Of a stretch of 64,000 nt of DNA, positions 1 to 64,000 are shown in pieces (positions within the stretch are counted from its first letter, which is position 1; each line of letters starts with the position of its first letter). Under the pieces are notes generated by a model. The model made no database searches and was not told the DNA's origin. It saw nothing but the letters and a program-made list of their open reading frames with translations. The DNA comes from Tubiluchus corallicola (Eukaryota; Animalia; Priapulida): positions 186,001-250,000 of the forward strand of contig JAQGDQ010002372.1 of assembly GCA_030141605.1 (NCBI GenBank), written 5' to 3'. Both the position numbers and the translations under genes were made by a program.

Positions 1-392
1 AATGCATTTCAAAGAAGAAACTACAGAAACATTCTAGGAATAAAATGGCCAGACAAAATATCAAATCAGGATCTGTACAATAAAGTCAAGGCAGAGGAAT
101 GGACAATTAAAGTAAAAAGGAGAAGATTAAGATGGATATGACTTGTTATACGACTACCAGATGACAGTCCATTAAAGTTATCTTTCAAAGAAGCACTGCA
201 GAAAGAAAAGAAACCCGCAAGGAGGACAGCTGCTGACTTATATCAATTTCATCCAAAAAGATCTTATCAGCACCCCATTAGATATCAATCAAAATACAGA
301 GACATGGAAGGTTGCAGGTGACAGGGTAGTATGGAGTAAAGTGAGCGGGAGGGTCATGTCAAACGACGTGTGACTCCAGAGATGATGATGAT
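1..392 (+). mobile_element. 3' end of a degenerate RTE-like LINE (ORF C-terminus plus (GAT)n tail)
   Basis: Frame 1 reads NAFQRRNYRNILGIKWPDKISNQDLYNKVKAEEWTIKVKRRRLRWI*LVIRLP. This matches the RRILxIxWxDxIxN...RRRLRWxGHV pattern of RTE-type ORF C-termini, with an in-frame stop. It ends in gatgatgatgatg at ~379-392. Confidence 0.7.
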
Positions 393-2992
393 GTATCACA
401 ATTCTGTGCCATACTTACAAAATTGAATCGTACCGTACTAGTACGATAAAATATCATACCGTAATTCCCATCAAATTTCGTACCAAGTGCGTGTAGGATC
501 CACTATAAAAAGATAAAGAATGACATAAAAGTTAATTGTGTAAACTATATGTTTTTCAATTATTGTTATGAAATTATGCGCACTATAAAAACAGAATTGC
601 TGTTTGAACTTCCATACTATTTACATGTATTTTAAGTACAAAACTTGCACAAAATCATCCATGGAGTTATAAAATTATTTTGAATTACTTTTTCTTAATA
701 AATAATTTTGTGTAACGGGCGAGTTACGTTCATTTACTAGTTTTTAACGACTGCCTTTCATTAATTGCTCACTAGTGGCAAATTTTTAATGATAATCAAC
801 ATTTAGTGTCTTGCCTAAAACATTTGTAACTATACCATGCAGGCTGCACAATTTAACGTACGTAACGTCGGTATGACTTTAATTTCTTTTCTTGGCTCTA
901 GGTACACAGCCGTAGATCAGCGGTGTTACATTAACATGGTCAAATTTGGTAAGTAACATACCCAGTTTCTATAAGTACAATAATAAAGGTAAGGTAATTT
1001 ACGGGAAAAAACAACTTGCTGCTTTTTCATCCAAAGCGAACCAATCTAGCCGTTTTGTTTGCGTCTGTTCTGTGTCAAGGTGCGTTAACCAGGAGAGAAC
1101 AAGTCCGCACCAAAGAGGCGAAACAAGTCGTCACAAACGTTATAAGAAACTGAGAAAAATGCTACGGAAAAGCTACGATAAAGGTTCGGAAAAATACCAT
1201 AATTTCGTACCGTACTTTTAAGAATTTTTTTGTACCGTACCGTACCGTACTGCCAGCCTTGTCAGTGAAATGAGTGCGTAATGTAAGCTAAAATTAGCAA
1301 ATTGGGAAGCACTGAAATTTTTTTGAAGGCAAAAATATAGTGTTCAGCTGACAGACTACCAAGATCTGCTGATATGTGGTGAGACAGAGACCATTTGCTC
1401 ATTTAGAATCTATTTGCTATTGTCCAGTATTGCACGTTCATGAGAATCTATACTATTTAAGAGCAATTTATAATGGTCACGACACTTGTTTTCCAACTGC
1501 TTTGTCTATTTTCGTTTACAGCAAAACTTTCGCATTAAACTGTTTTTTCACATTTCTCCAACTTGTTTGCTTTGATACTTTCTTGCTCAGGTAACGACAT
1601 TACGGTAAAACTTGTTTAAAACTAGACCTTTGATAGGCTATTGGTCCTTGCCTGGGTTTCCTGTTACGCAGTTTATGTGCACCCATAAATAAAATATGTC
1701 CATTAAAAGACGATGTTTATCAGCACGAAGTCTACTAATTGCTTTAGATGAGAACACATTTGACAATGAGGAATTGCTTTTTCGGGTGCAGTTTTTAAAG
1801 CGCAAACAATGTCATCGGAGAGCCTATTTAGAGCAACGGATGTATGATCACCAACAGTAATAAACATTATTGCAAAAAATAACATCAAGAGGCATATGAA
1901 CTATAGAGAGATAAAAATCGCTTAATCTTTTGCAATCATAAAGGCCACTGGGGTTGCCACTACATCACATAAAACGTCATTACCTACAGAGCAAGCTTCC
2001 ATCAGTTCTGCACCAAAATTTTATTGTACTGGGTCGCATAATAGTGACATTCATATGGAAGATACGCGTTGCACACTAATATGTCCATTAACTTGCCAGC
2101 TATATGAATAAGTGCAAAAATATTGGAATCGTTATCGTAAACGAAATCTCGAGGGGAAAATCTTTTCTCCTGATAAAAGCGAGTGATCGACGTATTGCTA
2201 CTCAAGCATGGTCACCAACTACGCCATTCAAATCTGTCCCCTTTCTGGTTTAGTAATCAAGTTATGAAAATTTTGTTACCACAGCCCTTTATAGATTTTG
2301 AAGCATAACCGACCTTTGATTTTTATCCACTTACGCAGTGTTATCAGCTTTCCCATAAAAATCTGTTTTCCTTCTTGTACTATGTGTATAAGTTCCCAAA
2401 ATTTGGTTACCGAATTTAAAAATTGAAAACTTTTAACCGGAAATGTTTAAAAGCTGACTTGAAAAGTTAGCAAATATTTCGTTTAATTGTGCGTGGAATA
2501 ATTAGCTTATATTAGTTTCCAGCAAAAGTAAAAGGGTTGCAAATTTAAGCGTCTATCTGTTAGTGTTAAAACGCGATATTTTCGCTGTTTTAAATGTTGT
2601 TATAACATAGTGGAAAATTAATTCAATTTATGTGGCATAGCCACACAAAAATACATAATATTTTAATGGTTTCTTTAAAGCCAGTGTAAAATTTAAAAAA
2701 ACGAATGTTTGTCAGTAGTTGAGAATTCAGTCGTGATGGGTTAAACCGAAACTAAAATGTTAAGCCTATCTTACGAGCTTAAACGCATCAGGTTTCTGAG
2801 CTGAAATCGTCTCCTCACGGTTTTCCTGTGTTCGTAACAGATTTCGAAATGGCTATATCATCAGAAATCGTCGAATTAAATCGCCTCTCGCGTGACGAGG
2901 CAATCCAACCTCCAGGACCTTTAACTTCTGTTTAAATATTGCTATTACCTACTCGCTAGAACAAAGTAAATCGTTGTTAGAAGACAGGTGGA

Positions 2993-2998
2993 TATAAA
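2993..2998 (+). promoter_or_regulatory. Candidate TATA box of secreted gene A
   Basis: TATAAA about 105 bp upstream of the ATG at 3099. Confidence 0.45.
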
Positions 2999-3098
2999 CA
3001 TGAAGGTCCCAAGGTTGTGGTGCACAAGTTGCTGGGTTATAGGACTGGAGCGGAAAACAGAAAAATAGCAAGTCAGGGTAAATCGTGATAACTGTAGA

Positions 3099-6000
3099 AT
3101 GATGAGGACAGCAGCTGCTGCGCTTTTGTTTCTGCTACTGAAAGTAAGTATTCCTACCTAAATTTATATTTTGCAAATAAAATCTAAGGATTCGTCTGAT
3201 AAGCGAATTACTTTGCTACAAGACATGCATTGTAAAATGCAAGGATTTTATGTTTATAATTTAAAATAAAATTGATATGTTCTACTGTTTGCTATTTATT
3301 ATATTTTTCTATTATTATTAGAATTTTCACAGCCAGTATGAAGAGAAAACAGTGTAACTTTGCTATTTTCAGTTGTTGCGTTAGTTTTAATGTTACGTAA
3401 GGTTGATATGCTTCTATGCCTACACAATAGCGTAGCTAGATCTTATCGTCCCCGGGTGGCACTTAAAATTTGACACAAGTGAAAATGTTTATGCAAAAAA
3501 ATTTAGATTTGTAATGTTTAGTAGTATTGCCTCGCATATGCGATAATTTATAGAGATAAAATAATAAAGAATTACCAAAAAAAATCAAAAAATTGGTTTA
3601 GGAAGAAATCCCCGTACATTTCAAAACTAAAAGTTACGACAAGCAATGGCTTCTTCACATGGTAACTCAGCAAAGACTGTTATTGAAGACTACTTTGGTG
3701 CGACTTCCAAGACATCGCTGTGTTTACCTAAGAGTTTTAGACATCTTAGCAGTTGAGCAAATGAAAGTTTATTGTTGTCAAAATATTTTAAAGATAAAAT
3801 TGAGATTAGTTTTCGTAAATTATCCGCAAGTATAATTCTACGAAATGAAGATATTTCTGACGGAGATATGCAAAAACTCGCAAACTAGGTTGGCGAGCCA
3901 AGAACTTACTGACTTACAATCATTATTAGATAAATAGAACATATTGTAATGACATCAGTGTTACATCAACCAAGCGCCTTTTTCAGTTGAATGAAATTGA
4001 TCAAAATGCCGCTCTCTGAAAAGTGCTGCCCGGACTTTTTAGCTACGTCATTGTATACCCACGCTTCTCTCGTTCATTTATTTATACAGCTAACATGGAG
4101 TTATCCCACACTAGTAATGCGAGAAATTGCTCGTCCACTTCGAATTCCAAACCAAGACAATTCGGAATACTACCGCGACGTAGAATTAGGAGAAGCAAGG
4201 AACCCTGAAGAAAGTTTGCGAGTTTTTCATCATAATGATTACTACGACATTCCAGGCCAACGCACATATGGTTCCGAAATCAGCAAGGTTGATTATGACA
4301 ATGACAAAGACGAAGTAACATATGATACCGTTGTTAGTAAGGTATTGAATTGAACTGGGTTAAATTAGACTGTATTTGTCTATTCGGCCAATCAGACATT
4401 TATCACTAGCTGCTACAATTATTTGCCATAGATGAAATCAAGATAGAAATATTGTTGCGGAAATTCTTAAAATGAATTTTCTTTCGATATAAAAACCGCG
4501 TATACGTATTGTTTTATAATCTGCATTTGTGTGTTGCAGATAATAATAATAATAATAAGACTCACAATAATAATAATTTGTTATATTTCTTAGCCGCATC
4601 TATTAGTCCTTTAGCATTTTGTTATTAAGTTACAATTTAGTAGTTCAATCTGTTGTTTTTATAATATACTGATATCACAACTATTTTTAAAAAAAGCAAA
4701 ACGTGTTACTTGGAAATTCTCGATTAGTTTGCTAATTTTGGTTTGTGCAAGTCAGAGTCCATTTGCGCACTATCTTGACGTAACGAGAAGAACTCGTCAC
4801 CAAACAGTCTTACTGTGCCCTTACTTTAATTACTTTGGCTTGTGCTGGAATAACATGCATCGTGAGGTAAATTTTTTTTTGATTTTGCACATCTGCGTCA
4901 AAGAATGTTGCTTCTTAAGGATTTTGTCATGGTAATTTCAAGGTACAAGAAAAGACTACAGACAATGGTTCACCAAAAAAAGGGAATATTTATGCAACAA
5001 TTAAAAGATCACTGTGCACAAAAATTGCATGTTTCAGTATTTTTCTATATAAGGGTCATTCACTGGTACCTAAGGCATTCATCCTAAATCTCTAATTCTT
5101 AAACACCTAAAATTACTGTTTCGTAACTAGAGAAACAGTACTTTCTGTAGTGATGATATCACACATGTGCACAGTTACACACCGTATGTTTCTTTTTTTG
5201 TTGTATTATTGCAGTATGTTGGCTAGAGCAACAAATTCTAAATTCTATAATCTAAGTAAATCATATTGGTACGTGTGTGAGTGCTGACGTGAAAGTGCTA
5301 CTACTACTTGGCCGTCACTTGCTACCGTAATTATATAATTCGGTAAATTACACATACTGGGCATATATTCTACATGTAGATATATCATTAATTATGACAG
5401 TGCAGTGTCCCACATTAGCCTTGACTCAGAGGATAATTTTAGATTTTAGAACACAGACAACCGAATATCAATGACAGCTTTTAATTAATAGTAACGGACG
5501 GTAACGTCTCTTTAAATACAATTATCGATATACCTGAATACGATTTCTGTTGTTGTGATTACGTCAAACAGTCCTGTTTGGAACCTCATTGTTTGATGGG
5601 TTTGGCGTAGCAAATTTAAGAGCAAAACAAATCGAAAAATTGTTTGTGTCATTGAAGTGGCAGGCCCTTTATTTAATTATTTCATGCTCTTAATAATGAC
5701 AATAGAATATGATAAATTTATATATTCATTTCGTTTTTCTTATCCAGTTTCGCTCAGATGAGCAAGACGGCGACAGTGTAAAGCATTACAACCGGAAGGT
5801 CGATTTTAGTGATACTAGAAACGATTATTTAGTTACTTTTGAAGAAAGTGGAAAGGAGAGAAAACTGAATAACGACACTACCGGCAAGTAAGTGGCCTGT
5901 CATGCGTGGTGACAGCTTTCTTCTTTGTGCTCTCTATTCTATTGGGTGCTCGCATTCATCTACTGATGTGGCTAGGTTAAAAACTGCTATTCCCTTGCCA

Positions 6001-8790
6001 GATCATATACATATAATGGGTAGTCTCAGGTGACTTTTATCGTTCACTAATTAGTATTTACTAATCAAAAAATGATAAACTTATTGTTGGATCTATGTAC
6101 CAATAAAAGTTTAGATTATCAATACCTGAAAAAACCTGGCCATACGTGATATCAGTATTCCACCGCATTTAGCTAATTTTTATTTAATTGATAAAAATAA
6201 ATTTATTGGCCAAGTTTAACAGGCAAAGTACCTTGTTGCATTGTCACGCTACCAGCACTGTCATATCGTGATCATGTAACTATTGTTTGCAGCTACTTCA
6301 GTCACCTTGAAGCAAACCTTGAAGACGAGACACACGGTGGCGATAGAAGTTACAGTTACACCGTTCCTAAAGAGTACGACGTCAGAGGGGAAGAAGACGA
6401 TCAATTTAGACTGCCAGACAGGGCGCTATTTATCGATAGAGGTGGATTAAATTTCACAATTTATATTTCAATAGGTTCAGAAGTGTGTAATTTTGCACTA
6501 TACCAAGCAGCATGTATGCAGATCATGTTAATACTTGTGGTTTCCTGGGTAAAGGGCAATGTGCATAAACAACTGCTGCTAGAACCGTGTTCTACAATTA
6601 TGACAGTTTGGGCCAGTAATTTGAAGCCAAAGCAATTGTCTTGACTTACACGATTTTGTTTGCCTTGCCTTATATGACATTAGTATGTAAGATAAGGCAA
6701 GGCAAGGCATGGTAAGCTAACGTAAGATTAGGTAAGGTAAGGTAGGGTAAGGTGAGGAAAAGTAAGGTAAAGTAAGAAAGATGAGGTAAGGTAAGGTAAG
6801 GCAAAAGACGAATTCTATAAACATCTACAACGTTCGTTATTGTTGTATTTCTTTTATTGTCTTTATTGCAGAAAAATTTTCTGATAACAAAAATGATGAC
6901 GGCGATAACAACCCCATTTCAGAACAAGACCCGCCAGTTCTTCTGGAACAGTATTACGTCATCATGAAACTAGGAGATGCTCCAGTAGATTATAATGCAA
7001 CGTCAATTGATGTAGAAAACCAAGACTCATTTGACGAACAACAAAGAGGACATGCGGCTGAAAGTTTTGCAGGACACGCAAGAATGATCACAGATGAATT
7101 AAATCTAGAAGACACTTCTCGTGGTATTAGGTATAAATTTATTCCACATGAGGGAGATCCAACGTTTTCATTTATTCCATCGAGTATTGCGAAATTGGCA
7201 AACAAAAACTTCAATCCAGCTATATCTCAAGAAACGTCATCAAGTTTCTTTATACCTATGCGTGAGACTGGACAACCTTTTGAATATATTCAACCACAGG
7301 CTGAAGATGGCGGAACAGATCAGTATAGTAAACTAGATGGAAGCCATTTTTTCAAAACTCTCGGAGTTCCGAGCCCAGACCACTTTCTGGTGCAGCCAAA
7401 TGATGAGAGATTCAGTATCAGAAGTGAGGTGAAACTACCTTTTAGTACAGGGTTCGAAATAATACCAAATTCTAAAGTTGAGAATGTAAATAAGTTCGAA
7501 GTCATTCCAAACGAATCCTCTGCACAAAGCACCTTCCCTGATAATGAGCAGACAGATGAAAACGAAAATAAAGTGAACTTTAGCCCAAGCATAAAAAGTG
7601 AAGAAGATTCTCCACTCAGACCCGGATTTCACTTGTTACTCACTGGTCACATTAATGGCGCTTCTAGCGATACATCAGATGATGCGACCGCAGACAACAT
7701 TGACGATCGCTATTTATCTTTTGAAGGTGAGTTAGCTCACCTCGGTAATGAGGATGATGCAGACACAATTGCTCCCGTTTTCATGTACGTTAGTGCCTAC
7801 CCTTTACACAATGCCAAAGCAGAGATAATAAATGAAGAGCTTACAGAGTATGATGGTGAGCAACCTGATAAGGCTGCCAGAGCTGTTTATGTTGTTATGG
7901 TTCCCATGACTGGAGATACATTACTAAACTACTCTGAACAAGATCATAACGCTAGGTATTCAGAAGGGTTGGAAATAATTCGCCAACCTGCTCTAATTGA
8001 TGACATTCGTGAGACTGGATTTTACAATTTGGACTCTGATGAGAACGCTGCAGTCGTACCTTCTGAGGATCTCTCGAGATCCATTGCGTTTTCTGGCGAT
8101 TCTATAGACGATACAACTGTTGACAATGTTGGTTCTTCTGACTCTCCTCATGGATATTATCTAAGGTAAGACACAGCGCACACACAACAAAATGTCTTCA
8201 AACATCAAAAATCACATTCAAGCAACATTTGAAGCACGCTAGTACAAGCTAGAGATCTGACGATTATAGAAGTGGAAACTTATTTGTACCCGGCTTTACT
8301 TTAGCTAGGAGTTATCAGACACCAACGGCAGCTTTAGGTGGAATGTGCGTTTTTTGTTCACTCAGTCATTATCGCAACAAATATTAGCATTAAAAATACT
8401 CCCTTTCTGTCTGAAAAATAGATATTTAGGGAAACGTTACTGGAGGACTTTAATAAAAGATACCGACAATGATGTGAGTGAAGCAACTCTGAAAAATTTA
8501 TACAAGCAATGTACTTTTTTCTTATTGCTTTTCTTTTCATTAAATACAAGATGAAAAACAAAGCCAGGAAGTCTTTGCTTTCTGATTGTAGCTATGTAGA
8601 CAGGACTTAAGACGAAAGCGTTGTTAAATTTTTTATTCGTTGTTTCAGGGAGGAAAATTATGATGGCTATGTTGATGATGAGAACAATTTCTACTCTTCT
8701 ACTGATGATATACCTAACAATACGCCTGTGGCGCAATTTCAATATAATCGGCAGGGAGTGTTTGTCAGGCTTCCTACTAATGTTGAATAA
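3099..8790 (+). CDS. Secreted gene A: 673-aa acidic, cysteine-free secreted protein with the shared N-terminal domain and a long acidic extension (6 exons)
   Basis: Exons 3099-3143, 4090-4341, 5748-5887, 6293-6441, 6872-8165, 8649-8790. All introns are GT-AG with matching phases (0,0,2,1,2); total 2022 nt, open to TAA. Signal peptide MMRTAAAALLFLLLKLTWS|YP. Contains NDYYDIP and LPDRALFIDR. AATAAA near 8829. Confidence 0.85.
6710..6803. repeat. Degenerate (GTAAG)n microsatellite in intron 4 of gene A
   Basis: ggtaaggtaaggtagggtaaggtgagg... runs. Confidence 0.7.
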
Positions 8791-9341
8791 TATGAACATT
8801 ATTATAAAATTAATTATGAAATTTTAAAAATAAATCATGTTATATATGATTTTGTATCAATTCGCAGACATGTCGAGCTGCACTGCAAAACGAGCTTCTA
8901 GACTGATGTTAGACTGACGAAAAATGTTAAATTACTTTTCACAATAATATTAATTTTTATTGTAACTGACATACGTCTTACATAAACCAAGCAAAAATCA
9001 AGAAATAAATTTGCTTTAAACAATAACCTAAAGAACTCAATGTCCTTCTATTCTATGTTTACCAGTTTGATGACATTGTGTTTTGAACAAATAAACTAAT
9101 ATGCTGACTAAAAACCGTTGTCTTGTTGCAATTCACTTTTTTATATTTTGTCTTTATTATCTGATCTGCTGTCTCTTATCTTTTTGTTATTGTCTTTGCC
9201 AGGACTACCTTGCCTTGCTAACGTCGTCCTTATTATTTTGACTTTTCTATCTAATGATTTTTCTAATTTACGATTTTTTTATTTTCGCTATCATTTTTCT
9301 TTTACTTTTTAGCACTGCAAAAATCTACTTGAGAAATGCAT

Positions 9342-11096
9342 ATCCACTGACAGCCTAATGGAGATCACTTGTTTGTCACTCTTAAGTTTTTTAATTGGAG
9401 GCGTTTGTAGAGGCGTCCCCAAAAGAAACTTTGATCTACCTTACTGGAGGATCTTTAGTCCTTACTGAATAAAGATCAATGGCTCTTGAATAATAAATTT
9501 AATCATGGAGATAACGTATTTGTAATTCTTAAGTTTTTGAATTAGAGCTGTTTGTAAAGGGCGCCCCTAAAAGTACCCCCAAATCAATGTAAATAACATT
9601 TTGAGCTCATCAATGGCTCCTAAATAATGAATTTTGTAAAGGAAATCAGTCATAAGCTTTTTAAATTGGAGAAAGCCATTTGTGGAAGGCACTCCTAAAA
9701 AATTCCACCCCATTAATCAATTTAAATCACATTTTAGCATATCAATGAAACTTTGCGAAAACATTTTTTACTTCTTATGAATAAAGATCAGTGGCTCTTA
9801 AATAACGAATTTGATCATGAAAATCACTCATCAGTTATTCTTAAGTTTTTAAATCAGAGCCGTTTGTAAAGGGCGCCCCTAAAAGTACCCCCCAATTCAA
9901 TGTAAATTACATTTTGAGCTCATCAATGAAACTTTGCAAAAATGTTCTTCACTCCTTACTGAATAAACATCAATGGCGCATAAACAATAAACATTACATA
10001 TATGTATTTATAATTAATTCGTAAGTCTTCAAATTATGCTTTTTTGTAGAGGGCGCCCCTAAAAAGTCTCAATATCAATTTAAATCAGTCTTTCAGAATA
10101 TCTGTCAAATTTTGCAAAAGTTTTCTTTGCACCTTACTGTGTAAAAAGGACATCCAGATGGTCAACTTTTCAATTTATCCAGATTGCGGGCGTTTACAAA
10201 ATTCACAATCAACAGCAATTAGAGAACTGATGGTACTGTCATCGTTGCTAATACACAGAGAGCTTTTCAAAACCTACTCGACTGCTTTTCGCTTTGACAG
10301 CAAAAGAATTTGATATCACTGTTGATTCTAAGCAAACAGTTAACAATGTGTCACTCAGACTCACCTACTCAAAGTATTTTCCAGGTTAATGTAGTAGATA
10401 TACCCATTGTTGATAATTTCTGCTATCTTGACAATACTATAATATCATCTCTATCTGTGGGACTAAGTGCCAGATACGGAAATTCTTGAAAAGTTAAACA
10501 TGGGTGATTTATTCATACAGCTGCACAGGAGGCAACTGGAAAAATCTTGTAGTCTATGAATAATCGTAACTATATATTTAAAAATGTCATCTGTTACGGT
10601 ACATTTAGGTTAAAAAATTTTTATTTACTTTAAGGGCATCAAATTCATTATTAGAACTACTAATCTTTATCCAATAAGGTGTAAAGAACACATTTTCCTA
10701 AAGTTTCATTGATTGCCTCAGAATATGATTTAAATTGATTTTTGGGTATCTTAATTAAGGGCAATACTTAACCTTTAAAAAATGCACCAATTTGAAAATA
10801 AATTATAAATTTAGCCTTCACTGGTTGTCTGAAGTGTCGTATAAATTTATATGGGAGCTATTTTAGGGGCGCCCCTCAAAATGTTATTTAAATGGAATTA
10901 AAGGTACTTTGGGGACGCCGTTTACAGACGGCTCCAATTTCAAAAGCTAAGAGTGACAAATTACGTGATGTCCATGACAAAAAATTATGAAAGAGAGGCT
11001 GATTTTTATTCAGCATGGTGTAAAGAACATTATTGTGAAGTTTACTAATGTTCTGAAAGCGTGATTTCAGCTATCACCAATAGACTATCAATGGAT
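9342..11096. mobile_element. Foldback/MITE-like element with terminal inverted repeats and inverted arrays of subterminal repeats
   Basis: atccactgacagcctaatgg (9342-9361) pairs with the reverse complement of ccaatagactatcaatggat (11077-11096). Repeated gggcgcccctaaaag units at 9.4-10.1 kb are mirrored by ttttaggggcgccc / ctttggggacgcc at 10.86-10.97 kb. Confidence 0.65.
10210..10480 (+). mobile_element. Degenerate RTE-like LINE reverse transcriptase fragment nested in the foldback element
   Basis: Broken frames read TAIREL..VIVANTQRAFQNLLDCF..SKEFDITV..VDNFCYLDNTI, resembling the region around and after YADD in RTE-type RTs. Confidence 0.5.
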
Positions 11097-12599
11097 TCCA
11101 GTACTCAAATGGTTTGTACGCGAGATGTAATATAAACCTGCGTCAGGTCCCGCAGATACGCTTTTCCTTGTGATTATATTGTTTAGTATATGCAGCTGTA
11201 ATCTGCATATTTTTGAAAGTTATCATTACACTTGACGTATTGTTCAGCAGAAGAAAAAGCTTTTCCTCACCGAAAATAAATTTTCGCCCGTGTTTTCTCG
11301 TGCCCGTTTCCTAGCATTTGTTACAATTAAACACGATTGATAACGAGTTCTTGAATTGCTATAAACCTATAAAACTATTCAAGACAAATTTAATGACTTG
11401 CATGTTTCTCTAGCTTCGTTTTTGTAATGCCACCATACAAACTATTTATGGGGTGTCTCAAAGATCACTATGCACTTTGGTTTCTAATCTTCTTTTTAAT
11501 TTTTCTCCAATCTCAGCAAGTCCTTACATGTATCAAAAAGGTCCTTTGACAATTATTTTATTTATCTTTGACAAGAACCGCCGTTGCTGTTTGACGACAG
11601 TAACCTTAGAAAGTAAAGCGCAAAATCTCATCCGCCAAGAGCTCCTTCGATGACCATCTGAAGTTTAGTGGTAATTCAAGTAGCATATGGACCAGTATTT
11701 TTTTCATTATTAGCAATGTAATTTTTCAGCAGCCCTTATTCGCTACTCATGGGGTGGGAGAGGCTTTCTCAATGTAAGGTACCGACACTGGCTCCGTCTC
11801 CGAGGCTCTTTCGACTCATTACAGATTTGATGGATTTAACAATGCAAAATTTTTACAGGGCTACAACAGGCAAAAATAACGCATCTTCGTGAACCCGAAA
11901 CAACAATTAGAAGTCATAGTACAAACATTTGAATGGTAGTACTTGCTGATGTTCGAAACTCATGTGTTAGTCATCGGCAGAAATGCTTTGACGAAAGTAG
12001 CGAAAATGGCAAACGCAATTAGTGTAGTAGTCCGTTTCGGATTCACGTCTAATTCAATTGAAAGAATTGGCAAAAAGTTTATCTGTGCCTATTTTCAAAC
12101 ATTTTTTTGTTGAAAGAATAGAGAAAAGAAAATATAAAGCGTCTGATAACTTCTTCTGAACACCCTGTTTTGTAAATGTATGAAATGTTAATGACCATTA
12201 TCGTACTAGTATTATTATACAATTTCTTGTTAAGCATTTGTTGCAAATTGTTAAACTAAGATTGAATAATGCGTTTATAAAGTCCTACCATTTTTCGCAC
12301 CCACTGCTGGTACCGTCCGAGATTCTACAAGCCGAATCCAACACTAGGATAAGGCCTTTAAAGAATTTCTGAAAAGTCATGCTTATTTAAATGTTCATTT
12401 TAATTTCCAAAATGCCATAATTATGAATGTTACAGTAAAACTCATATGCTATTACTGCAAAAAAGAGAACTATTTAGTGTTTTGTGGACGTCAAATATTA
12501 TAATCCCAACGTCATATAAACATTCAAGAAATTGAGTTGTAGGAGATCGTTTTGATAAAAGCCATGTTGCTCTTTTAACAATAAATCTTTTGTTTTTTT

Positions 12600-13100
12600 A
12601 AAGGTGTAGCGCACTATCAACAATATACATGTCCATTAATTTACGGCTTATACACGTGAGTGATACTTGCCTGTATTATACTGGCCAATCTCCCTTTGTG
12701 TAAATAGGTATATCTTCAGCCAGTTTCCAAACATCAAGTATTACGCCATCTATAAATGACTTTTGAAATATAAGTAACAATGGAACACATACATTATTCG
12801 CCATGTTTTTTAATGCCACCGGTATGCCGTCCGGATTCAGTTTTTTCTTTACATCAGTTCACTGGTTTCAGTTCACTTATCATTTTTAATTGCAGCTGAC
12901 AAGAAATCAACAACTGTCAACTATGCATGCACCGGCACCTTACTTTCCACAATAGCACTCCTTTATCCTTAACAAAATGGGATTCAAAGCATTTGTCAAA
13001 AGATTGGGTTTAGGCTTAGCTTTAGCCATCTGTAATAACAGAGCCGTATCGTCTTCTAAAGGGGATACCCATTAGCACGACATCGTTTCTTTCGAACATA
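12600..13100 (-). mobile_element. Degenerate LINE (CR1/L2-like) RT N-terminal fragment
   Basis: Minus strand reads PDGIPVALKNMANNVCVPLLLIFQKSFIDGVILDVWKLAEDIPIYTKGD..YRQVSLTCISRKLMD. This is the GPDGI...WK.A...PI.K.G...YRPISLT signature of non-LTR RTs. Confidence 0.7.
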
Positions 13101-14482
13101 ATTAAAGAGCTTGTTGAGATCACCTTTACACAGAACTTTATAGCGAGACTGATGACTGACGAAGTTGGGTGAATTCCTCCAGCAAGTCCTGAATTGAACC
13201 AGCCAAATCATCACCATTTTACCTCGTAGGCGTTTACAGGATTTACGATTTGGTAACCTGTCATGGAGTGCCCTAGCACACGTTAGCTTAGTAACTCATT
13301 TCCGACTGCTTGGTATGGACCTGATATATGAACCAAACTTGACGTTTCTCTATATGAAAAAATTATTGATCTACTGACTACATAATTATGGCTTTAAATA
13401 AAGTACCTATTGGCATCACTGGTAAATAGACAAAAGTCTAGTTTGCTACAGTGTGGCAACGCAGAAAACGCAATACATGCAACAAATTTTATTAACAAGA
13501 AAATTTTTAAAAGCGATCTGAAAAGCAGTATTACTAAAAAGAGTAATAAGAAAATCTATGCTGCCGTGCATAAAGGGCAGGAAGTACAAAATTTTGCTTT
13601 TGAAAAAAATGCAAATAAATTTTTGCATGACGTTTGAAAGTACTAATGAAGATAAAATTTTCTACACAACATGAGCATATAATTAACTGCTAAGTAATAT
13701 TAAATAGATTCAATACAACCTACTGCCTTGGTAGATAATGATCTTTAATTTTCCTAGATAGCCAACTAGCAGTACAGCTTCTTTTAAGTTTATGATTGAG
13801 TGGAAGATAAATGTGTACGATGATAATGCTATTTAGTCTGCAACAAAGGCGAAAATTTACTGTTTTTATATTCTGTACAGCAAGTGCCTAAGTATGAAAT
13901 TTCATTATAAAGGAAGTTAGATCACCATCTGTTGGTAAGAATGCATCAAAATCTCAATGCTGTTAAAATTGTAGTTACTGCGTTTTATTTTCTGTTGGGC
14001 AGTATGCCGATCCAAACTCGTACCGGCCTCAGTTGTAAGCTGGGTAGTTCTTTTCCCTTTAGCCTTACTGAAAGGTCAAACCATGGTCTTTGACCCCCTA
14101 ATCAACGCTCCTCAGCATCAAGTAATTCACCAAATTAATGTATTGTCATTTGATCAAAATTACAGCCAACGAGTGAGCTGTAATTACGCGCTAGTTTCGG
14201 GTTTGAAAACAGTGATACCCTGTTTGTCATTCCTGCAATTGAATCCCGAAATTACCAGGTTCTGACGCTGGTTCACCTTGATCGCCCTGTTTCAGTTCAT
14301 CCCACAAACTTTATCAGGTTGATCTGATGTCATCCGTGATGCCAAATAGAAAACTACTAATTAGGTCAAGCCTTGGAGAAATAGAATAAAAGTGAAATCC
14401 GATCACTGCAGTATCACAGTTAGCTGAGGTGACAGCGGTAACAACGTTGAGTTAGAACAAAGTTAGAAAAAAGACAGGAATC

Positions 14483-15953
14483 ATGCTTGCTTTTGTTGGA
14501 CTTTTTGCATTTCTATGGGTAAGTGAAATTTCTATGTCAATTTTTATTCCAGTTCAGCTAAATTTTAGGTTACTTTTAATATTACAAATTTAGCTGCCAA
14601 TTACTTATAACTTTATTTCATTTTATTAAAATGTTTGACAGTGGTTTGAAAATGTTTTGAAAAAGTTAACATCGTGACCAGAAATAAATCTGTAAAACAT
14701 GGTATTTGCTACATGAAAATAACGCAATTCAATGCATCATTGCGGTTTACAATTGACGTGTAATCCCGTGATAAAATCGTAATGCTGAAATGCCTGAACC
14801 ATTTTTGCTTGTGTGTTAATTAGCTGTTACTTACTCATTTCGAAGTTTATTTATACTACTAAAAGGAAAATGTATTTGCAGATAAGCACGTCTGCTATGT
14901 ACATGCCCCCATCATACTACACGGAAATGCGGGGCAATGGTTTACCGGAAAGAGTTCTAAAACATCCGGACGCCGAGTATGCGTCCGACACTGTACGAGC
15001 AAAACTTGCCGACGAAGACGAACGCTTCAGCCTTTTTGATCGAAACCTGTACTATGATATTCCCAAAGACCAGCGCTTCAAGTCCAAGGAGAGGGCTACA
15101 ACTTACAAGGACATTGATGATGAAATTAGCCACAATACGTATCTCCGCCGTGCTAGACTGGATGATTACAATGGTCCAAATCTGAGACAGTTTGAAAGGA
15201 GGGAACAATTCGAAAACAAACCAGCACAGCAGTTTTTCAGCGATCAGGAGAAAGGAGAACACATGACAGCTTTAACGGGACACGGAGTAGGAAGGTATAA
15301 GACGATTAGCCAGTTTCTTTGACTGACTGATTGGTTGATTGAATGAATTATTGATTGATCGAGTGATAGACTTTTTTATTTGGTTGATTTATTACCGTAT
15401 TGCGAAACAGGTTGGCCGGACCGACTGAAAGCTCCATGTCCTAAGCCCTTCTGTAGGCTTGTAAAGTATTGCACTTTCAATACGAATTTGAAGGTCTAAA
15501 CCTAAACCCAAAGAGCATCTTCAGCAGGGGGCAAAACGACTAACTTGAGGATAAATAATTGTTAGTAAAAAAAGTAACACAGTGAAACTCAGACATTTTG
15601 ACTGAAATGTAAGAAAACGGCTAAAATAAAGTAGATAGTTTGACAAGAAAATTACATTACTGATGTTTTTCAGCTACCGCAGAAACCTTGGTTATATTCT
15701 TGGACCAGAATCGGGCAAATACAACAGAGTTCTCGACTACAGATACAGACCTGGCTTCGACGAGAACGACGATGGCTCTTCCCTTCCTGGTCGGTTGTTC
15801 TTCACAAATAGAGGACGCTTCCCAACTGAGGAGGAACAAGCGGAAGCCGCCGAAATTGCTGCCAACTCTAACAGATTTGGCATCCCCAATCTTGGCAACT
15901 TGAAGAGAGTTGGGGCATTAGAGAGACGGTTGGGCTCGCCTAATATTATTTAA
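14483..15953 (+). CDS. Secreted gene B: 242-aa cysteine-free secreted protein made mostly of the shared domain (3 exons)
   Basis: Exons 14483-14518, 14882-15294, 15674-15953 (phases 0,2; 729 nt). Signal peptide MLAFVGLFAFLWISTSA|MY. Aligns end to end with gene C (NGLPxRVLxHP, LADxDExFxL, LYYDIPKD, YLRxARLDxYxGP, DYRxRPxFD, LPxRxFFTNxGRF). Confidence 0.9.
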
Positions 15954-16586
15954 ATGCTGTGTGATTATGAAAGACAAACCAGGGCACGTATTTTATTGTT
16001 CAGCACTTTTCTATTCTCAGGAAAAATTCATATAGTTCCACATTTTTATTAGTAATTCGTTTTTTACAGTATGAAGAATAATTTGTATGGTAATTTGCTT
16101 ACCGTTAAGCCTTGTGTGTTATTAGAGTTTTCAGAGAATGTTTTAGTTAAAATTCTTGTTTTAAAAATGTTAGCAAACTCAATTGCCAATTTACATTCAG
16201 CAAATATCAGTGAAAACTATGCTCACTTTATTATGTAATATTATATAAGTTTATAAATAAGAGTAATTTACTTAACCAGGTAAAATCAATAAATCTAAGT
16301 ACCACTTATGCTTATAAATATTGTTTTTTGTACACTCTATTACTGTAGCACCATAGCTTCTTATGCAACGCACGGAGCTTTTTTTAAAAAAATTCAAAAT
16401 TTTTTGCAATACGTCATTACACCACAACACAATTTAGAGTGAATGCGTCAAGTTCACTATGCTACAAACAACTATACTAAAAATATTAATAATGATACAT
16501 ATACTTCTATCTGTACTAGCAGTCTAGCACAAGTGACTGTCGCTTTAAGAAATGTTTTTGTAGTATAACGAGAATTAAGAAACATG

Positions 16587-19021
16587 TTAATATCTTCTAG
16601 AATAAGTTTTCGTATATCGTTTCGCAGTTGGACGCACATCAGAAAGAGATCCATAATGGGGAAGTCCAAAAGTTATCTTTTTTGCCTGACTGGAATGCGT
16701 TTTTGTTCCACGCGCTGAACCAAAACGGCCGTAATTAGTGAAAAAGCTGCGATCCGGAAGGATCTCCCCGTCATCTTTGTCATCAAACTCTGGTCTGCTT
16801 CTGTAATCAATCGCTCTCACGTAGCTTCCATTTTCTTCTCCGTTTTGAAAACTCAACTGCCTACGGTAACTGAAAATAAAGGTAAAACATGTAACATAAG
16901 TTAGCAAAGCACTAAAGTTGTAAGCAGCACACGAAGGATGAACAAACAAATGCAAACAGATAAACCAACAAACAAAGAAAATGAAGTGCAAATCATGCTG
17001 AATACGCTTGACTAAATAGTACCAGCATCTATATCTCTGCTTCTACTTGGCAATGGATCAAGTTACTCAACATAATTATTAGCATACCCAATAAAATTGT
17101 TATCATTGAGTACGGTTTGATTGTTGGTAATTAGTCAAAGTAACTGATGAGCCAGGGCCAATAAAATGACTACCTGTTGTTTAGCCGCTAAAGTAATGTA
17201 ATTAACGTTTCAGCAAAACAGCAGCTTAGCGGCCGTGAAGCTGATAGTTAATCAACTGACAGTCAGTAAATAAATACGAAATGGTGACTTACGTGGTGAA
17301 CGAATACACTCAGTTGATGTGTTACCGTGCTTAAACCATAAAAAATATAGTTAACGAGCTTCAAACAGAATATAAGAAGTGTTTATGTAATGTTTGATAC
17401 ATTTGTTTTTACTACAAAGTGCAATGCTCATTTAAATCGGTTCGTCAAGCATATAAACTTTATGCCCAGCATACATTCTTAACAGTAAAAGGACGTATTA
17501 GTTTAGAGATTATTGGAGTCACTGTAAGCTTTCCAGAAAGACACAATGCATTCGCAAACTGCTCCCTGTAGTGGATTGTGAACAAAATCGCCAAAACATT
17601 ACAATTACAAATTTCTTCCCTAAAGAATGACAACCCATTGTAAATAGTAAACACAGTACTTACTTTCCCGTTCCACTACCGGATAAGTCAGTGATATGGT
17701 TACCAATCTCGGCATTCCCATAATATCGACTTTCTGGATTGTTCTCATAGAGGTCGCTTCTCTGGTAATGACGCCACAAGGGACCTTGATATTTGTCCAG
17801 TCTTGCTTTGCGTAGGTAGACATCTTGTCGAATGTCCTTGTCAGCATTCAGGTAAGCCATGGCTGCTTCTTTTGATCCGAATTTCTCATCCTTGGGAATA
17901 TCGTAATACAGTTTTCTTTTATAAAGGTTAAATGATTCGTCGTCATCCGCAAGCTGTCCTTGGATGATGTCTGACCGGAACTGCGCAGTGGGATGCTCCA
18001 GGACTCTAGTGGGCAGCCCGTTATCATCAAAAGCATTTGATTTTTGCTGCTGCCCACGGCTTCCAAATGTCTTATATGGTGTACTACTGGACTTCTGGCT
18101 GGGTGATACCTGGAACTGTTTCAAATGAGTGACCCCATTGCTTGACGTCGACGTATTCCAAGCGTAAACGCCTTTGTCGTCGTGGCTATTTCGTCGCCCG
18201 CCATAGGAATAAGCAAAGGTGACCTGAAGTCCGAAACAGCAGAGTTTAACAGAGCTTGCAGTTTGCATAATTGTTTGATTAATTGCACACAGTTTTTTCT
18301 AGGTGTTGTAAAACACGTGAAAAATAGAAAGAACAAACAGGCAACAAACGACTCTCATCAACGAATTATAATTTCAGTGAGAAAAGAAAAACAACTGTGT
18401 AAAAATTTGTCGCATATTTACTTATTACAAATCATGAAATCAGTCTGTATTTTTTCCATATTATTGTGTAAACAATAAACGTATAAGACATAAAAATAAC
18501 TTTTTGTGTAATTCAGCACTCAGTGACAGGATGCCTATTTAATGAACGAGGTTGTGGTGTGACTGGAACCCAGCTCATTATCACGTCTAACATGAGAGAC
18601 GGAACCGACAGAGGTGTCTTAGCCATGTCTGGATGCAAACATACACTCTTCCTGAAATACGTAAATAGCAGCGAACCCCAGCCCCGCGAAGTACTCCTGG
18701 AGGTCACTTTTTCTGACAATGCTTGGTGTCGCTCAACTTTTGTCTTGCAGTTATTTCCCTGACCTTAAATTGCATTAGGCACAATAAAGTAGTATATATT
18801 GGAAAAGCAATGATTAAATGCATTTACTCAATTGGTCAATTTAAAATAAAACCATTTTCACACAAGAAATACCGAACCCCATATGTGCGCTGTGCTCTAA
18901 CCAACTGTAATGTTAATACTTACGAACTTTTTTACAATATACGAAAATAACTAGTTACTATACTATTGTAATTTATATGTCTACTTACTGTAATGCAGAG
19001 GAAAAATACGAATACCTTCAT
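16587..19021 (-). CDS. Secreted gene C: 291-aa secreted paralog of gene B, convergent with it (3 exons)
   Basis: Exons 19021-18989, 18223-17664, 16869-16587 (phases 0,2; 876 nt). Signal peptide MKVFVFFLCITVTFAYS|YG. Intron positions match gene B. Candidate TATA cttatatataag at 19106-19117. Confidence 0.9.
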
Positions 19022-20820
19022 CTTGTACTGTCGAGCAATAAGAAAACAAGACCAAGTTTGGTTATAGATTGATTAATTATGGCTGCTTGTTCTTGTACAA
19101 TGTTGCTTATATATAAGTTTTCTCTTGGATTCACTCGGCTTTACAAACAGACTTTATTTTTCAAATATGACAGTCAGTCACGAGAAAACCGGACCACGGT
19201 TAATTACAAAAAATTACGTTACATAGTTCATCTGTGATGTGAAGGTCGTCGAAGTTTTCTTAACTTTACTCGTTTGATTAAGCATCTTTGTTGCCATCTT
19301 AGAATGGATCAAACGCGATTAATTATAGTAATTTCCAGTTTGAATGTTGATTTATGAAGTAACGGTAGGGTGTGTGCATGTGTGTTGCTGCAAGCAACAC
19401 GACTTCGCTTTTATTATCATGTGTTGATTTTTTGTGCGGAAATGCGCATATCGTTACGATAACCTTAAGATAATGTTTTAAAAATTTGAAACCGCTTTTT
19501 GTTTTATAAAATTAAGGTTAATTTTAATTTAGAAGTTGCCTGCTTTCTTACTTGCCTGTATACTTGCCTCAATTATGAACGGAATTTTAGTTGCATCCCA
19601 TTGCCGGGGAATCCAATGTGAGTGCTCGGACGTTAGTCTAGTGGAATTCCTGCTTCATGGACAGACCCTATTCGTAAAATTCGCATAAATGTACAAACCT
19701 TCGAATCTATGTTGAACGGTGGGCCATAATGACAGGTTGATTCTAACGCTTAATATCTGCCTTCCCGTAAGTCTTGAAAAACTGAGCTTCCCAGTTTCCC
19801 TTTTGCGAGTTCCATTGTGGCCGTAAATTACACTGCAACATTTGTCAGTCCATCCAAGGTTAGGCTATATGTTTTTATGAATGAACCAAATCAGTAAGAA
19901 AGCAGCATATCGCGTGACGGGATTTTCCTTTGAATGAAACGCGTGTTTTAATGCTGTTTGAGGCAAGTTCTTTAAAGCTGAAGAAAATACTTATCCTTAA
20001 ACACAACAGTGAACATTGGTACCTCAAGTAATGAGCGTGAGAACTGGTCTAATATTGATTTTGTCGTGACATCTTATGTTGTAACCAAATAAATTTCATT
20101 CAAATTTCATGATTGCAGATATTCATGTTATCATTTAGGATAAACTGGAAGGTCGTTCCAAAATTTTTTAATCGGAAATGACAAGATAAAATTCTGCCCA
20201 CGTTTTGTATATTGATTATATTAGATTTGTTTTAATAATGATGTCTTTCAATCATCTTCACAGTGTTAACATTATATTAAATGGGTCATTTTTAGCATGG
20301 GTTACGTGAGACAGTGGGGATAATGAATGACATGCTATGTAAATTATTTGCAATTGTAATTGCTTTGAAAAAAATAAAAGAATAAAAGTCGGCAGTGGCT
20401 TATAAACCTTGCCCCCAATTTTGCCTCAAGTAATCTTGCTGCCTCAATTAACCCCATTTTACTTACTCTTAATTATCTTTTAGTATTTTAATACAGTACT
20501 TTATTCCATTAAAGTTTGTTTCAGCACACTACAATGTTGTGTAAATAATATAAACTTACACTAAGAAACACCAATTCGTGAACTACCAAAATACAGGTAC
20601 TAAAGTGGAATATAAGCAATTTATATATTTTTTAAATAGATCATCTGTTAAAGACCAGTTATTTTATATAAATCTGTAATTATACTAATTTATCCCAGAC
20701 CAATCCCAAACCAATCAGGAACATTGGGCACACGTATCGCGCAGATACTTGAAAACACAATACGTATTTACGCAAATACCATGTTTTAATTTTTATATTT
20801 AAATGGTATTTTAGCGGCAT

Positions 20821-21820
20821 ATATGAGGTGATTACAAATAAAAATGGCACAGGAAAAATGGCTTGTAAAAATGGCATAACAAAAATGAAACAAATGAAAA
20901 AATATACAAAAATGGCACAGGTAAAAATGGCACAGGAAGAAATGGCATAGGAAAATATGGCACAGGAAAAAATGGCACAAATGGATGGAAAAGTGGGTAA
21001 AAATGGCAAAGGTAAAAACGGCAAACAAAAAAATGCGCACTTAGTAAAATATGTGTTTAGGGTTATAGTTAGAGTGGGGAGATAATTATTTTAGCTGGTT
21101 TTACCTTTGCCAGGCTTGAAGCTATGCTTGAACACAGTTTGTTTGGTTGTTTTTGTCTGTTATGGCAGTAAGTCTATTACGCAAAAACTATCTAACAGAT
21201 TTCCAAGAAACTTTGTTAAGAAAGGTGGGCTTAGGGTACCAAAATGAGAGTCTTTTAGCCGGTACTTTTCAGGCAAAACTTAATCGAATACTACGAACAA
21301 ACAAAAAACATCCGTAAAGTACTTCGAGAAGATCTCAGAGGGAGTGTTTAGTACTTCTTTTTTGTTACCTCCACCTAACTTTTTTTATTAATTTGTATAT
21401 CCTAATAAGGAGACTTGTAGGTATATATTCTTCAATTTATTAAAATCGTCAGATTAAAGGTAGATAAGCACTATGTGGAACATTCGTGCATTATTGATTA
21501 TAAATCTATTCAATGAACAAATATTTCGCTATTCTATACTCTTTATTATTATACCAATACAGGCACATTTTTGTACGTTTGTTGTTTATCTTTCTGTTAA
21601 GTTTTTCAAATAAAGAATCAGACGAACGAACAAGTTTAGGATTGTTTGGCTTTAACTGAAATCTGCTTCATATTGAGCCCATTCTAGTTTTATTATAAAA
21701 ATTAACTGCATCAAAATAATATATGTGCCATTTTTCCTACTTTTCCATTTGTACCATTTTTTCGTGTGCCATTTTTCCTGTACCAGTTTTTTCCTGTGCC
21801 ATTTTTACCGCACACCATAT
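20821..21820. mobile_element. Non-autonomous DNA transposon (MITE-like) with AAATGGCAC subterminal repeats
   Basis: Tandem aaaaatggcacagg units at 20840-21040 and inverted tgtgccattttt units at 21724-21808. Lies between divergent genes C and D. Confidence 0.6.
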
Positions 21821-22410
21821 GGGGCTGTGATCTAATATAAACCAAAATTTTTTGAAAGCGTTGATAACTATATATCAAGAGTGATGAAGAGAGCCGACAA
21901 ACAAATGGATTAAACGGCTATAAAATGGAAACAAGAAATCACTGAACACAATGCGTATCATAAAGAAGACCACCTCTGCGGCTTTCTAAAAAGGAATTGT
22001 GCTGTTAACGTCGGCAGCTTTGTTTTGTCAAACCAGACTTTTAATGCAGCGTCCATCTGGAGCTATTGTCTCTTCCCTCAGCGCAATCCCAAACGTTATA
22101 AAACTAATCTGGGCTTAGACCTGGTGAGCACAGATATTTCGCAGCACCTGAAAGCGAAGTGCCTTAATTAAATTCTTCAGGTAATGAGAAATATTCGTGA
22201 GACTGCCTCAAAACAAAAGAGGTTGTAAACTGGCTCATCCTTTAACAAAGTCCACCCATCAAAACCGGACGGGTTAGGTGCTTGAGTATTCTTTTGGAAT
22301 AAGGTATTTTGATTAGTAAACAACAAATCAGGAGAGTTATAAGAGGCAGGTCTTCGAGTATCGTCTCATTGTAGCCAAGGAAGAGAATCGTTGTTCACAT
22401 GTCTGTCACC

Positions 22411-25400
22411 ATGAAGTCTACATTGGTAGCTGTTGCACTGGTTTTGGTTATGTTCCAGCTTCATGGTATGTTATTACTTACTAAAATTTTCGCTTATATC
22501 GTTAAAGTTTTGTGCATAAGATCACTTTTGGGGGGTAAGCTGTTCAGAATATGTCTACTACGGAATCGCAGTTAACAACTTTTTTAGCTATGTGAGTTGT
22601 TAGCAATAAAAGCCAGAAAAAGACCTTCCCTTTTGAACTGTTTTGTCTCTTTGTTGCTAAGCTACTTTCAGTCATTTCTATGCAGTGGAAGAATTCTTCC
22701 GTTTTAAAGTTAATTTCATGGTATTTCGTTGTATGGGGGATATTAAAATGTGTTTGCTTACTTGGCAACACACAGTGACCAGAAACTCATAAGTCATGAT
22801 TCTTGCACTTGTTATTTTCCTTATTCAGATAACAGGTAACAGTGTTATTATTCAAGAGTTTACTTTAATATAACTTTATTGTGTTACAACTTTAACAATT
22901 ATTATGTTACATTTACGTAAGTTCACTTTTTATTTTGACGTGTTTTTGCTCAGCTGTCTAACTTCACATTGCTCAAGAACGTAATTTTCAGTTTACTTGC
23001 TCAACATATTAATACTGTTTAATCTAATTATTACGTTGTACGAGGAATTGCGGATTTGCCGTCAAGTTCTATTGATATAGAGACTAAAGAGAAACAAAAA
23101 AACTCATATACTATTTACAGATTCGCGTCTAAGTAAAACACAAATTTAATTTTTCCATCTGGCCAAATGTTCCATCGCTTTAATTATACCTCGTGTTGAA
23201 AAAAATTGAAAAAGGAAAAGTAATTTCAATAAATGCGCCCGCAATTAAAAAAGGCACATCAACGTTCTTTGTTTTGTGGCCAGCTGCTCCAGCACAATGG
23301 AAATGGAATAGTTATAATTAAAAAGAATCATAAATTTTCAGAAAATAGTCATCTTTTAATATTATGCTAAATACGTACATTTGTTAATTCATCCATATCA
23401 TTGTTCGTTCGTTCTTTTATACTATTATCAATACATTAATTTCAGTGCAAATACTCAGTATTTATATTTAAATAGGCTTATACACAATTTCAGTTGAGTT
23501 AAAAATTGTACCTGTATAATTACGAGTGTCAAATTTCTATGTATTGTATTAAATTTACCGAAAAAGAAAATCTAAAATTTTATCAATAGCATGTAAATGC
23601 GTTGGTATAAAACGTTTTATCTCCTTTACTTTTCTGTCACAGTGTTATTCATTAAAAAGTAAATACTGTTTGTAAATAAAATGCACTACAACCTTACATA
23701 AAATCAAAAATTCTTTGCATCCTTTGCTTATGATTTAGAAATGCATAATTTAAATATTGATGACATTTTCGCTCGCTTGTAACCGAACTGCTAGTCAAAA
23801 TTACTTCCTAATCAATAAAAATATTCTGTATTTCAGATCTCCTGTAAATGACAGTTTAAAACTCCAGGAATTTTTGAAAGTACCTTTCATAGTACATCAT
23901 GCTCGGTTTTTCTTTTGATCTGTAAACCTGTTTACATAACCATAATAATTAGCATGTTTTTATTAGTTAGCTTCGTCTGAATTTAGCCTATTATTTGACT
24001 TATTTTAACTTACCTGAATATAGATTTCTAGACTTAATCGCTAGACATATGTTCTAACTTTAAACAAACTAAGATTTTAACACTATTAAATGTAATATTG
24101 TGTGGCAGTTACCGTACTGTTCTTTCGTAGCAGACGTGCATTCAGTACTTCTAGCAACTTTACACAAAAATAAAAACAATATAATCACACTAGAAAAGAG
24201 AATCTGGTATAAAAATTATTAATGTCACGAACCTCCTGAATAGGAGATAACTCCGATCATTTAGCCGAGAAGCAATTTCTTCTCCTTTTTTATAATAGGA
24301 TAGGTTAATTCTTTCCCGGTATTGATTAACTGACTGAGTAATATAAATAAACTAATCAATGAATAAATGAATAGATGGATTGGTGGCTAATCGAATGAAA
24401 AATAGTTGAGTGAATGATGCATGAATGGATGGAAAAATGAACGAGTAAATGAATGCACGAACGAGCCAACGACTGAATGAATGAATGAACGAATAAACGA
24501 ATGAATCAAAGAACGAACGAACGAGTGAGTAGTGGGTGAGTGAGTGAATGAGTGAATGAATGAATGAATGAATGACTGAGTGAGTGAGAGAGCGAATGAA
24601 TGAGTGAGTGAGTGATTGAGTGAGTGAGTGAATGAGTGAGTGAGAGGGAGTGAGTGAGTGAGCAATCGAGTGAGTGAGTGAGTGAGTGAGTGAGTGAGTG
24701 AATGCGTGAGTGAGCGAGCGAATGGGTTAACGCATTAACTGATTAGCAAAGATATATTAAAAATTAAGCTTTTGATTCCCAAAACGCCAATTAACTTTAA
24801 GATTTCCGCGTGGATGAAACTTTCTTGTTTAAATATAACCAAATGGCGATTTCAAAAAGATATCAGAGTAAACTTCAAAGGAGATCACTGAAAAATTTTG
24901 CATTTTTTTTTATTTTATGAATAGCTTCTTACTAAGGGAAAAGCTGTACCTGCTGTAATTAACAGGCTTACTGAATATGTAGTTAGGTTATCTTTGCAAT
25001 TTGCGCTAATATTGTTTACCAAGCTCAAACGAGTTTTGAGGACTAAATGACTTCTAGGCGGGGCATAATAAAAATAAAACGTTGAACGTATACCCCTGAA
25101 GTGTTGCCATTTCTGGCCAATTGCTGATGCAAAGAAGCCTATGGCTGAGGGGAATTTTGTTTGGAAGACCGTCTTCGCCTCTATATTTTAACAGGATCGG
25201 AACTTTGTGTCGATCCTTTCCTAGACTGGTGGGTAAATGCCGTATTTCATGAAGAAAATCATCAACGGGCTAATAAACCAATTTTTATTACAGTTTGACC
25301 AAGTTTGTACGATTTTTAACTTAAACGTAACCACATGCACCACAACCACAACCACATACTACTTCCTTATAATTAATGTTATAAATACATTTTAGACCGT

Positions 25401-27222
25401 TCTTTAAACTGTTTATTTTTATAGAAAAATGTCGTAAAAATTCCAATTTTTTGGTTAATCTTAAATGTCCATTAAGCGATTAAGCAGAAACCTGAAAGTT
25501 CCACTCATTAGAGCGGCTCAATAATTATGTAATGACAAAACATATTAAAAGAATAATTCTAATTAAATATTTATTATTTGTTTTTCAGTCGCACGTGGTG
25601 AATATACAACAACACCATCGCCTGACACGCCTACTCTTGTAGCTGGGTACTACGAACATGGCGATGGTGATGAAAACGGCAGTGGTGAGGAAGATAATGA
25701 TAAAACATCAATAGTGCTTACCAGATACTACGGTCCCAGCATCAGCACCACAACAACTGCTCCTGAGCAACGGGGTTACGTGCTCCGCTCTAGAACATCA
25801 TCAGAAAAGTCACAGGATCGGATACGCCAGTATTATCATAACAACGGCAATGACGGTAATGATGACAATAACGACAACGATGAACGCACACAAAAGCGTG
25901 TAGTCTACATCCGAAGAGGCTACAGTGGTGATCACCATGTTGAAGATGATGATGGCGATAACGATGACGACAACGATGAACAAACGCAAAGACGTGTAAT
26001 CTACATCCGAAGAGGCTATGATAATGGCGACGATGATGAAGAAGATGATGATGATGATAACGAAGCAAAACGTCGGATTTACATTCGTAGGCACAGTAGC
26101 AGTGAGAATGGTGACAGTGGTGATCACAGTGACCTCGATAACGGCTACAGCAGAGTGACTCGCAGACGTAACAGATTATATCTTGATAATGGCGATGACG
26201 GCGATGATCGGTACATTTACTTTAGGGGAGATGAAGGAGATGGCAATAGTTATGAAAGCAGACGTCGGGTTTACATTCGAAGAGAAGAAGCAACAACTGC
26301 AGCACCACAGCGTGGTTACTTTTACTACAGAGAAGAAGAACCAACCACTACTGAGCAACCAAGTGGTGAGGAAATCTACAGGCACTACTTGAGGAACATC
26401 AAACCAAGATTGGACGAAACTCGCCGAAGTAATACACGCCGACGCCAAGCTCATGATGGTGAACGTCGATATTACAGATTGGTTGAAGAAGAACCTGAGT
26501 CACAGGGTTATTATGCAACCCCTGAGCAGGAAAAATCCATAAGCTTTCGTCGCCGTTATGATAGCCGCGATGAAGACATCATTCAAGTACCAAAGTATCC
26601 GCTAATTCGCAGGAGATCTGGTTCAGATGATAACAGAAAATCCAGCGGGCGTCGAGTGTACTTACCAATTGAAGCACCAACTACCACTGAGAGACCTGAG
26701 ATTCGTCATTATTACGTGCGTTCGGAAGAGCCAGCAACTACTGAAACGCCTCGTCAACAACATTATATTCCTCGTCGAGTCTACAGGCCTGCTGAGTCAA
26801 CAACAACTGAAGCACCAAGCCACAGTGGCTATTACAGAGCATCTGAATCTGCGAAAACTCAGAAATCAAGCATTCGTCGCTTTTTCAGACCAAGCAACGA
26901 GCGACCATCAAGGAAATCGAGCATTCGACGTTTTATCAGAATAACTGATGAACCCAGACATGAAGAGCCAACATATCGTCAATATTACGAACCAGCCGAT
27001 ATCAAAGAAATCAGAAGGCCCACCGTCAGACGATTTTATGAACCTGCTGAACTGACTACCACCGAAAGACCGTCGTTTCGTTATTATTATAGGCCTCCTG
27101 AGCCAACTACAACTGAACAACCTAGCCGACCGAGGTACCCAGCACACTACAGGTACTATTTCAAAGAAACAACAACAACGGAACAGCCTACTACACGTCG
27201 TCTCTACCACCACGGTTACTAG
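22411..27222 (+). CDS. Secreted gene D: ~562-aa Arg/Tyr/Asp/Glu/Thr-rich low-complexity secreted protein (2 exons)
   Basis: Exons 22411-22465 (in-frame upstream ATG at 22399) and 25589-27222, joined by a phase-1 GT-AG intron. Signal peptide MKSTLVAVALVLVMFQLHVARG|EY. Exon 2 is in frame with the 502-aa ORF. TATA-like ttataaga at ~22337. Confidence 0.88.
24350..24725. repeat. Compound (GAAT)n/(GAGT)n microsatellite in the gene D intron
   Basis: gaatgaatgaat / gagtgagtgagt runs. Confidence 0.9.
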
Positions 27223-28516
27223 TGGCATGGGATTACATCAACTTTAGTAGCATGTCCAAAAAGTGACGTATTATAATACTATTTCCAATCCGCAAATAAT
27301 TCAAAAAACTGCACCAAAAAATAAGAAAATAAAAATTGAGAATTTAATTGTATAAATGAACATTCCAAATCTTGTAGCTGCAATATTTTGTTTTATTGTA
27401 AACTTATTATTCACAGAAAGATAAAAAATGATTGTGTCAGTAAATGCGCTGACTGTTGTGACGAGTTAAGAATGCCCTGCAGGGTGGATGGTAAAAACAA
27501 AACCACTCTCGGCTTACATTTCAGTGCCCAAAACCCGACTTTGTGTTCATTTCTTCTCGTAGAGTCTCGGTGATAAGCCAACAGTTTGAAATTAGTAGTG
27601 TAGTGTTTAGGCGGGCAATAAATACAATTTTTTATGTCGGCCTAAGCTTAGATAATGACAATGATAACTATATCGAATTTAATACTCTATATTTTGATCA
27701 TTTTATTCAAAAAGCGAAGACAAGTTAGTTAGTACCCAAATAGACATTGTTCACCGTTTTACATGTAATTTCCATAAACTCTTAATGGTCACTTATATTT
27801 TGTTTTAAAAAATCGATTGCGTTTCATGCTGGGTTCAAACGTTTTGGTATTTTTTGCCTAGTTTAATAAAAGCTGTCTTACAGTAGAACGGGAATCTAGA
27901 GTAAAAATTACTAATAATATAACAGGAAAGTAGATTTTTAAAACAATAAATGTATAATGAGCAAGATATTTTAAATTATGATTTATTATTGTGTTCAGTG
28001 TTTGCATGTCTATAATGGCTATCTTTATCGAACTGTCAACTGAAAGCTACTTGGCGTGAAAAAACATAAGACAATGGCTGCTTGCTTAATCTGAAAACAG
28101 TGCCATTATCCAATATTAATAAGAATAATATTTTTATCTGGGCTGTTAACAAGCGTGAATCAATAAACATAAATATTCCAGAAGAACAAATTGCCAATGA
28201 CACTGAACCGTTGATGCTGAAAAGTTAAAGACGTTAAGCATCTTAATTTAAACCAAATTTCTGTAATGCAGGGTAACATGCACCGCAATATTAGCTTTTC
28301 TGAACAATGAAAAAAATGGGCAAGAAAAGAAAGGAAAAAAAAACAATTTGCGAATTGTTAAGGAATACCTGTCAGGCATTTTTATGTCGGAGATTTTACT
28401 CATCTTAGATTGCAGAACTTCTGGATAAAAAAGTTTCGATGTGGCTAATGCTCCAGGAGCAGTGATACCGATGCTGATATTAACAGAAAATATAATGCCA
28501 CCAAATGCGATGCCAT

Positions 28517-28523
28517 TCTCTCT

Positions 28524-28564
<41 letters not shown>

Positions 28565-28571
28565 TCTCTCT

Positions 28572-28639
<68 letters not shown>

Positions 28640-28640
28640 A
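28517..28640. repeat. (CT)n microsatellite
   Basis: Run of tctctc about 120 bp long. Confidence 0.95.
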
Positions 28641-29024
28641 CCATCATTTATATCTTTTCAACGCCTCCCTCCCTCCTCCCTTGTTCCTATCTACAGATAA
28701 AGGTTTTGTCTGCAGATAAAGGTTATTAGTATTAGCGTCTTTACATTTCTATTTAATCTACACAGTCATTCTTAAAGATGCCTGCTGAGCTCCAACCACT
28801 TATCTAGAAATAATTACACATTCACCTACTCGTAAATGTTCATCTTTTGTCTTTAGAGCCGTGGAAAGCTCCAGGAGTTTCTTGTGTTGATTGAAACGAT
28901 ACAAAACTAGTTTTCTCGACATAAGATTTGATTGACATACCTCTCAGAGCAGCATAAGAACTAAAGGATTTGTCTGGAATGACAGAGTTATAGTTTGTGT
29001 GCTGCATTTTAAAAAGTGAAAATC

Positions 29025-32502
<3,478 letters not shown>

Positions 32503-34079
32503 GCTGATTATTCAGATGATTTAATGTCTAACGGGACTGAAGAAGCAGCCTGTACTACAGTAACTTTCACGCTAAATTCTCAGCTCAGAATTGGCTTAAC
32601 AAGTAACTACATGTGAAGCTCACTTGAATATATTTGTGCTTATCAGCGCAAGAGGACTTAACTATTCCAAAGCAAAGTTTAACAGCCACGAGAAAGTGCT
32701 TATCTCAACTAATTAACAAAGATTCAGAAAAATAACAGTTTAACTTTAGATGTTTATTTGCATAAATTATGTGCACAGGAATACAATTTAATCTCTTCAT
32801 AACGCTATCGTAACTCGTAAGAAATGGCTCTTACTTGTAGCCAGATTTATGTAATGTTCATAAATTAACATTTTTGCACTTATACCGTGTTGCATGGCCG
32901 CACTTTAGCTCACCTGTCACCTATTGAACGCATAAAATTACTTTAAAATAGAATATAAGAAATCGTATAACATAGTCGCAAACTATGCCACTGTAGTAAT
33001 ATATAATTATACACTTTACGTACTAGAAGAAAAAATGACATGATTATTACGGAGACATGTTTGCTTTTATGGCTGAGGTAACGTAAATTTGCAACAGCAG
33101 GGTCAGAGAAGACTGGCTGACTAGAATGTCACTGGATAGGCGTAGGCATCTTATTTGTTATTTACAGGAATGCCGTATACCACAGCACAGTTATTAGTCT
33201 AAAGAATACTATGCGTTGAGAGTTGAATACAAACGACGGGGTCTTGCCTCGACGAAATGGTACTAGGTCATTTGTAAGCATTTTTCTTTTCAACTAATTA
33301 ATTGAAAAAACGATAGTTGGCGTCTCATGCTGTCCGCTCGAGTTGTCAGTAATATTCGTTTTCGGTTTTGTCAGTGCGAAATTGTGACAGCATAATGAGC
33401 TTAAATAAATTTTGCAGTGCAAATAAAATTTTCATAAATTACAAATGTAGGCAGAAAAACAGTATTTTAATGCATACTGATTTTTTATTGCGTTTTTTAT
33501 TTTTAAAACTCTTTTGCTTTAAGCAGTAACACGAAGTGCGCTTGTTCCCACACAGAAAAATACGTCAGATTAGATATTTATTTGTTTATCTATTTTAGCC
33601 TTAAGAAAATAATACAATAACAAAAGGGTTGCAACACAATAAATTGGCTAGGGAAATCTGTGCACCACAATGTGCAACGACCATAGCATAACGAACAGGC
33701 CGCCCAAAGTAAAGAGTGAACGTAATGATGGATGATTTTGATGTGGTCCGCCCTGGTGCACATTACAGCTCCATTGTGTGTTACAGTCAGGCATGCAGTA
33801 TTAATGATAGGTTTTTTTACTGCCCTGAATGCTACAGGACTTAAAGCAAAAAGTCACGAAAACCGTAAACCTAGGCACTGTAAATTGCGTCAGAGACACG
33901 TGAAGAGTAAAATAAACAGCTTGGTTTGAAGGACAAGAAAACCCTTTACTTACATAAGCTAAAAAATTCTCCAAATTTTGTACACCTACATGCTGTCTCA
34001 CTGCGCACTGAGCTTGTATTAGCTGTATAAATCTTGAAAATTTAAACTCTTAAGATGACCATTTGCCGCGGCCAGTAGG

Positions 34080-34400
34080 TCGGTTGAAACAAGTTTAAAT
34101 AACATTGGGGTAAAGTTTAAAAAAATAATCAGAGCATTTGTAGTGCACACTTCACTAGCTAAACAAAAGTATAAATTGCTTTATCCTGTTAGTAAAATTA
34201 GTAGTGTATCTTTGGTGAGTCAGATAGTGGTGCACCCTGGGGAGGTGAGCCACTGACATTTTACCAGTTGGCGCGAACATTTAAATTACTGACAGTTTTC
34301 TTCTCTAGTTGCGCAAGTTTTCCAAATAAGTAAGCTTAAGGCGAAAGAATATAACTTTGTAAGGAAGGTGTTTCAAGAACATACCTTAAAATTTTCCTTG
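34080..34400. mobile_element. Partial copy of the terminal region of the long-TIR family seen at 57941-59707
   Basis: agtggtgcaccctggggaggtgagccactgacattttacc and flanks match agtggcgcaccctggagggtaagtctgcgacattttacc at ~59505-59545. Confidence 0.55.
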
Positions 34401-35131
34401 TTTTGCCTTTGAAAGAAAGGCTAAGCTTTCTGAAATTCTGAGAAGTTGGACTTATTTCAATATTCGGGATAATTGTTAAAAGATTTAGTAATAAGAATAT
34501 GATAAACGCCTTCTGTAATTAGTAAAATCACTTTGAAGTTGCAATCATTATTTTCATGCTTGGGCACTTACATTTTGGATGCCCATTTGCCCTCCAAGGA
34601 CGTCGTTCATTAGATGAAGAAAAGCAAAACACTCTCAATTTTAGTCAAAAGTATAACACTTTAAGCTTTAACAAAAAATTAAATAGCTAATTTTGTAATA
34701 TTTTTGCACGAATGTTATGTATGCTACAGAAATTTGAATAACTTTAAGCTGAGCGTTCTTATGGAAAGCCACGGTACACTTACAAAAAGTCATGAAGTAG
34801 ACCAGCTATGTCATAATTTTCAAGTGAATAGCTGCTACCACCGTATCTGAAGATTTTTCTACAGCGGTAGTGTAAATTAACCTTATACTATGTAGGCAGT
34901 TTTCCTGCAAATTTGCTTGTTATATTTTTCTAAATTTAAGTAGATAATAGTAAAATAAACCTAATAATCCCAGTTGCAGGAAAGCGGGTGACACAGGCGG
35001 AGAGAAAAAACGAATACTCTGCAGATCGTTAAAAGATGTGTCATACTGCTGTTATTGGGGCGGCGGCCAGAATAAGATAATGAACAAAATTATTATGTAA
35101 ATGTGTATTGTGTGGCTGCGAGATAACCAGC

Positions 35132-38100
35132 ATGTCTAGAAAAGCAGGAAAGCAAGCGAAGATTATCGAAAAACGGAGGACTAGAACTACAGACTGTCCT
35201 GAAATTTCGGATGAACTGGTAACGCTAACATTGCCATTAGAATTTACCATAACCTACATTAGCTAAGTCCTCTGGTGTACCATCATGGCCACATTTACAC
35301 CACGAGTAAAGATTGATTTCGTCAAATCAAACATGGCAGTTTACAGCAGTCAGCAATGTTTAGCATTAAACAAGTAAAGTGGCCTATCTGGGACGGGCCA
35401 TTGAGTGTGGCTATTCAGGTACGAGAAATTTGGGAGTACGAGAGACTGCTGACTACCGTGTCAGGTGCAAAGTGACTTTAATGCAAGAGTACTTTATTTA
35501 TGTGTGCTGTAGTATACAGTTTTACTGCCTAGTAGGCCAATACTGCGGGAATCTTCCCTTGATTACCTTATAAACTTAAAGCATCTTTAATTGTAAATTT
35601 TTTGTAAGGAGAGAATAATTATTTTTGTGAGAACAGTCATGTAATTAAAACTGGAAACAACTTCAAACCTCACTATAGCCTGCACAAAACACTGCTGTTA
35701 ATATTATTATGTACTTCACATCAGGTACAGCAACTTGTTACAGTTATTGTTAGTCTTATTATTAATGATATACATTATTTGGCTCATTAATGGTGTGGTT
35801 CTTTTCCAGTTGGCGACTATTTCTGTCATACCTAGTTATAATGCCCCCCTCCTTTGTAATACCAACCTTGCTTAGTGCCCAAATTTTCAGTAAAACAAAA
35901 TGTCTTAGACATGCATGTATTAATGCACGTTGTTATAATGCCAAACTCACTATAACACAAACTATTTTGTTTCAAAATAGGTGGTATAAAGAGGTTTGTC
36001 AGTGTAAGCAACTAAACACGTACTATTCATTGGCTTCTTCTAAAATCTAAAACACAATCACTTTATCATTATTATTATTATACTAGTTGTAATGACACTG
36101 TATTTTGATGAATTATAGTTATGAATAGATTGTGTGATGCACATTTCTGTTATTTGCTTTTTTGCAATACACAAAATACTTTTGAAAATGCTGTCACATT
36201 TTAATAAACTGCTGATGTATTTAGATAAAATGTCTCATGCTCAAATATCCCTTGCCCAAATGTCACGTGCCTTCTAATAGTATTGGTATTGGAACCGGTG
36301 TTGTAATGCCGGTGTCACACAGAGCTTGACATAATCCGCAAGACATAAGCCGTGTGGAGAAAAAGCTGCTTCTGAAGAGTGAACTTATGCTAACCAATGG
36401 TCCCTGTCGTACAGATAATCCATTTACCATCTTCTGCCTACTGTGGTTTGACTGCTATAAGGCATTAGCCATAATACGTGGTAGGCTTCTTCCAAGCCAT
36501 TTTGGGTGGTTTATAAAGTGCCTTTTTGCAAAATGGAATTGGCATTAATTTCATTTGCCATAAGATGTTTTTGGTTATTGCTAATGTGGTAATTACCGTA
36601 TATATGTGTGTACAAGTCGATGTACATTTTAAGACCAAAAATTTTATCATTTTATATATTACCTGTGTACAAGTCGACCGTTAAATATTAAGATCTTCCA
36701 GAGTAAATGATGTCAACAATGGCCGAGTAATAAATCAATAGCGTGCTGTGTTAGTTTGTAAGATTCGTGCGAGTGCCTGGGCCGAGTATATTATACCTAC
36801 CAGTTGTGTATATATATATATATATATATTCATGTTGAGGGCCCTCAGTGCAATCCATGATACTGCAGCCTGGCCTTTCATCGCGCATAATTGTTTGTAA
36901 TGCCTTTAACCCTAGGATATTGCGGCAGGATCCGTCGTAACATTTCAGTTGCTGATTTCTCACTTAAAACTAAAAATCCATACCTGAAACATCACAGTTT
37001 TATTCAGTAACATCTTTTGAATAGAAATATATCTCAATTTACAAATATCGATTCCGTTTATGCGTATTTACGCTAGATTTTCAACAGTCGGTATCAATTT
37101 AAATATCGTTTTTGCTCCCATGTTTACAAGTCTGACCTTATTAATTATGCATGCAGTCCTCCTTTCAAAGCAACCTTTCAATAAATTACATTTGTTAATT
37201 TTGTGAAGTAATGTCAAGATGCGAACATTCTCTGGTGTGAAGTATCACAGTAAGAATGTTCATTCAGTCCAGCGTGTAATGGAGGATTAATTCGTTACAT
37301 ATTCGTATTGTAGACGACTTTTTAGCGACATCTCCCAAAAATTCGACTTGTACATTTGTACTCGTTTTTTTTACAGTGCACAATTCACCTATCATGAGAA
37401 TTCTCTCATGTTCCATGTTTATTTTGGTCACTTCAGAATGTCACTTGGCTTGCGTGTGATTTGAGCTAATGCTTTGAGTTTGTATTGTAACATTATAAAA
37501 ACTAAACTAGAAACTGTACATAGAAATGTGTGGCTGGACTGGACACAGTAGTAATATTTCAGTATTTAAATAGTTGTTCGTTACGTTCACAGTTTGACTT
37601 TCAGTAAACAAAATGGTGTGTCATTTAAGCATTTCTTGTAAACCCCCTAAATGTTATTTATTATTTTAAATTTATTTCGCACATGATTCATGATTTATAA
37701 GCTAAGCATTATTTGCTCCTAATTTCATAAAGGGCAGTTCCTATGGAAGTTATTAAGTTATTATATTGTCATATAAACTTTTTGTATATTTTCCACATTG
37801 TTTGGCTTTCATTCTACTTTTTAAAGGTGACAGTTAGCTTCCACCCACAGTTTGGTAAATTTCAGTCAGACTTGTTTCAATATATTCAGGAATCAGGATG
37901 GGATCAAGTTTCTTCTATTTTGCTTTACATTTTTTGCATTTAGTAAAATGAGCAAATAACTGGATGGTGTGACCACAAGCTCATCAAATGTCACAAAGAA
38001 GCAGTGTTGAACTTACCATAAAAAATATGACATTGTTATTATCATTTGAATTTATGTTCAAGATAGAAGTAGTACTGTTTTCATAATCTTATCAGAACAA

Positions 38101-41100
38101 TGTAAATAACTGTCTAACTGTGTAAATAAATAACAACCATAGTGTGTGAAATGAGTTTGTCAAAAGTGATACAAAAACACAATATATATTTTTAAAGTCC
38201 TAGGTAATATAGATTTTTACAACATGTATATTTATTTCAGGGTGCTGCCTCTTCTGGTAATCAACCTTCAGCAGTTAATAAAGCACTGCAGAAACTCAGT
38301 GGCGATGAAGCACAGCGTAAAGTAAACGAAATAGTACAGTACCTTTTAGTTGCCAGCCAGAAAAATTATCCCATAAAACGAGCAGGTAACAAACCATTAC
38401 AGTAAATGTTTGAAATACATGTAGTACCCATAGGAAGTACTGACTGCAAAGTACGGAATACTAAATTGTGTAACTCTTGCCCCATTTAACAAATGCTAAA
38501 GTACGTTAAAAGTATCGTTCGTTTGACATACGCACGTACGCACACACACACACTCACACAAACACGTATATATATATATGTTTCCTTTTTAGATATCAAC
38601 AAACACGTTTTGAAAGAACACAGTAAAGCATTTCCCAAGCTTATCAAGTTGGCAAAAAGGAATTTAGAATCAGTAAGTATGCATCAATTTGCACTGAATG
38701 ATATTGAATTTTTTCAATCATATAAGTTCAGCGACGTGACTTTGACCAATGTTGAATTAAAATGACACAAATGACAACGAGCCTGTTATATTACGTGACC
38801 ACAGTAATTGTGAAGTTAACATATAGTGTATTAACTATGCAGCTAAATTGGCAAAACTTGAATTACCATTTATAGAAAAAGTATTGTTTTGCATCTCAAG
38901 AAGCATGGTGCCTACAAGTGGAGAAAATTATGCTCGGGATTGAATTTTGCACAATTCTAATAAGTAATTTGTGCTTGAAGTGCAAAATTAAATGACATTG
39001 ACATTCACAGTATGTCACTATGAATTTCACAGATGTTGGATACTCAGTGAAAGTTTTTCATTATCTTAACATTAGGTACTAATCCAACATCAAGCTTGCT
39101 ATTCTCTTTTCCACGTTTTGTTCTTACTGCAAAAAATATAGCTCGTTCAATACAGTACATGCTATTTATTGGACTCACAGTTAATAGCATCAGTCACTTA
39201 AGTGACCCAAAAACACCTGGTACCGCCGGTCCTATTTAAATTTATATAAAAACTGCTGATGATAGACTCTAATAACTCTGTATAATTGACTCAATATGTC
39301 TGCTTTACGTGCTTCAACAAGACACTTTTGTGTGACCAATAAGCACATGAGTTTTATGTCATCTTAATTAGCTTTTGTGCTCTAATATCCATAGAAACAA
39401 TCACGTTAAGTACCGTTTTATTTGTAAGGAATGTTTATCATATGCTAATATGTTAGCCTAGCAGTTTTGCTTTGACCAATGCATCCACAGCAAGTAACCT
39501 CGTTAGAAGGAAACGATTCCGACGACACAGCTTCCATCCTTTTCAACACCCTGCACTTATTGGCTTTGTCCTGGAGTAATGTAACTGAACACACTATTCA
39601 GAACTGGTTCACTCAAGCTAGATTCATTCATTCAAATAAAACTGACAATGAAATTCTTACACTGCAAGAGATAGGCTTAACTGCACCACCTGGTATGAGC
39701 AACAAAGAGTTTGAGAGCTGGCTGAAATTGATTCAGCTATATAGGTCACCTTGCTAAATCACCATGACCAGGAAGCTACTTGCGGGGAAACACGAGCACC
39801 ACCAACTGCAGCTCAAGCATGCCAAGCACTATTTTACGAGAATGAAAAAAGGAAACTTTTTTAATTTCTTTTTTATTAATTCACTATAAATTAATATTTT
39901 TAAATTACTGCACAGGAATTTAGGCATTACTTCATTTCTGAAATTCATTAAAAACCTTTGCAGTGCATACTAAGCTGATGATTCATGCTAAATCATTCAT
40001 GAGGATTCATTCACACTTCTATATTAGTAATACTACATCTGTTGGTTAATTGCGTTAAAACACTTTTGTCCCAAAGTGAACCTTTCCGGCGCATACTGTA
40101 ATACCATGGCTTTGTCACAGTGTCTTGGCAGTTTCACATAGTTTTCACATTTTGTCCCAATAGTTTCATAAAAGTGCTCAAAATACAATCAACAAAAAGC
40201 TTGTAAGTTAGTTGTATATGTAGTTGATATTATGTACATCACTATGTTACTGATATTTTATATTTGGAACTGTTTGTTTAGGCATTTGGTATAAAGCTGG
40301 TAGAATTGGAGAGCAAAAAGGCATGTTACATTCTTGTGAATGGTTTTGAAAATCAGAGGCATCTAAAGCTGAAGGAGGAGGAATATGCACGACATGGGCT
40401 CCTAATGACAGTCCTCTCATTTCTGTTTATGCAGGAGAGTCCTGTAGCAGAATGTAAGCATCATATTATTTTTTAATGAACCTAATACAGGGTTGTTCAG
40501 AAAAAACATTTCCTCATACTAACTCTTAGCCTCTTATCCTAGTACAGGCATTTGTAAAAGAGATTCGCATCTTGTAGCCTGGATTCTCATTTTTCCAAAG
40601 GACTATAAATTTGCCTCTAAGACCCCTTACAAGCACTGCTAGGACAATTTTTGTACACCATGTCCATCTGGGGTTGACAGGCAAAACAAGCTGTCAAATG
40701 TGCCATCTAAAATGACTGCTTTTGTCCATTATCTATACAAAAATTTTGTCAGCACCTTTTAAAGGAGCTTTTGGAGCGCAATTTACAACTCGTAGGAAAA
40801 GGCTACATGGTGGTGTGAGTCTCTAATACAACAATTTTACCAGGTTGAAAGACTAATAGTTTTTTCTGTGCATCAAACTTTATTTTATTTGTCCAACCTG
40901 AATGGTTTTCCTGCTTGTCGCATTAAACAAGAGTATTTGACAGGCAATTTCCCCAAGGTGCTAATTGTTTTGGCTTATTGTACATTATGTTTTTTAGCTA
41001 TTTTGTGGCAGTTTCTGAAGAAACTTGGAATAAAAGAATCTGAGTAAGTAGCTACTAGATATCATCATGTCTGGTATTAGTATACATCGCCTCAAATGGG

Positions 41101-42623
41101 CACCAATCTGTTATTAGTAAATAACAGCAAATGAACGTGCTGGTGCACATTTAACAGGTTACACTGTTATACCAACATGAAAATTCAGTGAACTGTGATT
41201 GTAATTTAAACTATAACCTTACATAAGTTTTGAATATCCATGAAAACATCTCAACTAAAAGCAACCAACTAGGTTTTGTGTTCTACTTTATTTTTTCTCG
41301 GTGGAAACACCTGATTAAAAATTCATGTGGTTAGATAGAGAATTTCACGGGCTTTCTAATTGTGTATAATATGATGAATTTTGTTGCCATGGTAACATGC
41401 AATAATTGTAGAACTATCACATGTGAACTAGACCAGACATGGCAGCTGTGGAATTGTAAGCATGTTTTGCTAATTGTTTCTACTACAGTTTATTTAATAT
41501 TAGTCTGCAGTGACTGATATTTATACATAGAATAGACAAGAATTCTACCTCAAAAACTGCAGTAAATGCTGTGCCTAAGCGAATGTTCTAAGAGCGGTAA
41601 TTTGGCACCATTTCTTTGGTGCACACTATCATCGGACAGCATGCTATATGTACATATCACTTGTATACAAGTCAATGCAACTCTTTTTATACACCTAAAT
41701 ACTAAAGCAGCCACAGTAAGCAGCAAGCAAATGTGAAACCGAGACTCCTAATAAAAGTTCTTTTTGGGTACAAAAGAAATTTACAAAATATATTATATGA
41801 CACAAAACTTCTAATAGCATTAATTTTGGTTTTCATCTTAAATGTTCCAAATACTAAAAATGTCATTTTTGTCTTGCACGCACATCTAGCAAGAACCACC
41901 CGGTGTTTGGCGATGTTCGAAAATTAGTGACTCAGGAATTTACACGAGAGTTGTATCTAAACTTCGAAAGAATACAGGGTACTGATCCACCACAGAATGA
42001 AGTTAGCTGGGGAGAACGAGCACAGCACGAACTGAAGATGAGAGATTGCTTAAAGTTTGTTTGCAAGGTAGGCAACTAGATTTCTTACATTTTTTATTAA
42101 TTCAGTTATTAAAATGATTAGAGCACTTGAGTATCAAATTCCAGTTTTTAAATGTTTTTAAAACTACTGTGTCCCTTATCTTGTGCAAGCTTCTTTGTAT
42201 CTGTAGTAATTACTTATGTGGAGCTTATTTTCTGACGAAGATTTGATGATTATTGTTTGTTGATAATAAGCTTAAATATGCTTAGCAAATATTGTATACA
42301 CAATACCTAAAATATATTAACTACGTATATCTTTAGTAGACGTACAATAAATGAAGATCGTTTTTGTACCAAACATATAAACCTTTCTTGATATTACAAG
42401 TGAAATGTTGCATTTTTCATTTCTTTTGTTAGCTTATTCTTGTTGAAGGTTATAAAATTGTAACTCCATTAATTCATGAACAAGCAAGTTTTTTGCGAAT
42501 TTATAGCACAAATCTCATTGTCTTGTATTTTTCTGTTTTTAGATGTATGGAGAGGGTTTTGTACCACAGAACTGGACTTCGCAATATCAAAGGGTACTGC
42601 AATCAGAGGAAGGAGAAAATTAG
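35132..42623 (+). CDS. NSMCE3: MAGE-homology-domain protein, probable SMC5/6 subunit NSE3 (262 aa, 7 exons)
   Basis: Exons 35132-35218, 38241-38385, 38593-38672, 40282-40453, 40998-41043, 41890-42067, 42543-42623; phases consistent, 789 nt. MAGE motifs KVNEIVQYLL..PIKRADI, FGIKLVEL, GLLMTVLSFLFM, LWQFLKKLGI, HPVFGDVRKLVTQEF, DPPQNEVSWGERA. Exon 1 assignment is the least certain. Confidence 0.9.
36594..37378. mobile_element. Degenerate pogo/Tigger-like MITE in NSMCE3 intron 1
   Basis: Left end taccgtatatatgtgtgtacaagtcga with an internal repeat gtgtacaagtcgac; inverted tcgacttgtaca near 37344. Confidence 0.4.
39153..40098 (+). mobile_element. Tigger/pogo-like transposon remnant in NSMCE3 intron 3
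   Basis: TA|cagta ... tactg|TA termini. The internal ORF contains LHLLALSWSNVTEHTIQNWFTQARF, resembling the W..V...TI.N.F..A.F tail of DDE_1 transposases. Confidence 0.6.
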
Positions 42624-42943
42624 ACGGCATAAAAGCATAATATGATGATCTAATTTTAGTAATTTTGGTAGTTGCTATTGTGGTCTGAATCATTATTGTT
42701 CATAATTGCTCAACTCGGTGTGACTTCAAGAAAATGTTTATGCTAGTAATAGTGTGAAGGCTTATGATAGTGTAAAGTTCAGCAGAAATAACATAAATGA
42801 TTACAAAGCATTACAAACAGCTGTAAGTGATGAGGGTTTTAATTTGAGAATAGTTTTTTTTGTACAGATACTCTATAACCATTGACTGTATTCCAAATAA
42901 ACCTTTGTATACTACAAGTATTTGTTAGGTGTTATTTCAGATG

Positions 42944-45900
42944 TTAACTACGTGGCAAGTTAAACACTGCTAATGGTCCACTGCTTGTAGAACACCTGTC
43001 CAGGTATAAAGAGCATGTGTATTTGTTCAAGTCGAAGATAGCTGAAAAAAGACAGTAAAAATCTTTATCAGATCTGTTTTCAAAATTTCGAGTTTCCAGT
43101 ACTTAAAATATAAAAAATTAGAAACACATTATGTATCAAGTATTTTTGAGAATAGCAACATCGTCGAGTTGGTTCTTTTAATTTAAATAAGGGTTGAATC
43201 AGCAATTCCCAAAATCATCAACTAAGTCTGTATCTTGATCAGGAAAAGGAGGTCAGTTCGGTTTTTCTAGTGTTAAATCTAGCAGTAATTCCCAGTCTCA
43301 GAGAAGATTTCAGCACCGTAGATAACTAGCACTTAACTGACCGCCTTGAACAGAATGGGCATGATACGATACTAATGAATTAGAATTTTTAGCATACATG
43401 GCTATATGCAAATAAATTATTGTCATAAATATATCACTTGATAAAGTAAAAGCAGAGAGTCTGGGAAACCAACTTTGGTCATTATTTAACACCTTCATTG
43501 ACATGGTGAATGGAGAAATCTGGTCATTGAGAATAACACTCTGGTAACCACTTGTAAATAAAGAAGACTGTTTACTACAATGTCACAAATGTACACTAGC
43601 ACAGCGCACTCTTGCATAATTGAACCCCGAGTTAAACTAGCAGATTAATGAATGCGAAGAGCCATTTCAGGTTACAAACTTACCTGTAAATAAAGTAATG
43701 CTTTTCATTGGATGAACTCTTTCTGAACGGAAAATCGGAAATTTTTCGTCGGAAGAGTCACTTAACAATTCCATAATCTCACTAATTGTTTTTATTGGAG
43801 GCGCTTTCCGAATCACTGCCTCTCTATGCTTTGATGATGCAACAAGACTTGGTACATCACAGCCTGCATTTATTCTGTGGTATCTGGAAAGTTAACACTG
43901 ATTGCATTCAGTCTTTAAGTACTATGTACCACCTTTAGTACATCAACATCAATATTTTTCTGTGTTGCTGCACATTATTATCCAATCGTGATTTTAATCA
44001 TTTGTAACGAATCAGTTGAATGAATAATATATTTAATGCATACATGTTGACATGGTATCTTGTTGGTACTGTCATGCAGTGATCTTTTTCTTTCATCACA
44101 CAGACGTCTAATCTTGAGGCTGTTTCATCATACTGCGGATATGCAACTTCGTAGTTAGATATCATTTTTTCTGAAGGTTGCATTAAATTTACGCTACAAG
44201 CAAAAAAATCGCATGCTGTCAGACACTATATCACACCATGCCAATTTTAACAAAATTCTACAGCGCTTGCAATACTGTTTTAAGTTTGGCAGGTTTTCTT
44301 ATTAAGCTGGCATATTGTAAAGATACCTGATTCAGTTTGGTAACATTAATTTTTCAACATTGTATGTGAGTGAGCAGTAAATGTCACAAACTTAAAATAA
44401 GGAAAAGATTACATGTATGAAGACTATGACAAGGAACAAGACTGAAGCTATTCAGTATGAAAGTGTTGAGCAGCTCTGAATTGTATTATGATTATTAATA
44501 AACAAAAACTGGCGAGCAAAGCTCACTTTTACAATGTTGCTCGGTTTGCTTGCATCCTCACTTCTCTTTATCTCTCTCTTTGCAGGCAGTCTGCAGAAAA
44601 TTTTAAAATGAGGCTTTTTTGCGTTAAATTTATCTTTAAATTTATTTTAGGCAGAGCGGCATGACACCTTTCTCTTGATTATTGTGTTACTATAATACAA
44701 TATTTGAGTTACCATGCCATTGAAAGAATTTTTCCTTTGAAATACAGTAATACTGAAGTGTGCGAAAATTGACCCCCTCCCCCTATGTCTGTCCCAGTGG
44801 CCCTAGTATTATTCATGCAAAATTTCATTGAAGTCAGTCATTTGGCCATACATAAAGAGCAAACAGGCAAACTTGAGTGGCTAAAATAGTGTAGGAAGCT
44901 AATGGTTTTAATAAAATCCTGTTACCTGATGCCAGACGCTATCCCACAACCTTCATCTCGTAACACATCTTCCACTTCTGCCTTGGAACGAGCTGCTAAT
45001 ATTGCCCTGACCATTATCGGCACAGCTAAAAAATAAAACCATACAATTTTTTAACGCATTACAATCTAACAATAATATATTCCATTTTCCACAAAGGAGA
45101 TTTTATTATTGTAATTATATATTAAAAAGCATCCTTGCAAAACTTATTCCTAGCTCATTTAATATAAAATTAATGTACTAATATACATGTAGAGCTCCCC
45201 TAGTAAATAGAAAGAAACTGATGCCGACCTACTGTATAAAAGCTTTGACTTAACTTTTCAGTGCCAGGTTTCAAATGAAACTCCCTTATTATAACATGAG
45301 AATTCTGTTTGCAACCACATTGCTATTGAAAATTAGGGACTACAACCATCATGAACAATGGCCCTTTAATTGTAAATAACACTGGGATCGTATGAGCTTT
45401 GAACTGTTTGTTTAGACACGAATCTCACAACCAAGTGCAAATGGGTGTGCAAACCCAGAAAATTATCTTTTTTGTTATATCCTTACGTAGTTTTCCTCGT
45501 CGACATCCATTTGGTATTACATCATTTAGAGTATAGATGACTCCATGTTTGTTGAAGCCAATGCTGTATCCAGGTGTGAAACCAAAAAATGAAATGGCAG
45601 TCCAGTCTTCTTCTAGGACACCATGTTTGCCCATTGGCTCATCACTGATTATATGAGCTGTTATCATCCCATATGAGTGTTCCAGACACAAGAAATAGTC
45701 CTCATTATGTCCAAGTGCAAACTAGAAAATGATATACAAACAAAATTAGTTTATAACGATACAACGATATATTAAGGCTACTCTAATATATTAGACACAA
45801 ATGTGTACTAGCTTTTTCTAAGCATTTATCTTGCAATATTATACAAATGCATAGCATAAATATTTTTGCAATTCCAGGAAATACGATGAATACCAGTGTA

Positions 45901-48616
45901 CATAAAAACTCGTATTGTGGAGAAAAATAGCAGTGGTGTATAATGCTTCTTAACACTGTTTATGAATGTTTTCCGGATTCCTCTTCCAAACATACATTGA
46001 TCAGTACAGATGAAAGAGCAACTTAGCAAAGCAACTCTTTATGGTAATATTCATTTTTAAAATAATCACAGACATTAAACCAACCTAGCTGTTACTGAGC
46101 ACTTTGCTCCTTACAACAAGCAATAAAATTTTCTCAGAAAATATCCACGGTCGTACGTCTTGTAAAAATTGTCTGTTTAACAGATAAGAATCTGCTTAAC
46201 AAGTTTTACAATAATGGTCATTTTTTCAGAAAAATCTGTGTGTGGTGTGTTATGCCACATATGTAACTCTTCATTACATAATGTGTGCACAAGATCAAAT
46301 ATATCAAAAGCAAAGTACCACTAGAATGATGAAGGAACACCAACACAGAGAGATTGTACATAAAAAATACCTCTTCAGGATTATTCAAAAAAATATCTGT
46401 ACAACCGATCGATCCTCTGTCAACTTCACTGCAGGTTTTGCGAAATCTGTCAGAATCCAGTATGCCCATAGCAATCAGTTCTTGTGATATGGTATTCATA
46501 AACAACTAAAAAATGGAAATCTGGGAAATACCTGACAGCGTTATTAATGAGTGATTTTCTAGTAAATCTGAATGCATGTCCTTCTGAAATACAAGATATG
46601 TTTCGGCAAAAGCTAAGCTTGGCACATTATTACATGCCTAAAATTATCGCTATTACATTTAAAATTCTGTAGCAAACGATTACTAGTTCCAACATAAAAG
46701 TACACAAAGACAAAGCATTATAGTAAAAGTAAAAGTAAAAGTAAAAATACGCAAGCGACTTCTAAGAGTGGTCAAGAGAGCATTTATGGTAGTCCCTGCA
46801 GCAAGCCAGCAATAAAAAAAATAAATTCTATTGCTATATGCCATTATTAATGATGCCACAGCATCAAGGCTATACATTCAAAACCATGCATGTATTTTAT
46901 GATTTCTTGTTGGAGAGTGCAAATGTGCCATTTATGTATTTCTATGCACGCCATTTTTTACACATGCACATTTGAATAATTACTTTTTCAAATGAACAAC
47001 TGCTTCCGTCTGCTATCCCTTGCAATTCTGTCACATACTGAGGAAATGAGTCTTGCGTGGTGACCAAAAATTCTTCATAAATCTGTGAAGTATAAAGTTA
47101 TGGAAACTTGAAAATCTGTTCAATGTATCTGGGAGGAATTTACTCATGCATTATGCTTTTAAAAAAATTGAATGACTGCAAATCCTTTTATTTGCTTACA
47201 TTAATTAATATTGATGTATACAGCTATAGGGTCCCGACAACCAAGTCCTTCGGTTGCCAGCGACTTTGATTTTGGACATTTGAAGTGTTAAAACTAAAAA
47301 TTAATTTGAATTTTACTGCAAAAACTAGACTATAGGTTTATTCTTATGTCACAACTATAATATGTACCCGACAAAATATCAATGACAACAATAGTTCAAC
47401 TAACTTATGTACTAAGGCCTTTTACATTATTAATAATAATGTTAACAAAATGTACTGTAGCCCCATTATCAAATGAATCATAAAAGCTAAATTGTATATT
47501 ATGCACAAAAATACAAACCTGTATCTGATTTAGACTTAATTTAGTGACACATCTAATTTCATAAAATTTAAAAATAAAATAAGTGTATACCTTTTTTCCC
47601 TCATCTGTATTACAGAATGGGATTATGGCATCTTTTATGTCAGTGTTAGTTTCAAAATATTCCTGAATTTGCTGCCTGAAAGTCTTTCCCTGCAAGAAAA
47701 ACATGTTTTTACAATTAAAATAATAATTTCACAGAATGAATAAAGAAAAAGCTACCCAGAGTATCAATGATGCAGTAAGTCCACCTTCCCAGACTCTTGT
47801 GCTTGATACCTTGAAAATCTTTGACATTTACACAATATACAAGTCATTCATTTTGGCAAATTTGATTCACAAATTTTCATTTGATAGGACTTCGCCAGGT
47901 CAAACAAGGTCAGATGCTTTTCACTTTCAAATTTTGTCAAGCAATTACTGGCCTAATATTCGGCCACATTATCCGGCCTTTGACTCCAGAGTCATTGCCC
48001 ACCATTTCCCAAACGTTGTCGTCGTTCATCTACTGTCTGCACGTGCAGCTAAAACCTACCTTTATAACACTATAGTTGCAATTGCTCGAATCTTGGATCT
48101 GCCCTCTCTCTTCCCTGGGGAGGGCATAAATATTTTTTGTCGATGTTGAGTTGTCAGTAGGTGGCAATTTATTTTAATTCCTTGCACTGAGCTGACCTGC
48201 AACATCCAATTGCTGTGCAGCTATTGAGATTTCGACCTGTTTATCCCTACTCTTGATATACTCTCGCGGTGACCTTTGACATTGATCATTATTTTGCCCC
48301 AAAGTGTTTCCACACAAAAAATCTCAAGGCTACCTCCTAGTGATTCAGGCCTGACTGGCTTAAACTCAGATTGTTGACAGACAACGGCTGACACAAGGTG
48401 CCCAGACTTGCAAACTCGGGAAGTTAGGGGACTTAAAAATGAAAAACCAATTCGAAGTTGCTGCATTCAAATATGTACTACACAGCATCTTATTAGTGAC
48501 AAAACACTACACACAGTCTATAACCTTAATATAAAAAGGTAACTTACAATAGCATATCCCACTGAATAATAGTTTCCAGACACATGAAGTGCAGGCAAAG
48601 AACGAGCTTCCTCCAT
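42944..48616 (-). CDS. tan: Peptidase C45 (Ntn-hydrolase), tan-like beta-alanyl-dopamine/carcinine hydrolase (394 aa, 9 exons)
   Basis: Exons 48616-48548, 47689-47591, 47082-46984, 46505-46371, 45721-45487, 45025-44926, 44193-44044, 43883-43684, 43041-42944; 1185 nt, in frame. Motifs GNYYSVGYAIGKTF, FPQYVTELQGIADG, autoprocessing G|CTD (Cys124), GHNED, GFNKHG, TAIFDL. Family is secure; orthology to insect tan is inferred. Confidence 0.85.
47760..48480 (+). mobile_element. Possible highly degraded tyrosine-recombinase (DIRS/Ngaro-like) remnant in intron 1 of the tan-like gene
   Basis: GC-richer insert with fragments LPTISQTLSSFIYCL and TTADTRCPDLQTRE, weakly reminiscent of YR N- and C-terminal motifs; many stops. 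Confidence 0.25.
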
Positions 48617-50067
48617 ATTTACTTGACTGTTGTTCTTTTCATACGTTTGAAAATTATTCTTACTTGCTAGCTGCTACTGATGTTTATAACAGCAGTTTTC
48701 AGAATTACAGTGAGACATTAAGCCACTAAATAAATATTATACACTGAGATATGTTTGTGATATCGCTGCACACATATACCAACAAATATTTGCCATAGCC
48801 ATGGTACTATATTGATAAAGTAAGCTGTACTTTTGCGCTAAAACATGAATCAAGGCCATTTGCACTTTAGATATAAACATAGACTAGTAAGATCCAACGT
48901 CCAGCTTTAATAATAGTAGTTGTAGCCTTCATGCACTAAAATGTAACAGTTAAGCCAGAATTGAACTCACATTGACCTATTCGTCACTGGCGGCACTATG
49001 CATGTATATATTTTAAGCTTCATGTAGGGCCCCAATATGTGGATATTACCCGTGCACTATCGTACAAGTTTGAACAGGGAAAGTATAGAAAGATTTATGA
49101 TGCAGAAAAAACTTTGGACCTAACAATAATTCTTATAATATCACCAGAATGAGCCAACTTGTTGCTTGCAAGTTAAATTATAATGAAGAAACAAGTAGAT
49201 GTCAAAGATAACCGTTGCCCCCCCCCCCATAAGATACAGAGCGGGTACAGGCATATGTACTTGTAAGTCCTCTCTCAAAATGATAACTAACGGAGTTAAA
49301 ATGTTGATTTTAATTTAAAAGGAGCAGCCAGGCAACAATTTCTTGATGACGTACCAACAGGTTCTTTAACATCTTCGTCGTTTGCGACAGTAATTGCCTT
49401 GGTGGGTAATAATTTTGTGTGCAAAACTTGTGGCCATGTCTACAAGATATAAGCTCTATTATTTTGTTCTTTACAATACCTACAAATGCGGAAGTGCATA
49501 TTAATTATTTCCTTCATTTATAAACTCATTTGTGACTACATTATGGGTAGAATAACGTTGTGTGGATGTTTCCCAACAAGTAGCTAGGGTAAAAATCAGG
49601 AGAACAGTCCATGTCAGCTGCATGTTAGCAAGTAAAATTATTTGTAAACAAAATTCATAAAAATGTAAAACAATTAAAACAAATGCAAAAGAGTTACACG
49701 CCTACATTAGTAAAGGAAAGGGAAAAATGATTCAATATGATTGGGCTGCTTAACTACTGTAATATCTGCTGACCTGACCAAGTCTGCGAGGATTCATCAA
49801 CAATGTACTGACAAAAATGACATAGTGCAAATCATTATGGTTTTAATGTATTATCACGTATTTTATAAGCTTACATATTTATAAAAATAAATTTGATTCG
49901 ATCTGACTGATTTAAGTATCTGGGCACGAATTCATGTACTGCTCTCACGACTGTTTCGCTGTCTTAAGTGTGGTTTAAGCCAGCGGAAATATCTATATCC
50001 AATTCATTTAGACGTCTTATCTCCCCCTAGTAAGCGCGACTAGGAAAGTTAGGCGGAATTAGATATG

Positions 50068-50103
50068 TAAGTAAGTAAAAGAAAGAAAGAAAGTAAGTAA
50101 GTA

Positions 50104-50137
<34 letters not shown>

Positions 50138-50163
50138 TAAGTAAGCAAGTAAGTAAGTAAGTA

Positions 50164-50226
<63 letters not shown>

Positions 50227-50243
50227 GTAAGTAAGTAAGTAAG
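50068..50243. repeat. (GTAA)n/(GCAA)n tetranucleotide microsatellite
   Basis: Directly visible. Confidence 0.95.
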
Positions 50244-50411
50244 ATCTGAATCTAATCTTGAAGAACAATTGGAAAGTTCTTTTCTCAAGTCAGTTAATTT
50301 GTTAATTTTAAATTGTTAAAAATAAGTGTTAGCTGAATTCAAGTTTTAAGCAAATTTTTATGTAAATAAAGTGATACTCTAAAAAGATCGTTGAAAAGCC
50401 ATATTGGCAGT

Positions 50412-51032
<621 letters not shown>

Positions 51033-51259
51033 ATAATATAACTTTTATTTAGTTTTTTTAGTAGCCCAGTTGCACGTACAATTAACTAATACATTTTCTC
51101 TGATCCAATCAAAGTAAATAAATATTAAAAAACTTGAATTTAAGTTTATGTGAAATTTGTTTTGCCGTTTTTGTTATAGAATTAGTAGCTGATAAAATTT
51201 TTATTTATAAGCCTAGTTATTAATTTCATTTTTCTAAATCAGAACCATCCGGTTGTCAT

Positions 51260-51378
51260 AAAAAAGTTTGAAATAAAAAGTTTGAAATAAAAGTTTGAAA
51301 TAAAAGTTTAAATTAAAAAGTTTCAAATAAAAGTTTGAAAAAAAGTTTGAATTAAAAAGTTTGAAATAAAAGTTTGAA
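51260..51378. repeat. Short tandem repeat of ~13-14 bp (AAAAGTTTGAAAT)
   Basis: About 9 imperfect copies. Confidence 0.8.
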
Positions 51379-52249
51379 GATAGAGCTAATTTGCTGAGGA
51401 AAGTGGTGGTGGTGTTGAGATCTTTGTAATACGTAATCCTTTGTACTTACTGTACCTACCCTTATAAATTTATGATAAGCATACCATACGTATTTCAGAA
51501 AATATAGGAATACAAATCAAGTAGCAAAATTTAAATTGATACGAAGACTCGGACCTGGGACGTTTGTGTTTGAAGCAGATGTACACCAAATGCAGTACAG
51601 TTATGTACCTCATTTTGCGTGGATTGTTGCTTAACCTTTGACCTACAAACTGTTTGTTCTAGAAAACTGCTTGAAAATTGTTTATTGTGTAATTATACAT
51701 TTAGCTAAAACTATGTGTTTAACAAAAAATAGTTTATTTGGAAATTTAGAATACGAATCAATGAAATAATATATAAATCAGAAATGAAAAAACACAAGAC
51801 ATTTAGAGCAAAAAGTGGATAAACAATGTGTATTAATTAAATGTGAAAAAATTGTGGTAATAATAACTGTGGTAAATGTGAATGCAGAAATATCAACACA
51901 AATTTACACAATCATGAATGAGTACAGTGAAAAAATGCGTAAAAATGATTAGGTAGAGCTAAAAAAAAAGTACAAGGTTGCAAAGAATATTAATGCAAAG
52001 AACATTCACAACGAAAAGTCCCGCTGCATTTTCTCTGGCAGAATCGATAGCACTTGGTAGATCTTCTATGAAAATGACATGAAACAGTTACTGTGGAAGG
52101 CAGAGCATCTGTACATCGGATCTGCTGCTTTTTTTCTGTAAAAACAACACAGGATGACAGGGATGCATTCAGCAGTGATGCAGAGTATACATTTCATTAC
52201 TGCTAAACACATCCCTCTCATCCTTGTCTCTCTCACACACTCACTCATT

Positions 52250-52620
52250 CCTGCACCCAATCCCATTCCCTTACTTTCTCTGACACTTGCTCACTTGCCC
52301 TCCTACTCCCTCTCCCCCTTCTCTCTCTCACTCCCTCCCTCGCCCTCCTACACCCCCTACCCCCACTCCATCCCCTTCCCACTCCCACACCCACACCCTC
52401 TCCCACACCCACGCCCCCTCCCACACCCACGCCCCCCACACCCACTCCATCCCCTTCCCACTACCACTCACCCTCCCCACACCCACACCCACGCCCCCTC
52501 CCACACCCACGCCCCCTCCCACATCCTCATCCCACTCGCCCTCTAATCACACTCCCACACCCCTTCAGACTCCTCCCCCTCTCTCCCTCACTTGCTCTCC
52601 CTCAAACTCTCTCACTCACA
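52250..52620. repeat. C-rich low-complexity / minisatellite tract (ccctcccacacccacgcc units)
   Basis: Directly visible; the minus strand is G-rich. Confidence 0.8.
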
Positions 52621-52815
52621 ATTACTTCCTCCCTCTTGTAGTTTGGTACTAGTCAAAACACTAGAAATTCATCAGATCTTTTGATTAATTACTATTTATT
52701 TCAGCGTGAAAGAGACACAAAAAACTTGCAATTATAATTTGTGTTTAAAATTTAAAATGTTATAAAATAAAACAGTATTCCACAGTTTAAGAAATTTCGA
52801 AGCAGAAGCCAGTTC

Positions 52816-53144
52816 TTCTTGAATTCAAAATCTGAACCAAGAGCAGGATTCTTTAAGAAATAATGCAGAAATTCCTGCAGAGAGCTTGCAAATGTTTGCA
52901 TAAAAAAAGTGCTCTTAATCATTAATTTGGTGAATTTTAAAATGTAAAAACAACTTCTAAGTCCTTGCTTGGAATTTAGTGATAATCTTACTCAACAAAA
53001 CAAATTATAGACTCCCCGGCATCTCCATCTGAAACTTCTGTGACAATGATCTACGATACCTGTTCTGTTTGAGTTTTTTTCCTTAAAGAATGTGAGTTTT
53101 TTCCTAAAGAATCCTGCTCTTAGTTCTAATTTTGAATTCAAGAA
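52816..53144. mobile_element. MITE-like element with ~45-bp inverted termini
   Basis: ttcttgaattcaaaatctgaaccaagagcaggattcttt ... aaagaatcctgctcttagttctaattttgaattcaagaa. Confidence 0.6.
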
Positions 53145-53146
53145 TG

Positions 53147-53511
53147 AGCCTTTCCACAGCTCCAGCGATTGATGATGATCGTGAGAAGGTCAAAGGTTAA
53201 ATATACCACAGCAACGCGTCTTAACTGCAACCGTCACGAGACGTGGGGGTAAAGCAAAGCCGTCTGCTGGATTAGTTAAGTAACTTCCGTTGTTTTACAT
53301 GGACTTTACTTAACTATGCATTAGTCTGCGCATAGAGTGATTTACTAGCAAGATTTTGCTTGGGAACAACAAAAATAAATTAGGCAAGCTTAAAACTATT
53401 ACTATTTCAACAGCAACGGCTGCGAGGCGTTGTGAAGTACACAAAAATGCTTTGTATGGCAACCTGTGACTTTTCACGATCATCATCAATCGCTGGAAAA
53501 GTGAAAAGGCT
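53147..53511. mobile_element. MITE (PIF/Harbinger-like) with ~45-bp TIRs
   Basis: agcctttccacagctccagcgattgatgatgatcgtgagaaggtca ... tgacttttcacgatcatcatcaatcgctggaaaagtgaaaaggct. Confidence 0.65.
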
Positions 53512-55059
53512 TATTGGAATCCCGAGTGTTTCGACTAGTACCTCAAGCTAGTAGCTACAGTGGGTGAAGCAGAGCACATTTGGTCAAACTATGTATCATT
53601 CATTTTAATAATTTTATTTTTCTTTAATCAGCAATCCTAATCTTGTTTTTTTAGTTAATTCATAATCTTATATTTTTATAGTACATTTTCCACCTAAAAC
53701 GTGTAAAGTTCTATTTTTAAAAAAAGTGAGAGTCAGTTGCTAGTCAGTGGTTTTTAATTTACTTCTTTTTCCAAGCTAAGTATTTTGACATGTGTGTCCT
53801 TAGACTGGGAAATAAGAGATATAAGATCTGGATATAAGAGAGCTCCAGTTTGGTACAAACTCTTTTTGATTCAACATTGTAACGATTAGCTAGTGAAAAA
53901 TGTTGAGACGTGGAAAAATAATACACTTGCTGCTTTTATTTATGCTAAAACGAAAGAACTAATCTGTCAATTTTGCAGGAAATGATGTTGTTGTCTGCAC
54001 TCCTGTCATGCCCTGGCCGCCGGTGACGTCATATCTGTTTTTTCAGACACCTCTGTGGTGCGAGGAAGGCAAATGAAAAATAAATTTCGTTTTCCCATGC
54101 AGGGCCTCTCTTATATGGCACAGTCTAAACAAGGCATGACAGTAAATCAAGCACTACTGACTAACACCAGTCTGCGACTTTTCTAAAAAAAAACTTATGC
54201 ATTTAAAAACTAAAAAAACTTGTGCCTTTAAAAAATGAAATAATTCGCTACACAAAATTACTGATGGCGGAAGCTGTTAATTAATAACTGATACATGTAT
54301 GACCAAATATGCAATCATCCTGTGCCCACTGTCACTTGACAAAACTTTCGTGATCCAATTGCAGCCAATTCTTTTATCAACCATGTAGATTCGACCCCGT
54401 CCTTCTGCATGGACGTGTCTTCTGGGCTTGTCCTCTGCGTGCGTCCTCTGGGCGTGTCTTCTGGGTTTGCCCTCTGGATGTGAACCAGTGATTCTGTTCA
54501 AATGTAAATAGCTTAAATCAATTCCCAAGTTGCCAACATACAAGAAGTAACAAACCAAAATACAATATGCTCTCTATTCGGTTTGACAATAGTTTTTATA
54601 CCTGCACATTTTTTCAAGTTCCCTTATCACAGAGTATGTGTTCGAGGTTTCTTCTCTATCTCAGTGTAGTTAAAACACATGGCCAGGGTCAGTGTTTTTT
54701 ATTTATTTATTTAATATATCCACAATGATTATTACAGCATTGTACATAAAAGTATTTAATAATATATTTATTATTATGTGCACAAGATGCCAAGCCGCAA
54801 ATTACTCGTGGGGTACTCAAGAAGTAATTACTTGTTTGGAGTACCCCAAATGAATGTGGACTGAGTGTAATAGAAAAGAGCACTAAAGGAGTAGAAGGAA
54901 AGGTTAATAGAGAATAGAAAGAAGAAGAAAGGTGTGATGGTATCTGTATGAAGTAACATGAACTATAGAAATGTAAAAATTGACATAGCAACACAATGGA
55001 TTCCGACAGGGACAGCAGTGTAATTAATCAAATTGATTTATTCTGTATAATTAGAAAAG

Positions 55060-55420
55060 ATTTCACTTTTGAAATTTCTTTTGAAGTTATTTATAGATAA
55101 ACAATAAGTCTAGGGTCAGTGTTAGCGATGAAGTGCCTTGCCGCATCAGTCCTGCAATACTTAATACGAAATTCGCTAAATCTTGTTGAGTAATGTCTTA
55201 CGTTAATAGCTAATAGGTTTAAAAAGAAAGCAGGGAGAAGTTTATGTTTGGTTATGTAGATGTAAACAGCGGTATTCAGGTTTATTAGATCATTTAGCAC
55301 TAGGATAGAATAATTCTTATAAATCAATCTTATAAATTTACGTTGTAGAGAGTTTAGTTTAACTAGAGTTGAAGGGTAGGTGTTAGGAAATGCGGGACCT
55401 AACTAGAAAACTGTTAGTGG
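55060..55420 (-). mobile_element. Degenerate 3' fragment of an L2/Crack-like LINE
   Basis: ILVLNDLINLNTAVYIY...LLPAFF...HYSTR...IKYCRT resembles the post-RT C-terminal pattern (HxYxTR...RT) of these LINEs. Confidence 0.45.
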
Positions 55421-55931
55421 TGCCCTCTACCCTACAAAAGCTGAAGATTGATGATGTTTTATGCGCACCGTGTAGCACGCCAGTCCCAGCCAAAAAACGT
55501 TGAGGGCTTGAGGCTCCACATTAGAAAAAATGATATGTACTAGAAGTTGAAAACCTGTATGAAATATTTAATGTTTTATTACAAGTCAAGATAATTACTG
55601 ACATAATTAATAAAGAAACGATCAATAAAAAACATTGAAACGCAGATATACGGGAACAGACTGAAGATTTGCACTGCGTTCACAACATCAAGATACTTCA
55701 AACACACCAGACGTTCATTAATTCATCACAGAGTCCTCGACCAGAGAGTGTTGAAAGCGGGGCCCCTCTTGGCGCGAGGTCCAATTTGAAGAAATCTGTC
55801 AAATTGGCTTAAAACCGGCCCTGAAGATGACATGTAAGTCTTATTGGTAAACTGCTACAATAGTGCTAAATACTTCGCTTACCAAAAAACTACTAGGTCT
55901 ACTGCCATGAAACTGAAGTGAACTGAAGTAA

Positions 55932-57125
55932 TTAAAGATCATTTCCACAAAGTTTTTCAAATTTATGCGTATATTTGACTTTGTTTACAGTAAATTGTGT
56001 CATAAAACAGTTGATATGTTCGACATAGTCAGCATATTTAGTTTCGGGACATTTTAAGACCGCATGAGTAAGTCTGAACAACATTCAAATCACAAAATTG
56101 ACATTCAGCATATTTAGTTTCGGGACATTTTAAGATCGCATGAGTAAGCGTTTGAACAACGTTCAAATCACAAAATTGACATTCAGCATATTTAGTTTCG
56201 GGACATTCTAAGACCGCATGAGTAAGGGCCTGAATAACATTCAAATCACAAAATTGACATTCAGCATATTTAGTTTCGGGACATTTTAAGATCGCATGAG
56301 TAAGCGTTTGAACAACATTCAAATCACAAAATTGACATTCAGCATATTTTGTTTCGGGACATTTTAAGACCGCATGAGTAAACGTTTGAACAACGTTCAA
56401 ATCACAAAATTGACATTCAGCATATTTAGTTTCGGGACATTTTAAGATCGCATGAGTAAGCGTTTGAACAACGTTCAAATCACAAAATTGACATTCAGCA
56501 TATTTAGTTTCGGGACATTCTAAGACCGCATGAGTAAGGGCCTGAATAACATTCAAATCACAAAATTGACATTCAGCATATTTAGTTTCGGGACATTTTA
56601 AGATCGCATGAGTAAGCGTTTGAACAACATTCAAATCACAAAATTGACATTCAGCATATTTTGTTTCGGGACATTTTAAGACCGCATGAGTAAACGTTTG
56701 AACAACGTTCAAATCACAAAATTGACATTCAGCATATTTAGTTTCGGGACATTTTAAGATCGCATGAGTAAGCGTTTGAACAACGTTCAAATCACAAAAT
56801 TGACATTCAGCTTATTTAGTTTCGGGACATTCTAAGACCGCATGAGTAAGGGCCTGAATAACATTGAAATCACAAAATTGACATATTCCATTTTCCTGTT
56901 TCATCCTGCTCCACCTGCCAGTCTCAATTCGTATGTAGTGGCAATTCTGAATCTTGAAATGATTATCCTGTAATGTTCGGTAAGAATGCTGTTATCATTC
57001 TTGTAAGGAGGGTTTAGTCTGCTCGTGGTTTATACTACTGTGTACACCCTGTTTCGAATCTGGATCATTTCCAAACGCAATAAGTACTTCATTCTTGTAG
57101 CATTCAACCTCAAGTTTTTCAATAA
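55932..57125 (-). mobile_element. 3' part of a LINE ORF (IETGRW / CCHC zinc-knuckle region) interrupted by amplification of the knuckle
   Basis: Minus strand, with frameshifts: NDPDSKQGVHSSIN..EHYRIIISRFR..HYIRIETGRWSRMKQENGICQFCDFNVIQALTHAVLECP. After the array it resumes TKYADYVEHINCFMTQFTVNKVKYTHKFEKLCGNDL* (stop 55932-55934). Confidence 0.8.
56031..56884. repeat. 78-bp tandem repeat, 11 units, with a 312-bp higher-order period
   Basis: Units start at 56031, 56107, 56185, 56263, 56341, 56419, 56497, 56575, 56653, 56731, 56809. The gggcctgaata variant recurs at 56185/56497/56809 and the gagtaaacg variant at 56341/56653. Confidence 0.95.
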
Positions 57126-57603
57126 TTACCACAAAACTTAATATACATGTAACCAAGAACTTTCAAAGCACCGCATATTTTTACAACAGCAGAAACTTTG
57201 GAAAGCAGGAATAATTAATCAAGAATGGTTTAGTTCCAAAATAAATTTTATAGAAATATCGTTTGTCTAAACGGAAAACTACAAGATGGAGACTTGGGAA
57301 GCAAAGTTGAAGTTAATTTACTGTTGCAGAAAACTTTTTTTTAATTTATGCAACCAAATGTGTTGGTCAATTATTACTTTGCACTGTTGCTTTTGTTACT
57401 GTCAGTTACAGAAAAAATTATAGCATCCAACATTAGTGACAGCCCAGGATATATGAGTACTGGTGCTAACTTCATAAACTGTATTTAAAAATTTTAATTC
57501 TGATATTCATGCTCTCATTCAGTACAAAATCATGGATACAAAACTTACCAAGTTCACACTGAAGCTCTGCTTATGATAGCTAGATGGTATTTTTTAATCA
57601 GCA

Positions 57604-57736
57604 AAAGTTCATGTGGTGTGTTAGCTCTTCACAGTCTAATTTTGACGTTTACTGCTGTGCGAATCTGAAAGTTCTTGTGGTGTGTTAGCTCTTCACAGTC
57701 TAATTTTGACGTTTACAGCTGGTCGCGAATCTGAAA
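57604..57736. repeat. 64-bp tandem duplication
   Basis: aaagttc.tgtggtgtgttagctcttcacagtctaattttgacgtttac occurs twice. Confidence 0.85.
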
Positions 57737-57802
57737 CAACGTGATGAAGGAAGTAAAAAGACTACGGCGAAAATGGATTAAATTTAAAGCACACTAAATC
57801 AG

Positions 57803-57916
57803 CGTTTATCAGACATCCGCAATGCGTTATGCGTTATTGCGTATCCAGCTGCGCATAAACAATCAAAAGGCGTGACTGCAGAAAAATCTAACGCAATAAC
57901 GCAGGTCTGATAAACG
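57803..57916. mobile_element. Tiny MITE-like inverted repeat
   Basis: cgtttatcagac...gcgttattgcg / cgcaataacgc...gtctgataaacg. Confidence 0.5.
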
Positions 57917-57940
57917 AGATCATTAAAAACAAAGCATGCG

Positions 57941-59707
57941 TGACGTCATATATACACAACGTAAATTAGAGAAAGAAAAGGAAATGTTAAACTATGTCCC
58001 CAAAAAACTTTCCATGCAAAATTACATTACTTGGTTTTCGCTTACTTGCTGGAAAGACTTATGTAACTAGAAAAGAAAATTTTTAATTATTTAAAATGTT
58101 TTTATCAATTGGTAAAATGTCACTGACTCACCCTCCAGGGGTGCACCACTCACTAACCAAGAACGTGTTTTTTAATCTTATTGAGAAGATACAATAATTT
58201 AAAATTTTTACTTAATTAGTGACGTGTGTGTTACGAATGCTCTTGATTATTTTTTCAAAGTTTACACAACATTATCTAAATTTGTTTCAAATGACCTACT
58301 ACCAAAATGACTGTGTCTAAAGGTGATCGCGGGAGTTTAAATATTTACACGTTTTATACAGCTTTGCTGCCAACTCAAGCCCCGTATGCAAAAAGGCAGT
58401 TTGTAAGTGGTATAAAATTTCAGGACGAACTTTTTAAACTTTATGTAAGTGGAGGGTTTCCTTGTGCTTTAAGTAAAGCTGGTCTAAAAACGTCCAATAT
58501 TCCTTATTTGTATTCACAAAGCTACCGAAAAGGGTAAGATTTAACTTCCAAACGTAAGATGTCTTATAAGAGGTACCGAACATATTTTTGATCATATAAG
58601 ACTTCATAACTCAAGCTGCCATCACAGCAATTCCTACTGTTATAAGGGAGTTAGTAGGTATGATTCTATTTCTTAATTAAAACTAATTAAAGTAGTTAAT
58701 CTAAATACTAACTAAAATAGTCAAAATTTTACAAAATATACGTGTTGATTTTTGAATACGTGCTGTATCACGTCTGAACTTTGCATAATTGATGATTTTG
58801 TAAAATTTTCAGACTAACTTAACTTAACTAACTATTAATTAATTTTAATGTTAGTATATTCTAATAAGAATTGGGCTTTTTAAGTTTTCGGGTGTGAAAT
58901 GGGCATAAAATTTGGTGTCAAAATGATGTTACCAAATTTAGCAAAACACGTTTGTGACTGAAGAAGCTCCCCTTTCCTAATTTAACCCTCTTCTACCAAC
59001 TACAGGCCTAATTTGTTATGCTTTGCAATAATTAACTAACGTAATACAATTAACTAGTGACACTAATTATTTCTTAATTTTGGTACTAAGTAAATAACTA
59101 AAAGCAGGCAGCAGCTTGAAAATGAAGTAAGTCTGTTGATGAAAAATAATAACGAAATTCAAACTAAAGAATCGGCGCTTCTTTTTAAACTTGTTTAATT
59201 AAAGCACATGAAAATCCTCCATTTACAAGCTTAAAAATTCGTTTTGAATTTTGTAATTACGTATTGCCTGTTTGCATGCAGGGCTTTCGTCGGCAGTCAC
59301 GCTGTAGAAAACGTGTAAATCTAAACTCCCGCGAAGACCGTTAGGCGCAGCCATTTTGATGATAAGTCATTTGAAACAAGTTTAGATAACATTGTGTAAA
59401 CTTTGGAAAATAATCACAGCATTCGTAGCGCACACGTCACTAACTGAGCAAAATTTTAAATTACTATCTTGTTAATAAGATTAAAAATACGTTATTGGTT
59501 TGTGAGTGGCGCACCCTGGAGGGTAAGTCTGCGACATTTTACCAATTCGTGAAAACATTTTAAATAATTAATAATTTTCTTTTGTAGTTACATAAGTCTT
59601 TCCAGCAGGATAGCGAAATACTATGTAACATAACTTTGCATGGAAAGTTTTTTGGGACATAGTTTAACATTTCCTTTTCTTCCACTGATTGTGTATATAT
59701 GACGTCA
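57941..59707. mobile_element. Non-autonomous DNA transposon with long (~300 bp) imperfect terminal inverted repeats
   Basis: tgacgtcatatatacacaa..aaaaggaaatgttaaactatgtccc..ctttccatgcaaa..tgctggaaagacttatgtaacta..ccctccaggggtgcaccactcac is mirrored at ~59400-59707. No long internal ORF. Confidence 0.8.
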
Positions 59708-60305
59708 TGTAATGGTGCAATCGGTACAGCATCACGGGGGATTTAAAATGAAAATAAACAAAAATTCCTTTCAACACGAGTACGATATACGCATAAAATT
59801 AATGTAAAGTAATATAATTTTTAAGACGATTTTTCTGAAGCCTAATTCAATCACCCCTTTTCTTGTCCATTAAGACAATAACTATTGCCAATAAGCATTG
59901 ACCAGCAAATAGTTGGAAAGACAAACATTAATCGTTTTACTAAAATTGCAAAGTATTTATAATCTGAGCACAATTGAAATTTGAGGCATATGACTTGCCA
60001 CTGTGTCAACGAAATTCTAAGAAAATTTTAAAGTGAGATAAACTATTCAATCTCCGAGAAAAACCTTAGGCTGTAAGCTAGATGATGACGTAAAAGTTTC
60101 ACGCTGGCACGTACGGATACCCATAAAATTATTTTGTGATAAGCAAAGCTCTTTTCACCATTATCACAGTTATATTCACTTCAATGGAATAGAATGTTCA
60201 CCCTGTAAAATTATCTGCAAGTCAGAGTTTCAGTGTGACAAAAAAGCTACTACAAAAAGGGTCCTAATAGTTACATGATTAAATTTTAATCTAATAAATT
60301 TAGGG

Positions 60306-60357
60306 GTGAGTGAGTGAATGAGTGAGTGAGTGAGTGAGCGAGCGAGCAAATGAGTGT
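60306..60357. repeat. (GAGT)n/(GAGC)n microsatellite
   Basis: Directly visible. Confidence 0.8.
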
Positions 60358-60471
60358 GATATAAACTTTACCCAAAGTTTGCCGTTGCAGAATGCACTAA
60401 AACCTGACCTATCAGATGTTGACCCTCAACACTCAACCTACTTGACCCTCAATACTCAACCTACTAGAGAC

Positions 60472-61277
60472 TGTGATGGCGGGGAATCTGCCTTGTAACA
60501 AACCTGATCAGTTTTCGTGCTACCTTGTAATACATTTGATAGAAAGTATTAAAATTATCAAGTGGATAAAGGATTACCGGCACAAGGATTCTGATCGACG
60601 ACCAACTTGTAGTTTCTGCATTTCCATCAGCTCTTTCCTGACCAGTTCTTTTTGGGCCTGTGGGATACGATATGGTCTCTGTCTGACTGGTGTAGGATCT
60701 GAGAGGATTATCTCGTGCTCAACTACTGATGTCCTTCCGGGAAGGTCAGTAAAAGTTTCAGAGAAATCTCGGAGGACTTTCATCAGCTCTTCCTTCTGCT
60801 CTTCAGTAAGTTCAGCAGGTAAAGTTATATCAGCTACACTTTGGGTGGCACTTGCTGTAGGTGGGAAAGCATAATCTGGCAATTTACACAAACGTTCACT
60901 GTCTGGCTCCTGATTATTTGAATCGTCCTCAACCCAATCATTATCAATATTGCTGGCAGGTGGCACAAGTCTGCTCTCCTCACATCTGGCAAATAAAGCT
61001 GTTCCCATCACGATCCACAAAGGGCTTGAGCAGATTAATGTGATACGTTTTAACATTTGCCCGTTTTCCTTTACCACCAATGTTGATTTTATATGTGAGG
61101 TCTGACACCTTGTCAGTTACTACGTATGGGCCGCGATAGTGTCTCTGCATTTTTCCTTTCCCTTCAGGCATAAGAATTAGTACTTTCTGGCCAATCTCCA
61201 GTACTCGATCAGTTTGGCTTGGCTCAGAGATTCATGGGCATCTTCCGTTGCATCCTGGAGTGCATTAATAATTCTTA
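60472..61277 (-). mobile_element. Gmr1-like Ty3/Gypsy LTR retrotransposon fragment (integrase C-terminus followed by RT N-terminus)
   Basis: Minus strand reads LEIGQKVLILMP..YRGPYVVTDKVSDLTYKI..YHINLLKPF (GPY/F integrase tail), then LTEEQKEELMKVLRDFSETFTDLPGRTSVVEHEI..PVRQRPYRIP (RT start). Possible LTR end ...ccatcaCA at 60472. Confidence 0.8.
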
Positions 61278-62011
61278 CTAGCACAGGCCCCGCAAAAGAT
61301 GTTGTGTATAATCAATAATACGCGAACATTCTACCTAGTCCTCATTTATAACACAAAGCCCATAACATCCTGCCTACTGTATGTCTGTTTATCTAACGCA
61401 AAGCAGCTTTTTGCTGAATTAAAGCTGTAAGCAGAGTACAATGGATGACGTCACTACAATGGCATGCGTCAGCAGTTTTCTAAGCGAAAATTGTCGAAAA
61501 TAGAACATCTAATTAACTTGCCAGTACTCCTCTCGGTGGACCTGACCTAAAATATAACCCACATCATCGTGTAGCCCTGTCCTTCCTCTTTGTAAAGAGC
61601 TGTATATCTCCTTCCGAGAGTCCCACCAGGCGACGCTAGAACGTTTTTTCCGTATGCTGTTTGGTCAAAATTTCGGAAAAATCGAGTTGGGTCCGGGAAA
61701 ACGCCCGTTGCGGGGCGCGGTGGTCCTCTCGGGAATTCTAAATATGCCTACTACACCCACCGCTGAACGGGCTATCTATCCATACCCAGCACCACCCTCG
61801 GCCCATTCCAGTTCTTCAGAAATAAGAGGTATAAGTTTTGCAAAAAACGACCGAAAAATGGTCATTTTTGGAGGTTTTCCGCCCCCCCCTCCCGGTGAGC
61901 CCGATTCGAAAAAAAATAAACCATCAATGGCACAACACTAGATCGAGACCTTTCGTTTGATATATAGATCGCCGCAAATGGTGCCGTCGTCGAAGCTGTA
62001 GCCTCGAATCT

Positions 62012-62043
<32 letters not shown>

Positions 62044-62869
62044 TATTAAGCCCATACCAAGAATATTAATATAAGAGACTAGCAAAGGCCCCGCAAAAGA
62101 TTTTGCGTAAAAAACCACGTATAATCAATAACACGCGAACATCCTACACAGTCCTCATGTATAACGCAAAGCCCGTAACATCCTGCCTACTTACCTAACG
62201 CAAAGCCAGCAGCGTTTACTCCTGCCTACTGTATGCTGCAAAGCAGCTTTTTGCTGAATTAAAGTTATAGACAGAGTACAATGGATGACGTCAGAACAAT
62301 GGAATGCGGTCAGCAGTTTTCTAAGCGAAAATTGTCGAAATTTGCGGAAAATAGAACATGTAATTAACTCATTGATACTCCTCTCGGTGGACCTGCCCTA
62401 AAATATAACCTACATCATCGTGTAGCCCTGTCCTTCCTCTTTGTAAAGAGCTATATATCTCCTTCCGAGAGTCCCACCGGGCGACGCTAGAACGTTTTTC
62501 CCGCATGCTGTTTGGTCAAAATTTCGAAAAAATCGCGAGTTGGGTCCGGGAAAACGCCCGTTGCGGGGCGCGGTGGTCCTCTCGGGAATTCTAAATATGC
62601 CTACTACACCCACCGCTGAACGGGCTATCTATCCATACCCAGCACCACCCTCGGCCCATTCCAGTTCTTCAGAAATAAGAGGTATAAGTTTTGCAAAAAA
62701 CGGCCGAAAAATGGCCATTTTTGGAGGTTTTTCGCCCCCCCCCCTTCCTCCCGGTGGGCCCGATTCGAAAAAAATAAACCATCAATGGCACAACACTAGA
62801 TCGAGACCTTTCGTTTGATGTATAGATCGCCGCAAATGGTGCCGTCGTCGAAGCTGTAGCCTCGAATCT

Positions 62870-62901
<32 letters not shown>

Positions 62902-64000
62902 TATTAAGCCCATACCAAGAATATTAATATAAGAGACTAGCAAAGGCCCCGCAAAAGATTTTGCGTAAAAAACCACGTATAATCAATAACACGCGAACAT
63001 CCTACACAGTCCTCATGTATAACGCAAAGCCCGTAACATCCTGCCTACTTACCTAACGCAAAGCCAGCAGCGTTTACTCCTGCCTACTGTATGTTGCAAA
63101 GCAGCTTTTTGCTGAATTAAAGTTATAGACACAGTGGATGACGTCAGCACAATGGAATGCGTCTGCCTTTGCGTCAGCAATTTTCTAAGCGAAAATCGCC
63201 GAAAATGGAACCTCTAACTAACTCGTTGATACTCCTCTCGGTGGACCTGCCCTAAAATATAACCTACATCATCGTGTAGCCCTGTCCTTCCTCTTTGTAA
63301 AGAGCTATATATCTCCTTCCGAGAGTCCCACCGGGCGACGCTAGAACGTTTTTCCCGCAGGCTGTTTGGTCAAAATTTCGAAAAAATCGCGAGTTGGGTC
63401 CGGGAAAACGCCCGTTGCGGGGCGCCGTGGCCCTCTCGGGAATTCTAAATATGCCTACTACACCCACCGCTGAACGGGCTATCTATCCATACCCAGCACC
63501 ACCCTCGATCCGTTCCCGTTCTTCAGAAATAAGAGGTATAAGTTTTGCAAAAAACGGCCGAAAAATGGCCATTTTTGGAGGTTTTTCGCCCCCCCTTCCT
63601 CGCGGTGGGCCCGATTCGAAAAATAAACCATCAATGGCACAACACTAGATCGAGACCTTTCGTTTGATGTATAGATCGCCGCAAATGGTGCCGTCGTCAA
63701 AGCTGTAGCCTCGAATCTTATATATATATATATATATATAAATAAATATATTAAGCCTATACCAAGAATATTAATATAAGAGACTAGCAAAGGCCCCGCA
63801 AAAAATTTTGCGTATAAATTTACACGTATAATCAAAAATACACAAACATCCTACCTACTGTTTGTCTGTTTATCTAATGCAAAGCCGCTTTTACTGAATT
63901 AAAGTTATAAGATTATAGACAGAGTACAATGGATGACGTCACAACAATGGCATTGCGTCAGCAGTTTTCTAAGCGAAAATTGCCGAAAATAGAACATCTA
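61278..64000 (-). mobile_element. Head-to-tail array of non-autonomous Helitrons (3 complete units and 1 partial)
   Basis: Units 61278-62078, 62079-62936, 62937-63783, 63784->end. On the minus strand the complete units start TC, and every unit ends CTAG. A cgcaaaa-NN-ttttgcg hairpin (degenerate in the leftmost unit) lies ~10 bp before CTAG. Junctions read CTAG|TC and the outermost CTAG is followed by T. Confidence 0.85.

What the first reader, a model, noticed from the sequence alone, without database searches (positions are those of the whole stretch)
4090..18223. Unrecognised ~170-aa domain shared by genes A, B and C, with a conserved intron
Seen: A (RPLRIPNQDNSEYYRD..EESLRVFHHNDYYDIP..YGSE..GN|YFSHL..DDQFRLPDRALFIDR), B (GLPERVLKHPDAEYASD..DERFSLFDRNLYYDIP..FKSKE..GS|YRRNL..DDGSSLPGRLFFTNRGRF) and C (GLPTRVLEHPTAQFRSD..DESFNLYKRKLYYDIP..FGSKE..GN|YRRQL..DDGEILPDRSFFTNYGRF) align colinearly. 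All three have a phase-2 intron in the codon before the same Tyr. B and C are the closer pair; A is more divergent and has an extra intron. Motif retention despite divergence implies purifying selection on a folded domain (inference).
Basis: partly seen in the sequence, partly recalled or inferred. Interest (0 to 1): 0.85.

Follow-up and report, generated by a model that had tools for sequence, protein, structure and literature searches.

The report
Priapulid-type secreted beta-hairpin repeat family
Three neighbouring genes share an unnamed ~170-residue module also found in two uncharacterised penis-worm (Priapulus) proteins; it is built of short repeats, is predicted to form a flat beta-sheet, and likely serves as a secreted structural protein of the moulted cuticle, which is untested.

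Summary
Genes A (673 aa), B (242 aa) and C (291 aa) have canonical splice sites, signal-peptide-like N-termini, a shared ~170-aa region (A-B: 0 of 2000 shuffles reach the score) and the same phase-2 intron before Tyr. No Pfam or PDB family matches. The genes are not orphans. A profile search of 1.84 billion proteins gave 8 homologues; the 2 named ones are uncharacterised Priapulus caudatus proteins, one A-like and one B/C-like. New here: the 'domain' has a 17.5/35-residue internal periodicity (0 of 1000 shuffles). AlphaFold2 independently places seven antiparallel strands at that spacing, with only moderate confidence (pLDDT 56, last third unresolved). Both sheet faces are hydrophilic and Arg/aromatic-rich, so it is not a membrane barrel; its composition suggests it may fold only on assembly. 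Best reading (about 50%): a lineage-restricted extracellular structural family, probably cuticular, clustered with two Tyr/Thr/Arg-rich secreted genes. It would work like the arthropod R&R chitin-binding sheet but is not an R&R member by sequence. No expression, location or binding data exist.

The parts
3099..8790 (+). Gene A, 6 exons, 673 aa, acidic (pI ~4.3): signal-peptide-like start, shared module (aa ~25-198), long acidic middle, conserved C-terminal ~50-aa motif
   Evidence: model; C-terminal motif shared with Priapulus XP_014665153.1, 0 of 500 shuffles
3099..3143 (+). A exon 1, hydrophobic signal-peptide-like segment, phase-0 intron
4090..4341 (+). A exon 2, first part of the module; ends at A's extra phase-0 intron
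5748..5887 (+). A exon 3, middle of the module; ends at the shared phase-2 intron
6293..6441 (+). A exon 4, last third of the module
6872..8165 (+). A exon 5, acidic, poorly conserved middle
8649..8790 (+). A exon 6, conserved aromatic C-terminal motif and stop
14483..15953 (+). Gene B, 3 exons (14483-14518, 14882-15294, 15674-15953), 242 aa: signal-peptide-like start, module aa ~28-199, short tail
   Evidence: 43-45% identical to Priapulus XP_014668324.1
16587..19021 (-). Gene C, 3 exons (19021-18989, 18223-17664, 16869-16587), 291 aa, basic (pI ~9.4), tail-to-tail with B; module aa ~79-248
22411..27222 (+). Neighbour gene D (22411-22465, 25589-27222), 562 aa, secreted-type, Arg/Glu/Tyr/Thr/Asp-rich; no shared module
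29025..32502 (+). Neighbour gene E (29025-29070, 30755-32502), 597 aa, secreted-type, Thr/Tyr-rich; related to D, not to A-C

Best explanation
A, B and C are old paralogues with signal-peptide-like starts and a shared module of about eight 17-18-residue units, which is predicted to form an open antiparallel beta-sheet and likely acts as a secreted structural protein of the cuticle of what is likely a priapulid-like worm. Shown: homology, shared intron, 17.5/35-residue periodicity, Priapulus homologues, hydrophilic faces, clustering with two Tyr-rich secreted-type genes. Predicted: seven-strand beta-meander with Arg/aromatic strands and Asp-rich turns. Inferred: after secretion the module, probably loosely ordered on its own, orders into a sheet on a partner. 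It would lie along chitin fibrils through its aromatic residues and/or join neighbours edge to edge through Arg-aromatic and Arg-Asp contacts. Tyr would allow later cross-linking, and the differing tails (acidic A, basic C) would tune the matrix. Odds: extracellular structural role about 0.65, cuticle specifically about 0.5, direct chitin binding about 0.25.
For: N-terminal hydrophobic peaks (KD9 2.6-3.0) and no later membrane segment (KD19 <=0.92) in A-C and both Priapulus proteins. No Cys in the module and no conserved dibasic or amidation sites. Lag-35 periodicity: z 5.1, 0 of 1000 column shuffles; 17.5 comb 0 of 1000; 78-column off-diagonal self-match, 0 of 150. AF2 strand starts at 15, 33, 47, 69, 84, 100, 120, mean spacing 17.5, pLDDT 63-79 in most strand blocks. 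All 12 strand faces scored have negative mean hydropathy; strands are R/K 18% and FYW 14%, turns D/E 34%. The only named homologues are from Priapulus caudatus, an animal with a tri-layered moulting cuticle (PMC5011709, passages). Tandem cluster with an intron inside each signal peptide, as described for Drosophila CPR genes (PMC2793513, passages). The R&R chitin-binding structure 9l0p aligns over 77 of its 77 residues at rmsd 3.5, the lowest rmsd among the 50 rows shown (Z 6.0, rank 35). An RR-2-bearing domain folds into antiparallel beta-sheet on chitin (PMC9999432, passages), and Arg-Tyr contacts drive beta-assembly in silk (PMC12772222, abstract).
Against: Nothing here shows tissue, stage or binding. 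The fold is moderate confidence: five models at mean pLDDT 56, 52, 42, 39, 35; a 3-sequence fold of C exon 2 gave 34; the Atlas model has pTM 0.40. Z 6.0 is within what unrelated beta-sheets give, and 34 rows rank higher, mostly porins. No R&R, GYR, YGD or AAP[AVL] motif in A-C or the 2 Priapulus proteins. His is low (1.7-2.6%). The strand/turn Fourier test alone is not significant (57 of 1000). Signal peptide, tandem array and an early intron are common to many secreted families. In DNA run X1, 7 of the 11 coding differences listed for gene A are non-synonymous (single contigs of depth 4-7, table cut), which does not look like strong current constraint on A. The window's phylum is inferred from homologues only.
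Confidence: 0.5

Rival explanations
1. Gland-secreted adhesive or mucus proteins: Tyr/Arg-rich proteins (with D and E) that coacervate and cross-link as glue or burrow lining rather than in the cuticle.
For: Tyr+Phe 10-14% in A-E and charge spread from pI 4.3 to 9.4. Priapulids have adhesive or sensory tubuli (PMC11793982, passage).
Against: No feature specific to glue was found. The column-level conservation and fixed periodicity of the module across species are tighter than is usual for low-complexity glues (my own knowledge).
Confidence: 0.15
2. Egg-envelope or yolk-associated structural protein in which beta-hairpin repeats build a chorion- or vitelline-type layer.
For: Vitellogenin-type sheets appear in the fold search (9kue Z 7.5 rmsd 4.8, whose vitellogenin origin is recalled; 1lsh Z 6.5; 9enr Z 6.2). 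Clustered, secreted, Tyr-containing repeat proteins are typical of eggshells (my own knowledge).
Against: Those hits are at 5-10% identity and at generic-sheet Z. No vitellogenin or ZP Pfam hit.
Confidence: 0.13
3. A soluble globular carrier: the strands close into a small barrel or half-barrel, alone or as an oligomer, that binds a small ligand.
For: Seven to eight long antiparallel strands and strongly conserved positions. The Atlas model's structural neighbours include beta-rich proteins at TM about 0.5.
Against: No hydrophobic face for a core. All 5 copies lie on the disordered side of the charge-hydropathy boundary. No Foldseek match at E<=0.001 in PDB or BFVD.
Confidence: 0.12
4. A pore-forming or membrane-inserting defence protein whose hairpins form a transmembrane barrel.
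For: The top structural rows are outer-membrane barrels (Z up to 8.1, rmsd 5-8). One fragment has a sub-threshold MtrB_PioB hit (E 0.006).
Against: All 12 strand faces are hydrophilic (mean KD -0.07 to -2.04, 14-46% charged). The matches reflect long hairpins only.
Confidence: 0.04
5. Neuropeptide or peptide-hormone precursors cleaved into short repeats.
For: Signal peptide and internal repeats; B and C each have 5 KR/RR sites.
Against: A has no KR/RR site; amidation signals are absent from A, B and both Priapulus proteins. Conservation is continuous along 170 residues rather than peptide-limited.
Confidence: 0.03

Closest known systems
Priapulus caudatus uncharacterized proteins LOC106809674 (XP_014668324.1, 241 aa) and LOC106807356 (XP_014665153.1, 650 aa)
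   Same: Same module and signal-peptide-like start; 43-45% identity to B/C and 31% to A over the module. The 650-aa protein also shares A's C-terminal motif.
   Different: No function assigned; tails and A's middle are barely alignable. The two differ in longest contig, so they seem to lie on different scaffolds, and whether they are clustered there is unknown.
Arthropod CPR cuticular proteins with the Rebers-Riddiford domain (Pfam PF00379; PDB 9l0p)
   Same: Secreted, no Cys in the module, tandem array, intron in the signal peptide, aromatic-rich antiparallel sheet; structural alignment over 77 of 77 residues at rmsd 3.5, Z 6.0.
   Different: No R&R motif or Pfam hit. The module is about twice as long, with regular 35-residue hairpins and many conserved Arg/Asp. 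Chitin binding is untested and Z is at the level of generic sheets.
Nematode epicuticlins (PMC9612446)
   Same: Secreted, Tyr-bearing, repeat-built, disorder-prone ecdysozoan proteins.
   Different: No GYR or YGD motifs; no near-perfect ~50-aa tandem repeats; predicted beta-meander.
Vitellogenin/lipovitellin beta-sheets and outer-membrane beta-barrel walls
   Same: Long antiparallel meander (Z 6-8).
   Different: rmsd 4.4-9.5 with identity <=13%; no hydrophobic face; small stand-alone genes.

Membership tests
CPR / Rebers-Riddiford (PF00379) | R&R core motif G-x8-G-x6-Y (pattern recalled) | tested here: not met
   0 matches in A-E and the 2 Priapulus proteins
CPR / Rebers-Riddiford (PF00379) | Match to the Pfam model | tested here: not met
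   Not reported for 10 window exon products, 8 homologues or 12 of 14 rows of A7 at E<=10
CPR / Rebers-Riddiford (PF00379) | Antiparallel beta-sheet fold of the R&R domain | tested here: inconclusive
   9l0p Z 6.0, rmsd 3.5, 77 of 77 aligned, rank 35; generic sheets score higher
CPR / Rebers-Riddiford (PF00379) | Signal peptide split by an early intron; tandem array | tested here: met
   PMC2793513 passages; not specific to the family
CPR / Rebers-Riddiford (PF00379) | Chitin binding and cuticular location | not testable with these tools
   needs a binding assay and proteomics
Nematode epicuticlin | GYR and YGD tyrosine motifs in ~50-aa tandem repeats | tested here: not met
   0 GYR and 0 YGD in 7 proteins; period is 17.5/35 and degenerate
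Transmembrane beta-barrel / beta pore-former | One hydrophobic face per strand | tested here: not met
   12 of 12 faces have negative mean hydropathy
Neuropeptide precursor | Conserved dibasic cleavage and amidation sites flanking repeats | tested here: not met
   A has 0 KR/RR; amidation motif in 1 of the 5 module-bearing full-length proteins
Vitellogenin / large lipid transfer protein | Sheet fold plus LLTP sequence domains | tested here: inconclusive
   Z 6.2-7.5 at 5-8% identity; no Pfam hit

The most novel reading that the evidence does not exclude
The module is the priapulid (scalidophoran) counterpart of the arthropod R&R domain: a chitin-templated beta-hairpin-repeat sheet, either convergent or descended from the same ancestral hairpin. 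It would be the first identified structural protein family of the priapulid cuticle and a handle on what the ancestral ecdysozoan cuticle was built from.
Probability: 0.2. Interest if true: 0.7.

Novelty: new variant of a known kind. Interest (0 to 1): 0.38.

Why it matters
Cuticle structural proteins are well catalogued in arthropods (CPR and others) and nematodes (collagens, cuticlins, epicuticlins). My searches found nothing equivalent for priapulids, which are widely used as a proxy for early ecdysozoans (PMC5011709). An unannotated, conserved, repeat-built beta-sheet module with two old subtypes gives concrete candidates for cuticle proteomics and a seed for a new Pfam family. If the cuticle guess is wrong, it is still a valid new lineage-restricted secreted family. 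Such families are common in invertebrate genomes, which caps the interest.

Tried and rejected
No whole genome is held for the window, so copy number elsewhere and synteny are unknown. Within the window, an HMM of the module over 2025 six-frame segments finds only the 7 module-coding exons of A-C (next hit E 1.6). The word-index homologue search found nothing with A1. With the 12-row A5 it recovered only 3 of the 8 known homologues and no new ones, so it is too insensitive to bound the family's range. The JGI metagenome scan with B exon 2 gave 160 pattern hits and 0 confirmed. Foldseek found nothing at E<=0.001 in PDB or BFVD. Atlas feature search: best 0.80, all rows under 0.9, three of five rows shown arthropod clusters; leads only. 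A second Atlas query did not complete. The homodimer prediction gave 'no answer'. No RNA holder was listed; X1 covers introns like DNA and X2 laid nothing on A-C exons. X2 matches nearby sequence mostly at under 95% identity. The domain tree has no starred branch, and a clade of A+B+C is not rejected (p-AU 0.20), so A/XP_014665153 orthology rests on the second shared motif, not the tree. Shared upstream k-mers among A-E are at chance level (191 and 172 of 300 draws). The attempt to place the organism through a neighbouring peptidase exon found nothing. Our-findings look-ups by sequence and by place were empty; the one by words gave only unrelated proteins. Literature: 0 papers name the two LOC/XP identifiers. 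Searches listed no paper on priapulid cuticle structural proteins (listings only; the library lacks most subscription journals; no supplements were read).
Full report
Observation. The window is intron-rich animal DNA of about 35% GC. Exons joined at canonical GT-AG sites give three intact proteins: A (673 aa, 6 exons), B (242 aa, 3 exons) and C (291 aa, 3 exons, minus strand, tail-to-tail with B). Each begins with a short exon coding a hydrophobic signal-peptide-like segment and has no later membrane segment (judged by hydropathy, no signal-peptide predictor was available). The phase-2 intron before the aligned Tyr is present in all three, and A has the extra phase-0 intron inside the region. 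A-B and A-C similarity (about 26% identity over about 170 residues) far exceeds chance: 0 of 2000 shuffles, also with local shuffles. The similarly biased neighbours D and E give no signal. B-C synonymous sites are saturated (pS 0.80) while pN is 0.35, so constraint is clear but dN/dS has no finite estimate.

Relatives. Pfam and PDB sequence searches are blank (only sub-threshold single hits). A profile of the three exon-2 products against 1.84 billion representatives gave 8 hits (E 9e-32 to 5e-6). Two carry names, both 'uncharacterized protein' of Priapulus caudatus. XP_014668324.1 (241 aa) is 43-45% identical to B and C. XP_014665153.1 (650 aa) shares with A both the module and a second, C-terminal motif (E 9e-9, 0 of 500 shuffles). 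The A-type and B/C-type therefore most likely split before this species and Priapulus did; the tree itself is unresolved and does not reject an A+B+C clade. The other 6 hits are unnamed exon-like fragments. Four of them (P0011, P0013, P0015, P0017) lose homology exactly at the shared phase-2 intron site, and P0016 at A's extra intron site, in the same way the window's own genomic frames end. I infer that both introns are conserved in other species. That the window comes from a priapulid or close relative is an inference from these homologues. The wider range is not bounded, because the second search was insensitive.

Anatomy of the module. A profile self-comparison of 9 rows (P0016 and P0018 left out) finds a 78-column off-diagonal match at lag 35 (0 of 150 column shuffles). 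Lag analysis over columns 15-150, a range chosen after that result, gives z 5.1 at 35 and a harmonic comb at 17.5 (0 of 1000 each). A Fourier test on strand/turn propensity alone is not significant (57 of 1000). AlphaFold2 on the Priapulus module with a 14-row alignment gives a short helix and seven antiparallel strands whose starts average 17.5 residues apart; mean pLDDT 56, pTM 0.45. The last 56 residues are under 50 and were thinly covered in the alignment. The earlier 3-row fold failed. Strands carry Arg/Lys and aromatic residues, turns carry Asp/Glu, and none of the 12 faces scored is hydrophobic on average. All 5 full-length copies lie on the disordered side of the charge-hydropathy boundary. 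The best description is an open beta-hairpin-repeat sheet that may order only on a partner.

Fold comparison. Foldseek finds nothing significant. The wide VIA search returns generic barrel walls (Z up to 8.1, rmsd 5-8), vitellogenin-type sheets, and the R&R chitin-binding domain 9l0p (Z 6.0, rank 35, 77 of 77 residues, rmsd 3.5, the lowest rmsd shown). At this Z the match is a lead, not evidence of homology.

Context. The next two genes, D (562 aa) and E (597 aa), are secreted-type, Tyr-rich (D Arg-rich, E Thr-rich) paralogues of each other (0 of 500 shuffles). All five genes have an intron inside the signal peptide. Drosophila CPR genes are about 75% in tandem arrays and mostly carry one intron in the signal peptide (PMC2793513, passages), but this layout is not specific to cuticle genes. 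Priapulids have a tri-layered moulting cuticle (PMC5011709, passages); that it contains chitin is recalled, not read.

Mechanism. Most likely these are secreted matrix proteins. The module would form a sheet on chitin or on neighbours, much as an RR-2-bearing domain folds on chitin (PMC9999432, passages) and as an R&R protein and a low-complexity partner co-assemble into a beta-rich matrix in caterpillar cuticle (PMC13507094, passages). Arg-aromatic contacts would act as stickers, as in spider silk (PMC12772222, abstract). Homology, introns, periodicity and composition are shown; the sheet is predicted; secretion, cuticle location, chitin binding and cross-linking are inferred. Against this: no expression data; no known cuticle motif; low His; a middling model; and 7 of the 11 listed coding differences of gene A in DNA run X1 are non-synonymous (3 lie in the module, 2 of them non-synonymous; low-depth single contigs, table cut). 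Glue, egg coat and soluble carrier remain live rivals; membrane pore and neuropeptide precursor are disfavoured by direct tests.

Papers seen: passages of PMC10280001, PMC5011709, PMC9612446, PMC5395146, PMC9999432, PMC13507094, PMC8588615, PMC2793513 and PMC11793982; abstract and outline of PMC12772222; all others as search listings only; no supplements. No paper in the library names the two Priapulus identifiers.

Verdict. A real, unannotated, lineage-restricted secreted family with a beta-hairpin-repeat module. It works like a cuticular structural protein by inference and is not a member of CPR or epicuticlin by the sequence tests made. Novelty: new variant of a known kind. Interest 0.38.

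Noticed in passing
window 22411-27222 (+) and 29025-32502 (+): Genes D and E: two-exon secreted-type paralogues with recurring Tyr/Arg blocks followed by Thr runs; no Pfam hit above noise; candidates for the same matrix.
   Followed up: partly
window 14358-14368 (+): RORE/HR3-type nuclear receptor site (pattern recalled) 125 bases upstream of B's ATG, with two more RGGTCA half-sites within 500 bases; window-wide 3 sites against 1.6 expected, not significant.
   Followed up: partly
window 38241-42640 (+): Multi-exon MAGE-domain gene, probably NSMCE3-like (Pfam MAGE E 0.04 on one exon; name recalled); run X2 shows a GT..AG joint 42065-42541 at about 88% identity.
   Followed up: partly
window ~42900-48700 (-): Multi-exon peptidase C45 / AAT-family gene (Pfam PF03417 E 1e-4 on one exon), the family recalled to include insect Tan (N-beta-alanyl-dopamine hydrolase); proximity to the cluster may be chance.
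   Followed up: partly
window 8649-8790 and end of 6872-8165 (+): A's C-terminal ~50 residues form a second conserved aromatic motif shared with Priapulus XP_014665153.1; no Pfam match for the Priapulus protein.
   Followed up: partly
window 6309-7244: Run X1 holds half-depth contigs 95-98% identical to gene A, likely a second allele or a close copy, with more non-synonymous than synonymous listed differences.
   Followed up: partly
window 56038-56880: Tandem array of an 81-base unit whose minus frame stays open for 257 codons; its Pfam hits are repeat artefacts.
   Followed up: no
window 60446-61270 and 61280-64000: Decayed LTR-retroelement-like fragment (recalled resemblance) followed by about three copies of an ~880-base tandem unit.
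   Followed up: no
window 50417-51010: A (GT)n microsatellite of about 590 bases; further simple repeats near 24350-24730, 28520-28640 and 30480-30740.
   Followed up: no
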